The position numbers and the translations under genes are program-made. DNA of 64,000 bases from Schmidtea polychroa (lineage: Eukaryota), in contig CM097886.1 in NCBI GenBank assembly GCA_044892525.1, positions 173,650,312-173,714,311 of the forward strand, given 5' to 3'. Numbering within the stretch: position 1 is the first letter of the stretch; every line of letters starts with the position of its first letter. Below the pieces are notes generated by a model. The model did not search any database. It had not been told where the DNA came from and saw nothing but the letters and a program-made list of their open reading frames with translations. Shown one piece after another: positions 1-64,000 of this stretch.

Positions 1-45
1 AATGGTTACTACCGGTTATAATAGGGATTTCCTTTTAAATTCTAG

Positions 46-813
46 ATGTCATCACCTACTAGTTCCAGCAAAGATCTTCGACCTTGTTTTTCTTGCGCAG
101 ACAAGAACGAAGACATTCGAAAACTTCATACCTATATTTGGACTTTGAAGAAACGCATAGACATGTATGAGGACACGTGGTTCTCCCCGCCACAAATGAA
201 AGGGGAGCGTACCAAAATCTTACGTTTGGAGCACTGCCATGACAGTCTCCTAGAAGAGAGCAGATGCCAACGGCTAACCCTCAAGGCCCAATCAGAAGCA
301 CTGCATAAGGTGTACACCGACACTGAAGTCGCCAAACGCGTTCGGGAGTACCCAATCCAAGACGGGACCAATGTGTTCCCAGTCCATCATCAAGTAGACC
401 GAGGATCGATATCGTCAACTAGCTGTCTGGGGCACGGGCCTCAACTGCCGCCCCTTTCTGAACCTATTCTATCGAGCTCTAGGCCAGTGTCGAGGGATCC
501 GTCGGTCCATCTGCCAAATGCAACTCTTCACTCTCAAAATGTGCAACCAAATAGCGATTCTACGTCGTCGATACGGAAGCGTAAACGGCCTTCGCGATCC
601 GAGAAAAATCAAAAGCGCCGAAATGCTATCGCTGCCTTAGAAGCATCATTATCGGTTGCACAATCAACCATCAAGGAAATCACTGCCACACACTCCGTAC
701 CAACCAAGGAGATATTTCGAGTCGTTCCAGCAGGAGGAGCAAAGTTCATCGAAGATCGCAGATTACCGGTAGACATCGACGAAATGTTAGCCGAGGGAGA
801 AAGTTTTCCGTGA
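46..813 (+). CDS. Intact 255-aa orphan ORF (N-terminal CxxC, predicted helical/coiled-coil segments, basic NLS-like RKRKR..KRR)
   Basis: Uninterrupted ORF visibly GC-richer than its flanks; ATG sits directly after a pyrimidine-rich TTCTAG acceptor-like site; no family recognised. Confidence 0.5.
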   Translation: MSSPTSSSKDLRPCFSCADKNEDIRKLHTYIWTLKKRIDMYEDTWFSPPQMKGERTKILRLEHCHDSLLEESRCQRLTLKAQSEALHKVYTDTEVAKRVREYPIQDGTNVFPVHHQVDRGSISSTSCLGHGPQLPPLSEPILSSSRPVSRDPSVHLPNATLHSQNVQPNSDSTSSIRKRKRPSRSEKNQKRRNAIAALEASLSVAQSTIKEITATHSVPTKEIFRVVPAGGAKFIEDRRLPVDIDEMLAEGESFP

Positions 814-1132
814 TTCGTGAATTAATAGACAGTTATCTGACTCCAGCCGACTTGTTGTGATTTGCGTCGTGCTTTATTCGCTTTCTATCTGACTCTTTGT
901 ATGTATCTCACTTGCATGTGCCATTATTTTAGTTTACTACAATAACATTTCTATCCGTGTTTTAGTGTATTCGAGTTGGACTGCTATGTAGTATGTATCT
1001 GACGAATGATTGCTGAACAATGAAATTTTTCTAGCAAGGTCGTCCCCTTAGACCAGGGTCGTACCAAATTATGTGTTTGAATCAGGGTAAGTCCTTCTAC
1101 GGCACCTTTGAACCCGAACTGCGAGTTTGCTA

Positions 1133-1277
1133 AGAGTAGTCCTAAGTTAGGGGCTCACCTGTTAGTGAATTCCGACCTATGTGCGCAGAACCAACGTGTG
1201 ACATCGCCACTGGCACACATAAGGGAAATCAGCTAAGGTCATCTTGGGTATCCAGGGAACCACATACTGAGCACACA
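1133..1277. repeat. Diverged dispersed repeat, copy A (pairs with 4519-4654)
   Basis: Colinear shared blocks AGAGTAGTCCTAA, CTCAC, TTCCGACCT, CCAAC, TAAGGGA, AGGGAA, ACTGAG.ACACA in both copies. Confidence 0.65.
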
Positions 1278-4200
1278 GGGACAGTTTTATCTAGTTTCAA
1301 TTTTCTTCCTTTCCGGGTATCCAACAATGTCAATGAATTATTAAAGGTTAATTGTGATTGTATTGTTAAATTAGTGAATGGATAAACAGATGGAATGATA
1401 GCTGCCTTAGAAGGGGAACTTTTTGAGAATACACTGATAGATGAATATGTAATGGTATGAATGATTATATGCATATGATATATAAGAATGTAGGGATTAG
1501 GGGGTTTATGAAAAATCAAGTTACATATGATTCTGGTGTTGAGTTGTCAATACACACAGTGTATGATAATGAATGTTTAAACCAATTACGCTCTACAAGT
1601 AGCACCTACACATACCAATCCAAGGGTAAAGTACCCAAGGATGTTAAAATGTATCGTTAAAATGGAAAGACTAGACCAGAAAAACGATTGAATAAACATT
1701 TAAATAAAAAATACGATAAAACTCGAGAGATAACAAAGCACCAAACGATAAATAAAACAAATGATCACCATGTCTTAGCTCTTGCAAATAGGAATCCGAG
1801 ACGATTAACAATGTTGAATGAATAGTACTTTCTCAGTTTCTGAATAAATATAGCACTGGGTGAACAATTAATTCGAGAGATGAGTAGACCAGACGAAACA
1901 GAACGAACCAACGGAATCTATGGAGGGTAAAATGAAAGTAAATAAAATGAAAGGCATCGAAACATCACGAATAGAAATAATAACTATATATCATCAACAC
2001 CTAGAAGGAAGAAAAGCGTTAAGTAAATGAACAAAAACAAGAACTGAACTTGTCTTCAAGACTAATGAAAGGACAAAACTGGCTCGAAACTCAAAAAAAT
2101 AAATATAAACAAACGACAATCGTGTATAAATTAAGTATAAAAATTGAGTAGAATTAAAGCGAAATAAAATCTCCAGGACAAATGCACGAGAACTAAGTTA
2201 AAATTCAGTCAAAAAACGGCAAAACAGGCAAACATCACAGACATTAAAGATATGTAATATAGAACGACTCAGGGAATTAACAAAGTGAATAAGGAAATCA
2301 ATAAAAATAAATGCAAAAGACACGAGGATGATTCGGTAGTTACCAATCCAATGACCCACCGAAAGAAACCAAGAAGTTCAAGGTTAGCCAAAGAAATATG
2401 AAAATACAGCACAGTTATACGCACAATGCTCATATTAATAATCGACATGAACTATAAAAAAAAACCATCTAACGACAACGATATCATAGAGAATGGGAAA
2501 CAATTAGAACCAGACGGGTGAAATATACAGTAAATGAAAGAGTACAGAACGCTTAACTAAGAACAGAGGGACGCGATCGGAAAAACATCACGACTTACGA
2601 ACCCCACGTACATAGAAAGGGTTATGACTATATATAGTTTGAACAATGAATAGATAAATATATATGATTATATAAAAAATATGTATATATATCAGCGCGG
2701 TATAATTAGTATATAACTACGGGAAATAAAATGAAATAAAATTTCATATCGATTTATTTTATTATTTTATTCTAATGTATTATCATAAGATATGTTGACC
2801 CGTTTGTCATGTTCGTCTGGGATAGTCGGTATTCGTACCGCTGGTCATCAGGTGAACCATGATAAGTGGCGAGACCAAGAGTGTTCGGATACAAAACATT
2901 TAGTTGAAATTAAAGACGGTATCATCTTCGAAAGATGGCATAACGGAACGAATAAAACCAGAGAAATTTCAAATAAAAATCATAAGACAAATCCAACGTG
3001 CTGTAGCTATAATGCTCTCTTACCAAATTAGACATTAAAAATCTCAATTTTATACTCTATTTCAGAAATTCGATCGATTTCCAACAAAACTCTCCGATAA
3101 AGATTTTGAACTCTTGTCAGAGATCCCATTTTCGTTTTTCGCATCACTTTTCAAGTCACATATGCCTTCACATGCGTACCGACCCATCTATGTATTAACT
3201 ATCCAGAGATGTTCATGGAAATTAGTTTAGCTTCGACACTTTGAGATTGTCAATTTCCACGATTGTTAATTACATGCCTAACTAATAACTCCGTGGCATT
3301 TCGTTATTTCTCGTATTATCACTATAAAAAGTTCAGCTAGATTGATTTTTGGAACGTCCATCATAGAAAATTTGTACAAGGTCGAATTCGATTACCAAAC
3401 TCTGAAATTGTTTATTGCAAATAGTATTCAGCAACCATAAATATGTAAATATACAATATATCCAATCGAATAGACCGGAACAACGTGTTAACATTGAGAT
3501 AAACTAAAACCAACGAAGATATAGAGTGAAAATTTTCGAAAGTCTAAACATTATTTACGATAGGCGGTATAGAAATAAATAATATCTTGATTTGTTTATG
3601 TTTTCTAATTTTCAGGAAAACATGTCTAATGCAATACATCGTATTTTCAGTAAATAGCACAAATCCAATTATGCAATAATAAAGACGAGGGATAATTGAG
3701 ATATAACATACATATTTTCATTACCCATACCAATTCGTGACCATACAATAAGTTTTTTTTAATCCACCATACTCAAGTAATAATTTCGACTTCCAGTTTC
3801 TGAGTAAATTAATTATGTCAAATTCAAAACATTAATCCTTACAATTACTGATTTGAAAATTAAATTTTGGAACTATTAGAGACTCCCTTACTACGATTTG
3901 ATTAAATCCTAATCAGTGCTCGAAGTGGAACAAAATATGTGCCGGGATAGGCATGCTGTGGCACCCGGGATTCCAGGCTTTTATGCAGAAATTTTCAGTT
4001 GGGGGTGTTGCAAAACTTTGGGGGTGTCCAACAAATTTTGGGGGGGGGGGGTGTCCACCCATTTAATCATAAGTTTCAGAATATACATACCTATCCATTA
4101 CTGCTGCTTGGGAAATTCTTAATTGAATAGAGAATAGAGAATAAAGAATATATATATACATACATATATGGATGTACTATGTGTGACCTTAATTGCAGTA

Positions 4201-4518
4201 TTTGTGTGCCTATAAAATGAAATAAGTACCTGGATAAACCTATAGATTATATGAAATGAAGTGCCGGGATGCAATTCCGCCTACATAATCAATGCCGGGA
4301 TAATATCCCGGCTATCCCGCCTCACTTCGAGCACTGATCCTAACCATAGTAAACCCAATATAAACTCTAAAATGTTATTAATATATACTGAAATGAATGC
4401 TGATGCCCGATTTGTAACAATAAAATTGAGTTCTGATTATTTCTGTAATATTTTACTCGTATGTTTAGTTGGGTTGAATGAGAGAAAGAGTATGGTTCGA
4501 CAACTGTGAATGTTGTGG

Positions 4519-4654
4519 AGAGTAGTCCTAACATAAGGACTCACAAGTTCCGACCTGCGTGTGCACTTCCAACATGATCCATCTTCATGGGCGCAGGTAA
4601 GGGAGAAAAATCGTAAGTCGTGATGGGAGCTTAGGGAATTAAACTGAGTACACA
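4519..4654. repeat. Diverged dispersed repeat, copy B (pairs with 1133-1277)
   Basis: Same colinear blocks as 1133-1277; minus-strand translation WKCTRRSE..SPYVRTTL resembles WFCAHRSE..SP*LRTTL in copy A. Confidence 0.65.
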
Positions 4655-4683
4655 TTTATCCACACTAAGTAACCAACAATTCT

Positions 4684-4950
4684 AGTGTCTCGCTTAATGA
4701 AAGTGCTAAGGAGTTTCATGATCTTGAATAATGTATCTTCTGTCTGTCATTCACCTAATTTAAAAACTTTACTTCTAAGTTTTAGAGGATCAAATCCAGA
4801 GAATTCTAGATAGTGAAATGTTTCGGTAAAATCAAAGTTTTCCATTTCTTTAAAAAGCTCGCTAAAATCATGAAAGGATAATGTCATGGTCTTTTGTTTT
4901 ATTTTACTTCTCGCACGGCTGTGTTACTTTCTGAAACTTTGAAGGATGAA
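4684..4950. repeat. About 270-bp local duplication (second copy about 9987-10240)
   Basis: Near-identical text GTGTCTCGCTTAATGAAA...GGATCAAATCCAGAGAATTCTAGAT...CTTCTCGCACGG at both positions. Confidence 0.9.
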
Positions 4951-5040
4951 ATTCTTACATTTTTTAGTCTATATATTTTAAAATGTATGTTATGTGGCTT
5001 TGTATATATTTTCTTATTTAATTTGAGATACTAATTTAGC

Positions 5041-5440
5041 ATGAGCAAAAAATTTGAAAGTGGCGCTTGCAAGCGCCAGAGAAAGCGACTTCGAGAGCTT
5101 GAGGTAAAGAACATCACACCAATCACTGCTTACATGCATGCATCAACTAATACTACTCAACATCAACTGAAAGAAAATCTCACTGAACTCAAAATGAAAA
5201 TACGGAACTAATTCAAGAGCCACTTTCTGAACACGAAGATAGAAACGAGAAACAAGGAAATTTATCTACTGTACCAGAAATTGGCTTGTGTTCGGATTTA
5301 TCACAAAATTACGTATCATATTGGATAGAGAAAAGTCCCTCTGAAGTTCAGCATCATTGTGGACCATTTTTAAATTCTAAGCAAGTTTATACGAATCAGT
5401 CCAGGTTTTGTATAAAAACCAATTTTTTATTCAACAAAAG
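5041..5440 (+). mobile_element. Degenerate hAT (ZMYM1-like) transposase N-terminal fragment
   Basis: MSKKFESGACKRQRKR..ITAY start and a later GPSEVQHH/GPF..SKQ..RF-type segment typical of hAT N-termini; frames broken. Confidence 0.5.
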
Positions 5441-7025
5441 CCTATGGAGAAAAATATACACTTGAATTTATACACTATTTATACACTAGAATTTAACATT
5501 TTAATTATAACTCCTCACAATCTTTATAAAATTTTAAATGTAAAATTAAAATTAAATATTTCAATTAATTTTTAATTTAATTCTTTAAATCTTTAAAATT
5601 TCAAGTAGCGCAAATTTCATAAATTATTTTACTCCATTTTAAAAATGACTACCGTGAAAAAAGTGATAACTTTTCAAGGTTGTTATGATGAGTTATTATG
5701 CCAGAAAATATCAATTGCAATTAAAATATCCTATATTTTTGTATAAATTAATTTATCAGATTTAGTCCGCAAAAGATTTATCAATGCTAATAATATTTAG
5801 GTTTTTGATTTTCCTCTCTATCAAAAAATGCATGCCCTTAAAAGAAATCTACCAGAAGTTTCGATTGAGAAAGAGATTACTAAAGATAATTTATGCAGAA
5901 GTCCTAATTTAAACGATTTTCTAATTCAGATTCCTTATTTTCTCAAAGTGCTCCTAACTCAGCAAATGTCTCTATAAAGTCTGAATGTGCATTAAAAGAA
6001 AATTTATCGGTTCACGAAATGATTATTTGTCGTCAAGTACTATTGATGCATCTAATTTACAAGGACTTCAGGTTTCAAATGAAATAAATGATTCTCTATT
6101 GTCATTAAAAATAATGAAATTCTTGACGATGCTAATATAATATTAGATGGAAGAACTAATAAATCAACGTCTAACACAAACATTTCCAAGTTAAGTTTGC
6201 CCTTAGAAAATCGAGAAAAATATCCTAGAGAGAAACAAAACAAAAACCTTTCAAATTTAGCTACTCTCATACTTCCACTCCCACTCAATTATTTGGAAGA
6301 GATTCAATGTTATCTGCTTTGGAAAGTGACGAATTCTTTGAGTAATTTTTATAAAATATTTTTAATGTATTAATCTTTAGTTTAGTTTTCTTAATTTCTT
6401 TAAAGAAGGAATTGAAATCGAAATATCTGCAGATGATTTGAATGAAATTATCGAAAAGATTGTTATGAAAAAGGCGTTTTCTATCACTTCTGAATTTATT
6501 TTGTGTTTGATGAATAATAATATTTTTATCGAACCACTCACAAATTCTTTGATTAAATATAAAAACGAACTATATTAATATAAAATAGATATTTTAAAGA
6601 ATCAATGACAGATTTCAAAAATTGAATCTAGCATAAATTATTATATTAAGTAAGTTATTTTATTTTAACATAATTTATTAAATGAATTATTGGGATAGAA
6701 TGTGGATAGTTCTTTCAATAAAATGGCCCAGATATATGATGCCAGAAGCTTACTTTAATGAGGTTGATATTTTAGATAACAGTGCAATGGTAATTAATTT
6801 AATTATATAATATACACGTAACATTTCGTATACTCATAATTTATATATTATCTATTGATGTTCATATTTTCAATTGTTTCTGTTAACTTCATATGCATGA
6901 AACATTTTAAAGAGATTAATTTCAGATATTTTAACAATATCCATAACTAAAATAATTTTTTAATGTTAAATCAAAAATCGTTTTTCTACGACGTGTTTTC
7001 CTTAATGTTTTCATATAAACAATAA

Positions 7026-7545
<520 letters not shown>

Positions 7546-7659
7546 ATGTTATTCATGAAACAAAGAGAGAACAAACTTACTCATGTTCAGTTTCGTTGCA
7601 TGCCCTAAAAGTATAATAATAAATTTAAAAATAAATATAATATATACTTGTTTTGTGCT

Positions 7660-7790
7660 TTTTTGGGTTGGAAAATACATAAAATTTCCCACATATTGGG
7701 CATTTTACCTTTATCGAAATTGCTAATGACGTTGCTGGGTCCTGGATTACAGCAGCTGCACTTGATGCACCCAATAATTGATTTTATAAC
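7660..7790 (-). pseudogene. Cys-rich (zinc-binding-like) domain fragment, copy 1 of 3
   Basis: Translates to GCIKCSCCNPGPSN...KCPICGKFY across a frame break; homologous to 8880-9075 and 16790-16965. Confidence 0.6.
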
Positions 7791-8169
7791 ATGTAAGAAT
7801 GCTAGCTGGACGTTTATTTGTCATTTATTCTGCCGACAGATATGTGAAATACATGTAACCAAGCGTGTCAATTGAGACGGCCCATTGTTTTCGCACGTAC
7901 CTTCACCGTCTCCAATGAGACACGCCCGTTGCCAATGGGTTAATATTTTATGCACATTAACACATCCGTTGGAAAACACCGAGTAATGTTTACGTTAGAA
8001 AATAAATTTAAATGATGTTCGGTTTGGAAATTGGATAAAAATATTTTATCTAACTTCCAGATCGCGTAGTTTTTGAAGGATTGACCAAAAATAAAAATAT
8101 CTTGCAACATTTGCAAAAAAATCGATAAATAAAATATAAAATATATTACCTACATTTTTAATCAAAAAA

Positions 8170-8250
8170 TCTCGAGTCCCGGGAATAATTTGATGAAAGT
8201 CCCGAGACTCGAGACAGCGAAAAACCCCGAAAGTCCCGGGACGTCTCGAT
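8170..8250. repeat. CCCGGGA/CCCGAGA-rich subterminal-like DNA transposon remnant
   Basis: Clustered GTCCCGGGA, GTCCCGAGA and CTCGAG motifs in AT-rich context; similar CCGGGAT motifs at 3940-3980 and 4260-4325. Confidence 0.35.
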
Positions 8251-8689
8251 GCAGAATCTTTTTAAAAAGTATTCGGAAATTTTTGAAATAATATAAATAT
8301 ATTGAATTTATATATAATTGCATCACGGTTTATTATGATTATCCTTTAAAGTACATTTACTTAAGTATTATGATAAAGAATTAAAGAAATCATTACCAAA
8401 CCATTGAAATATTTAAAAAATTTAAAAAAAATATATATAAATGACATTAAAAAAAATAAAATCTATATTTAAAACAATTTAGAAACTGTTCGATATTTAT
8501 TTCACGTGTTTATTACAGAAATTTTTATAATAATAAAAACTGAAATCTATATTTATAACAATCTAATAACAATTTAGGTACTGTTCGATTTATCTCTAGA
8601 GAATACTTCCTTTATAAAATTAAAACATTTAAAATTATAAATAAAAATTACTTTTTCCAAGCTTGTTAAGCGCTTTTCAATACTTTCTT

Positions 8690-9075
8690 TTAAATTATCT
8701 ACGCTTTCTTGAAGATTCTCTATCATATGTTGGATAAATCTGGAGCTGATTCAACATTTGCGGGTGGTAAATCTTCATTAGGGAATTGACCATTTCCAGA
8801 TGATGGTAAATCTTGAGCATGACCTAAAAATATAATAATAAATTTTTTAAAAAAATATATTTACTTATTTTGTGCCTCCTTAGGCCGGAAAATGAGTAAA
8901 ATTTCCCACATTTTGGGCATTTCATTTTCAATTTCTGAAATTGCTTCAGTTGTTCTTCATGGTCAAAAGTGCAGTTGCTTGGTCCTGGTGGACAGCAGCT
9001 GCACTTGATTCAACCATGTGTTTTGGCATTTACAATTGAACGCAACGTTGCAAATATTATTCATTTTTTAAAAAA
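8690..9075 (-). pseudogene. Cys-rich domain fragment, copy 2, with a downstream coiled-coil exon
   Basis: HG*IKCSCCPPGPSNCTFDHEEQLKQFQKLKMKCPKCGKFYSF, then after a TTTTAG acceptor GHAQDLPSSGNGQFP...IENLQESVDNLKESIEKRLTSLEK ending at a GTAATT donor; stop and frameshift present. Confidence 0.6.
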
Positions 9076-9310
9076 TCTGAAATAAATTGTAATTTAAAAT
9101 TTCTAAATTTAAACAATTCTAAACTCCTCTATGGCACTGGTTTAATTAATTTTAATCGATAAGGGAGTAGTAGTGTTTTAGCCTCTGTAAGACTATTAAT
9201 ATTTAAAATAAATTTTATTATTATATTTTTAATATTTTGTATTACTATTTTTACTATAGAAGTGCAAAGTAAATTTTTTAATGATAATAATAAAATTAAA
9301 ATTTTAATTT

Positions 9311-9900
9311 TTAATTAAAAAAATAAATTAAAAATAAAATCACTTGCAAATTTACACAAATTAGGTGAAATTCTTCGCCTGAAAATTGGGAGAGACCCAG
9401 ATACGACCAATGGCGGAAATCATAAGTGGTAATTGTAATATAATAAAACAAAAAAAACAATAAGACCTCAAATTGAATCTCATTTGCTACCTGATTTAAA
9501 TTTCTTGCTGCCTGGAATAGTCGATGGTCCTCTTGTAATTGATTTACGAGCTGACTAACCACTTTGTTGATACATCGGGTAATATAAAGCAAATTCGCTG
9601 GCACTTAATAAACTCTTTAAAATGGCTCTGCGCCTGCTCTAGTAAAATAAACTTGACTCATTAGTTATTTTCCAGTGATTTCTAATTTTGACCTTGTCAG
9701 TCTTCGATCCATTGATTAATGAGTCAAGCTTATGGCAGAATTCTAGGTGATGCATATGAAAGTCTGTCTGCTCTTTGGACATAAGTCTTGCTGCAGCTGT
9801 AAGATGTAAACACGGGGGCGTCATTTTATCAAATGTGCTCAAATCTTGACCCAGATTTTGACTGCAACTTTGAATAATGGTTTAGGACAGGTGATCCATA
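9311..9900 (-). pseudogene. Broken ORF segments of an unidentified helical protein
   Basis: Protein-like stretches (HHLEFCHKLDSLING.., KVVSQLVNQLQEDHRLFQAARNLNQVANEIQFE) interrupted by stops and frameshifts; lies upstream of the 8690-9075 fragment on the same strand. Confidence 0.35.
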
Positions 9901-10219
9901 CTCAATACCGTTCTTTACTCTGTATTTTTACTCTGTATTCTTTCCAATTTTCCTTGTTTGTCTTACTTGAAATATTCTTGATTCAAGTGTCTCGCTTAAT
10001 GAAAATGCTAAGGAGTTTCATGATCTTGAATAATGTTTCTTTTGTCTGTCATTCACCTAATTTAAAAACTTTACTTCTAAGTTTTAGAGGATCAAATCCA
10101 GAGAATTCTAGATCGTGAAATGTTTCGGTAAAATCAAAGTTTTCCATTTCTTTAAAAAGCTCGCTTAAATCATGAAAGGATAATGTCATGGTGTTTTATG
10201 TTTAAGGTTTAATTTTACT

Positions 10220-11140
10220 TCTCGCACGGGTGTGGGTGTGCTACTTTGATATATGGAAAAAGTAGTTCTTGTTAAAATTGGTATTGAATTGGTATTGGTA
10301 CAGGGAATTTTCAAAGAGAAAGTGGTTTAGAATTATGAAAAAAGTTTTAAAGTGGTTTTAATTTGTCTTAGTTATTAGTTATTATTTAAAACAAACAAAA
10401 AGATAAACAAAGTTTCGATTCTTAGCCCAAAAATAATAATTATACATCATCTATAATTACGAACCATTCAAAGGCTGGCTGCTAGAATATATTAATATTG
10501 TTACATTTATCGAAACGCAAATCTTGAAATATCTCATAACAAAAAATGAACCTACCAATTTCCTATTTAAATTCGAATTGCTCATAATAATAATTACTAT
10601 AAAATTATGGTTTCTTGGTAGCAGCATAAATTAAATGTTAATCAACAATTATTCTTATTAGGGTTTTTTAATGTCGTTAACGGTAAACGGAAGCTTATGC
10701 TCTTTTATTTAAATCGACTCGTTAAGGACCAGCGTTTGCTGATAGAATTTTAAAGTTCTTATTTTTAGCCTTTTTAAAAAAAAAACTTTCTGTTTTTTTA
10801 TTAACACAATTTTTGCAAACAAATAAAAAATGCAAATATTAAAATAATTAAAAATGGGTTGAAAACTGTAATAACAAAGTGAGATCAATTTTTTGGAAGG
10901 TATCGGAAAGTACATAAAAATGTTAATAAAACTGAATAAAACTGCAAATAAAAATTTTAATAAAAATGTAAGTAAAGATGAATAGCACAGAACATATCAA
11001 AAATATAAATAAAAATCTATATAAAAATCTAAACAAAAATCTAAACAAAAATCTAAATAACAATATAAATAACAATGTGAATAGCACAGAACATATAAAA
11101 AATGTAAATAATAAACGACCTGCTGTTAGTCTTGGGTCTT
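10220..11140. repeat. About 0.9-kb local segmental duplication (second copy about 12840-13790)
   Basis: Both start CTCGCACGGGTGTGGGTGTGCTACTTT and run in parallel through ACGACCTGCTGTTAGTCTTGG; includes AT-rich internal repeats (AAAAATCTAAAC, AATAGCACAGAACATAT). Confidence 0.9.
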
Positions 11141-11500
11141 GTGTTCTATCTAAAGTTTTAGATAGTGATTTAGCCGTGTTTTCTGGAAATGCAGCTACTA
11201 ACCTACCTAATGTAACTGTCTCAGGCTTAGCTCCACGTTCTAAGGAGTTCTTCACTCCGTACTTCTCAATGAGACTTGCGTACTCCCTCCACTTTTCTTT
11301 GGCAATTTTTTTGGCAATCGTTCTGATTCTAGTACAATTATTGGCCAATCATTGAAGGCTGCAAGGAAACTCCTCTTTTTGGTATACTAAAATGAAAGCC
11401 CTTTACCCCAATAGAGACCTCATTGAGAGTCCTGGGAACAAGGGGGTCCTAAGTAGACGCACTTCATACCAGTATATTTCTTCACCGCGATTTTTAGAAA
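11115..11500 (-). pseudogene. N: Endogenous viral element: Phenuiviridae (tenui/phlebovirus-like) nucleoprotein fragment
   Basis: RTIAKKIAKEKWREYASLIEKYGVKNSLERGAKPETVTLGRLVAAFP matches the phenuivirus N core pattern (KK..K.G....L+.+YG+.........+TL[GS]R+...FP); a frameshifted YTG-YE motif upstream (about 11460-11476) matches the N-terminal Y.G[YF]D motif. Confidence 0.65.
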
Positions 11501-11526
11501 AGATAGACCTTAACTCTTTCAACTTT

Positions 11527-11884
11527 ATCACACGTAGACACCGAAATTATTTAGCAAAGCGTAAAATACTCTAAAGTGAGTAATTACTATTAAATAATCA
11601 GTATTTTCTTTTATATTAAGTATTTTTTTGACTATTTTCAAAAGATTCGAATAATACTATCTATAAGTTTTGGGTTCTATTTAAAAAAGAGATTAATGCA
11701 AGATATAGTAAATATTTTACTATGAATATTAATATCCAATATTTCCAATTATAAAATATTATTCATTGTTTTTTGTCGTGGTTCTTAAAAAATTATAGAA
11801 ATATTTTACCTTTAAATAGTTTATCACATATAGAAACCGACATTATTTAGCAAAGCGTTAAATACTCCGAAGTGAGTAATATCA
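11527..11884. repeat. AT-rich module M (copies about 11527-11884, 14680-15035, 15185-15363, 20589-20799, 20881-21090)
   Basis: Recurrent text AAAAAGAGATTAATGCAAGATATAG...TTTTGTCGTGGTTCTT...GAAATTATTTAGCAAAGCGT.AAATACTCCGAAGTGAGTAAT. Confidence 0.9.
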
Positions 11885-11888
11885 TATT

Positions 11889-12748
11889 GTTCCTCCGACA
11901 TAATGCCCCTGTTGGGCTATCAGTTTGTTCCTCTTGGAGTTCATCCATGATTTCCTCGCCTATGCCTTCCTCAGGTTTCCCTGATTCCCGCAAAGGCTCC
12001 ACCTATTTGATGAACGTTTCCTTCTTTAGCTGTCCACTAATGGATTCGGCTGTTCGACCCTGACCGTGGACCCTTGATAGTTCCTTCGGATCCAGACCAT
12101 TCACCACTACTTCTCTCACTAGAATCTGAATTTCCTCTTCCTGCCATCTCGATTTCTTTACGACCCTTTCACCCAGCTCTTTTTCTATTAGAACATCCGT
12201 CTTATCCCCGTGAGCACTCTTCTGGTGCACGACTCTGCCAATTTTTGTTTTGAAAACCTTCTCACAAAAATGGCATTTATACATCTCGACCTCGCCCGTA
12301 AAATCCCGACCGCACCATTCACTGATAAATCGTTATTTATAGTGTTGTTTGTCATGGTGTTTTTAGGCGACGACGGTTTTGTGGACCGAAGTGCCTGTAG
12401 ATAGCTTCCCAGAAGCGCTTGCTGAGGTTGGACATTACCCAGCTTAACCTTCTTATCTGTCCTGACCGCCCGGGATAGGAGTTGCCTCCTTTTGGCTCTA
12501 TAGGTTTCCCTATAGTTACCATGAGCTTCCAGCTGTTCGAAAAGAATTACGTTTTGTTGCCATTCTTAGGAGAATGGGAAACGAGAGTAACCACGAGAAG
12601 GTAGTAAATCTTTTCTTTCCGCTCGCGCAGGAGATATCTCCTACCAGGGACGCTAACCTGCAGCACCTAGGCCATCCCTTACAGGGCGGACTGATCAAGG
12701 GCTTTGGGACCAGATTACCATAACTCAAATAGAAGAGAGTCATAGTTA
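11889..12748 (-). mobile_element. R2 non-LTR retrotransposon 5' fragment (5' UTR, C2H2 zinc finger, Myb domain), copy 1
   Basis: YKCHFCEKVFKTKIGRVVHQKSAH (C2H2) followed by RWQEEEIQIL...RTAESISGQLKK (Myb-like), the R2 N-terminal architecture; near-identical to 21092-21905. Confidence 0.88.
12539..12748 (-). ncRNA. HDV-like self-cleaving ribozyme of the R2 5' UTR (P1 5' strand missing), with 28S target remnant
   Basis: Minus strand: P2 GAAAAGAUUUAC/GUAAUUCUUUUC (11 of 12 pairs), P3-L3 ACC-UUCUCGU-GGU, P1 3' strand UACUCUC, GU, P4 CCAUUCU-CCUA-AGAAUGG, then CAAC; upstream TAACTATGACTCTCTT (12733-12748) equals the 28S sequence just 5' of the R2 site. J4/2 is longer than canonical. Confidence 0.72.
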
Positions 12749-14091
12749 TCAAAAACACAATTAGCCGCATACGCTACCAGACGCATACGCATCAAAAGTT
12801 TAACAAACGAACAAACTTATAAATCAAATAAAAGAAAATTCTCGCACGGGTGTGGGTGTGCTACTTTCTGAAACTTTGAAGGAATTTAGTCTCAAAAGTT
12901 TGATATATGGAAAAAGTAGTTCTTGTTAAAATTGGTATTGAATAAAAGTACAGGGAATTTTCAAAGAGAAAGTGGTTTAGAATTATGAAAAAAGTTTTAG
13001 TGGTTTTAATGTCTTAGTTATTAGTTATTATTATTTAAAACAAACTAAAAGTTAAACAAAGTTTCGATTCTTAGCCCAAAAATAATAATTATACATCATC
13101 TATAATTACTAACCATTCAAAGGCTGGCTGCTTGAATCTATTAATATTGTTACATTTATCGAAACGCAAATCTTGAAATATCTCATAACAAAAAATGAAC
13201 TTACCAATTTCCTATTTAAATTCGAATTGCTCATAATAATAATTACTATAAAATTATGGTTTCTTGGTAGCAGCATAAATTAAATGTTAATCAATAATTA
13301 TTCTTATTAGGGTTTCTAATGTCGTTAACGGTAGACTTAAGCTTATACTCTTTTATTTAAATCGACTCGTTAAGGACCAGGGTGTGCTGATAGAATTTTG
13401 GTAGTTCTTATTTTTAGCCATTTTTAAAAAAAATACTTTCCGTTTTTTCATTAACAATTTTTCCAGACAAATAAAAAATGCAAATATTAAAATAATTAAA
13501 AATGGGTTGAAAACTGTAATAACAAAGTGAGATCAATTTTTTGGAAGGTATCGGAAAGTACATAAAAATGTTAATAAAACTGAATAAAACTGCAAATAAA
13601 AATTTTAATAAAAATGTAAGTAAAGATATGAATAGCACAGAACATATCAAAAATATAAATAAAAATCTATATAAAAATCTAAATTAAAATGTAAATTAAA
13701 ATGTGAATAGCACAGAACATATCAAAAATGTAAATAAAAAACGACCTGCTGTTAGTCTTGGTTCTTGTGTTCCATCTAAAGTTATAATAAAAAAAATAAG
13801 AATTTTATTGCTAGTCGCAATAGGTAGAATCTGTTTTCACGCTTTTATTTCCTGTAGTACTTGACCTAAATAAAATTAGTTTACTGGTGTAATTGGCTAT
13901 TTAGTCGGCGAGTCTTGATATAGTGGTTACACTTGGGATCCACACTATACTGAGGGTTAAGTGAAACTGAATGACCATTAGTTAGACAACCCTAGTTTTA
14001 TCCGATACGTGATGGAAGAGGAGCATATTCACCAGACCTATTATATGTAGTTCTTGTTAAAATTGGTATTGAATAAAATTACACGGAGTTT

Positions 14092-14694
14092 TCAAATAGA
14101 AAGTTGTTTAGATAAAAAATTTTTAGAATGGGGGAGGAGCATATTCTCCAGACCAATAATATCCTCACTTTTGGTAATTCTTTTAAAGTCGTCTTTTATT
14201 GAATATATTCCTTTTTTCCTTTTCGGCATAGGAATTTCCTCCAATTGTTTGTGAGTTAGGTGGACATAAGGAACTGCTAAAATTGGCATGTTTTTGTTTA
14301 TTGTACCAGTCTCCAATAACTTGGTTGACAGTCTTGGGAATTGTTGCATTGCTGTCCACTGACAATCTCGAACTAGTGCTAGGATTTGCTCCGGTGCCAT
14401 CTTTTCTTGTTGCTAAATTCTAAAATTTTTTAAATATGAAAATACTAAAATATTGTACTTGCTCATTATTTCTTTTGCAGTCCTTATGTCCTGGTTGAAT
14501 AGGACTGGTAAAGTCGTTTGCGTGTATGATTCCGTCACCTCCTGGTAATCGGTGATCTCTAATGGGCGGGTCATCATCACTGCACCTAATATTTGAGCTT
14601 CTATCATCGAGTTGATTCCGATATTGATTTTCTCTTCCAACTCGAATCTTTTTGGGATGACCTTAACTAGTTCAAGTTTATCACATATAGACAC
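14092..14694 (-). pseudogene. About 200-codon unidentified ORF with one in-frame stop
   Basis: ORF-track segments 14413-14694 and 14092-14400 are in the same frame, joined by TAG-CAA-CAA-GAA-AAG; protein-like composition, no family recognised. Confidence 0.45.
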
Positions 14695-15408
14695 CGAAAT
14701 TATTTAGCAAAGCGTAAAATACTCCAACGTGAGTAATTACTATTAAATAATCAGTATTTTCTTTTATATTAAATATTTTTTGACTATTTTCAAAAGATTC
14801 GAATAATACTATATAAATTTTTGGGTTCTCTTTAAAAAAGAGATTAATGCAAGATATAGTAAATATTTTACTATTAATAGTAATATCCAATATTTCCAAT
14901 TATAAAATATTATTCATTGTTTTTTGTCGTGGTTCTTTAAAAATTATAGAAATATTTTATCTGTAAATAGTTTATCACATATAGACACCGAAATTATTTA
15001 GCAAAGCGTAAAATACTCCGAAGTGAGTAATATCAGATAGTTCCACTTGTTGGAAATTCTTAGTTAATTGGTTCCATAAATGACCACTTGCACTGTTTAC
15101 ACGAAGCCATTGAGTTGATTTTAGACTATAGTGGGGGGATTTCTTACTATCAAATAATTAATTAATAATACGAATTAATAATAAGAGATTATTGCAAGAT
15201 ATAGTAAATATTTTACTATGAATAGTAATATCCAATATTTCCAATTATAAAATATTATTCATTTTTTGTCGTGGTTCTTTAAAAATTATAGAAATATTTT
15301 ACCTGTAAATAGTTTATCACACATAGATACCGAAATTATTTAGCAAAGCGTAAAATACTCCGAAATTCTTAGTTAATTGGTTCCATAAATGACCACTAGC
15401 ACTGTTTA

Positions 15409-15534
15409 CACGAAACCATTGAGTTGATTTTAGACTATAGTGGGGGGATTTCTTACTATTAAATAATTTATTAATAATACGAATTATCCCCACATCCTCC
15501 CACTATAGTCTGGTATCAACTCAATGGCTTCGTG
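15409..15534. repeat. Imperfect 36-bp inverted repeat (MITE-like termini); left arm also at 15100-15135
   Basis: CACGAA(A/G)CCATTGAGTTGAT..AGACTATAGTGGG versus CCCACTATAGTCT..ATCAACTCAATGGCTTCGTG. Confidence 0.75.
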
Positions 15535-15654
15535 AAAAAGCCCCAAGCATTTTTTTCTATAATAACAATAAGTATAATATATATAATATATATAAATAAT
15601 AATAAAGTGTAATGTAATGTTAATGTTGCATTAACACATTACACTATGGTATAT

Positions 15655-15812
15655 TACATTACATTGACATTCTTTAAAGTGCGACATAGCGAAATTCGTT
15701 TTCCCAATCATAGTTTCGCCAATCATTATTATGACTTTATTGAGGCTGATAATCATTTTTCGACATTTCCAGTCACTATTGAACATAGGCTTTGCTGGAG
15801 TTCTTATTTTTC
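15655..15812 (-). pseudogene. Possible CRESS-DNA-virus Rep SF3 helicase (Walker A) fragment
   Basis: KVIIMIGETMIGKTNFAMSHFKE: hydrophobic strand, GxxxxGKT, then FA..HF as in many CRESS Reps; only about 50 codons, bounded by stops. Confidence 0.45.
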
Positions 15813-16090
15813 TCTAAGCAGACATAATACTCATTAAAACTCAATATGTATTATAAAAGCTTACCGTATGAGACATTGTTCTAATTTATTAGCCATCCTA
15901 ATAAATTCTAATGGCTTCTCTCTTTTTACAATTTAATAGTTATAATTTAAGTTTTTATGTTAAAATAATGAAAAAAGAAGTAAGATATTTATTTATTTTA
16001 ATATAAATTACATTTTTCAGAATTCACCTAAAATATCATGCTTTTTCAAGCATTTAGGAAAGAATCTTTTAATATGTTTATAGTAATTTT

Positions 16091-16721
16091 TCAAATTACT
16101 ATAATCTGGTTTTCTAAGTTCCTCAATAACTGCTTGGGATATTGCTTGGGATATTGCTTGGGATTCAATTCGGTTATAAATGGCTGATATGATTCCTTTT
16201 TAAAAGAGCCAATAATAATTTGTGAATGGATTGACCCATCTTTAGATATTGTCAAAACTAGTGAAATATTGGGACCTCGATTTGTTGGCATATTGCTATA
16301 AATTCGATTGCCTACTCGAGATCTTCCAATTATATTGTTTGCCCCTCCAACCTTCTTCAAGCAGACGTGTAGCATATATCTGCCGAAAATCCAATATTCT
16401 AATTGAATTTCTTTCTTCCACACAAGGCCTGATTCTCCTGAAAGTTATTAATTGATTTTTCAAGTACCTGGGAATTGACTTTGTTGAAATTTCTACATTG
16501 TGATTTATGGATAAAAACAATTTCATTTAATTTAATGGCGAATAATAATTTCTTTCGACATAATCGAGTAATTCCTGACCAATAATTATTGGTCGATTGC
16601 CTCCTCTTGTTCCAGTGGATAAAATTCCAGTCTTCCTATATTTCATAATGATGTTTGTTATTGTATTCCATTTAATAAAGAGAATACGACCTAATTCGTA
16701 ATAATCGTAGCCATCTTCCAT
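16091..16721 (-). mobile_element. Tc1/IS630-family transposase pseudogene fragment
   Basis: HTH region TITNIIMKYRKTG...RGGNRP, then RSRVG.R....PTNRGPNISL..TIS.DG.IH..II.GSF motifs; frameshifted; internal 12-bp triplication (TGCTTGGGATAT) at about 16131-16162. Confidence 0.82.
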
Positions 16722-16789
16722 TGCTTTAATGATATTGTGTTATGTTGAATATTCTCCAGCATTTCATTTAAAGCTGGAGCTGGTATGGG

Positions 16790-16965
16790 GAATATGACCA
16801 TTTTCAGGTGGTACATATTGGGCATTATATCTTCAATTTTTGGAATTGATTAAGTTGTTCTTCATGGTCAAAGTGCAGAGTCTTGGTCCCGTTGGACCGC
16901 AGCTGCACTTGAAGCAACCATGGCTCTTTAAATTTTCAATTGAATTCATAATGTTGCATATATGG
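16790..16965 (-). pseudogene. Cys-rich domain fragment, copy 3
   Basis: HICNI....LKSHGCFKCSCGPTGPRLCT(fs)DHEEQLNQFQKLK..CPIC, homologous to copies at 7660 and 8880. Confidence 0.6.
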
Positions 16966-17239
16966 TTCATTGATAATAAAACAATTAACATTGGAGTTTG
17001 TACATATTCAGTAGGCATGTGACCATTTGCAACTTGTTAAGGATAGATAACCTAAACAAAATACCTTTAATCATAATATACGCTGTGCATTGCAAAGGTC
17101 TTAGTTAATTTGAAAATTAAAAAGTTCAAATCAACATGAATATTTTATTAATCTAATAACAGTTATAAATTTCAGCGATTATTAATATTAATATAACGTC
17201 AATATTACTTGACTGAAATTTATAAAAGCACTAAAATAA

Positions 17240-17460
17240 TATTTGTCAATAATAGCATCAAAGTCTACTTTTTCAACTGTTTCCTTCTCTATACCAAGAA
17301 GTGCAAGATCTCAGAGAAGATCTTATCCGATCGACGCTCTTAGGCATGAGAGAATAAGTTTCAGCTTGCTGAAAGAACGCTCGCAAATAGCTATTGATAC
17401 TTCAATTTTTAAAAGAATTTGCAGAGTAATACGGAAATTGGGAAAAACATCACCATACGA
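17240..17460 (-). mobile_element. hAT transposase C-terminal dimerization domain fragment
   Basis: FPNFRITLQILLKIEVSIAICERSFSKLKLI..LRASIG*..L.DLALLGIEKE...VDFDAIIDK; a CAGGGGCGCAC hAT-type 5' terminus on the same strand at 17639-17649. Confidence 0.88.
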
Positions 17461-17678
17461 CACGATGAAAAAAACTAGTTCCATATGTGATGATGGTAAG
17501 GCATCACCGTTCGTAGTAACTAAAATTTTACAGTCTTGAACCAATTCTTCCTAGACTATCATTCCAGAAATAAGGTAACATGAGGAAATTGAAATTCCCG
17601 TGTCGGTGGCTGGAGCCAATTGCCTCCTCCTCACAGAGGTGCGCCCCTGAATAGGCTGTAATTTCGTTTCGAAAACGA

Positions 17679-17851
17679 GTTATCAAACTTGTATGAGGTC
17701 TCTTCTCATCTTGGTGGAACACTAAACCTTTTCTATTGATCAATTCTGGCCTTTTTTATTCAACTTTTCTAGCTGCCTGCAGTACACTTCAGAATTGACC
17801 ACTGTGTTGTCCGGTAGAAACTCATAAAACAATTCCTTTGAAATTCCACCA
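17679..17851 (-). mobile_element. mariner transposase fragment (catalytic domain)
   Basis: WWNFKGIV.YEFLPDNTVVNSEVYCRQL...KRPELINRKGLVFHQDEKRPHTSLIT, with a frameshift. Confidence 0.88.
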
Positions 17852-18181
17852 AACAGATAGCGAAAAGAGTCACAAGAACGAAAAACGTTGGAAACTTTAA
17901 TTTCAATAAAATCATTGGATAGATTGCCATCTGTATTTCAAACATTCAAAATTCCTTTCAACCGTAACCTTTTAAAACAAAAACTTGTAGAAAAAACCCT
18001 AATTCTACAATTTACAAAAAAACCAATCAATCAATTACTTAAAAAATAATAATTACCAATTCCTCGCGTCTATGTTACACACCAATACGATACCGTCTAA
18101 CAATACAGCGCACACAGAGTCGATAAAGAACAACGACAAAATCGACTGAAACAAAAAGCATTAGCTTTTATTTTGACTGTA

Positions 18182-18337
18182 TGATCTCTTACGTTTAACA
18201 TTGTTGTAGGCAACCCTTTTCTCTTCCCCAGTGATGATGCGCTTCAAAAATGGATCATTGTTTTGACGTTTTTGAAGCAAATTGCAGGCGTCAAGTCGAC
18301 TGCACATAATTCTTACCATAAAAGCACGAGGAACCCG
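18182..18337 (-). mobile_element. mariner transposase fragment (WVP linker to first catalytic Asp region)
   Basis: RVP....SRLDACNLLQKRQNNDPFLKRIITGEEKRVAYNNVKRKRS matches mariner DPFLKRIITGDEKW..Y.N..RKRS; probably the same element as 17679-17851, split by an unrelated insert. Confidence 0.85.
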
Positions 18338-18494
18338 TATGTAGGGCTTTGAGATTTAACTTAGGCGTTTGAATTATCATTGACGGTCAAATTCGATAAA
18401 TTATCTGTTTCAGCGATGTCACGAGTTGTAATTCACCCTCTTGTCTTACATTAATTAAAATATTCCTATTTTTGCGGCCACACTGGACTCATTT

Positions 18495-21400
18495 CAATAG
18501 GACTTAGTGTTATGTGCGGTCGACATTGCATGAAAAGATATTACCCCTCGCTTTGACGCAGCCAATAAATGTCTTACCATCAAGAAGCCTCGTCCCATCC
18601 TTTATCCAGTTATGAATAAAAGGAACTTCATTCGATCCGTTCAAGCCATAACCTTCATTACTCAAGTACAGCCAATGCTTCATCGCTTCATAGTAGTCGT
18701 TTTTGGTCTTCATGTCTTAACTTTTATCGGTTTCCGGCACTTTTTCAGTCTTTTTAAGATCGTGGGGGTGCTGCAGAACAACAATCTGATCTCCCGAATC
18801 TACCAAGCTTTCCAGTCGTTCTACGATCCCGTATTGGATTTCTGCTCTAATCGATGGTATCCCTGGACCGCCGTCCCCACACTTACTGTTGATGAACTCC
18901 GCCGTAGTGTCATTTGGCAGCTTCAACCATTCCCGTACAAACCTTCTTGTCCTCTTATCCAGTTCTCGCAATTCCCCTAACCTTGACTCCCCTAATATCG
19001 CGCGATGCATGATACTAGGGATCAAGAAACTACGAAGTATCTCCAGGCGCTGTTGCGGCTAAAGGGTGCTTTGGTAATTTCAAGCAACTTCTCAACATAG
19101 GAAGTACCAATATTCGCTTTAACCTTCCCATGTGAGTTAAAATACACACCAAGGTATTTATAAGTTGAATCGGGGTCGGAGCTCATATGAGGCACGTTCC
19201 CATCATTGGTAGTCAGTACATCTGACGTAACAAACCATTATGGCCATCCCTCTGTGCCGTTATTGATTTGGGTCCAGGCCGTTCCTTTTGAGCTCTGTTA
19301 GGGTTACAGTCAGTAATAGTTGCAACCCTTCTTTACTCTCAGCACATAAGACGATATCGTCCGCATAAGCCAGAATAGGTACTTTTCTACCTCCACGTCG
19401 GTACTCCATACCAGTTTTCTCCACTTCACCAATTGCCTGCTCAACAATTTTATTAAATAGTATTGGTGAGAGTGTTTCACTCCACGTTTCATCATTGCGG
19501 TTACTGTCCCGATCGTCGTACACGTGTTAGTGTAGCAATTCCTGATATAGTTTACAAGAACCTTCGGATATCTCTGAATCTTTGCACCTCTAATTATCGA
19601 CTCATGGTTCACAGAGTCAAATGCTTTCCTCATGTCTATAAACGCCAAAGATATAAGGCGTTTTTGGCTCCTCGCATCGTATAACAAAGCCTCTAGGAGG
19701 CAAATTTTTTCCAGCGTTCCGTCACATTTCTTGAAACCCTTCTGAGCATTTGAAGCTGGGGCCCACTTCGCGACCCGACTCGCCAAAATCTTGTGAAAAC
19801 CACGTGTCAACACAGAGCTAATGGTGATCGGTTTAAAATCTCCCCCTTCCCTGGGATCCTTAATTTTAGGAATTAGAGACGTGCGACTATTCTTGAGATA
19901 ATCCGGGATGTGACCTGATTTCAGCATGATATTGAACAACTTGCATATCATTCGCGCCGGAATTTTCGTTACTTGAGCAACACTTAGGCCGTCCGGTCCT
20001 TTGCCGTATCCAGCTCCATCTTTTTGAAGCTATAGGTAACACTCCCCATCTCTATCGGAGCAATAATTTCCGTGATTTCCGCTCCTGCCACTACTGTACG
20101 GTCATCTTTTTCACTCGGTGTCTCAAACACCTTCCAATATACATCCATACCTTCGATTATTTGAACTTGAGAGTCACACTCTCCATTTTCCATCCAATAC
20201 CCGAATGCGATCTTATATAGATTCTGCAGCTCAGCATATTGCATTTTCCGCAACTCCTTTTTTGTCGCTCTCTTAACAACTTCGAAATCCTTTCCACCTT
20301 TTTTCTTTTTGTTCGCCTTGTCAGTTTTTCTGCGAATTCGTCCAGTAAAACCACCCGCCCATTTTGATCCGAATCGATAGCCTTATCCAACAGCTCTTCA
20401 TACCAGTTTTTCCCAGGAACCTTTCCTTGACACTCTAGGGATCTCAGATATTGTTCTATATCCGGTTTCGATGTTTCGTCTCTAATCCAGAACATTCCGT
20501 GATCTTGTTCCTCCGACATAATGCCCCCTGTTGGGCTATCAGTTATTTCCTCTTGGAGTTCATCCATGGTTTCCTCGCCTATACCTTCTGGTATTTAAAA
20601 AAGAGATTAATGCAAGATATAGTATATATTTTACTATTAATAGTAATAAACAATATTTCCAATTATAAAATATTATTTATTTTTTGTCGTGGTTCTTTAA
20701 AACTTATAGAAATATTTTATCTGTAAATAGTTTATCACATATAGAAACCGAAATTATTTAGCAAAGCGTTAAATACTCCGAAGTGAGTAATATCAGATAG
20801 TTCCTCCGACATAATGCCCCTGTTGGGCTATCAGTTTGTTCCTCTTGGAGTTCATCCATGGTTTCCTCGCCTATGCCTTCTGGTATTTAAAAAAGAGATT
20901 AATGCAAGATATAGTAAATATTTTACTATGAATAGTAATATCCAATATTTCCAATTATAAAATATTATTCATTTTTTGTCGTGGTTCTTTAAAAATTATA
21001 GAAATATTTTACCTGTAAATAGTTTATCACATATAGAAACCGAAATTATTTAGCAAAGCGTTAAATATTCCGAAGTGAGTAATATCAGATAGTTCCTCCG
21101 ACATAATGCCCCTTTTGGGCTATCAGTTTGTTCATCCATGGTTTCCTCGCCTATGCCTTCCTCAGGTTTTTCTGATTCCCGCAATGACTCCACCAATTTG
21201 ATGAACGTTTCCTTCTTTAGCTGTCCACTAATGGATTCGGCTTTGATAGTACCTTCGGATCCAGACCATTCACCACTACTTCTCTCACTAGAATCTGAAT
21301 TTCCTCTTCCTGCCATCTCGATTTCTTTACGACCCTTTCACCCAGCTCTTTTTCTATTAGAGCATCCGTCTTATCCCTGTGAGCACTCTTCTGGTGCATG

Positions 21401-21905
21401 CCTATGCCAATTTTTGTTTTGAAAAATTGCATTTATACATCTCGACCTCGCCCGTAAAATCCCGACCGCACCATTCACTGATAAATCGTTATTTATAGCG
21501 TTGTTTGTCATGGTATTTTTGGCGACGACGGTTTTGTGGACCGAAGTGCCTGTAGATAGCTTCCCAGAAGCGCTTGCTGAGGTTGGACATTCCCCAGCTT
21601 AACCTTCTTATCGATCTGTCCTGACCGCCCGGGATAGGAGTTGCCTCCTTTTGGCTCTATAGGTTTCCCTACAGTTACCCTGAGCTTCCAGCTGTTCAAA
21701 AAGAATTATGTTTTGTTGCCATTCTTAGAAGAATGGGGAACGAGAGTAACCACGAGAAGGTAGTAAATCTTTTCTTTCCGCTCGAGCAGGAGATATCTCC
21801 TACCAGGGACGCTAGCCTGCAACACCTCGGTCATCCCTTACAGGACGGACTGATCAAGGGCTTTGGGATCAGATTACCATAACTCAAATAGAAGAGTCAT
21901 AGTTA
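18495..21905 (-). mobile_element. R2 non-LTR retrotransposon, 3'-truncated and frameshifted, copy 2 (5' UTR, ZF/Myb, reverse transcriptase, thumb/linker; no RLE endonuclease seen)
   Basis: LIPK..DP....DFKPITISSVLTRGFHKILA.R, AQKGF, FIDMRKAFDSVNH, LSPILFN, LAYADD (19356-19367), YKYLGV, GGPGIPSI, and the R2-typical DG..L....FI..VKARGN; interrupted at 20589-21090 by module M. Confidence 0.92.
21698..21905 (-). ncRNA. Second copy of the R2 HDV-like ribozyme with 28S remnant
   Basis: Same P2/P3/L3/P1-3'/P4 arrangement (P4 loop UCUA instead of CCUA); 28S remnant TAACTATGACTCTT at 21892-21905 (2-nt deletion relative to copy 1). Confidence 0.68.
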
Positions 21906-22370
21906 TCAAAATCACAATTAGCCGCATACGCTACCAGACGCATACGCATCAAAAGTTTAACAAACGAACAAACTAATAAATCAAATAACAGAAAATTTGC
22001 CTATGCCGATATAACAATAACGTCATAATTGTTGACTCAAGTTCTCAATGTCCCATCGTAAATATAGTAGATTTGGCTCGTTGGGGAGTGTCTTCCGCGG
22101 TCGTACCCGTTTTCTGGGAGTGCTTATTGTTGCTCCTTGGCTCTCGTTCGACCTGCCCCATGGATGGTCTAAACTGCGCTAGTTCAGATGAAATATGAAA
22201 TATCTTATGAAAAAGTGTTGGTTATAGAAAACATATCTGTGGTGGTTAGTCATTTTTAATAATATAATTAATAATCCGAACAATATTCAAAAATTATTAT
22301 ATTCTTTAAATTACAAAACTTTTTAAATTCCAAAATTTACAGGTAAAAGTAAAACAAATTGATTTAATTA

Positions 22371-22655
22371 ATGGTTTTAGACCTATCAAATAATGACGTT
22401 TCTAATTATATTTCTGATCAGATTGATCTAAGTAACTCTAGAAATACCACCTTATATAAAGATTTATCATTTTATATAGATGTCATTGAGGCTTTTAATC
22501 ATATAAGGGTACTTGAGATAATTAATTTATTAGACAACAAAATTGCCATTAACTTTGCTGATTTCGAGTTATTGAAAGATTTCAAAAAAATATCATCCCT
22601 TCCAATGAAATGTAAAATTCAAAATCAGATTATTAAACTGATAAATTCTCAATAA
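22371..22655 (+). CDS. Short ORF with an LRR-like start (VLDLSNNDVS..IDLSN)
   Basis: LDLSNN resembles the LxxLDLSxN repeat; the rest is AT-rich and uninformative. Confidence 0.2.
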   Translation: MVLDLSNNDVSNYISDQIDLSNSRNTTLYKDLSFYIDVIEAFNHIRVLEIINLLDNKIAINFADFELLKDFKKISSLPMKCKIQNQIIKLINSQ

Positions 22656-22769
22656 TATACCGAACTGTTCGATTGTTGTAACCGTTTTCGACGGAGTAGT
22701 ATTTTGGTTGTTATTTTCTATCTGTTGTGGATGTTCAAAGATGTTGGAGGGAATAGTGTTGCAGTTTAA

Positions 22770-24073
22770 ATGGTTATTATCACGGCAATCGACGAGTAGT
22801 CAATTAGCACTTAAAAAATCGGATCCTAATATGGGGATAATAACCTCTGCCATATAAAACTTCCACTCAAATAATTGGTCGGACAAAAATGGTAAAGAGA
22901 AAGCAATTGTTTTCGAACCCAACGTCTCGACAACACTGCTGTTTGCGGCCTTCAAATAAATATCGACAGTGTTGAGGTTTGGAAGGTACTATTTAAGTAA
23001 GATCGACAAGCTGGTACCAGTGTCGACAAGGAATTTTAGTTTGTTGGAAGGAGACGACAATATATTAAAAGCGTTTGATTCTGCTTCTATTTTAAAATAA
23101 ATCTAATTATAAGTTTTTTTGATTGTTTGCTTTTGCATTTTTTTTGCATTGTGTAATTGGAGCAGCCTTCGAGTTTTTTAAGGCTTTATCTCCAAACCTG
23201 TCATGGTATATACACTTGTCAAGTATCTGACAGGATGGTGCCTTGTCTCGCCAATTGCAACCTAGATGGCAGAACCGTGCCTTGTTACGAAACTTAAAAT
23301 GGAAACGGCACAGGTTCCTGGTTGCAGGAGAAGGTGAACATTGACGTTTATTGTCTATCGTCATTTGTCCGCCTGGTGGACATACTATTCTCAAGCTGAT
23401 GCGTTTAGTGATGCGTTTATGTAATAGCACAAAGTAAGGCTTCTTAGGTCGAAGGTTTCAAAGAAGAAGAAGAAGATAAAATTTCTGTGTTGCTACTTAA
23501 CTGCACAGAGCAAGTTGGTTATTAATTTTGTCGGCCATCTTTAGTAGCTCTACCACATCTGCGGTTGAAGAAAGCGCTAAAATTTATTGTGCGTGTGGCG
23601 GTAAAGCAGACATAGTTTTTGATCCGTAGCAGCCTCAGGATGTATTTGAGTTAGTTCTGCCATAGCATGTTGCAAAAACTGTAATGGTTTTCTGCTACCC
23701 AAAGTATTTAGTGAAGACGGCAGCTGTAGGCTCTTTAAAAATATCGAGGATTGCCGTACGCAATTCTTCATAAGGATTTTTGACGATAGTAAGTGAAGTA
23801 CGAAGGATCACGGACGAAAATTTACTTAATATCGTCCGGGGAATCAACGGCAAAATGCGACAGTATTTGTCTCGTGAACTGGTTACCTCGATTCCATCGA
23901 GTGCTAGTTCGGTAGAAATCAGCCAAGTAAGTGACATAAATACATTGATCGCTGATTGTTGGACTTACGTTTATGTTTTGTCTGTTTGTGATTGCTGCTT
24001 GAGTCATTCTCCGAATCGGAAGAACCGCCAGAAAGTGGCAACAAACATTGAATGAGGCTCTATTCTCTGTCAC
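22770..24073 (-). mobile_element. gag: Ty3/Gypsy LTR retrotransposon gag plus aspartic protease pseudogene fragment
   Basis: gag: ..DGI..SRDKY..IL..IP..IL..FS.VI......NPYEELRTAIL, GSRKPLQFL, LCRFHFKFRNKARFCHLGCNW; protease: KFLVDTGTSLSIL (23016-23033), LKAANSSVVETLG, FYMAEVIIPILGSDFL..N*LLVD; no RT or integrase follows. Confidence 0.88.
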
Positions 24074-24235
24074 TCCGTAGTTGCCCAGGGAACGACTGTT
24101 GGAACGAATGGTGCCGTTGTACGACTAATAACTTCATCAAATAATATCTTTTAAAATGAACTACAAAAATTTTATTGCCAATGCATTCTGATTCCTCGAC
24201 TAAATAGAGTATTGTTTTTCAAAGACATAATTCAA

Positions 24236-24252
24236 GAATCCCACCCCGACGC
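24236..24252 (-). promoter_or_regulatory. Possible degenerate tRNA primer-binding site (Leu-like) of the Gypsy element
   Basis: Minus strand CGTCGGGGTGGGATTC is complementary to a tRNA-type 3' arm (GAATCCCACCCC), upstream of gag; the expected TGG start is absent. Confidence 0.3.
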
Positions 24253-24588
24253 GCGGACACGCATAAAAAAAATATTAATCAGTAGCTGCAGGCTCCCTGG
24301 TTAACACTAAATTATTATAAGTATATGCAAGCCCGCCTTGCTGTCATCCATTGTTATACTGGTGTTCAAAATTAGCATTCCACAAATTAAAATTTAATAT
24401 AAGATATAATTAATCACACATAAAAAACACCTGCAATAAATCTCATAAAAATAGCTTCCTAAAATAGATAATTGAAACATGAAATAGGTAGTCAGATATC
24501 GATCTGAGTCAACCCAGTCGTGTGTGGGTATTTCAATTTCTATTCTCAGCGTCATTAGCTGACTGGGAAAATACTGCATGTGGCATAT

Positions 24589-24667
24589 GTAAGTATGTAC
24601 TGGTGTGTATTAGTGCGTGTGACTTGTCTCGTATGTTCTCTCGTTATCTAACGTTAAAGTTTTACAG
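24589..24667 (+). other. Predicted 79-nt spliceosomal intron (recurs each unit)
   Basis: GTAAGT donor, CTAAC branch point at 24648-24652, TTTTACAG acceptor. Confidence 0.55.
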
Positions 24668-25279
24668 CTGATCATATTACACCGCGAGTTGGATTTAATT
24701 CGTTTAATCAATATGCTACCTATGATTATTTCTCATCGAACGTGGACATTGGATTTTATTCTCATGATGTGCAGTCTCTTTCGCTTTCTACCTGGATATT
24801 ATTATTTCGTGGATGTTTTCGGCAACTTATTCGAAAGATCTTCACCTGGACAATATTGGTCGAAGGTGTCTTTTACTGAAAGGACTTCATGTTACCGCTA
24901 TTGTAAATTTCAGGAGAAATGAAAACCGTTTGGTGAAAATTAAAGTGTTTATCGAAAAATGTCTTCGTATTAAAAATATGTTCAATAAATTTTCGTTTAT
25001 ACTCCCTATACTATTATTTAACATTTAACGAACATATTAGTACTCAGTTTCTCTATTGACGTGAATTTTGACAGAAGAGTGTTTTATCACCAGAAGATGG
25101 AGTGTCGGTTGATGCAAATAGACGATTACTGATGTCGGATGAAATTTCAGAGTGTGATGTCTAAGAAATAAGAATTTGTAGCCACCTCAGTCATTGTCAG
25201 TTAAGATTACTCTCCCTTTTCAACATTGAAATGTACTCCACTCTACTTTAAACTATTTCTTGCAGAATTTTATTACCTT

Positions 25280-25407
25280 CAGCGACGGACCCGTGAGGAA
25301 ACCCCCACATTCCGGCCCACGTCAGCTGCGTGATTGAAGAGATCCACACCCGCGGCTGAGCTCCCGAAGGCTCCTCACACCATGGCGTGGGTCTCCTCAA
25401 CTCCACG
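25280..25407 (-). ncRNA. Candidate 128-nt structured RNA: two abutting long hairpins, one capped by C(UUCG)G (recurs each unit)
   Basis: Hairpin 1 (25329-25407): UUGAGGAGACCCAC pairs with GUGGAUCUCUUCAA at 13 of 14 positions, apex CC-UUCG-GG. Hairpin 2 (25280-25328): CAGC/GCUG, GAC/GUC, GGGCC/GGUCC, GUGGGG/CCUCAC. G-U pairs favour the minus strand. Confidence 0.5.
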
Positions 25408-25861
25408 TTTCTCAAATATAATTTTATCATAATCAGTAGAGCTCGAAGATAAAAACATATCATAAATATTCATATACCATTAGTTTTTAAATTAAATCAT
25501 GAAACTGTATTAACATTAAAAAGTGAGATCGAATGAAGAAGTTTTATTAAATATGTTAAGTTAATGTAATCAAATATTTAATCCTTGAAAAACATTTACC
25601 AAATTTTACAATAACAACACATCCTTACTTATCGTTCGTAAATCGGTGATTCCAAAAGGCTGAGCCGAAAAAGCTAATCAAATCGGTTATAGAAATAGAT
25701 CGTCGATAGAATTGTTCCTAATAGTCGTCTGAGTGTCCGGTGATTGTCTGGATAGTCGAGTACCTGTAATTGGTTTGGTTTAACATTAACTATAGTGAGT
25801 TTGCTGTTTACTTATATATGCATTTTTCGTTTATGCGGACCAATCAGAATTGAGTACCGCT

Positions 25862-26090
25862 TAATTTTATTACTTTAATTTATTTTTCTTGTTTTTGAGT
25901 TATTTCTTCCTATTTTCTTTATTTTTATTGTGTTTTTATTTATTGTCCTATTTTAATTTTTCTTATTTTTATATTTTTTGTTTTAATTCTTATTTTCTAA
26001 TTATTGTTTTTTCTTATATTCTATTCTATTTTATTCGTCAATCTGTTTATTTTATTTTTATTTTACTTTAGTTATGTTTAACCTAATTTC
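25862..26090 (+). other. About 230-bp strongly T-biased tract (recurs each unit)
   Basis: Almost entirely T with scattered A on the plus strand; ends at a TTCTTAG acceptor-like site (26088-26094). Confidence 0.85.
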
Positions 26091-26093
26091 TTA

Positions 26094-26232
26094 GATACCC
26101 CTCGACTCAGCCCAACAAATCACTCGGGGACCCATCAAAATTGCGTCCCGGGATATATCCCCATAAATCTACCAAATAGCTGCCCGGATCTCAATGCGGT
26201 ATCATGACCACAACCCTTTAGGGTAATAGTAT
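26094..26232 (-). ncRNA. GC-rich island with Sm-like site between stem-loops (snRNA/SL-RNA-like candidate; alternatively a plus-strand non-coding exon)
   Basis: Minus strand: UGUGGU-CAUGAU-ACCGCA hairpin (26195-26212), palindrome GGGATATATCCC (26150-26161), AAUUUUGA (26135-26142), then a CCCCGA..UCGAGGGG-closed stem. Plus strand: acceptor at 26094 and G|GTAATA donor near 26223. Confidence 0.3.
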
Positions 26233-26962
26233 GAGGAGAAATAATTTACTGAAACAATTTATTAAAATAATTTATTAAAATAATTTGCTAATTTATTAAA
26301 GTTATTAAATTTATTTCAAACCCAAATCAAAGGAAGTCTAAATTTATTAATCACTAAAATTCTGACAAAATTATCAAATCGAAGGACGAAGAACTTAATA
26401 GTGAACTACATTCATTAATCCAATCACCCATATATTTGCATCATGGTTTCTTCGAATCACATTCATGCCAAAGTCCTGCGGGCACAGGTGATGAAATGTA
26501 TCCCCTGGGGTGGGAAAGCCTCTGGATGATTCCTTCAGTTTTTATTGGTTCAACGAGTGTGGCCGACTACTGATATTACTGAAATGTAATTAAAAATTTA
26601 CGATATCAATATTTAATATTTTCAATTGTTTACCTTATCACAGAAAAAAAATTACCAAAAGTACAAATTGATTTGAAATTCATTATTTATCATTAATTAT
26701 AATTATATCAACAAAACAACGAAAAAATTTAGATACTGTAAATGACTATAACAAAACAAAAAGTACTAAAAATCAAGGTTCCATGGCTTTATTCAAGTTA
26801 TTAGTTTTCAAATTTTTTCTATTAGATGAAAAATTTTTTTTCTTCTTAATTTAATTGATTAAAAATTATCGCTAAGTTAAATTCAATCTTCGTGTTAAAA
26901 GCACTCAACTTACTTACAGTAACATGTTATTTAGTTGAGATATTTTATCATAACTTCAATTT

Positions 26963-27005
26963 GTAAGTTATTGGTTGGGAACAGGTTGTAACATTTGTAC
27001 TGCAG
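26963..27005 (+). other. Predicted 43-nt 5' UTR intron immediately before the array ORF (recurs each unit)
   Basis: GTAAGT donor, TAAC branch-like motif, TACTGCAG acceptor two bases before ATG 27008. Confidence 0.5.
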
Positions 27006-27007
27006 AC

Positions 27008-27313
27008 ATGTCACAATCAAGCGACCACAGTGAAGAAGAGGTCCAACAAATGGTCACTCGACTCCGTACCCGGTACATTTGGTTCCACATCCGTCGGTGG
27101 AGCCAGGGACGGTACCTGGATAGCACTAATCGAGTTATTCGAAGTGGCCCCGAACCAGATGCCCCGGCGTGGGTGAAGATAGAACCGGCAAACAATGTAC
27201 TCCAGGAGGCCCGTGATCAAGCGGCTGGTGCCGTAGAGGCCGCCCAGGTGCGACTCAAGAAGATCGAGTTGCAAATCAGAGCAGAAAGGGAGGGTAGTCA
27301 GATATCGATCTGA
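27008..27313 (+). CDS. 101-aa orphan protein repeated once per unit (MSQSSDHSEEEVQQ...RLKKIELQIRAEREGSQISI)
   Basis: GC-rich ORF in an AT-rich unit with a helical C-terminus. Identical copies start at 27008, 29814, 32620, 35426, 38232, 41038, 43844, 46650, 49456, 52262, 55068, 57874. Confidence 0.5.
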   Translation: MSQSSDHSEEEVQQMVTRLRTRYIWFHIRRWSQGRYLDSTNRVIRSGPEPDAPAWVKIEPANNVLQEARDQAAGAVEAAQVRLKKIELQIRAEREGSQISI

Positions 27314-30300
27314 GTCAACCCAGTCGTGTGTGGGTATTTCAATTTCTATTCTCAGCGTCATTAGCTGACTGGGAAAATACTGCATGTGGCATATGTAAGT
27401 ATGTACTGGTGTGTATTAGTGCGTGTGACTTGTCTCGTATGTTCTCTCGTTATCTAACGTTAAAGTTTTACAGCTGATCATATTACACCGCGAGTTGGAT
27501 TTAATTCGTTTAATCAATATGCTACCTATGATTATTTCTCATCGAACGTGGACATTGGATTTTATTCTCATGATGTGCAGTCTCTTTCGCTTTCTACCTG
27601 GATATTATTATTTCGTGGATGTTTTCGGCAACTTATTCGAAAGATCTTCACCTGGACAATATTGGTCGAAGGTGTCTTTTACTGAAAGGACTTCATGTTA
27701 CCGCTATTGTAAATTTCAGGAGAAATGAAAACCGTTTGGTGAAAATTAAAGTGTTTATCGAAAAATGTCTTCGTATTAAAAATATGTTCAATAAATTTTC
27801 GTTTATACTCCCTATACTATTATTTAACATTTAACGAACATATTAGTACTCAGTTTCTCTATTGACGTGAATTTTGACAGAAGAGTGTTTTATCACCAGA
27901 AGATGGAGTGTCGGTTGATGCAAATAGACGATTACTGATGTCGGATGAAATTTCAGAGTGTGATGTCTAAGAAATAAGAATTTGTAGCCACCTCAGTCAT
28001 TGTCAGTTAAGATTACTCTCCCTTTTCAACATTGAAATGTACTCCACTCTACTTTAAACTATTTCTTGCAGAATTTTATTACCTTCAGCGACGGACCCGT
28101 GAGGAAACCCCCACATTCCGGCCCACGTCAGCTGCGTGATTGAAGAGATCCACACCCGCGGCTGAGCTCCCGAAGGCTCCTCACACCATGGCGTGGGTCT
28201 CCTCAACTCCACGTTTCTCAAATATAATTTTATCATAATCAGTAGAGCTCGAAGATAAAAACATATCATAAATATTCATATACCATTAGTTTTTAAATTA
28301 AATCATGAAACTGTATTAACATTAAAAAGTGAGATCGAATGAAGAAGTTTTATTAAATATGTTAAGTTAATGTAATCAAATATTTAATCCTTGAAAAACA
28401 TTTACCAAATTTTACAATAACAACACATCCTTACTTATCGTTCGTAAATCGGTGATTCCAAAAGGCTGAGCCGAAAAAGCTAATCAAATCGGTTATAGAA
28501 ATAGATCGTCGATAGAATTGTTCCTAATAGTCGTCTGAGTGTCCGGTGATTGTCTGGATAGTCGAGTACCTGTAATTGGTTTGGTTTAACATTAACTATA
28601 GTGAGTTTGCTGTTTACTTATATATGCATTTTTCGTTTATGCGGACCAATCAGAATTGAGTACCGCTTAATTTTATTACTTTAATTTATTTTTCTTGTTT
28701 TTGAGTTATTTCTTCCTATTTTCTTTATTTTTATTGTGTTTTTATTTATTGTCCTATTTTAATTTTTCTTATTTTTATATTTTTTGTTTTAATTCTTATT
28801 TTCTAATTATTGTTTTTTCTTATATTCTATTCTATTTTATTCGTCAATCTGTTTATTTTATTTTTATTTTACTTTAGTTATGTTTAACCTAATTTCTTAG
28901 ATACCCCTCGACTCAGCCCAACAAATCACTCGGGGACCCATCAAAATTGCGTCCCGGGATATATCCCCATAAATCTACCAAATAGCTGCCCGGATCTCAA
29001 TGCGGTATCATGACCACAACCCTTTAGGGTAATAGTATGAGGAGAAATAATTTACTGAAACAATTTATTAAAATAATTTATTAAAATAATTTGCTAATTT
29101 ATTAAAGTTATTAAATTTATTTCAAACCCAAATCAAAGGAAGTCTAAATTTATTAATCACTAAAATTCTGACAAAATTATCAAATCGAAGGACGAAGAAC
29201 TTAATAGTGAACTACATTCATTAATCCAATCACCCATATATTTGCATCATGGTTTCTTCGAATCACATTCATGCCAAAGTCCTGCGGGCACAGGTGATGA
29301 AATGTATCCCCTGGGGTGGGAAAGCCTCTGGATGATTCCTTCAGTTTTTATTGGTTCAACGAGTGTGGCCGACTACTGATATTACTGAAATGTAATTAAA
29401 AATTTACGATATCAATATTTAATATTTTCAATTGTTTACCTTATCACAGAAAAAAAATTACCAAAAGTACAAATTGATTTGAAATTCATTATTTATCATT
29501 AATTATAATTATATCAACAAAACAACGAAAAAATTTAGATACTGTAAATGACTATAACAAAACAAAAAGTACTAAAAATCAAGGTTCCATGGCTTTATTC
29601 AAGTTATTAGTTTTCAAATTTTTTCTATTAGATGAAAAATTTTTTTTCTTCTTAATTTAATTGATTAAAAATTATCGCTAAGTTAAATTCAATCTTCGTG
29701 TTAAAAGCACTCAACTTACTTACAGTAACATGTTATTTAGTTGAGATATTTTATCATAACTTCAATTTGTAAGTTATTGGTTGGGAACAGGTTGTAACAT
29801 TTGTACTGCAGACATGTCACAATCAAGCGACCACAGTGAAGAAGAGGTCCAACAAATGGTCACTCGACTCCGTACCCGGTACATTTGGTTCCACATCCGT
29901 CGGTGGAGCCAGGGACGGTACCTGGATAGCACTAATCGAGTTATTCGAAGTGGCCCCGAACCAGATGCCCCGGCGTGGGTGAAGATAGAACCGGCAAACA
30001 ATGTACTCCAGGAGGCCCGTGATCAAGCGGCTGGTGCCGTAGAGGCCGCCCAGGTGCGACTCAAGAAGATCGAGTTGCAAATCAGAGCAGAAAGGGAGGG
30101 TAGTCAGATATCGATCTGAGTCAACCCAGTCGTGTGTGGGTATTTCAATTTCTATTCTCAGCGTCATTAGCTGACTGGGAAAATACTGCATGTGGCATAT
30201 GTAAGTATGTACTGGTGTGTATTAGTGCGTGTGACTTGTCTCGTATGTTCTCTCGTTATCTAACGTTAAAGTTTTACAGCTGATCATATTACACCGCGAG

Positions 30301-33300
30301 TTGGATTTAATTCGTTTAATCAATATGCTACCTATGATTATTTCTCATCGAACGTGGACATTGGATTTTATTCTCATGATGTGCAGTCTCTTTCGCTTTC
30401 TACCTGGATATTATTATTTCGTGGATGTTTTCGGCAACTTATTCGAAAGATCTTCACCTGGACAATATTGGTCGAAGGTGTCTTTTACTGAAAGGACTTC
30501 ATGTTACCGCTATTGTAAATTTCAGGAGAAATGAAAACCGTTTGGTGAAAATTAAAGTGTTTATCGAAAAATGTCTTCGTATTAAAAATATGTTCAATAA
30601 ATTTTCGTTTATACTCCCTATACTATTATTTAACATTTAACGAACATATTAGTACTCAGTTTCTCTATTGACGTGAATTTTGACAGAAGAGTGTTTTATC
30701 ACCAGAAGATGGAGTGTCGGTTGATGCAAATAGACGATTACTGATGTCGGATGAAATTTCAGAGTGTGATGTCTAAGAAATAAGAATTTGTAGCCACCTC
30801 AGTCATTGTCAGTTAAGATTACTCTCCCTTTTCAACATTGAAATGTACTCCACTCTACTTTAAACTATTTCTTGCAGAATTTTATTACCTTCAGCGACGG
30901 ACCCGTGAGGAAACCCCCACATTCCGGCCCACGTCAGCTGCGTGATTGAAGAGATCCACACCCGCGGCTGAGCTCCCGAAGGCTCCTCACACCATGGCGT
31001 GGGTCTCCTCAACTCCACGTTTCTCAAATATAATTTTATCATAATCAGTAGAGCTCGAAGATAAAAACATATCATAAATATTCATATACCATTAGTTTTT
31101 AAATTAAATCATGAAACTGTATTAACATTAAAAAGTGAGATCGAATGAAGAAGTTTTATTAAATATGTTAAGTTAATGTAATCAAATATTTAATCCTTGA
31201 AAAACATTTACCAAATTTTACAATAACAACACATCCTTACTTATCGTTCGTAAATCGGTGATTCCAAAAGGCTGAGCCGAAAAAGCTAATCAAATCGGTT
31301 ATAGAAATAGATCGTCGATAGAATTGTTCCTAATAGTCGTCTGAGTGTCCGGTGATTGTCTGGATAGTCGAGTACCTGTAATTGGTTTGGTTTAACATTA
31401 ACTATAGTGAGTTTGCTGTTTACTTATATATGCATTTTTCGTTTATGCGGACCAATCAGAATTGAGTACCGCTTAATTTTATTACTTTAATTTATTTTTC
31501 TTGTTTTTGAGTTATTTCTTCCTATTTTCTTTATTTTTATTGTGTTTTTATTTATTGTCCTATTTTAATTTTTCTTATTTTTATATTTTTTGTTTTAATT
31601 CTTATTTTCTAATTATTGTTTTTTCTTATATTCTATTCTATTTTATTCGTCAATCTGTTTATTTTATTTTTATTTTACTTTAGTTATGTTTAACCTAATT
31701 TCTTAGATACCCCTCGACTCAGCCCAACAAATCACTCGGGGACCCATCAAAATTGCGTCCCGGGATATATCCCCATAAATCTACCAAATAGCTGCCCGGA
31801 TCTCAATGCGGTATCATGACCACAACCCTTTAGGGTAATAGTATGAGGAGAAATAATTTACTGAAACAATTTATTAAAATAATTTATTAAAATAATTTGC
31901 TAATTTATTAAAGTTATTAAATTTATTTCAAACCCAAATCAAAGGAAGTCTAAATTTATTAATCACTAAAATTCTGACAAAATTATCAAATCGAAGGACG
32001 AAGAACTTAATAGTGAACTACATTCATTAATCCAATCACCCATATATTTGCATCATGGTTTCTTCGAATCACATTCATGCCAAAGTCCTGCGGGCACAGG
32101 TGATGAAATGTATCCCCTGGGGTGGGAAAGCCTCTGGATGATTCCTTCAGTTTTTATTGGTTCAACGAGTGTGGCCGACTACTGATATTACTGAAATGTA
32201 ATTAAAAATTTACGATATCAATATTTAATATTTTCAATTGTTTACCTTATCACAGAAAAAAAATTACCAAAAGTACAAATTGATTTGAAATTCATTATTT
32301 ATCATTAATTATAATTATATCAACAAAACAACGAAAAAATTTAGATACTGTAAATGACTATAACAAAACAAAAAGTACTAAAAATCAAGGTTCCATGGCT
32401 TTATTCAAGTTATTAGTTTTCAAATTTTTTCTATTAGATGAAAAATTTTTTTTCTTCTTAATTTAATTGATTAAAAATTATCGCTAAGTTAAATTCAATC
32501 TTCGTGTTAAAAGCACTCAACTTACTTACAGTAACATGTTATTTAGTTGAGATATTTTATCATAACTTCAATTTGTAAGTTATTGGTTGGGAACAGGTTG
32601 TAACATTTGTACTGCAGACATGTCACAATCAAGCGACCACAGTGAAGAAGAGGTCCAACAAATGGTCACTCGACTCCGTACCCGGTACATTTGGTTCCAC
32701 ATCCGTCGGTGGAGCCAGGGACGGTACCTGGATAGCACTAATCGAGTTATTCGAAGTGGCCCCGAACCAGATGCCCCGGCGTGGGTGAAGATAGAACCGG
32801 CAAACAATGTACTCCAGGAGGCCCGTGATCAAGCGGCTGGTGCCGTAGAGGCCGCCCAGGTGCGACTCAAGAAGATCGAGTTGCAAATCAGAGCAGAAAG
32901 GGAGGGTAGTCAGATATCGATCTGAGTCAACCCAGTCGTGTGTGGGTATTTCAATTTCTATTCTCAGCGTCATTAGCTGACTGGGAAAATACTGCATGTG
33001 GCATATGTAAGTATGTACTGGTGTGTATTAGTGCGTGTGACTTGTCTCGTATGTTCTCTCGTTATCTAACGTTAAAGTTTTACAGCTGATCATATTACAC
33101 CGCGAGTTGGATTTAATTCGTTTAATCAATATGCTACCTATGATTATTTCTCATCGAACGTGGACATTGGATTTTATTCTCATGATGTGCAGTCTCTTTC
33201 GCTTTCTACCTGGATATTATTATTTCGTGGATGTTTTCGGCAACTTATTCGAAAGATCTTCACCTGGACAATATTGGTCGAAGGTGTCTTTTACTGAAAG

Positions 33301-36300
33301 GACTTCATGTTACCGCTATTGTAAATTTCAGGAGAAATGAAAACCGTTTGGTGAAAATTAAAGTGTTTATCGAAAAATGTCTTCGTATTAAAAATATGTT
33401 CAATAAATTTTCGTTTATACTCCCTATACTATTATTTAACATTTAACGAACATATTAGTACTCAGTTTCTCTATTGACGTGAATTTTGACAGAAGAGTGT
33501 TTTATCACCAGAAGATGGAGTGTCGGTTGATGCAAATAGACGATTACTGATGTCGGATGAAATTTCAGAGTGTGATGTCTAAGAAATAAGAATTTGTAGC
33601 CACCTCAGTCATTGTCAGTTAAGATTACTCTCCCTTTTCAACATTGAAATGTACTCCACTCTACTTTAAACTATTTCTTGCAGAATTTTATTACCTTCAG
33701 CGACGGACCCGTGAGGAAACCCCCACATTCCGGCCCACGTCAGCTGCGTGATTGAAGAGATCCACACCCGCGGCTGAGCTCCCGAAGGCTCCTCACACCA
33801 TGGCGTGGGTCTCCTCAACTCCACGTTTCTCAAATATAATTTTATCATAATCAGTAGAGCTCGAAGATAAAAACATATCATAAATATTCATATACCATTA
33901 GTTTTTAAATTAAATCATGAAACTGTATTAACATTAAAAAGTGAGATCGAATGAAGAAGTTTTATTAAATATGTTAAGTTAATGTAATCAAATATTTAAT
34001 CCTTGAAAAACATTTACCAAATTTTACAATAACAACACATCCTTACTTATCGTTCGTAAATCGGTGATTCCAAAAGGCTGAGCCGAAAAAGCTAATCAAA
34101 TCGGTTATAGAAATAGATCGTCGATAGAATTGTTCCTAATAGTCGTCTGAGTGTCCGGTGATTGTCTGGATAGTCGAGTACCTGTAATTGGTTTGGTTTA
34201 ACATTAACTATAGTGAGTTTGCTGTTTACTTATATATGCATTTTTCGTTTATGCGGACCAATCAGAATTGAGTACCGCTTAATTTTATTACTTTAATTTA
34301 TTTTTCTTGTTTTTGAGTTATTTCTTCCTATTTTCTTTATTTTTATTGTGTTTTTATTTATTGTCCTATTTTAATTTTTCTTATTTTTATATTTTTTGTT
34401 TTAATTCTTATTTTCTAATTATTGTTTTTTCTTATATTCTATTCTATTTTATTCGTCAATCTGTTTATTTTATTTTTATTTTACTTTAGTTATGTTTAAC
34501 CTAATTTCTTAGATACCCCTCGACTCAGCCCAACAAATCACTCGGGGACCCATCAAAATTGCGTCCCGGGATATATCCCCATAAATCTACCAAATAGCTG
34601 CCCGGATCTCAATGCGGTATCATGACCACAACCCTTTAGGGTAATAGTATGAGGAGAAATAATTTACTGAAACAATTTATTAAAATAATTTATTAAAATA
34701 ATTTGCTAATTTATTAAAGTTATTAAATTTATTTCAAACCCAAATCAAAGGAAGTCTAAATTTATTAATCACTAAAATTCTGACAAAATTATCAAATCGA
34801 AGGACGAAGAACTTAATAGTGAACTACATTCATTAATCCAATCACCCATATATTTGCATCATGGTTTCTTCGAATCACATTCATGCCAAAGTCCTGCGGG
34901 CACAGGTGATGAAATGTATCCCCTGGGGTGGGAAAGCCTCTGGATGATTCCTTCAGTTTTTATTGGTTCAACGAGTGTGGCCGACTACTGATATTACTGA
35001 AATGTAATTAAAAATTTACGATATCAATATTTAATATTTTCAATTGTTTACCTTATCACAGAAAAAAAATTACCAAAAGTACAAATTGATTTGAAATTCA
35101 TTATTTATCATTAATTATAATTATATCAACAAAACAACGAAAAAATTTAGATACTGTAAATGACTATAACAAAACAAAAAGTACTAAAAATCAAGGTTCC
35201 ATGGCTTTATTCAAGTTATTAGTTTTCAAATTTTTTCTATTAGATGAAAAATTTTTTTTCTTCTTAATTTAATTGATTAAAAATTATCGCTAAGTTAAAT
35301 TCAATCTTCGTGTTAAAAGCACTCAACTTACTTACAGTAACATGTTATTTAGTTGAGATATTTTATCATAACTTCAATTTGTAAGTTATTGGTTGGGAAC
35401 AGGTTGTAACATTTGTACTGCAGACATGTCACAATCAAGCGACCACAGTGAAGAAGAGGTCCAACAAATGGTCACTCGACTCCGTACCCGGTACATTTGG
35501 TTCCACATCCGTCGGTGGAGCCAGGGACGGTACCTGGATAGCACTAATCGAGTTATTCGAAGTGGCCCCGAACCAGATGCCCCGGCGTGGGTGAAGATAG
35601 AACCGGCAAACAATGTACTCCAGGAGGCCCGTGATCAAGCGGCTGGTGCCGTAGAGGCCGCCCAGGTGCGACTCAAGAAGATCGAGTTGCAAATCAGAGC
35701 AGAAAGGGAGGGTAGTCAGATATCGATCTGAGTCAACCCAGTCGTGTGTGGGTATTTCAATTTCTATTCTCAGCGTCATTAGCTGACTGGGAAAATACTG
35801 CATGTGGCATATGTAAGTATGTACTGGTGTGTATTAGTGCGTGTGACTTGTCTCGTATGTTCTCTCGTTATCTAACGTTAAAGTTTTACAGCTGATCATA
35901 TTACACCGCGAGTTGGATTTAATTCGTTTAATCAATATGCTACCTATGATTATTTCTCATCGAACGTGGACATTGGATTTTATTCTCATGATGTGCAGTC
36001 TCTTTCGCTTTCTACCTGGATATTATTATTTCGTGGATGTTTTCGGCAACTTATTCGAAAGATCTTCACCTGGACAATATTGGTCGAAGGTGTCTTTTAC
36101 TGAAAGGACTTCATGTTACCGCTATTGTAAATTTCAGGAGAAATGAAAACCGTTTGGTGAAAATTAAAGTGTTTATCGAAAAATGTCTTCGTATTAAAAA
36201 TATGTTCAATAAATTTTCGTTTATACTCCCTATACTATTATTTAACATTTAACGAACATATTAGTACTCAGTTTCTCTATTGACGTGAATTTTGACAGAA

Positions 36301-39300
36301 GAGTGTTTTATCACCAGAAGATGGAGTGTCGGTTGATGCAAATAGACGATTACTGATGTCGGATGAAATTTCAGAGTGTGATGTCTAAGAAATAAGAATT
36401 TGTAGCCACCTCAGTCATTGTCAGTTAAGATTACTCTCCCTTTTCAACATTGAAATGTACTCCACTCTACTTTAAACTATTTCTTGCAGAATTTTATTAC
36501 CTTCAGCGACGGACCCGTGAGGAAACCCCCACATTCCGGCCCACGTCAGCTGCGTGATTGAAGAGATCCACACCCGCGGCTGAGCTCCCGAAGGCTCCTC
36601 ACACCATGGCGTGGGTCTCCTCAACTCCACGTTTCTCAAATATAATTTTATCATAATCAGTAGAGCTCGAAGATAAAAACATATCATAAATATTCATATA
36701 CCATTAGTTTTTAAATTAAATCATGAAACTGTATTAACATTAAAAAGTGAGATCGAATGAAGAAGTTTTATTAAATATGTTAAGTTAATGTAATCAAATA
36801 TTTAATCCTTGAAAAACATTTACCAAATTTTACAATAACAACACATCCTTACTTATCGTTCGTAAATCGGTGATTCCAAAAGGCTGAGCCGAAAAAGCTA
36901 ATCAAATCGGTTATAGAAATAGATCGTCGATAGAATTGTTCCTAATAGTCGTCTGAGTGTCCGGTGATTGTCTGGATAGTCGAGTACCTGTTATTGGTTT
37001 GGTTTAACATTAACTATAGTGAGTTTGCTGTTTACTTATATATGCATTTTTCGTTTATGCGGACCAATCAGAATTGAGTACCGCTTAATTTTATTACTTT
37101 AATTTATTTTTCTTGTTTTTGAGTTATTTCTTCCTATTTTCTTTATTTTTATTGTGTTTTTATTTATTGTCCTATTTTAATTTTTCTTATTTTTATATTT
37201 TTTGTTTTAATTCTTATTTTCTAATTATTGTTTTTTCTTATATTCTATTCTATTTTATTCGTCAATCTGTTTATTTTATTTTTATTTTACTTTAGTTATG
37301 TTTAACCTAATTTCTTAGATACCCCTCGACTCAGCCCAACAAATCACTCGGGGACCCATCAAAATTGCGTCCCGGGATATATCCCCATAAATCTACCAAA
37401 TAGCTGCCCGGATCTCAATGCGGTATCATGACCACAACCCTTTAGGGTAATAGTATGAGGAGAAATAATTTACTGAAACAATTTATTAAAATAATTTATT
37501 AAAATAATTTGCTAATTTATTAAAGTTATTAAATTTATTTCAAACCCAAATCAAAGGAAGTCTAAATTTATTAATCACTAAAATTCTGACAAAATTATCA
37601 AATCGAAGGACGAAGAACTTAATAGTGAACTACATTCATTAATCCAATCACCCATATATTTGCATCATGGTTTCTTCGAATCACATTCATGCCAAAGTCC
37701 TGCGGGTACAGGTGATGAAATGTATCCCCTGGGGTGGGAAAGCCTCTGGATGATTCCTTCAGTTTTTATTGGTTCAACGAGTGTGGCCGACTACTGATAT
37801 TACTGAAATGTAATTAAAAATTTACGATATCAATATTTAATATTTTCAATTGTTTACCTTATCACAGAAAAAAAATTACCAAAAGTACAAATTGATTTGA
37901 AATTCATTATTTATCATTAATTATAATTATATCAACAAAACAACGAAAAAATTTAGATACTGTAAATGACTATAACAAAACAAAAAGTACTAAAAATCAA
38001 GGTTCCATGGCTTTATTCAAGTTATTAGTTTTCAAATTTTTTCTATTAGATGAAAAATTTTTTTTCTTCTTAATTTAATTGATTAAAAATTATCGCTAAG
38101 TTAAATTCAATCTTCGTGTTAAAAGCACTCAACTTACTTACAGTAACATGTTATTTAGTTGAGATATTTTATCATAACTTCAATTTGTAAGTTATTGGTT
38201 GGGAACAGGTTGTAACATTTGTACTGCAGACATGTCACAATCAAGCGACCACAGTGAAGAAGAGGTCCAACAAATGGTCACTCGACTCCGTACCCGGTAC
38301 ATTTGGTTCCACATCCGTCGGTGGAGCCAGGGACGGTACCTGGATAGCACTAATCGAGTTATTCGAAGTGGCCCCGAACCAGATGCCCCGGCGTGGGTGA
38401 AGATAGAACCGGCAAACAATGTACTCCAGGAGGCCCGTGATCAAGCGGCTGGTGCCGTAGAGGCCGCCCAGGTGCGACTCAAGAAGATCGAGTTGCAAAT
38501 CAGAGCAGAAAGGGAGGGTAGTCAGATATCGATCTGAGTCAACCCAGTCGTGTGTGGGTATTTCAATTTCTATTCTCAGCGTCATTAGCTGACTGGGAAA
38601 ATACTGCATGTGGCATATGTAAGTATGTACTGGTGTGTATTAGTGCGTGTGACTTGTCTCGTATGTTCTCTCGTTATCTAACGTTAAAGTTTTACAGCTG
38701 ATCATATTACACCGCGAGTTGGATTTAATTCGTTTAATCAATATGCTACCTATGATTATTTCTCATCGAACGTGGACATTGGATTTTATTCTCATGATGT
38801 GCAGTCTCTTTCGCTTTCTACCTGGATATTATTATTTCGTGGATGTTTTCGGCAACTTATTCGAAAGATCTTCACCTGGACAATATTGGTCGAAGGTGTC
38901 TTTTACTGAAAGGACTTCATGTTACCGCTATTGTAAATTTCAGGAGAAATGAAAACCGTTTGGTGAAAATTAAAGTGTTTATCGAAAAATGTCTTCGTAT
39001 TAAAAATATGTTCAATAAATTTTCGTTTATACTCCCTATACTATTATTTAACATTTAACGAACATATTAGTACTCAGTTTCTCTATTGACGTGAATTTTG
39101 ACAGAAGAGTGTTTTATCACCAGAAGATGGAGTGTCGGTTGATGCAAATAGACGATTACTGATGTCGGATGAAATTTCAGAGTGTGATGTCTAAGAAATA
39201 AGAATTTGTAGCCACCTCAGTCATTGTCAGTTAAGATTACTCTCCCTTTTCAACATTGAAATGTACTCCACTCTACTTTAAACTATTTCTTGCAGAATTT

Positions 39301-42300
39301 TATTACCTTCAGCGACGGACCCGTGAGGAAACCCCCACATTCCGGCCCACGTCAGCTGCGTGATTGAAGAGATCCACACCCGCGGCTGAGCTCCCGAAGG
39401 CTCCTCACACCATGGCGTGGGTCTCCTCAACTCCACGTTTCTCAAATATAATTTTATCATAATCAGTAGAGCTCGAAGATAAAAACATATCATAAATATT
39501 CATATACCATTAGTTTTTAAATTAAATCATGAAACTGTATTAACATTAAAAAGTGAGATCGAATGAAGAAGTTTTATTAAATATGTTAAGTTAATGTAAT
39601 CAAATATTTAATCCTTGAAAAACATTTACCAAATTTTACAATAACAACACATCCTTACTTATCGTTCGTAAATCGGTGATTCCAAAAGGCTGAGCCGAAA
39701 AAGCTAATCAAATCGGTTATAGAAATAGATCGTCGATAGAATTGTTCCTAATAGTCGTCTGAGTGTCCGGTGATTGTCTGGATAGTCGAGTACCTGTAAT
39801 TGGTTTGGTTTAACATTAACTATAGTGAGTTTGCTGTTTACTTATATATGCATTTTTCGTTTATGCGGACCAATCAGAATTGAGTACCGCTTAATTTTAT
39901 TACTTTAATTTATTTTTCTTGTTTTTGAGTTATTTCTTCCTATTTTCTTTATTTTTATTGTGTTTTTATTTATTGTCCTATTTTAATTTTTCTTATTTTT
40001 ATATTTTTTGTTTTAATTCTTATTTTCTAATTATTGTTTTTTCTTATATTCTATTCTATTTTATTCGTCAATCTGTTTATTTTATTTTTATTTTACTTTA
40101 GTTATGTTTAACCTAATTTCTTAGATACCCCTCGACTCAGCCCAACAAATCACTCGGGGACCCATCAAAATTGCGTCCCGGGATATATCCCCATAAATCT
40201 ACCAAATAGCTGCCCGGATCTCAATGCGGTATCATGACCACAACCCTTTAGGGTAATAGTATGAGGAGAAATAATTTACTGAAACAATTTATTAAAATAA
40301 TTTATTAAAATAATTTGCTAATTTATTAAAGTTATTAAATTTATTTCAAACCCAAATCAAAGGAAGTCTAAATTTATTAATCACTAAAATTCTGACAAAA
40401 TTATCAAATCGAAGGACGAAGAACTTAATAGTGAACTACATTCATTAATCCAATCACCCATATATTTGCATCATGGTTTCTTCGAATCACATTCATGCCA
40501 AAGTCCTGCGGGCACAGGTGATGAAATGTATCCCCTGGGGTGGGAAAGCCTCTGGATGATTCCTTCAGTTTTTATTGGTTCAACGAGTGTGGCCGACTAC
40601 TGATATTACTGAAATGTAATTAAAAATTTACGATATCAATATTTAATATTTTCAATTGTTTACCTTATCACAGAAAAAAAATTACCAAAAGTACAAATTG
40701 ATTTGAAATTCATTATTTATCATTAATTATAATTATATCAACAAAACAACGAAAAAATTTAGATACTGTAAATGACTATAACAAAACAAAAAGTACTAAA
40801 AATCAAGGTTCCATGGCTTTATTCAAGTTATTAGTTTTCAAATTTTTTCTATTAGATGAAAAATTTTTTTTCTTCTTAATTTAATTGATTAAAAATTATC
40901 GCTAAGTTAAATTCAATCTTCGTGTTAAAAGCACTCAACTTACTTACAGTAACATGTTATTTAGTTGAGATATTTTATCATAACTTCAATTTGTAAGTTA
41001 TTGGTTGGGAACAGGTTGTAACATTTGTACTGCAGACATGTCACAATCAAGCGACCACAGTGAAGAAGAGGTCCAACAAATGGTCACTCGACTCCGTACC
41101 CGGTACATTTGGTTCCACATCCGTCGGTGGAGCCAGGGACGGTACCTGGATAGCACTAATCGAGTTATTCGAAGTGGCCCCGAACCAGATGCCCCGGCGT
41201 GGGTGAAGATAGAACCGGCAAACAATGTACTCCAGGAGGCCCGTGATCAAGCGGCTGGTGCCGTAGAGGCCGCCCAGGTGCGACTCAAGAAGATCGAGTT
41301 GCAAATCAGAGCAGAAAGGGAGGGTAGTCAGATATCGATCTGAGTCAACCCAGTCGTGTGTGGGTATTTCAATTTCTATTCTCAGCGTCATTAGCTGACT
41401 GGGAAAATACTGCATGTGGCATATGTAAGTATGTACTGGTGTGTATTAGTGCGTGTGACTTGTCTCGTATGTTCTCTCGTTATCTAACGTTAAAGTTTTA
41501 CAGCTGATCATATTACACCGCGAGTTGGATTTAATTCGTTTAATCAATATGCTACCTATGATTATTTCTCATCGAACGTGGACATTGGATTTTATTCTCA
41601 TGATGTGCAGTCTCTTTCGCTTTCTACCTGGATATTATTATTTCGTGGATGTTTTCGGCAACTTATTCGAAAGATCTTCACCTGGACAATATTGGTCGAA
41701 GGTGTCTTTTACTGAAAGGACTTCATGTTACCGCTATTGTAAATTTCAGGAGAAATGAAAACCGTTTGGTGAAAATTAAAGTGTTTATCGAAAAATGTCT
41801 TCGTATTAAAAATATGTTCAATAAATTTTCGTTTATACTCCCTATACTATTATTTAACATTTAACGAACATATTAGTACTCAGTTTCTCTATTGACGTGA
41901 ATTTTGACAGAAGAGTGTTTTATCACCAGAAGATGGAGTGTCGGTTGATGCAAATAGACGATTACTGATGTCGGATGAAATTTCAGAGTGTGATGTCTAA
42001 GAAATAAGAATTTGTAGCCACCTCAGTCATTGTCAGTTAAGATTACTCTCCCTTTTCAACATTGAAATGTACTCCACTCTACTTTAAACTATTTCTTGCA
42101 GAATTTTATTACCTTCAGCGACGGACCCGTGAGGAAACCCCCACATTCCGGCCCACGTCAGCTGCGTGATTGAAGAGATCCACACCCGCGGCTGAGCTCC
42201 CGAAGGCTCCTCACACCATGGCGTGGGTCTCCTCAACTCCACGTTTCTCAAATATAATTTTATCATAATCAGTAGAGCTCGAAGATAAAAACATATCATA

Positions 42301-45300
42301 AATATTCATATACCATTAGTTTTTAAATTAAATCATGAAACTGTATTAACATTAAAAAGTGAGATCGAATGAAGAAGTTTTATTAAATATGTTAAGTTAA
42401 TGTAATCAAATATTTAATCCTTGAAAAACATTTACCAAATTTTACAATAACAACACATCCTTACTTATCGTTCGTAAATCGGTGATTCCAAAAGGCTGAG
42501 CCGAAAAAGCTAATCAAATCGGTTATAGAAATAGATCGTCGATAGAATTGTTCCTAATAGTCGTCTGAGTGTCCGGTGATTGTCTGGATAGTCGAGTACC
42601 TGTAATTGGTTTGGTTTAACATTAACTATAGTGAGTTTGCTGTTTACTTATATATGCATTTTTCGTTTATGCGGACCAATCAGAATTGAGTACCGCTTAA
42701 TTTTATTACTTTAATTTATTTTTCTTGTTTTTGAGTTATTTCTTCCTATTTTCTTTATTTTTATTGTGTTTTTATTTATTGTCCTATTTTAATTTTTCTT
42801 ATTTTTATATTTTTTGTTTTAATTCTTATTTTCTAATTATTGTTTTTTCTTATATTCTATTCTATTTTATTCGTCAATCTGTTTATTTTATTTTTATTTT
42901 ACTTTAGTTATGTTTAACCTAATTTCTTAGATACCCCTCGACTCAGCCCAACAAATCACTCGGGGACCCATCAAAATTGCGTCCCGGGATATATCCCCAT
43001 AAATCTACCAAATAGCTGCCCGGATCTCAATGCGGTATCATGACCACAACCCTTTAGGGTAATAGTATGAGGAGAAATAATTTACTGAAACAATTTATTA
43101 AAATAATTTATTAAAATAATTTGCTAATTTATTAAAGTTATTAAATTTATTTCAAACCCAAATCAAAGGAAGTCTAAATTTATTAATCACTAAAATTCTG
43201 ACAAAATTATCAAATCGAAGGACGAAGAACTTAATAGTGAACTACATTCATTAATCCAATCACCCATATATTTGCATCATGGTTTCTTCGAATCACATTC
43301 ATGCCAAAGTCCTGCGGGCACAGGTGATGAAATGTATCCCCTGGGGTGGGAAAGCCTCTGGATGATTCCTTCAGTTTTTATTGGTTCAACGAGTGTGGCC
43401 GACTACTGATATTACTGAAATGTAATTAAAAATTTACGATATCAATATTTAATATTTTCAATTGTTTACCTTATCACAGAAAAAAAATTACCAAAAGTAC
43501 AAATTGATTTGAAATTCATTATTTATCATTAATTATAATTATATCAACAAAACAACGAAAAAATTTAGATACTGTAAATGACTATAACAAAACAAAAAGT
43601 ACTAAAAATCAAGGTTCCATGGCTTTATTCAAGTTATTAGTTTTCAAATTTTTTCTATTAGATGAAAAATTTTTTTTCTTCTTAATTTAATTGATTAAAA
43701 ATTATCGCTAAGTTAAATTCAATCTTCGTGTTAAAAGCACTCAACTTACTTACAGTAACATGTTATTTAGTTGAGATATTTTATCATAACTTCAATTTGT
43801 AAGTTATTGGTTGGGAACAGGTTGTAACATTTGTACTGCAGACATGTCACAATCAAGCGACCACAGTGAAGAAGAGGTCCAACAAATGGTCACTCGACTC
43901 CGTACCCGGTACATTTGGTTCCACATCCGTCGGTGGAGCCAGGGACGGTACCTGGATAGCACTAATCGAGTTATTCGAAGTGGCCCCGAACCAGATGCCC
44001 CGGCGTGGGTGAAGATAGAACCGGCAAACAATGTACTCCAGGAGGCCCGTGATCAAGCGGCTGGTGCCGTAGAGGCCGCCCAGGTGCGACTCAAGAAGAT
44101 CGAGTTGCAAATCAGAGCAGAAAGGGAGGGTAGTCAGATATCGATCTGAGTCAACCCAGTCGTGTGTGGGTATTTCAATTTCTATTCTCAGCGTCATTAG
44201 CTGACTGGGAAAATACTGCATGTGGCATATGTAAGTATGTACTGGTGTGTATTAGTGCGTGTGACTTGTCTCGTATGTTCTCTCGTTATCTAACGTTAAA
44301 GTTTTACAGCTGATCATATTACACCGCGAGTTGGATTTAATTCGTTTAATCAATATGCTACCTATGATTATTTCTCATCGAACGTGGACATTGGATTTTA
44401 TTCTCATGATGTGCAGTCTCTTTCGCTTTCTACCTGGATATTATTATTTCGTGGATGTTTTCGGCAACTTATTCGAAAGATCTTCACCTGGACAATATTG
44501 GTCGAAGGTGTCTTTTACTGAAAGGACTTCATGTTACCGCTATTGTAAATTTCAGGAGAAATGAAAACCGTTTGGTGAAAATTAAAGTGTTTATCGAAAA
44601 ATGTCTTCGTATTAAAAATATGTTCAATAAATTTTCGTTTATACTCCCTATACTATTATTTAACATTTAACGAACATATTAGTACTCAGTTTCTCTATTG
44701 ACGTGAATTTTGACAGAAGAGTGTTTTATCACCAGAAGATGGAGTGTCGGTTGATGCAAATAGACGATTACTGATGTCGGATGAAATTTCAGAGTGTGAT
44801 GTCTAAGAAATAAGAATTTGTAGCCACCTCAGTCATTGTCAGTTAAGATTACTCTCCCTTTTCAACATTGAAATGTACTCCACTCTACTTTAAACTATTT
44901 CTTGCAGAATTTTATTACCTTCAGCGACGGACCCGTGAGGAAACCCCCACATTCCGGCCCACGTCAGCTGCGTGATTGAAGAGATCCACACCCGCGGCTG
45001 AGCTCCCGAAGGCTCCTCACACCATGGCGTGGGTCTCCTCAACTCCACGTTTCTCAAATATAATTTTATCATAATCAGTAGAGCTCGAAGATAAAAACAT
45101 ATCATAAATATTCATATACCATTAGTTTTTAAATTAAATCATGAAACTGTATTAACATTAAAAAGTGAGATCGAATGAAGAAGTTTTATTAAATATGTTA
45201 AGTTAATGTAATCAAATATTTAATCCTTGAAAAACATTTACCAAATTTTACAATAACAACACATCCTTACTTATCGTTCGTAAATCGGTGATTCCAAAAG

Positions 45301-48300
45301 GCTGAGCCGAAAAAGCTAATCAAATCGGTTATAGAAATAGATCGTCGATAGAATTGTTCCTAATAGTCGTCTGAGTGTCCGGTGATTGTCTGGATAGTCG
45401 AGTACCTGTTATTGGTTTGGTTTAACATTAACTATAGTGAGTTTGCTGTTTACTTATATATGCATTTTTCGTTTATGCGGACCAATCAGAATTGAGTACC
45501 GCTTAATTTTATTACTTTAATTTATTTTTCTTGTTTTTGAGTTATTTCTTCCTATTTTCTTTATTTTTATTGTGTTTTTATTTATTGTCCTATTTTAATT
45601 TTTCTTATTTTTATATTTTTTGTTTTAATTCTTATTTTCTAATTATTGTTTTTTCTTATATTCTATTCTATTTTATTCGTCAATCTGTTTATTTTATTTT
45701 TATTTTACTTTAGTTATGTTTAACCTAATTTCTTAGATACCCCTCGACTCAGCCCAACAAATCACTCGGGGACCCATCAAAATTGCGTCCCGGGATATAT
45801 CCCCATAAATCTACCAAATAGCTGCCCGGATCTCAATGCGGTATCATGACCACAACCCTTTAGGGTAATAGTATGAGGAGAAATAATTTACTGAAACAAT
45901 TTATTAAAATAATTTATTAAAATAATTTGCTAATTTATTAAAGTTATTAAATTTATTTCAAACCCAAATCAAAGGAAGTCTAAATTTATTAATCACTAAA
46001 ATTCTGACAAAATTATCAAATCGAAGGACGAAGAACTTAATAGTGAACTACATTCATTAATCCAATCACCCATATATTTGCATCATGGTTTCTTCGAATC
46101 ACATTCATGCCAAAGTCCTGCGGGTACAGGTGATGAAATGTATCCCCTGGGGTGGGAAAGCCTCTGGATGATTCCTTCAGTTTTTATTGGTTCAACGAGT
46201 GTGGCCGACTACTGATATTACTGAAATGTAATTAAAAATTTACGATATCAATATTTAATATTTTCAATTGTTTACCTTATCACAGAAAAAAAATTACCAA
46301 AAGTACAAATTGATTTGAAATTCATTATTTATCATTAATTATAATTATATCAACAAAACAACGAAAAAATTTAGATACTGTAAATGACTATAACAAAACA
46401 AAAAGTACTAAAAATCAAGGTTCCATGGCTTTATTCAAGTTATTAGTTTTCAAATTTTTTCTATTAGATGAAAAATTTTTTTTCTTCTTAATTTAATTGA
46501 TTAAAAATTATCGCTAAGTTAAATTCAATCTTCGTGTTAAAAGCACTCAACTTACTTACAGTAACATGTTATTTAGTTGAGATATTTTATCATAACTTCA
46601 ATTTGTAAGTTATTGGTTGGGAACAGGTTGTAACATTTGTACTGCAGACATGTCACAATCAAGCGACCACAGTGAAGAAGAGGTCCAACAAATGGTCACT
46701 CGACTCCGTACCCGGTACATTTGGTTCCACATCCGTCGGTGGAGCCAGGGACGGTACCTGGATAGCACTAATCGAGTTATTCGAAGTGGCCCCGAACCAG
46801 ATGCCCCGGCGTGGGTGAAGATAGAACCGGCAAACAATGTACTCCAGGAGGCCCGTGATCAAGCGGCTGGTGCCGTAGAGGCCGCCCAGGTGCGACTCAA
46901 GAAGATCGAGTTGCAAATCAGAGCAGAAAGGGAGGGTAGTCAGATATCGATCTGAGTCAACCCAGTCGTGTGTGGGTATTTCAATTTCTATTCTCAGCGT
47001 CATTAGCTGACTGGGAAAATACTGCATGTGGCATATGTAAGTATGTACTGGTGTGTATTAGTGCGTGTGACTTGTCTCGTATGTTCTCTCGTTATCTAAC
47101 GTTAAAGTTTTACAGCTGATCATATTACACCGCGAGTTGGATTTAATTCGTTTAATCAATATGCTACCTATGATTATTTCTCATCGAACGTGGACATTGG
47201 ATTTTATTCTCATGATGTGCAGTCTCTTTCGCTTTCTACCTGGATATTATTATTTCGTGGATGTTTTCGGCAACTTATTCGAAAGATCTTCACCTGGACA
47301 ATATTGGTCGAAGGTGTCTTTTACTGAAAGGACTTCATGTTACCGCTATTGTAAATTTCAGGAGAAATGAAAACCGTTTGGTGAAAATTAAAGTGTTTAT
47401 CGAAAAATGTCTTCGTATTAAAAATATGTTCAATAAATTTTCGTTTATACTCCCTATACTATTATTTAACATTTAACGAACATATTAGTACTCAGTTTCT
47501 CTATTGACGTGAATTTTGACAGAAGAGTGTTTTATCACCAGAAGATGGAGTGTCGGTTGATGCAAATAGACGATTACTGATGTCGGATGAAATTTCAGAG
47601 TGTGATGTCTAAGAAATAAGAATTTGTAGCCACCTCAGTCATTGTCAGTTAAGATTACTCTCCCTTTTCAACATTGAAATGTACTCCACTCTACTTTAAA
47701 CTATTTCTTGCAGAATTTTATTACCTTCAGCGACGGACCCGTGAGGAAACCCCCACATTCCGGCCCACGTCAGCTGCGTGATTGAAGAGATCCACACCCG
47801 CGGCTGAGCTCCCGAAGGCTCCTCACACCATGGCGTGGGTCTCCTCAACTCCACGTTTCTCAAATATAATTTTATCATAATCAGTAGAGCTCGAAGATAA
47901 AAACATATCATAAATATTCATATACCATTAGTTTTTAAATTAAATCATGAAACTGTATTAACATTAAAAAGTGAGATCGAATGAAGAAGTTTTATTAAAT
48001 ATGTTAAGTTAATGTAATCAAATATTTAATCCTTGAAAAACATTTACCAAATTTTACAATAACAACACATCCTTACTTATCGTTCGTAAATCGGTGATTC
48101 CAAAAGGCTGAGCCGAAAAAGCTAATCAAATCGGTTATAGAAATAGATCGTCGATAGAATTGTTCCTAATAGTCGTCTGAGTGTCCGGTGATTGTCTGGA
48201 TAGTCGAGTACCTGTTATTGGTTTGGTTTAACATTAACTATAGTGAGTTTGCTGTTTACTTATATATGCATTTTTCGTTTATGCGGACCAATCAGAATTG

Positions 48301-51300
48301 AGTACCGCTTAATTTTATTACTTTAATTTATTTTTCTTGTTTTTGAGTTATTTCTTCCTATTTTCTTTATTTTTATTGTGTTTTTATTTATTGTCCTATT
48401 TTAATTTTTCTTATTTTTATATTTTTTGTTTTAATTCTTATTTTCTAATTATTGTTTTTTCTTATATTCTATTCTATTTTATTCGTCAATCTGTTTATTT
48501 TATTTTTATTTTACTTTAGTTATGTTTAACCTAATTTCTTAGATACCCCTCGACTCAGCCCAACAAATCACTCGGGGACCCATCAAAATTGCGTCCCGGG
48601 ATATATCCCCATAAATCTACCAAATAGCTGCCCGGATCTCAATGCGGTATCATGACCACAACCCTTTAGGGTAATAGTATGAGGAGAAATAATTTACTGA
48701 AACAATTTATTAAAATAATTTATTAAAATAATTTGCTAATTTATTAAAGTTATTAAATTTATTTCAAACCCAAATCAAAGGAAGTCTAAATTTATTAATC
48801 ACTAAAATTCTGACAAAATTATCAAATCGAAGGACGAAGAACTTAATAGTGAACTACATTCATTAATCCAATCACCCATATATTTGCATCATGGTTTCTT
48901 CGAATCACATTCATGCCAAAGTCCTGCGGGTACAGGTGATGAAATGTATCCCCTGGGGTGGGAAAGCCTCTGGATGATTCCTTCAGTTTTTATTGGTTCA
49001 ACGAGTGTGGCCGACTACTGATATTACTGAAATGTAATTAAAAATTTACGATATCAATATTTAATATTTTCAATTGTTTACCTTATCACAGAAAAAAAAT
49101 TACCAAAAGTACAAATTGATTTGAAATTCATTATTTATCATTAATTATAATTATATCAACAAAACAACGAAAAAATTTAGATACTGTAAATGACTATAAC
49201 AAAACAAAAAGTACTAAAAATCAAGGTTCCATGGCTTTATTCAAGTTATTAGTTTTCAAATTTTTTCTATTAGATGAAAAATTTTTTTTCTTCTTAATTT
49301 AATTGATTAAAAATTATCGCTAAGTTAAATTCAATCTTCGTGTTAAAAGCACTCAACTTACTTACAGTAACATGTTATTTAGTTGAGATATTTTATCATA
49401 ACTTCAATTTGTAAGTTATTGGTTGGGAACAGGTTGTAACATTTGTACTGCAGACATGTCACAATCAAGCGACCACAGTGAAGAAGAGGTCCAACAAATG
49501 GTCACTCGACTCCGTACCCGGTACATTTGGTTCCACATCCGTCGGTGGAGCCAGGGACGGTACCTGGATAGCACTAATCGAGTTATTCGAAGTGGCCCCG
49601 AACCAGATGCCCCGGCGTGGGTGAAGATAGAACCGGCAAACAATGTACTCCAGGAGGCCCGTGATCAAGCGGCTGGTGCCGTAGAGGCCGCCCAGGTGCG
49701 ACTCAAGAAGATCGAGTTGCAAATCAGAGCAGAAAGGGAGGGTAGTCAGATATCGATCTGAGTCAACCCAGTCGTGTGTGGGTATTTCAATTTCTATTCT
49801 CAGCGTCATTAGCTGACTGGGAAAATACTGCATGTGGCATATGTAAGTATGTACTGGTGTGTATTAGTGCGTGTGACTTGTCTCGTATGTTCTCTCGTTA
49901 TCTAACGTTAAAGTTTTACAGCTGATCATATTACACCGCGAGTTGGATTTAATTCGTTTAATCAATATGCTACCTATGATTATTTCTCATCGAACGTGGA
50001 CATTGGATTTTATTCTCATGATGTGCAGTCTCTTTCGCTTTCTACCTGGATATTATTATTTCGTGGATGTTTTCGGCAACTTATTCGAAAGATCTTCACC
50101 TGGACAATATTGGTCGAAGGTGTCTTTTACTGAAAGGACTTCATGTTACCGCTATTGTAAATTTCAGGAGAAATGAAAACCGTTTGGTGAAAATTAAAGT
50201 GTTTATCGAAAAATGTCTTCGTATTAAAAATATGTTCAATAAATTTTCGTTTATACTCCCTATACTATTATTTAACATTTAACGAACATATTAGTACTCA
50301 GTTTCTCTATTGACGTGAATTTTGACAGAAGAGTGTTTTATCACCAGAAGATGGAGTGTCGGTTGATGCAAATAGACGATTACTGATGTCGGATGAAATT
50401 TCAGAGTGTGATGTCTAAGAAATAAGAATTTGTAGCCACCTCAGTCATTGTCAGTTAAGATTACTCTCCCTTTTCAACATTGAAATGTACTCCACTCTAC
50501 TTTAAACTATTTCTTGCAGAATTTTATTACCTTCAGCGACGGACCCGTGAGGAAACCCCCACATTCCGGCCCACGTCAGCTGCGTGATTGAAGAGATCCA
50601 CACCCGCGGCTGAGCTCCCGAAGGCTCCTCACACCATGGCGTGGGTCTCCTCAACTCCACGTTTCTCAAATATAATTTTATCATAATCAGTAGAGCTCGA
50701 AGATAAAAACATATCATAAATATTCATATACCATTAGTTTTTAAATTAAATCATGAAACTGTATTAACATTAAAAAGTGAGATCGAATGAAGAAGTTTTA
50801 TTAAATATGTTAAGTTAATGTAATCAAATATTTAATCCTTGAAAAACATTTACCAAATTTTACAATAACAACACATCCTTACTTATCGTTCGTAAATCGG
50901 TGATTCCAAAAGGCTGAGCCGAAAAAGCTAATCAAATCGGTTATAGAAATAGATCGTCGATAGAATTGTTCCTAATAGTCGTCTGAGTGTCCGGTGATTG
51001 TCTGGATAGTCGAGTACCTGTAATTGGTTTGGTTTAACATTAACTATAGTGAGTTTGCTGTTTACTTATATATGCATTTTTCGTTTATGCGGACCAATCA
51101 GAATTGAGTACCGCTTAATTTTATTACTTTAATTTATTTTTCTTGTTTTTGAGTTATTTCTTCCTATTTTCTTTATTTTTATTGTGTTTTTATTTATTGT
51201 CCTATTTTAATTTTTCTTATTTTTATATTTTTTGTTTTAATTCTTATTTTCTAATTATTGTTTTTTCTTATATTCTATTCTATTTTATTCGTCAATCTGT

Positions 51301-54300
51301 TTATTTTATTTTTATTTTACTTTAGTTATGTTTAACCTAATTTCTTAGATACCCCTCGACTCAGCCCAACAAATCACTCGGGGACCCATCAAAATTGCGT
51401 CCCGGGATATATCCCCATAAATCTACCAAATAGCTGCCCGGATCTCAATGCGGTATCATGACCACAACCCTTTAGGGTAATAGTATGAGGAGAAATAATT
51501 TACTGAAACAATTTATTAAAATAATTTATTAAAATAATTTGCTAATTTATTAAAGTTATTAAATTTATTTCAAACCCAAATCAAAGGAAGTCTAAATTTA
51601 TTAATCACTAAAATTCTGACAAAATTATCAAATCGAAGGACGAAGAACTTAATAGTGAACTACATTCATTAATCCAATCACCCATATATTTGCATCATGG
51701 TTTCTTCGAATCACATTCATGCCAAAGTCCTGCGGGTACAGGTGATGAAATGTATCCCCTGGGGTGGGAAAGCCTCTGGATGATTCCTTCAGTTTTTATT
51801 GGTTCAACGAGTGTGGCCGACTACTGATATTACTGAAATGTAATTAAAAATTTACGATATCAATATTTAATATTTTCAATTGTTTACCTTATCACAGAAA
51901 AAAAATTACCAAAAGTACAAATTGATTTGAAATTCATTATTTATCATTAATTATAATTATATCAACAAAACAACGAAAAAATTTAGATACTGTAAATGAC
52001 TATAACAAAACAAAAAGTACTAAAAATCAAGGTTCCATGGCTTTATTCAAGTTATTAGTTTTCAAATTTTTTCTATTAGATGAAAAATTTTTTTTCTTCT
52101 TAATTTAATTGATTAAAAATTATCGCTAAGTTAAATTCAATCTTCGTGTTAAAAGCACTCAACTTACTTACAGTAACATGTTATTTAGTTGAGATATTTT
52201 ATCATAACTTCAATTTGTAAGTTATTGGTTGGGAACAGGTTGTAACATTTGTACTGCAGACATGTCACAATCAAGCGACCACAGTGAAGAAGAGGTCCAA
52301 CAAATGGTCACTCGACTCCGTACCCGGTACATTTGGTTCCACATCCGTCGGTGGAGCCAGGGACGGTACCTGGATAGCACTAATCGAGTTATTCGAAGTG
52401 GCCCCGAACCAGATGCCCCGGCGTGGGTGAAGATAGAACCGGCAAACAATGTACTCCAGGAGGCCCGTGATCAAGCGGCTGGTGCCGTAGAGGCCGCCCA
52501 GGTGCGACTCAAGAAGATCGAGTTGCAAATCAGAGCAGAAAGGGAGGGTAGTCAGATATCGATCTGAGTCAACCCAGTCGTGTGTGGGTATTTCAATTTC
52601 TATTCTCAGCGTCATTAGCTGACTGGGAAAATACTGCATGTGGCATATGTAAGTATGTACTGGTGTGTATTAGTGCGTGTGACTTGTCTCGTATGTTCTC
52701 TCGTTATCTAACGTTAAAGTTTTACAGCTGATCATATTACACCGCGAGTTGGATTTAATTCGTTTAATCAATATGCTACCTATGATTATTTCTCATCGAA
52801 CGTGGACATTGGATTTTATTCTCATGATGTGCAGTCTCTTTCGCTTTCTACCTGGATATTATTATTTCGTGGATGTTTTCGGCAACTTATTCGAAAGATC
52901 TTCACCTGGACAATATTGGTCGAAGGTGTCTTTTACTGAAAGGACTTCATGTTACCGCTATTGTAAATTTCAGGAGAAATGAAAACCGTTTGGTGAAAAT
53001 TAAAGTGTTTATCGAAAAATGTCTTCGTATTAAAAATATGTTCAATAAATTTTCGTTTATACTCCCTATACTATTATTTAACATTTAACGAACATATTAG
53101 TACTCAGTTTCTCTATTGACGTGAATTTTGACAGAAGAGTGTTTTATCACCAGAAGATGGAGTGTCGGTTGATGCAAATAGACGATTACTGATGTCGGAT
53201 GAAATTTCAGAGTGTGATGTCTAAGAAATAAGAATTTGTAGCCACCTCAGTCATTGTCAGTTAAGATTACTCTCCCTTTTCAACATTGAAATGTACTCCA
53301 CTCTACTTTAAACTATTTCTTGCAGAATTTTATTACCTTCAGCGACGGACCCGTGAGGAAACCCCCACATTCCGGCCCACGTCAGCTGCGTGATTGAAGA
53401 GATCCACACCCGCGGCTGAGCTCCCGAAGGCTCCTCACACCATGGCGTGGGTCTCCTCAACTCCACGTTTCTCAAATATAATTTTATCATAATCAGTAGA
53501 GCTCGAAGATAAAAACATATCATAAATATTCATATACCATTAGTTTTTAAATTAAATCATGAAACTGTATTAACATTAAAAAGTGAGATCGAATGAAGAA
53601 GTTTTATTAAATATGTTAAGTTAATGTAATCAAATATTTAATCCTTGAAAAACATTTACCAAATTTTACAATAACAACACATCCTTACTTATCGTTCGTA
53701 AATCGGTGATTCCAAAAGGCTGAGCCGAAAAAGCTAATCAAATCGGTTATAGAAATAGATCGTCGATAGAATTGTTCCTAATAGTCGTCTGAGTGTCCGG
53801 TGATTGTCTGGATAGTCGAGTACCTGTAATTGGTTTGGTTTAACATTAACTATAGTGAGTTTGCTGTTTACTTATATATGCATTTTTCGTTTATGCGGAC
53901 CAATCAGAATTGAGTACCGCTTAATTTTATTACTTTAATTTATTTTTCTTGTTTTTGAGTTATTTCTTCCTATTTTCTTTATTTTTATTGTGTTTTTATT
54001 TATTGTCCTATTTTAATTTTTCTTATTTTTATATTTTTTGTTTTAATTCTTATTTTCTAATTATTGTTTTTTCTTATATTCTATTCTATTTTATTCGTCA
54101 ATCTGTTTATTTTATTTTTATTTTACTTTAGTTATGTTTAACCTAATTTCTTAGATACCCCTCGACTCAGCCCAACAAATCACTCGGGGACCCATCAAAA
54201 TTGCGTCCCGGGATATATCCCCATAAATCTACCAAATAGCTGCCCGGATCTCAATGCGGTATCATGACCACAACCCTTTAGGGTAATAGTATGAGGAGAA

Positions 54301-57300
54301 ATAATTTACTGAAACAATTTATTAAAATAATTTATTAAAATAATTTGCTAATTTATTAAAGTTATTAAATTTATTTCAAACCCAAATCAAAGGAAGTCTA
54401 AATTTATTAATCACTAAAATTCTGACAAAATTATCAAATCGAAGGACGAAGAACTTAATAGTGAACTACATTCATTAATCCAATCACCCATATATTTGCA
54501 TCATGGTTTCTTCGAATCACATTCATGCCAAAGTCCTGCGGGCACAGGTGATGAAATGTATCCCCTGGGGTGGGAAAGCCTCTGGATGATTCCTTCAGTT
54601 TTTATTGGTTCAACGAGTGTGGCCGACTACTGATATTACTGAAATGTAATTAAAAATTTACGATATCAATATTTAATATTTTCAATTGTTTACCTTATCA
54701 CAGAAAAAAAATTACCAAAAGTACAAATTGATTTGAAATTCATTATTTATCATTAATTATAATTATATCAACAAAACAACGAAAAAATTTAGATACTGTA
54801 AATGACTATAACAAAACAAAAAGTACTAAAAATCAAGGTTCCATGGCTTTATTCAAGTTATTAGTTTTCAAATTTTTTCTATTAGATGAAAAATTTTTTT
54901 TCTTCTTAATTTAATTGATTAAAAATTATCGCTAAGTTAAATTCAATCTTCGTGTTAAAAGCACTCAACTTACTTACAGTAACATGTTATTTAGTTGAGA
55001 TATTTTATCATAACTTCAATTTGTAAGTTATTGGTTGGGAACAGGTTGTAACATTTGTACTGCAGACATGTCACAATCAAGCGACCACAGTGAAGAAGAG
55101 GTCCAACAAATGGTCACTCGACTCCGTACCCGGTACATTTGGTTCCACATCCGTCGGTGGAGCCAGGGACGGTACCTGGATAGCACTAATCGAGTTATTC
55201 GAAGTGGCCCCGAACCAGATGCCCCGGCGTGGGTGAAGATAGAACCGGCAAACAATGTACTCCAGGAGGCCCGTGATCAAGCGGCTGGTGCCGTAGAGGC
55301 CGCCCAGGTGCGACTCAAGAAGATCGAGTTGCAAATCAGAGCAGAAAGGGAGGGTAGTCAGATATCGATCTGAGTCAACCCAGTCGTGTGTGGGTATTTC
55401 AATTTCTATTCTCAGCGTCATTAGCTGACTGGGAAAATACTGCATGTGGCATATGTAAGTATGTACTGGTGTGTATTAGTGCGTGTGACTTGTCTCGTAT
55501 GTTCTCTCGTTATCTAACGTTAAAGTTTTACAGCTGATCATATTACACCGCGAGTTGGATTTAATTCGTTTAATCAATATGCTACCTATGATTATTTCTC
55601 ATCGAACGTGGACATTGGATTTTATTCTCATGATGTGCAGTCTCTTTCGCTTTCTACCTGGATATTATTATTTCGTGGATGTTTTCGGCAACTTATTCGA
55701 AAGATCTTCACCTGGACAATATTGGTCGAAGGTGTCTTTTACTGAAAGGACTTCATGTTACCGCTATTGTAAATTTCAGGAGAAATGAAAACCGTTTGGT
55801 GAAAATTAAAGTGTTTATCGAAAAATGTCTTCGTATTAAAAATATGTTCAATAAATTTTCGTTTATACTCCCTATACTATTATTTAACATTTAACGAACA
55901 TATTAGTACTCAGTTTCTCTATTGACGTGAATTTTGACAGAAGAGTGTTTTATCACCAGAAGATGGAGTGTCGGTTGATGCAAATAGACGATTACTGATG
56001 TCGGATGAAATTTCAGAGTGTGATGTCTAAGAAATAAGAATTTGTAGCCACCTCAGTCATTGTCAGTTAAGATTACTCTCCCTTTTCAACATTGAAATGT
56101 ACTCCACTCTACTTTAAACTATTTCTTGCAGAATTTTATTACCTTCAGCGACGGACCCGTGAGGAAACCCCCACATTCCGGCCCACGTCAGCTGCGTGAT
56201 TGAAGAGATCCACACCCGCGGCTGAGCTCCCGAAGGCTCCTCACACCATGGCGTGGGTCTCCTCAACTCCACGTTTCTCAAATATAATTTTATCATAATC
56301 AGTAGAGCTCGAAGATAAAAACATATCATAAATATTCATATACCATTAGTTTTTAAATTAAATCATGAAACTGTATTAACATTAAAAAGTGAGATCGAAT
56401 GAAGAAGTTTTATTAAATATGTTAAGTTAATGTAATCAAATATTTAATCCTTGAAAAACATTTACCAAATTTTACAATAACAACACATCCTTACTTATCG
56501 TTCGTAAATCGGTGATTCCAAAAGGCTGAGCCGAAAAAGCTAATCAAATCGGTTATAGAAATAGATCGTCGATAGAATTGTTCCTAATAGTCGTCTGAGT
56601 GTCCGGTGATTGTCTGGATAGTCGAGTACCTGTAATTGGTTTGGTTTAACATTAACTATAGTGAGTTTGCTGTTTACTTATATATGCATTTTTCGTTTAT
56701 GCGGACCAATCAGAATTGAGTACCGCTTAATTTTATTACTTTAATTTATTTTTCTTGTTTTTGAGTTATTTCTTCCTATTTTCTTTATTTTTATTGTGTT
56801 TTTATTTATTGTCCTATTTTAATTTTTCTTATTTTTATATTTTTTGTTTTAATTCTTATTTTCTAATTATTGTTTTTTCTTATATTCTATTCTATTTTAT
56901 TCGTCAATCTGTTTATTTTATTTTTATTTTACTTTAGTTATGTTTAACCTAATTTCTTAGATACCCCTCGACTCAGCCCAACAAATCACTCGGGGACCCA
57001 TCAAAATTGCGTCCCGGGATATATCCCCATAAATCTACCAAATAGCTGCCCGGATCTCAATGCGGTATCATGACCACAACCCTTTAGGGTAATAGTATGA
57101 GGAGAAATAATTTACTGAAACAATTTATTAAAATAATTTATTAAAATAATTTGCTAATTTATTAAAGTTATTAAATTTATTTCAAACCCAAATCAAAGGA
57201 AGTCTAAATTTATTAATCACTAAAATTCTGACAAAATTATCAAATCGAAGGACGAAGAACTTAATAGTGAACTACATTCATTAATCCAATCACCCATATA

Positions 57301-60300
57301 TTTGCATCATGGTTTCTTCGAATCACATTCATGCCAAAGTCCTGCGGGCACAGGTGATGAAATGTATCCCCTGGGGTGGGAAAGCCTCTGGATGATTCCT
57401 TCAGTTTTTATTGGTTCAACGAGTGTGGCCGACTACTGATATTACTGAAATGTAATTAAAAATTTACGATATCAATATTTAATATTTTCAATTGTTTACC
57501 TTATCACAGAAAAAAAATTACCAAAAGTACAAATTGATTTGAAATTCATTATTTATCATTAATTATAATTATATCAACAAAACAACGAAAAAATTTAGAT
57601 ACTGTAAATGACTATAACAAAACAAAAAGTACTAAAAATCAAGGTTCCATGGCTTTATTCAAGTTATTAGTTTTCAAATTTTTTCTATTAGATGAAAAAT
57701 TTTTTTTCTTCTTAATTTAATTGATTAAAAATTATCGCTAAGTTAAATTCAATCTTCGTGTTAAAAGCACTCAACTTACTTACAGTAACATGTTATTTAG
57801 TTGAGATATTTTATCATAACTTCAATTTGTAAGTTATTGGTTGGGAACAGGTTGTAACATTTGTACTGCAGACATGTCACAATCAAGCGACCACAGTGAA
57901 GAAGAGGTCCAACAAATGGTCACTCGACTCCGTACCCGGTACATTTGGTTCCACATCCGTCGGTGGAGCCAGGGACGGTACCTGGATAGCACTAATCGAG
58001 TTATTCGAAGTGGCCCCGAACCAGATGCCCCGGCGTGGGTGAAGATAGAACCGGCAAACAATGTACTCCAGGAGGCCCGTGATCAAGCGGCTGGTGCCGT
58101 AGAGGCCGCCCAGGTGCGACTCAAGAAGATCGAGTTGCAAATCAGAGCAGAAAGGGAGGGTAGTCAGATATCGATCTGAGTCAACCCAGTCGTGTGTGGG
58201 TATTTCAATTTCTATTCTCAGCGTCATTAGCTGACTGGGAAAATACTGCATGTGGCATATGTAAGTATGTACTGGTGTGTATTAGTGCGTGTGACTTGTC
58301 TCGTATGTTCTCTCGTTATCTAACGTTAAAGTTTTACAGCTGATCATATTACACCGCGAGTTGGATTTAATTCGTTTAATCAATATGCTACCTATGATTA
58401 TTTCTCATCGAACGTGGACATTGGATTTTATTCTCATGATGTGCAGTCTCTTTCGCTTTCTACCTGGATATTATTATTTCGTGGATGTTTTCGGCAACTT
58501 ATTCGAAAGATCTTCACCTGGACAATATTGGTCGAAGGTGTCTTTTACTGAAAGGACTTCATGTTACCGCTATTGTAAATTTCAGGAGAAATGAAAACCG
58601 TTTGGTGAAAATTAAAGTGTTTATCGAAAAATGTCTTCGTATTAAAAATATGTTCAATAAATTTTCGTTTATACTCCCTATACTATTATTTAACATTTAA
58701 CGAACATATTAGTACTCAGTTTCTCTATTGACGTGAATTTTGACAGAAGAGTGTTTTATCACCAGAAGATGGAGTGTCGGTTGATGCAAATAGACGATTA
58801 CTGATGTCGGATGAAATTTCAGAGTGTGATGTCTAAGAAATAAGAATTTGTAGCCACCTCAGTCATTGTCAGTTAAGATTACTCTCCCTTTTCAACATTG
58901 AAATGTACTCCACTCTACTTTAAACTATTTCTTGCAGAATTTTATTACCTTCAGCGACGGACCCGTGAGGAAACCCCCACATTCCGGCCCACGTCAGCTG
59001 CGTGATTGAAGAGATCCACACCCGCGGCTGAGCTCCCGAAGGCTCCTCACACCATGGCGTGGGTCTCCTCAACTCCACGTTTCTCAAATATAATTTTATC
59101 ATAATCAGTAGAGCTCGAAGATAAAAACATATCATAAATATTCATATACCATTAGTTTTTAAATTAAATCATGAAACTGTATTAACATTAAAAAGTGAGA
59201 TCGAATGAAGAAGTTTTATTAAATATGTTAAGTTAATGTAATCAAATATTTAATCCTTGAAAAACATTTACCAAATTTTACAATAACAACACATCCTTAC
59301 TTATCGTTCGTAAATCGGTGATTCCAAAAGGCTGAGCCGAAAAAGCTAATCAAATCGGTTATAGAAATAGATCGTCGATAGAATTGTTCCTAATAGTCGT
59401 CTGAGTGTCCGGTGATTGTCTGGATAGTCGAGTACCTGTAATTGGTTTGGTTTAACATTAACTATAGTGAGTTTGCTGTTTACTTATATATGCATTTTTC
59501 GTTTATGCGGACCAATCAGAATTGAGTACCGCTTAATTTTATTACTTTAATTTATTTTTCTTGTTTTTGAGTTATTTCTTCCTATTTTCTTTATTTTTAT
59601 TGTGTTTTTATTTATTGTCCTATTTTAATTTTTCTTATTTTTATATTTTTTGTTTTAATTCTTATTTTCTAATTATTGTTTTTTCTTATATTCTATTCTA
59701 TTTTATTCGTCAATCTGTTTATTTTATTTTTATTTTACTTTAGTTATGTTTAACCTAATTTCTTAGATACCCCTCGACTCAGCCCAACAAATCACTCGGG
59801 ACCCATCAAAATTGCGTCCCGGGATATATCCCCATAAATCTACCAAATAGCTGCCCGGATCTCAATGCGGTATCATGACCACAACCCTTTAGGGTAATAG
59901 TATGAGGAGAAATAATTTACTGAAACAATTTATTAAAATAATTTATTAAAATAATTTGCTAATTTATTAAAGTTATTAAATTTATTTCAAACCCAAATCA
60001 AAGGAAGTCTAAATTTATTAATCACTAAAATTCTGACAAAATTATCAAATCGAAGGACGAAGAACTTAATAGTGAACTACATTCATTAATCCAATCACCC
60101 ATATATTTGCATCATGGTTTCTTCGAATCACATTCATGCCAAAGTCCTGCGGGCACAGGTGATGAAATGTATCCCCTGGGGTGGGAAAGCCTCTGGATGA
60201 TTCCTTCAGTTTTTATTGGTTCAACGAGTGTGGCCGACTACTGATATTACTGAAATGTAATTAAAAATTTACGATATCAATATTTAATATTTTCAATTGT

Positions 60301-60678
60301 TTACCTTATCACAGAAAAAAAATTACCAAAAGTACAAATTGATTTAAAATTCATTATTTATCATTAATTATAATTATATCAACAAAACAACGAAAAAATT
60401 TAGATACTGTAAATGACTATAACAAAACAAAAAGTACTAAAAATCAAGGTTCCATGGCTTTATTCAAGTTATTAGTTTTCAAATTTTTTCTATTAGATGA
60501 AAAATTTTTTTTCTTCTTAATTTAATTGATTAAAAATTATCGCTAAGTTAAATTCAATCTTCGTGTTAAAAGCACTCAACTTACTTACAGTAACATGTTA
60601 TTTAGTTGAGATATTTTATCATAACTTCAATTTGTAAGTTATTGGTTGGGAACAGGTTGTAACATTTGTACTGCAGAC

Positions 60679-60984
60679 ATGTCACAATCAAGCGACCACA
60701 GTGAAGAAGAGGTCCAACAAATGGTCACTCGACTCCGTACCCGGTACATTTGGTTCCACATCCGTCGGTGGAGCCAGGGACGGGACCTGGATAGCACTAA
60801 TCGAGTTATTCGAAGTGGCCCCGAACCAGATGCCCCGGCGTGGGTGAAGATAGAACCGGCAAACAATGTACTCCAGGAGGCCCGTGATCAAGCGGCTGGT
60901 GCCGTAGAGGCCGCCCAGGTGCGACTCAAGAAGATCGAGTTGCAAATCAGAGCAGAAAGGGAGGGTAGTCAGATATCGATCTGA
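60679..60984 (+). CDS. Array ORF copy 13 with Y36D substitution
   Basis: TAC to GAC at 60784. Confidence 0.45.
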   Translation: MSQSSDHSEEEVQQMVTRLRTRYIWFHIRRWSQGRDLDSTNRVIRSGPEPDAPAWVKIEPANNVLQEARDQAAGAVEAAQVRLKKIELQIRAEREGSQISI

Positions 60985-63484
60985 GTCAACCCAGTCGTGT
61001 GTGGGTATTTCAATTTCTATTCTCAGCGTCATTAGCTGACTGGGAAAATACTGCATGTGGCATATGTAAGTATGTACTGGTGTGTATTAGTGCGTGTGAC
61101 TTGTCTCGTATGTTCTCTCGTTATCTAACGTTAAAGTTTTACAGCTGATCATATTACACCGCGAGTTGGATTTAATTCGTTTAATCAATATGCTACCTAT
61201 GATTATTTCTCATCGAACGTGGACATTGGATTTTATTCTCATGATGTGCAGTCTCTTTCGCTTTCTACCTGGATATTATTATTTCGTGGATGTTTTCGGC
61301 AACTTATTCGAAAGATCTTCACCTGGACAATATTGGTCGAAGGTGTCTTTTACTGAAAGGACTTCATGTTACCGCTATTGTAAATTTCAGGAGAAATGAA
61401 AACCGTTTGGTGAAAATTAAAGTGTTTATCGAAAAATGTCTTCGTATTAAAAATATGTTCAATAAATTTTCGTTTATACTCCCTATACTATTATTTAACA
61501 TTTAACGAACATATTAGTACTCAGTTTCTCTATTGACGTGAATTTTGACAGAAGAGTGTTTTATCACCAGAAGATGGAGTGTCGGTTGATGCAAATAGAC
61601 GATTACTGATGTCGGATGAAATTTCAGAGTGTGATGTCTAAGAAATAAGAATTTGTAGCCACCTCAGTCATTGTCAGTTAAGATTACTCTCCCTTTTCAA
61701 CATTGAAATGTACTCCACTCTACTTTAAACTATTTCTTGCAGAATTTTATTACCTTCAGCGACGGACCCGTGAGGAAACCCCCACATTCCGGCCCACGTC
61801 AGCTGCGTGATTGAAGAGATCCACACCCGCGGCTGAGCTCCCGAAGGCTCCTCACACCATGGCGTGGGTCTCCTCAACTCCACGTTTCTCAAATATAATT
61901 TTATCATAATCAGTAGAGCTCGAAGATAAAAACATATCATAAATATTCATATACCATTAGTTTTTAAATTAAATCATGAAACTGTATTAACATTAAAAAG
62001 TGAGATCGAATGAAGAAGTTTTATTAAATATGTTAAGTTAATGTAATCAAATATTTAATCCTTGAAAAACATTTACCAAATTTTACAATAACAACACATC
62101 CTTACTTATCGTTCGTAAATCGGTGATTCCAAAAGGCTGAGCCGAAAAAGCTAATCAAATCGGTTATAGAAATAGATCGTCGATAGAATTGTTCCTAATA
62201 GTCGTCTGAGTGTCCGGTGATTGTCTGGATAGTCGAGTACCTGTAATTGGTTTGGTTTAACATTAACTATAGTGAGTTTGCTGTTTACTTATATATGCAT
62301 TTTTCGTTTATGCGGACCAATCAGAATTGAGTACCGCTTAATTTTATTACTTTAATTTATTTTTCTTGTTTTTGAGTTATTTCTTCCTATTTTCTTTATT
62401 TTTATTGTGTTTTTATTTATTGTCCTATTTTAATTTTTCTTATTTTTATATTTTTTGTTTTAATTCTTATTTTCTAAATATTGTTTTTTCTTATATTCTA
62501 TTCTATTTTATTCGTCAATCTGTTTATTTTATTTTTATTTTACTTTAGTTATGTTTAACCTAATTTCTTAGATACCCCTCGACTCAGCCCAACAAATCAC
62601 TCGGGGACCCATCAAAATTGCGTCCCGGGATATATCCCCATAAATCTACCAAATAGCTGCCCGGATCTCAATGCGGTATCATGACCACAACCCTTTAGGG
62701 TAATAGTATGAGGAGAAATAATTTACTGAAACAATTTATTAAAATAATTTATTAAAATAATTTGCTAATTTATTAAAGTTATTAAATTTATTTCAAACCC
62801 AAATCAAAGGAAGTCTAAATTTATTAATCACTAAAATTCTGACAAAATTATCAAATCGAAGGACGAAGAACTTAATAGTGAACTACATTCATTAATCCAA
62901 TCACCCATATATTTGCATCATGGTTTCTTCGAATCACATTCATGCCAAAGTCCTGCGGGCACAGGTGATGAAATGTATCCCCTGGGGTGGGAAAGCCTCT
63001 GGATGATTCCTTCAGTTTTTATTGGTTCAACGAGTGTGGCCGACTACTGATATTACTGAAATGTAATTAAAAATTTACGATATCAATATTTAATATTTTC
63101 AATTGTTTACCTTATCACAGAAAAAAAATTACCAAAAGTACAAATTGATTTGAAATTCATTATTTATCATTAATTATAATTATATCAACAAAACAACGAA
63201 AAAATTTAGATACTGTAAATGACTATAACAAAACAAAAAGTACTAAAAATCAAGGTTCCATGGCTTTATTCAAGTTATTAGTTTTCAAATTTTTTCTATT
63301 AGATGAAAAATTTTTTTTCTTCTTAATTTAATTGATTAAAAATTATCGCTAAGTTAAATTCAATTTTCGTGTTAAAAGCACTCAACTTACTTACAGTAAC
63401 ATGTTATTTAGTTGAGATATTTTATCATAACTTCAATTTGTAAGTTATTGGTTGGGAACAGGTTGTAACATTTGTACTGCAGAC

Positions 63485-63790
63485 ATGTCACAATCAAGCG
63501 ACCACAGTGAAGAAGAGGTCCAACAAATGGTCACTCGACTCCGTACCCGGTACATTTAGTTCCACATCCGTCGGTGGAGCCAGGGACGGTACCTGGATAG
63601 CACTAATCGAGTTATTCGAAGTGGCCCCGAACCAGATGCCCCGGCGTGGGTGAAGATAGAACCGGCAAACAATGTACTCCAGGAGGCCCGTGATCAAGCG
63701 GCTGGTGCCGTAGAGGCCGCCCAGGTGCGACTCAAGAAGATCGAGTTGCAAATCAGAGCAGAAAGGGAGGGTAGTCAGATATCGATCTGA
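63485..63790 (+). pseudogene. Array ORF copy 14 with premature stop (W25*)
   Basis: TGG to TAG at 63557-63559. Confidence 0.5.
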
Positions 63791-64000
63791 GTCAACCCAG
63801 TCGTGTGTGGGTATTTCAATTTCTATTCTCAGCGTCATTAGCTGACTGGGAAAATACTGCATGTGGCATATGTAAGTATGTACTGGTGTGTATTAGTGCG
63901 TGTGACTTGTCTCGTATGTTCTCTCGTTATCTAACGTTAAAGTTTTACAGCTGATCATATTACACCGCGAGTTGGATTTAATTCGTTTAATCAATATGCT

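Follow-up and report, generated by a model that had tools for sequence, protein, structure and literature searches.

The locus studied here raises the question of whether a piece of a bunyavirus nucleoprotein (N) gene lies in the genome of the flatworm Schmidtea polychroa and, if so, how viral RNA came to be written into host DNA. The window, by which we mean the whole stretch of 64,000 nucleotides analysed (GCA_044892525.1, contig CM097886.1, positions 173,650,312 to 173,714,311, forward strand), had been predicted to contain a fossil of a phenuivirus-like N gene. Both peptides quoted in this original prediction, SLIEKYGVKNSL (11276-11241) and TVTLGRLVAAFP (11219-11184), were found on the minus strand in one and the same stop-free frame (10923-11348). 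When the stop-free frames of at least 42 aa in positions 1-24600 were scanned against Pfam, this frame matched PF05733 (Tenui_N) with 29 bits at a cut-off of 25 (E = 1e-6). The match joined frame residues 10-62 (11321-11163) to profile positions 69-120 of 224 and was the sole viral match among the 231 frames (108 plus, 123 minus). The original prediction was to be dropped if phenuivirus N profiles gave no significant match or if some host or transposon protein scored higher; neither was the case, as the only other family matched by the frame was HVO_B0008_C, which stayed under its own cut-off at E = 0.01. The core of the element, hereafter EVE1, occupies 11163..11333 on the minus strand, as defined by the Tenui_N match and the protein alignment described below, and appears to be a stop-free middle part of a Phenuiviridae-like N gene. 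EVE1 is truncated at both ends and embedded in repeat-rich host DNA. A direct word-index protein search with EVE1 gave no relatives (0 of 268 word-sharing candidates), the PDB contained no relative (the best match was a designed repeat protein, E = 0.016), and neither a usable match in the Atlas nor any match in the phage collection was obtained.

A search profile built from EVE1 aligned with the N-terminal part of a second N-like element, EVE2, identified a single relative among 1.84 billion representatives. This protein, P0002, is 261 aa long, was matched best over residues 72-126 (E = 7e-4), and originates from a contig of 1418 nt in an ENA assembly. P0002 itself matched Tenui_N in Pfam with E = 1.8e-10, its best solved relative was the nucleocapsid 4j4w (E = 0.0016), and no further relatives were found among 1106 candidates. 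Within the window, EVE1 aligned with P0002 residues 74-125 at 11333-11181 (52 aa, 40% identity, E = 5.6e-7), and the EVE1 core scored 98 against P0002 with a shuffle maximum of 38 (n = 12); here and in the other alignment and motif comparisons below, the shuffle controls preserved base composition and nothing else. As P0002 was itself retrieved with a profile of these fragments, the scores that it reaches with EVE1 and with the N-terminal part of EVE2 do not count as independent evidence, and the independent support consists of the Pfam matches and the match of the EVE2 C-terminal part. P0002 resembles the two elements in the order of the conserved blocks and in identity (40% to the EVE1 core and 27%, or 46/172, to EVE2), but it is intact and they are not. 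The single-sequence structure model of P0002 reached a pLDDT of 38 and another prediction in this analysis a pLDDT of 39, both too poor for searching. Candidate relatives from IMG/VR and metagenome scans were dropped as chance matches, six of them (L001-L006) after re-scoring at 27-33 bits over 29-77 aa and another (L007) as a 13-residue match.

EVE2 (9618..10189, minus strand) reads as a nearly full-length but broken N-like gene with an ATG at 10189, and it is collinear with residues 26-214 of P0002. Its three collinear blocks gave 46/172 identities and a score of 99 (shuffle maximum 39, n = 40), and the C-terminal block alone, which lies outside the search profile, scored 60 (shuffle maximum 38, n = 60). 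The frame is broken near 9928 and 9831, with a 13-bp tandem repeat at the first of these breaks, and stops were located near 10049, 9983, and 9639. Taken alone, EVE2 had no Pfam match, its link to PF05733 going through P0002; a word-index search with its N-terminal part yielded 0 related proteins from 68 candidates, and no relative was present in the PDB. A third element, EVE3 (4679..4923, minus strand, ATG at 4887), goes back to a duplication, at the DNA level, of the first third of EVE2 (its 5′ part), with 92.9% identity to 9981-10234 and one stop in common. Over 69 codons, EVE2 and EVE3 showed 0 synonymous and 6 non-synonymous differences; the differences are few, and there is no sign of protein-level selection. 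These two N-like copies were absent from the original prediction.

The best common stretch of EVE1 and EVE2 comprised 36/57 nt, whereas local duplicates in the window are 92-94% identical; for this reason, EVE1 and EVE2 are regarded as separate captures from different viruses. EVE2 represents, judging from its alignment, the N gene of a different virus of the same lineage as that of EVE1, about 1 kb away. Phenuivirus segment ends are complementary and start with ACACA. This word was found near the EVE2 and EVE3 ends, at 9354 (plus) and 4924 (minus), where it may mark the termini of viral segments, and at neither end of EVE1; with 35 occurrences in 24.5 kb when both strands are counted, the 5-mer is too common and was set aside as a marker.

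The Tenui_N score above the cut-off, the relative P0002, and the nearby EVE2 bear out the proposed phenuivirus-like fossil. Although the EVE1 match is short (53 aa) and exceeds the Pfam cut-off by 4 bits, we conclude that EVE1 is very probably an endogenised fragment of a Phenuiviridae-like N gene, a 345-bp internal piece that constitutes a non-retroviral endogenous viral element. Membership in the Phenuiviridae is decided by placement in a phylogeny of the L polymerase, and the Pfam scan of frames of at least 42 aa found no L gene in 1-24600. On the evidence of its sequence, EVE1 is a member of PF05733, and its source virus may belong to Phenuiviridae proper or to an unclassified sister lineage.

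The viral pieces lie among other elements. Positions 24487-64000 are occupied by a tandem array of 14 full 2806-bp units and a partial one, 99.9-100% identical, which was either amplified very recently or produced by the assembly; the unit contains overlapping frames of 119 aa (plus) and 132 aa (minus) that had no Pfam match. A short cysteine-rich frame occurs three times on the minus strand (7598-7773, 8817-9065, and 16813-16971; 71-80% identity), one copy showing a weak C2H2 zinc-finger match (E = 3e-4). On the plus strand, a GC-rich frame of 255 codons with a Met start (46-813) had no Pfam match at E 0.001 and may be the first of the reading frames of a mobile element. The minus-strand region 22800-24124, which showed a weak DUF7041 match (E = 0.0018) and, by eye, a protease-like motif near 23030, is likely a Gypsy-type remnant.

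When the strands were compared, Pfam matches with E ≤ 0.001 were obtained for 1 of the 108 plus-strand frames and 7 of the 123 minus-strand frames. The Pfam-supported elements were piggyBac on the plus strand and a zinc finger, Tenui_N, a Tc1-like HTH, hAT, mariner, and the R2 reverse transcriptase (RT) on the minus strand. This bias is a weak hint, drawn from the orientation of the matches, at a one-strand piRNA cluster. In such a cluster, fragments of viruses and transposons would be trapped in antisense orientation relative to a plus-strand precursor, and the N fossils would be retained as antiviral guides. Besides the six minus-strand elements against one, the minus-strand orientation of EVE2 and of the weak DUF7041 match and the two independent N captures within 1 kb speak for this possibility. 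However, the strict count is not significant (6/7, p = 0.125; 7/8 with EVE2, p = 0.07; 8/9 with DUF7041 as well, p = 0.039), and one of the six, the zinc finger, may be a piece of a host gene. In addition, planarian type A piRNA clusters are described, in the available part of the source, as antisense to transposons and LTR-rich (bioRxiv 10.64898/2026.01.28.702291), whereas the remnants here are mostly DNA transposons and R2. We therefore regard a piRNA cluster as possible and lean against it.

The extent of the viral insert was examined by self-comparison of the window. A unique insert at about 11161-11505, with a GC content of 0.41, was found between two repeats, X and Y, with a GC content of 0.23. 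Repeat X, which is AT-rich and has no recognised gene, has its first copy at 10219..11160 and its second at 12839-13786; in blastn, 10245-11160 and 12899-13786 aligned over 923 columns with 91.8% identity. The first copy of repeat Y (11506..11893) is 94% identical to a second copy at 14659-15044, and partial copies lie at 15180-15364, 20592-20804, and 20884-21096. The insert is bordered by a 6-bp direct repeat, AGATAG, whose left copy (11160..11165) lies at the blastn-defined X end and whose right copy (11501..11506) follows directly, on the minus strand, after the motif TTAAGGT (11513-11507), which corresponds to the core of the site that R2 cuts in 28S. The AGATAG repeat is a possible target-site duplication or microhomology; among random junction pairs, such a repeat was found in 79 of 5000 within 1 bp and in 266 of 5000 within 3 bp. 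The X edge, the end of the Pfam match, and the 6-bp repeat together shift the boundaries from the 11115..11500 given originally to about 11161-11505. Positions 11115-11160 are probably flank and not virus, because the Tenui_N match stops at 11163. Likewise, the partial re-duplication reported at 13741-13780 is a real match, but it probably concerns flanking DNA, namely the last ~50 bp of the X repeat.

A different division of these sequences would count 11111-11160 as viral and have the whole Y-EVE1-X unit duplicated, with the viral middle of the second copy largely lost, down to a 50-bp tail at 13737-13786. The EVE1 frame is indeed open through this tail, and the GC content of the tail is 0.36, compared with an X mean of 0.23, a level reached by 4 of 82 overlapping 50-bp windows of X. 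A single capture followed by duplication and replacement would also be simpler than two insertions at one site. We nevertheless consider a viral tail rather unlikely: the Tenui_N match ends at 11163, the 6-bp repeat puts the edge at 11160, and the tail scored 29 against P0002 (shuffle maximum 33, n = 100), in a non-collinear part of that protein.

The self-comparison further showed that the second X and Y copies enclose a composite middle (13787..14658, minus strand) that differs from EVE1. It contains a minus-strand frame of about 175 codons with one stop (14658-14132), located behind the second Y copy at a junction of the EVE1 type. This frame had no match in Pfam or the PDB and no convincing match in IMG/VR, the best Atlas value being 0.85; its interpretations as a third viral gene or as a spliced host gene, with an AT-rich stretch around the stop, were considered and found unsupported. 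At 20502-21160 and 14835-15486, part of Y is also enclosed by stretches of 85-130 bp of the surrounding sequence that are repeated directly, and 15096-15174 forms an inverted repeat with 15450-15538 (89 columns, 74% identity), the only inverted match listed in 1-26500.

The upstream part of EVE1 (11334..11505, minus strand), delimited by its GC content and uniqueness, has stops in all three frames and no other copy within the window. Its GC content of 0.407 is close to that of the core (0.422) and compares with 0.23 in the flanks, and these 172 bp are probably a decayed N-terminal coding part, which would make them viral in origin. A frame-break-aware alignment of the 172 bp with P0002 scored 21, with a shuffle mean of 22.7 (n = 100), the anchored score was 0, and no significant alignment with EVE2 was obtained. 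The frameshifted YTG-YE reported upstream of the core is present in letters, with YTG at 11476-11468 on the minus strand and YE in the next frame, but these alignment scores lend it no support. YTG lies 137 nt upstream of the aligned EVE1 block, about 11 codons farther out than the motif of P0002, and a loose motif of this type arose in 48 of 3000 shuffles. The N-terminal Y/F-x-G-F/Y-D/N motif is present in EVE2 and EVE3, where it aligns with P0002, whereas EVE1 has a loose, unaligned form. The homology of YTG/YE in EVE1 to the N motif may be real.

The question of how the viral sequence was copied had been linked to a neighbouring R2 element. The element at 11894..12840 (minus strand) is indeed the 5′ end of an R2 and begins 389 bp away from the insert (11894 versus 11505), in agreement with the distance of about 400 bp given before. 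It was recognised by Pfam and by a word of the 28S target: it contains one C2H2 finger (zf-C2H2, E = 0.0011) and a Myb domain (E = 0.0035), both weak and under their cut-offs, a perfect 28S-derived 16-mer at 12733-12748 (0.05 expected by chance; target sequence from the available part of PMC13000458), and no RT. A longer, broken copy of R2 extends from approximately 18510 to 21997 on the minus strand, with RT matches (RVT_1, E = 2.6e-10 and 1e-9) at 19263-20029 and a 28S-like 16-mer with 2 mismatches at 21890-21905; it is interrupted by a 292-bp tandem unit carrying part of Y (20507-21133, inside the R2 frame). The 5′ fragment together with its Y flank is 91.7% identical to 20884-21997, and since this match includes the non-R2 Y flank, the fragment must have come by local DNA duplication. 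Its closeness to EVE1 is for that reason uninformative on the copier, and this neighbouring piece, which has no RT, lends no support to the proposal that its RT copied the virus. At 12722-12750 (minus strand), the 28S 16-mer of the R2 5′ end forms a hairpin by pairing with the bases that follow it (z = -2.0 for 12560-12760), which would suit an R2 5′ ribozyme; the R2 5′ end had no match in Rfam. The R2 copies here resemble the R2/R2NS non-LTR retrotransposons described in the available part of PMC5035012 in having one C2H2 finger, Myb, an RT (in the second copy here), a 28S-derived 5′ stretch, and a position outside the rDNA; they differ in that a viral piece was not seen as cargo or flank of R2. 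According to the same part of that source, R2 is reported from animals only.

A more specific proposal is that the R2 family, though not this fragment, integrated EVE1 by nicking a relaxed 28S-like TTAAGGT in Y and priming its RT on viral RNA. The motif lies 1 bp from the 5′ junction of the insert in the R2-type orientation, it occurs 4 times in the window, two of these at the paired Y junctions, and the chance of finding it within 3 bp of a fixed junction is about 8e-4. The 6-bp repeat lies exactly at both ends of the insert, the second X/Y copy has a different middle with breakpoints within 1-2 bp, and the window holds two R2 copies and no rRNA gene (0 Rfam matches). R2 families outside the 28S gene are also known in flatworms (PMC5035012, available part). 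On the other hand, the motif was spotted post hoc, and the two Y junctions are duplicates of one another. The R2 cut site in 28S is given as AAGG/TAGC in the available parts of PMC7650587 and PMC13000458, and TAGC is missing downstream of TTAAGGT here. The 29 bases farther upstream match 28S at 10 positions, near chance by eye, and no preference for TTAAGG is apparent in the flanks published for R2NS-1_SMed, in the part of PMC5035012 consulted (S1 Fig). Neither R2 copy in the window sits at a Y junction, and the nearby one is the DNA-duplicated piece without RT. Neither a poly(A) tract nor an R2 3′ end adjoins the insert, whose own 3′ end passes from coding sequence through the 6-bp repeat into X, and the second middle is a composite that lacks a clean repeat. 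Integration of EVE1 by R2 is thus no more than a lead and rather unlikely, and an integrase-type insertion was set aside, as the insert has no LTR ends. The R2 proposal is in any case a specific version of viral capture and no alternative to a viral origin. That the EVE1 match arose by chance, or that the piece stems from some host or transposon protein carrying a basic helix, is hardly credible: the match is short and several searches gave no direct match, but the curated cut-off was exceeded, no rival Pfam family reached its own cut-off, and a collinear N-like gene lies 1 kb off with a C-terminal part that matches independently.

Negative-strand RNA viruses are not known to have a DNA stage. 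Under the preferred reading of viral capture, viral RNA would have been copied to DNA in the germ line by the RT of a host retroelement, twice at this locus, and the EVE1 copy would have been joined in at a nick or break, leaving the 6-bp repeat. Later local DNA duplications, apparently of similar age given that all are 92-94% identical, reshuffled the locus; the R2 5′ fragment, EVE3, and the second copies of X and Y are their products. The viral pieces are dead as protein genes, with stops, frame breaks, and truncation. If they have any role, they would most likely be templates for antisense small RNAs made from a plus-strand transcript, which we think somewhat doubtful. Sampled words of 9300-15100 were found at 79-83% in 4 of the 15 listed sequencing runs, all from one study, which may be the assembly's own source, and at 23-25% in 2 runs of a second study, shares that were taken neither as presence nor as absence. 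No RNA runs with words of this region were listed.

Phenuiviridae-like N fossils are a kind already known from arthropods. In the available parts of the sources, nucleocapsid EVEs of this type are described from ticks and other arthropods (PMC10675110; PMC4384744), and they resemble the present elements as broken N pieces that lie among transposons in an animal genome; EVE1 and EVE2 differ in being far from phlebovirus N, with no direct match in the PDB. In the open literature, whose coverage was incomplete, we found no description of EVEs from bunyavirus N genes in the genome of a flatworm, nor of EVEs, target-site duplications, and R2 in combination. Flatworm bunya-like viruses related to Phenuiviridae are described as not endogenous, and several are reported to be vertically transmitted, in the parts of PMC9241645 and bioRxiv 10.1101/803247 that were available. 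These viruses are a plausible source lineage, and vertical transmission favours germline capture, but they are known, in those parts, mostly by their polymerase, and their link to the EVEs is putative.

The most far-reaching reading of the locus joins these strands: an R2-family element of a free-living flatworm, relaxed in its 28S specificity, would repeatedly write foreign RNA, including bunyavirus N RNA, into the TTAAGGT of a repeat within a one-strand piRNA cluster. We hold this to be very improbable. If true, it would provide a reusable, site-directed archive of infection in an animal that is not an arthropod, in which the N genes of two flatworm bunyaviruses, of a group known mostly by polymerase, would be preserved. 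Owing to the junction motif, the capture of viral RNA by R2 can be tested from the genome alone, and the locus allows antiviral memory to be tested in planarian piRNAs. To the kind of fossil known from arthropods, the locus contributes two captures from a virus lineage that has hardly been sampled and had a single relative among the representatives searched. Since the host is a flatworm, the N sequences may serve as queries in the search for the small segments still missing from the bunya-like viruses of flatworms.

Follow-up and report, generated by a model that had tools for sequence, protein, structure and literature searches.

The feature under study, on the minus strand of the window (the whole 64-kb stretch of DNA analysed), is very probably a dead, duplicated 5' fragment of an R2 element that targets the 28S rRNA gene, and the ribozyme of this element is predicted to be completed by host 28S bases -25 to -19, counted from the R2 nick, and to cut at -25. 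It covers the initial ~800 nt of a ~3.86-kb element (12748-11884) and is dead as it stands; both the type of element and the arrangement are already described. The parts named in an earlier sequence-only reading were all located in the window, all on the minus strand (Table 1).

Table 1. Features of the window copy and of the neighbouring second copy (window positions; 28S positions relative to the R2 nick).
Position	Strand	Feature	Support
12749..12840	-	Flank from an unrelated dispersed repeat, neither R2 nor rDNA	
12732..12748	-	28S-derived leader, -20 to -4; closing two bases on the predicted 5' strand of P1, then start of J1/2	17/17 to host 28S
12717..12746	-	10-bp hairpin of 28S-derived bases with the earliest element bases	Shuffles, RNAalifold
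12616..12716	-	Remaining J1/2 (total 131 nt), with two extra predicted hairpins	
12581..12615	-	P2 5' strand, P3-L3-P3, P1 3' strand (12589-12583), J1/4	
12551..12580	-	P4 hairpin and J4/2; candidate catalytic C at 12556	
12539..12550	-	P2 3' strand	
12003..12355	-	Disrupted start of the ORF, R2-D type, with a single N-terminal CCHH zinc finger and a Myb domain	
11506..11883		AT-rich local repeat at which the window copy breaks off (element nt ~799)	
18545..21897	-	Second, longer copy with identical 5' junction; element nt 1-2791, broken RT	

The 28S word at 12748-12733 was the sole 16-mer match within the window to the 3,382 nt of type A 28S used as reference. The sequence-only reading had counted 16 identical nucleotides and had quoted the R2 site with A at -4. 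Both host 28S types have C there (L031, L036, L143, L146), and because of this the match extends to 17/17, although its opening TA also belongs to the flanking repeat, so that the joint between R2 and flank is a 2-nt microhomology. The interval given for the feature, 12539..12840, holds as R2 and 28S sequence up to 12748, whereas the last 92 nt are another repeat. These 92 nt are shared with the second copy and stand in place of 28S -25 to -21; homologues of the repeat that are free of R2 (L180 and L181) were 79-84% identical over ~280 nt. The 28S piece had been taken for a remnant of the target, but it is likelier the 5' leader of a cleaved RNA. The open reading frame carries a frameshift behind the ATG and then terminates at a stop. 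Its CCHH finger and Myb domain, a trait of R2 lineage D, are readable in the translation at 12003-12332, and the Pfam matches to zf-C2H2 (E 0.001) and Myb (E 0.004) lie below the curated cut-offs.

The HDV-like fold proposed for the window, with P2, P3, L3 and P4, was borne out by comparison of copies. On the minus strand, P2 pairs 12615-12604 with 12550-12539 (11 bp with one U-U), P3 pairs 12602-12600 with 12592-12590, L3 is 12599-12593, the P1 3' strand (P1') is 12589-12583 and P4 is 12577-12560, and P2, P3, the 7-nt L3 and P4 thus occur in HDV order. By analogy, L3 would resemble that of CPEB3 and P1.1 would be a single pair. RNAalifold on seven copies found P2, P3, P4 and the 5' helix unprompted. 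Over 10 copies, pairing was seen in 96% of cells for P2, 100% for P3 and 96% for P4, and the full structure was 84.7% paired, versus 37-45% in slid controls. P4 contained two compensated pairs among these 10 copies. The copies are kin to one another, and double-sided pair changes were no more numerous than in shuffles (361/500). Rfam returned no match for the window at the gathering score or at E<=10, and none for L004 or L005. C12556 was unchanged in 10/10 aligned copies while the base next to it varied; C12559 was invariant as well, and the alternative C12551 reads U in L007 and L018. C12556, with a presumably HDV-like spacing, is the preferred candidate for the catalytic base in J4/2. None of the retrieved copies has a ribozyme that is intact throughout: L3 has a deletion in L004, -25 is changed in L005 and the 5' strand of P2 is missing in L015.

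The missing part of the fold is the 5' strand of P1, and here the proposal that GGGAGUA of 28S is its perfect partner was upheld. P1' occurs in two natural forms, which differ in the wobble position as it moves between the first two pairs, and both find a 7/7 partner in host 28S starting at -25 (bases -25 to -19) and at no other spot in -60 to -7. We therefore predict that the ribozyme of this lineage cleaves the rRNA co-transcript at -25. Duplex energies were -7.0 and -8.3 kcal/mol for the natural variants versus +0.2 in the window. The upstream 28S is still attached in two natural copies, L004 and L005, and in L004 bases -25 to -19 are naturally contiguous with the element. A P1 of 6-7 bp, as in HDV-like ribozymes, forms in silico for the family when these bases are present. 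In the window it does not: 28S is kept only from -20, five of the seven host bases are gone and only 3/7 pairs remain, so the window ribozyme should be inactive, as the sequence-only reading had predicted. It is highly improbable that the core instead uses an internal P1 partner before P2 and cuts within the 5' UTR, independently of 28S and possibly still working here. The best internal partner (12626-12620) makes 5/7 pairs in the window and, by eye, 6/7 in L004 and L013, but two of its pairs are mismatched in the window, this stretch is unconserved and is missing from L015 and L020, and complete 5' UTRs with 28S leaders get copied, which an internal cut would preclude.

The family to which the copy belongs targets 28S. 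Its full-length form (L004/L061, 3.86 kb) has 28S to -75 upstream and poly(A) followed by canonical 28S downstream, and is 93% alike to the window copy over the first 732 nt. Young 5'-truncated members (L062, L127, L128) occupy the canonical site within type B rDNA that is itself intact; the genome contains two rDNA types with 28S about 90% alike, which fits a planarian (PMC10991399). In L062 an 868-aa frame is open from RT through a CCHC zinc knuckle to a restriction-like endonuclease, the single-ORF layout of R2-D, whereas the window copies are broken; its knuckle and endonuclease motifs were read by eye, and its named relatives include R2 proteins at 32-35%. For the 3' ends, the best 30 of 59 matches were taken and 22 reach the terminus, counted as loci and not as independent events. 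Fifteen of the 22 adjoin 28S +1, some in intact arrays, in agreement with the earlier assignment to an rDNA-targeting R2 lineage; the others adjoin an rDNA spacer site (2), the 5' end of another R2 (1) or other DNA (4). The copy number is low, with 28 genome matches to the 5' part. A search for a full-length R2 with this 5' UTR in rDNA arrays, suggested with the sequence-only reading, gave none among these 28 matches, and contig depth, which is no measure of copy number, gave no sign that a conspicuously large array of this 5' UTR had been left unassembled. Of two contig sets inspected for expression, X9, which may be RNA, had low-depth pieces over the element and X8 had none. In trees, L004 and L132, a copy at the spacer site, lay close to the window copies; support was weak (RT tree, 89/87).

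The 3' ends also bear on the idea that the lineage has lost or relaxed its target specificity, like R2NS-1_SMed, the 28S-like leader being part of its own 5' UTR. A non-specific planarian family of R2-D is reported (PMC5035012), and 7/22 intact 3' ends among the best 30 of 59 matches have no 28S next to them, two of which (L098 and L110) end in short A-tails in non-rDNA. However, the six youngest 3' ends in this set (99-100% alike) all adjoin 28S +1 (6/6), so that young off-site copies, the mark of a non-specific R2, are lacking. Furthermore, the leader differs in length in each event, the copy number is low, and P1 cannot form without 28S -25 to -21. This idea, largely refuted by the young on-target copies, is very unlikely, and the lineage is not retargeted. 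Escape of the host target through the change at -4 was also considered and rejected: the change at this position is tolerated by R2Bm (PMC10499050), and such sites do receive young copies. At -32, an earlier type A allele is preserved in several of the older R2 junctions.

The window copy arose by duplication. The second copy lies 9 kb away (21897-18545), lacks ~1.07 kb at its 3' end, and has the same 92 nt upstream and the same AT-rich insert at nt ~799; a third copy lies 190 kb off, within a 3.5-kb duplication at 99.5% identity. The three copies cluster on the 5' tree (97/92). Since the 5' junction, the 92-nt flank and the AT-rich insert are shared, the flagged locus is a secondary duplicate and not an insertion, contrary to the view that it had itself inserted ectopically, and the copy at 21897-18545 is the likely source. 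No rRNA-gene match was found near the window copy in about 380 kb searched, and the third copy has a 167-nt piece of 28S at a distance of 4.3 kb. For the flank repeat, a search of about 380 kb surrounding the window did not find the right half of its empty site; one match to it was seen 1.2 kb further out, in L165.

How the founding copy came to sit outside rDNA was approached through the 5' ends of the family. Eleven termini, representing nine independent events, were examined; an 8-nt match 60 nt from the junction in L013 was scored as no leader, and a weak 8-nt match in L007 was included. Long 28S is kept in two of the nine (-75 and -80) and none in one, while the other six keep 28S only from -23, -20, -19, -18, -15 or -12. 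None of the nine breaks off between -24 and -74. A rough binomial calculation, which assumes uniform breakpoints over 900 nt, gave 2e-7 for 6/11. Upstream of the six short leaders lie non-rDNA in four cases, rDNA spacer in one and the poly(A) of another copy in one, and all six copies (6/6) are without 3' ends, unlike the usual TPRT pattern. This last case is L073:8038-8148, where the 5' end, whose 28S begins at -15, directly follows the poly(A) of the other copy; a template jump or a tandem insertion would produce such a joint.

Because the 5' ends cluster just inside -25, off-target or non-homologous joining is the likelier origin, so the proposed ectopic insertion gains weight for the founding event; the window locus itself has lost the 3' end and the right flank that could show it. 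An element inside rDNA would likely be co-transcribed by Pol I, and ribozyme cleavage at -25 would release an RNA that begins with about 22 nt of 28S. The cDNA of such a cleaved RNA, 5 nt short of the end, may then have been joined off-target to a non-rDNA repeat through the 2-nt microhomology; within the preferred account, we consider this origin of the founding copy somewhat favoured. The founding copy would later have lost its 3' end and gained the AT-rich insert, and its front 0.9 kb with the 92-nt flank would have been duplicated to 12840-11884 and again 190 kb off, in an order that we infer. In the empty-site homologues of the window flank, a nick-like word lies 14 nt beyond the junction, with one mismatch to RASIN and a poor, register-dependent RUM (by eye).

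An ordinary insertion in a 28S gene or fragment, later orphaned by deletions that broke at -20 and within the element, is possible but less probable. Many dispersed copies have 28S reaching far past -25, in rDNA broken by other inserts (L004, L005, L064, L074, L129), neither the 3' end nor the right half of the flank repeat survives, the third copy has the 167-nt 28S piece nearby, and similar stranded R2 remnants are known from birds (PMC5035012). On the other hand, 6/9 of the 5' ends fall within 12 nt of each other, close to the predicted cut but not reaching it, with the binomial value given above, and the surroundings of the window copy are free of rRNA-gene matches over the span searched.

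The leader hairpin noted earlier, in which 28S-derived bases pair with the first element bases, was supported by two kinds of shuffle. When the first 40 nt of the element were base-shuffled, 5/5000 trials reached the 10 bp of the helix (12746-12737 with 12726-12717, minus strand), and dinucleotide shuffles gave z -3.3 with equal folding in 0/200. The element arm is nearly an inverted copy of 28S -18 to -9; the hairpin may therefore have started as a snap-back junction, of the kind reported in PMC11331408, and then been propagated. A literature search, which left most subscription journals outside its coverage, found no earlier report of a hairpin between 28S leader and element; the text of PMC3774820 seen here is without mention of one, and its figures might show it.

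R2 ribozymes completed by 28S, cleavage at -25 and R2 copies outside 28S are already published. HDV-like ribozymes of R2 that use 28S as the P1 5' strand were described by Eickbush, Burke and Eickbush (2013, PMC3774820), and the one predicted here shares their architecture and the P1 partner in upstream 28S, with a J1/2 of 131 nt inside their 23-700 nt range. The predicted cut at -25 is the site reported there for sea anemone B, whereas a planarian R2 was predicted to cut at -28. The present case would thus be a second example of -25 cleavage, backed by natural wobble variants in the pairing. Several R2 lineages per planarian genome, as here with L079 and L080, are known from R2-1_SM, R2-2_SMed and R2NS-1_SMed (Kojima, Seto and Fujiwara 2016, PMC5035012), where remnants are likewise flanked by fragmented 28S or non-rRNA sequence. 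Unlike R2NS-1_SMed, the lineage here stays 28S-specific. R2Bm, too, is a site-specific R2-D with occasional copies off 28S, insertions of this kind being rare (Xiong et al. 1988, as cited by Wilkinson et al. 2023, PMC10499050); the R2Bm off-target site retains RUM and RASIN, whereas the match at the window site is weak. The flagged feature is predicted to be a natural example of an R2 ribozyme reliant on host 28S and inactivated once away from it, and the 5' region is a candidate compact module for R2-based gene insertion.

A result of more interest than the flagged feature is an R2 target look-alike fixed in the rDNA spacer. In the type A spacer, about 640 nt beyond the end of 28S, L143:1992-2026 matches 28S -35 to -1 at 27/35 positions in register; 30 shuffles of the spacer gave a best match of only 18-20. 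At L143:1990-2062 the look-alike is joined by an inverted second half. Its 17-mer occurs 698 times in the genome versus 839 28S targets, 143 of which are type B, or about once per type A unit (698 vs about 696), and it is missing from the one type B unit examined. Against the RUM and RASIN motifs of R2Bm (PMC10499050), an element of another species, the look-alike scored 6/7 for RUM (28S itself 5/7) and 4/4 for RASIN.

Four old R2 copies are joined at the look-alike: L015 and L016 via the 5' end (one event), L132 via the 3' end and L141 via both ends. Both 3' junctions are 8-10 nt off register on the present-day spacer allele, and a search for insertions in exact register of the present look-alike gave 0 matches. 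Spacer deletions with breaks at or near the predicted nick were seen in L185, L194 and L201/203/205 among 30 of the 698 loci viewed. The look-alike also folds as an RNA hairpin (z -2.2), and it may be an old scar retained for processing or termination. That the look-alike and its inverted copy, fixed in the major (type A) unit, form a built-in second R2 site or decoy is an unlikely idea. If the site is cut or used, the host array would offer a place where R2 insertion leaves the 28S gene unharmed, or alternatively a fragile site, sensitive to R2, with the potential to drive turnover of rDNA. No earlier report of a spacer mimic of the R2 target was found in the same literature search, to which the same limit on subscription journals applies.

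Further observations concern other elements in and around the rDNA. Two more R2 lineages with open frames of ~1010 aa were found (L079:5039-8086 and L080:1396-9022), both with 3' ends at this same 28S site but lacking poly(A); the 5' region of L080 is 2.7 kb long, the L080 protein is 44% identical, and a scan of the L080 lineage for the ribozyme core found nothing. Type A 28S genes have further interruptions at about -88, +115 and +542 relative to the R2 nick (L064, L075, L076, L129-L131), and a type B gene near +54 (L035); these interruptions are possibly NeSL-like LIN elements, which are described in planarian 28S (PMC4640811). An R2 5' fragment with the ribozyme core is amplified as a 2.2-kb tandem unit in L007-L012 (G000:C1:13.53-13.62 Mb). 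The flank-repeat homologue L181 adjoins LTR-type RT frames. Within the window, a degenerate retropepsin-like coding stretch was noted by eye at 22800-23100 on the minus strand, and 24487-64000 is a tandem array of a 2,806-bp unit with >99.9% identity that extends past the window.

What the first reader, a model, noticed from the sequence alone, without database searches (positions are those of the whole stretch)
25280..25407. 128-nt double-hairpin element with UUCG tetraloop, antisense to the ORF
Seen: two helices abut with no linker (possible coaxial stack); five G-U pairs work only on the minus strand versus one on plus; the apex is the extra-stable C(UUCG)G loop with a purine-rich GAG/AG internal loop below it. 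It lacks H/ACA boxes, SRP helix-8, U2 and U3 signatures. Inference: novel ncRNA or pre-miRNA-like hairpin. A minus-strand open frame also crosses it and ends at AG|GTAATA, so an exon reading is possible.
Basis: partly seen in the sequence, partly recalled or inferred. Interest (0 to 1): 0.7.

Follow-up and report, generated by a model that had tools for sequence, protein, structure and literature searches.

The report
Conserved RNA double hairpin in retroelement LTR
The 128-base double hairpin is real and kept by selection, but it is not a separate RNA gene or an exon: it is a folded RNA module in the long terminal repeat of a giant planarian-type ("Burro"-like) retroelement, with hundreds of copies in the genome and an untested function.

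Summary
Window 25280-25407, minus strand, folds into two abutting hairpins (-63.6 kcal/mol, z -3.3).

The stretch is not single-copy. It lies in a roughly 3.8-kb LTR (TG...CA ends, 4-bp target duplications) of a roughly 28-kb Ty3/gypsy-like element. The domain set of that element matches the published Burro/GYPSM1 elements of Schmidtea. The element's coding strand is the window's minus strand, so the hairpin is in sense on the element's own RNA.

At least 433 copies exist in the genome. Fourteen identical copies lie in this window, inside a 2806-bp tandem array.

Between divergent LTR subfamilies the hairpin is an isolated conserved island. Thirty distinct copies keep 99.2% of pair cells paired, and nine pairs changed on both sides. 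Many G-U pairs work only on the sense strand.

The exon reading is not supported: the GT is absent in several subfamilies, and an indel shifts the frame in this window's copies. The pre-miRNA reading is also not supported, because the stems vary while the apex is invariant. Rfam gives no match.

Best reading: an undescribed cis-acting structured RNA signal of the retroelement. Its function is untested; it is probably a protein-binding post-transcriptional or replication signal.

Other agents of this scan found different folded domains in the same LTRs.

The parts
25329..25407 (-). Helix 1 of the double hairpin. It has a long stem whose middle part covaries between subfamilies, an invariant apical part with an internal loop, and a C(UUCG)G apex (UUCG at 25368-25365). 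The window copies lack one base in the apical helix (GCC-GCGGG against GCCGG[C/T]GGG elsewhere).
25280..25328 (-). Helix 2 of the double hairpin, abutting helix 1 without a linker. It is nearly invariant. One base pair changed on both sides (C-G to U-A, with a U-G intermediate). A bulge changes position but always keeps a C to pair with the same G. The 5-nt internal loop reads G-N-A-A-(U/A).
24124..26117 (-). Fragment of the retroelement LTR: its first ~2 kb in sense orientation. The LTR starts TGTTGGGCTGAG at 26117 and is truncated at 24124. The hairpin lies about 710-840 nt into this copy, which corresponds to 809-948 of the 3768-nt copy L013:2206-5973.
26118..27292 (-). Sequence upstream of the LTR in sense orientation. 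The 33 nt next to the LTR are identical to the end of the internal region of a full-length element. The rest is a dispersed repeat in its own right and carries a 262-nt deletion relative to other copies. It is presumably the 3' end of the internal region of this subfamily.
24487..64000 (-). Tandem array of 2806-bp units (99.9-100% identical). Each unit holds the sequence above plus the first ~1630 nt of the LTR. The array runs beyond the window to about G000:C2:173733814, roughly 22 units. Hairpin copies start at 25280, 28086, 30892, 33698, 36504, 39310, 42116, 44922, 47728, 50534, 53340, 56146, 58952 and 61757.

Best explanation
The double hairpin is a cis-acting, base-paired RNA domain of a giant Ty3/gypsy-like (Burro-like) LTR retroelement. 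It is read on the element's own sense-strand RNA. Five points are shown. (1) It sits in the LTR. (2) It is in sense with gag-pol. (3) It is the only conserved island for more than 1 kb between divergent LTR subfamilies. (4) Its stems are kept by compensatory changes. (5) Its G-U pairs work only on the sense strand. The rest is inferred. Every LTR position is part of the full-length RNA, either in U3-R at the 3' end or in R-U5 at the 5' end, so the domain is carried by the genomic RNA. The lower stem varies but stays paired, while the apex, internal loops and helix 2 are invariant. That pattern is typical of a platform that presents fixed nucleotides to a protein. I think it most likely lies in U3, that is in the 3' untranslated part of all element transcripts, upstream of the conserved LTR-borne ORF. 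There it would act as a post-transcriptional signal (nuclear export, stability or translation of the very long unspliced RNA), or less likely as a packaging or strand-transfer signal.
For: LTR identity: sharp ends TG...CA, 4-bp target duplications in 6 of 8 copies examined, and more than 1700 first-look candidates. A full-length element has two LTRs 99.66% alike, a PBS 8 nt after the 5' LTR, and ORFs on the strand that equals the window's minus strand. Those ORFs hold gag, CCHC, a mononegavirus-type fusion glycoprotein in front of PR-RT-RNase H, IN, ankyrin and RING/MATH domains. This domain set is the one published for Burro/GYPSM1 (PMC6431247), and BURRO1 is transcribed (PMC8532177). Conserved island: between distant subfamilies only LTR 1-417, 809-948 (the hairpin), 2479-3203 (the ORF) and 3501-3768 align. 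Structure: 48 pairs, 9 changed on both sides, 99.2% of cells paired, covariation above all 500 shuffles and all slid controls. Every variant folds alike. 433 copies match the helix-2 pattern exactly, on both strands alike. The precedents for a structured element beside an accessory ORF in U3 come from my own knowledge of retroviruses, not from a test here.
Against: No transcript ends are known, so U3 versus R or U5 is unresolved. The public runs were only assembled contigs of uncertain kind and showed nothing beyond presence. No binding protein or function has been tested. Covariation was counted on paralogous copies within one genome, which share ancestry. At least four or five separate lineages carry different compensated stems, but this is not a phylogeny-corrected test. 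Reverse-transcription functions such as template switching or dimerisation would give the same sequence pattern.
Confidence: 0.5

Rival explanations
1. R-region double hairpin. Transcription starts just upstream of helix 1 and polyadenylation in the 3' LTR occurs just downstream. The two hairpins would then form R, comparable to TAR plus the poly(A) hairpin of HIV-1, and serve first-strand transfer. U5 would be about 2.8 kb long and would carry the LTR ORF.
For: An AT-rich TTATGA-like box lies 14-17 nt upstream of the conserved GAG(G/A)AACGUGG in most subfamilies. A TAAA(A)-type hexamer (AATAAA, ATTAAA, AGTAAA, ACTAAA...) follows the hairpin within about 10 nt. R regions are usually the best conserved and most structured part of an LTR (own knowledge).
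Against: The flanks are about 75% A+T, so such boxes are expected by chance. A U5 of 2.8 kb with a conserved ORF has no precedent that I know of. No poly(A)-tailed retrocopies end after the hairpin. One contig of a possibly-RNA run reads 89 nt past the hairpin into genomic LTR sequence. A separate conserved block with a GTAAGT at LTR ~3495 and a folded U5-like domain sits at the far end of the LTR (earlier notes s1-237142 and s1-240842).
Confidence: 0.15
2. Reverse-transcription helper. The apical 3' strand of helix 1 resembles the primer-binding site. It could bind the primer tRNA, or pair with tRNA-like or PBS sequences, to bridge the genome ends. This would be comparable to the bipartite PBS of yeast Ty3 or the tRNA-like segment in HIV-1 U3-R.
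For: GGG(A/U)GCUCAGCCGG in the hairpin matches GGGGGCUCAGCCGG of the invariant PBS at 13 of 14 positions. It is the best PBS-like match in the whole LTR.
Against: Over the 18-nt PBS the match is 13 of 18, and 60 of 1000 local-composition shuffles reach it. The core GGCUCAGCC is nearly palindromic. The segment is itself paired inside helix 1. The primer tRNA gene was not found, because the patterns hit only PBS sites of other LTR families.
Confidence: 0.07
3. Small-RNA precursor: a pre-miRNA-like hairpin, or a two-hairpin 'dumbbell' like the Pol III-transcribed precursors in the U3 of foamy viruses.
For: Size (128 nt), two hairpins, and location in a long LTR of an element with accessory genes. 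The resemblance is recalled from my own knowledge.
Against: The conservation pattern is the reverse of a miRNA's: the arms vary and the apex is invariant. Helix 2 is only a 49-nt hairpin. No run of four or more T follows in any subfamily within about 90 nt. No Rfam miRNA family matches.
Confidence: 0.06
4. Exon of a spliced LTR transcript, either a leader exon or a coding exon, ending at AG|GT.
For: AAG|GT is present in the window subfamily and several others, and one frame is open across the hairpin. Other first readers of this scan proposed that such LTRs are spliced transcription units (unchecked notes).
Against: GT is absent at that place in at least five subfamily types (GGG, GGA, GAT). 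Where present, the intron side varies (GTAATA, GTGTGA, GTGCGA, GTCACT). In most copies the open frame ends at the conserved TGA inside helix 2, and the window's frame results from a 1-nt deletion. All codon positions are equally conserved, and changes are pairwise in stems. No joint was seen at the hairpin end.
Confidence: 0.04
5. No RNA function: a GC-rich DNA element (for example a protein-binding site), or a captured fragment of a host RNA gene that happens to fold.
For: It is a GC-rich island in A+T-rich DNA. Part of the apex resembles a tRNA D-arm or box A.
Against: Compensatory changes and strand-specific G-U pairs are not expected for a DNA site. No Rfam family matches. All copies examined sit in the same LTR context.
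Confidence: 0.05

Closest known systems
Burro / GYPSM1 giant gypsy-like LTR retrotransposons of Schmidtea mediterranea (Grohme et al. 2018; Jurka 2007; reviewed in PMC6431247)
   Same: Element size is about 28 kb with multi-kb LTRs and thousands of copies. It has gag with CCHC knuckles, an env-like fusion glycoprotein of mononegavirus type lying between gag and pol, PR-RT-RH-IN, ankyrin repeats and RING plus MATH/TRAF domains. The genome is A+T-rich, 781 Mb, with four large chromosomes.
   Different: The papers read here describe the proteins, not folded RNA domains of the LTR. I could not compare with the deposited Burro sequences, so assignment to a named Burro family is by description only.
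Structured cis-acting RNA elements in the 3' part or LTR of retroviruses (MPMV CTE, HTLV RxRE, HERV-K RcRE, MMTV RmRE)
   Same: These are discrete folded domains of 100-500 nt on the sense RNA. Their stems are kept by pairing and their loops are invariant. They lie near or in U3 of elements that carry accessory genes. This is functional analogy only, from my own knowledge.
   Different: There is no sequence or Rfam similarity. No export factor or element-encoded adaptor is known here, and the position relative to U3/R/U5 is not established.
HIV-1 R region (TAR plus poly(A) hairpins) and the SNV/REV-A post-transcriptional control element (two stem-loops in R-U5)
   Same: Two adjacent stable hairpins of about 100-165 nt in an LTR.
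   Different: Those lie at the 5' end of the transcript. Here the transcription start is unknown, and the hairpin is about 0.8 kb from the LTR start and about 2.8 kb from its end.
Other folded LTR domains of the same elements found in this scan (about 250-nt multi-hairpin domain at the U5 end)
   Same: Same element family, same kind of evidence (covariation between subfamilies).
   Different: They occupy a different place in the LTR (the last ~270 nt, next to the PBS) and have a different fold. I did not test them beyond seeing the conserved block at LTR 3501-3768.

Membership tests
LTR retrotransposon, Ty3/gypsy-like (Burro-like) | Terminal repeats with TG...CA ends and short target-site duplications | tested here: met
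   Ends are TGTTGGG...CCCAGCA in sense orientation. 4-bp duplications (TTAA, CAGC, GTTT, GATA, ATAT) flank solo copies and a full-length copy.
LTR retrotransposon, Ty3/gypsy-like (Burro-like) | Two LTRs flanking gag and pol in the order PR-RT-RH-IN, with a PBS after the 5' LTR | tested here: met
   One search gives the LTR pair, another the Pfam domains, and the PBS TGGGGGCTCAGCCGGGA 8 nt after the LTR.
LTR retrotransposon, Ty3/gypsy-like (Burro-like) | Burro-specific accessory domains (env-like module between gag and pol, ankyrin, RING, MATH/TRAF) | tested here: met
   One search compared with the description in PMC6431247. No sequence comparison with the deposited Burro elements was possible.
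pre-miRNA / viral dumbbell miRNA precursor | Mature-arm sequence conserved, loop free to vary | tested here: not met
   The arms of helix 1 vary and covary. The apex and loops are invariant.
pre-miRNA / viral dumbbell miRNA precursor | Pol III terminator (T run) after the hairpins; discrete small RNAs | tested here: not met
   No run of four or more T within about 90 nt downstream in any subfamily. Small-RNA reads could not be examined.
Known RNA families (Rfam 15), including self-cleaving ribozymes, snRNA, snoRNA, SRP, tRNA | Covariance-model match | tested here: not met
   No hit at gathering score in the window. Only chance-level hits (E 4-9) appear at 25000-25700.
Spliced exon | Conserved splice sites and, if coding, a conserved frame with third-position variation | tested here: not met
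   GT is lacking in several subfamilies. An indel shifts the frame in the window copies. Conservation is even across codon positions. No joint was seen in the laid contigs.
R-region hairpins (TAR / poly(A)-like) | Transcript starts at the 5' hairpin; poly(A) site just downstream in the 3' LTR | not testable with these tools
   Only assembled contigs were available, and these cannot show RNA ends. Motif evidence is inconclusive.
Retroviral export / post-transcriptional elements (CTE, RRE-like) | Binding of an export factor or element-encoded adaptor; dependence of unspliced RNA export on the element | not testable with these tools
   Only the conservation pattern is compatible: a variable paired stem with invariant loops.

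The most novel reading that the evidence does not exclude
The double hairpin is the response element of a Rev/Rex-like system. An element-encoded protein, for instance the conserved 266-aa ORF carried in the same LTR or one of the accessory ORFs, would bind it to export or stabilise the ~25-kb unspliced RNA. That would make Burro-like elements the first invertebrate LTR retroelements with a 'complex retrovirus' type of post-transcriptional control.
Probability: 0.1. Interest if true: 0.75.

Novelty: new member of a known kind. Interest (0 to 1): 0.45.

Why it matters
Burro-like elements are among the largest LTR retroelements known. They fill a large share of planarian genomes and are transcribed in differentiated tissues when PIWI control is lost (PMC8532177). 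How a ~25-kb RNA with many reading frames is exported, translated, packaged and copied is unknown. This discrete folded module of 128 nt, supported by covariation and conserved across all subfamilies examined, gives a concrete handle for that question. It can be probed, mutated with compensating changes, and used as bait for binding proteins. For genome annotation, it shows that this GC-rich hairpin, which recurs hundreds of times, should be masked as LTR sequence. It should not be called an ncRNA gene, a miRNA or an exon.

Tried and rejected
1. Rfam, at gathering score on the whole window and at E up to 10 on 25000-25700, gave nothing meaningful.

2. RNA evidence. The first request to the look-up of sequencing runs did not complete. 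Laying four runs on a 5' LTR of the window's subfamily (L017:1-6000) showed presence only. The depth peak over the hairpin coincides with the blocks conserved between subfamilies, so it says nothing about RNA level. No GT-AG joint was seen at the hairpin. This leaves the question of transcription open.

3. Primer tRNA. Two pattern searches for a tRNA 3' end complementary to the PBS hit only PBS sites of other LTR families, and ARAGORN found no tRNA there. I dropped this line.

4. PBS mimicry of the apex is not significant (p about 0.06). Complementarity between the apex (CCUUCG...CUCAGCC) and the LTR start (GGCUGAG.CGAAGG) is not kept in the subfamily whose LTR starts ...CGAAAGC, so I treat it as chance.

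5. Poly(A)-tailed retrocopies ending after the hairpin: none. This is uninformative.

6. A first copy-number pattern had a wrong gap and found nothing. The corrected pattern found 433 copies.

7. Search outside the genome. Viral contigs gave none. The one metagenome hit is a chance 21-mer in a GC-rich bacterial gene.

8. I built no covariance model, because a search of the genome would only return the best-scoring near-identical copies.

Full report
**Observation.** The minus strand of window 25280-25407 folds into two hairpins that abut without a linker. Helix 1 is 25407-25329 and helix 2 is 25328-25280. The apex is C(UUCG)G, with UUCG at 25368-25365, and a purine-rich internal loop lies below it. 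MFE is -63.6 kcal/mol against -50.4 +/- 4.0 for dinucleotide shuffles (z -3.28, 2 of 200 as good). The plus strand folds less well (-45.9 kcal/mol, z -2.24). The stretch is a 65%-GC island in DNA of about 33% GC. Rfam has no match, either at gathering score over the window or at E up to 10 around the site.

**It is a repeat.** A search of the window's own genome (781 Mb; four large chromosomes) with 25250-25440 gave 1727 first-look candidates. The 40 that were scored are 95-100% identical and lie on all four chromosomes. Within the window the stretch recurs every 2806 bp. A tandem array of units 99.9-100% identical runs from 24487 to the window's end. The array holds 14 identical hairpin copies in the window and about 22 units in all.

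**The repeat is an LTR.** Ten dispersed copies fetched with flanks define an element of about 3768 bp. Its ends are sharp, TGTTGGGCTGAG...CTACCCCAGCA in the orientation of the window's minus strand. 4-bp target duplications of varied sequence flank 6 of the 8 copies examined at both ends; one of the other two is a 5' LTR followed by a PBS. There is no internal terminal repeat. These are the marks of solo LTRs.

**A full-length element fixes the orientation.** Two copies 24 kb apart on chromosome 1 are the LTRs of a full-length element. The two LTRs are 99.66% identical and are flanked by an ATAT duplication. A primer-binding site, TGGGGGCTCAGCCGGGA, lies 8 nt after the 5' LTR. The 20-kb internal part carries a series of domains on one strand:
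- a RING-finger ORF;
- Retrotrans_gag and CCHC knuckles;
- a Monjiviricetes-type fusion glycoprotein (E 6e-50) in the same frame as PR-RT-RNase H;
- integrase;
- an ankyrin-repeat ORF;
- a RING plus MATH/TRAF ORF.

This is the domain set described for the giant Burro/GYPSM1 gypsy-like elements of the planarian Schmidtea mediterranea, including the unusual env module between gag and pol (PMC6431247). That inference was not checked against a named assembly.

The coding strand of the element is the window's minus strand. The hairpin is therefore in sense with the element, not 'antisense to the ORF'. The plus-strand ORFs at the site are only 32-35 aa.

**What the window holds.** 26117 down to 24124 is the first ~2 kb of an LTR in sense orientation. 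The 33 nt before it (26118-26150) are identical to the end of the internal region of the full-length copy. The remainder, up to 27292, is itself a dispersed repeat and carries a 262-nt deletion relative to other copies. The 2806-bp unit thus consists of the end of an internal region plus the first ~1630 nt of a 3' LTR, amplified in tandem. The join is blunt and shows no homology.

**Conservation.** I compared LTRs of divergent subfamilies, taken from fourteen 5' LTRs found through their PBS junction. Only four blocks align with the window's type:
- LTR 1-417;
- LTR 809-948, which is exactly the double hairpin;
- LTR 2479-3203, a conserved ORF carried in the LTR, 66-67% identical;
- LTR 3501-3768.

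The hairpin's flanks are unalignable between distant subfamilies. Further subfamilies were collected with a divergent copy as query. A pattern built on two invariant stretches of helix 2 matches 433 places, 209 forward and 224 reverse. Many of these lie in pairs 22-30 kb apart, the spacing expected of the two LTRs of a full-length element.

**Structure under selection.** Thirty distinct copies were aligned (A1).
- The middle of helix 1 occurs in at least five compensated versions: GAGGAGA.CCACGCC/GGUGUGG.UCUCUUC, ...CUGUACC/GGUACAG..., GAGACGUUCCACACC/GGUGUGGGACGUUUC, ...CCAUACC/GGUAUGG..., and GAGACAUUUCAUACC/GGUAUGAAAUGUUUC.
- At the base of helix 2, C-G became U-A in two copies, and one copy shows the U-G intermediate.
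- A bulge in helix 2 changes register (CGU, UUC, CUU, AUC), but a C is always available to pair with the same G.

Overall 99.2% of pair cells are standard pairs, against 37-47% when the 3' partners are slid by 1-3 columns. The covariation score is 0.162 against 0.094 +/- 0.005 in 500 shuffles, none of which reaches it. Invariant or frequent G-U pairs at seven or more positions would be A-C mismatches on the other strand. The constraint therefore acts on the sense-strand RNA. Six subfamily variants fold into the same shape on their own, z -1.6 to -5.9.

One caveat applies. The copies are paralogues within one genome, so the shuffle control overstates independence. The slid controls and the number of distinct compensated versions are the stronger argument.

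**Readings rejected.**
- *Exon.* The GT of AG|GTAATA is replaced by GG, GA or AT in at least five subfamily types, among them the full-length copy with near-identical LTRs. Where GT is present, the following bases vary. In most copies the one open frame ends at the conserved TGA within helix 2. All codon positions are equally conserved, and the changes come in stem pairs. No joint starts at the hairpin end in the contigs laid on a 5' LTR.
- *pre-miRNA or dumbbell precursor.* The arms vary and the apex is invariant, which is the reverse of a miRNA. No T-run terminator follows the hairpins.
- *Known ncRNA or ribozyme.* Rfam gives no match.
- *PBS mimic.* The apex shares 13 of 14 bases with the PBS, but 6% of local shuffles of the LTR do as well over the 18-mer.

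**Function.** Every LTR base is part of the element's full-length RNA, either in U3-R at the 3' end or in R-U5 at the 5' end. The domain is therefore carried by the genomic RNA, and BURRO1 RNA is detectable in planarian tissues (PMC8532177). Where transcription starts is unknown. The public runs available were assembled contigs of uncertain kind and cannot show RNA ends. Their depth peaks simply mirror the blocks shared by many subfamilies.

I favour a position in U3, that is in the 3' untranslated part of all element RNAs, for three reasons. First, a conserved ORF lies downstream in the same LTR. ORFs in U3 have retroviral precedents, whereas I know of none in U5. Second, the last 268 nt of the LTR form a separate conserved block next to the PBS, beginning with a conserved GTAAGT. 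Other agents of this scan read that block as a folded U5 leader. Third, the pattern of a variable but paired stem presenting invariant loops is that of a protein-binding platform, like the export and post-transcriptional elements of retroviruses.

This is inference. The R-region alternative remains open: a TATA-like box about 20 nt upstream and an AAUAAA-like hexamer about 10 nt downstream. It could be settled by mapping RNA ends.

**Novelty.** Neither the papers read here nor Rfam describe this domain. It is an undescribed member of a familiar kind, the cis-acting folded RNA elements of retroelement LTRs, in an unusual host element.

Copies were only compared.

Noticed in passing
window 24487-64000 and on to about G000:C2:173733814: A tandem array of about 22 units of 2806 bp, 99.9-100% identical. 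Each unit holds the end of a retroelement's internal region plus the first ~1630 nt of its 3' LTR. The units join bluntly with no homology at the junction (27292|27293 = 24487). One unit downstream of the window is 46 bp longer.
   Followed up: partly
window 25343-25344 (minus-strand GCC-GCGGG) and all 14 copies in the window: The array's hairpin copies lack one base of the apical helix that almost all other copies have (GCCGG[C/T]GGG). This removes one U-G pair and shifts the reading frame across the hairpin.
   Followed up: yes
window 25180-25200 (minus strand), about 80-95 nt downstream of the hairpin; same place in L021, L027, L031, L040, L044, L055: A second short motif is conserved across subfamilies in otherwise diverged sequence: (A/G)UGA(C/U)UGAG(G/C)..., for example AAUGACUGAGGUGGCUACAAA. 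Whether it pairs with anything was not worked out.
   Followed up: no
L013:2206-5973 (LTR, sense = minus strand); L021:3845-4642: The LTR carries a conserved open frame of up to 266 codons (starting MLPSSKPSLKP..., with a coiled-coil-like basic stretch) at LTR ~2411-3208. It has no Pfam match and is 66-67% identical in DNA between distant subfamilies. It lies outside the window's truncated LTR copies.
   Followed up: partly
L017, L021, L027, L030-L032, L036: last ~270 nt of the LTR: The conserved 3' block of the LTR begins sharply at AGACGTAAGTCC. This contains a perfect GTAAGT and so may be the major splice donor of the leader. The block is GC-rich up to the PBS.
   Followed up: no
G000:C1:130901010-130944748 and about 2275 places genome-wide: The same primer-binding sequence (reverse complement TTCAAATCCCGGCTGAGCCCCCA) is used by other LTR families. 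One occurs as a long tandem array with a 475-bp period on chromosome 1. ARAGORN finds no tRNA gene at the sampled places.
   Followed up: partly
L031:596-631 and L036 (minus strand) next to the LTR start: Some LTRs that are followed by a PBS are also preceded by the end of an internal region (…GATGGGTCCCCGAGTGATT|TGTTGGG). Elements therefore also occur head to tail sharing one LTR.
   Followed up: no
L055:1-459 compared with L048 and with the window type: This is a mosaic LTR. The sequence upstream of the hairpin and the helix-1 version are those of one subfamily (as in L048). The sequence downstream of the hairpin is that of the window/L021 type. This suggests recombination or template switching at the conserved hairpin.
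   Followed up: no
L066:205-225: The only match to the invariant helix-2 21-mer in the metagenome collection lies in a GC-rich bacterial-looking coding region with no hairpin. It is a chance hit.
   Followed up: yes
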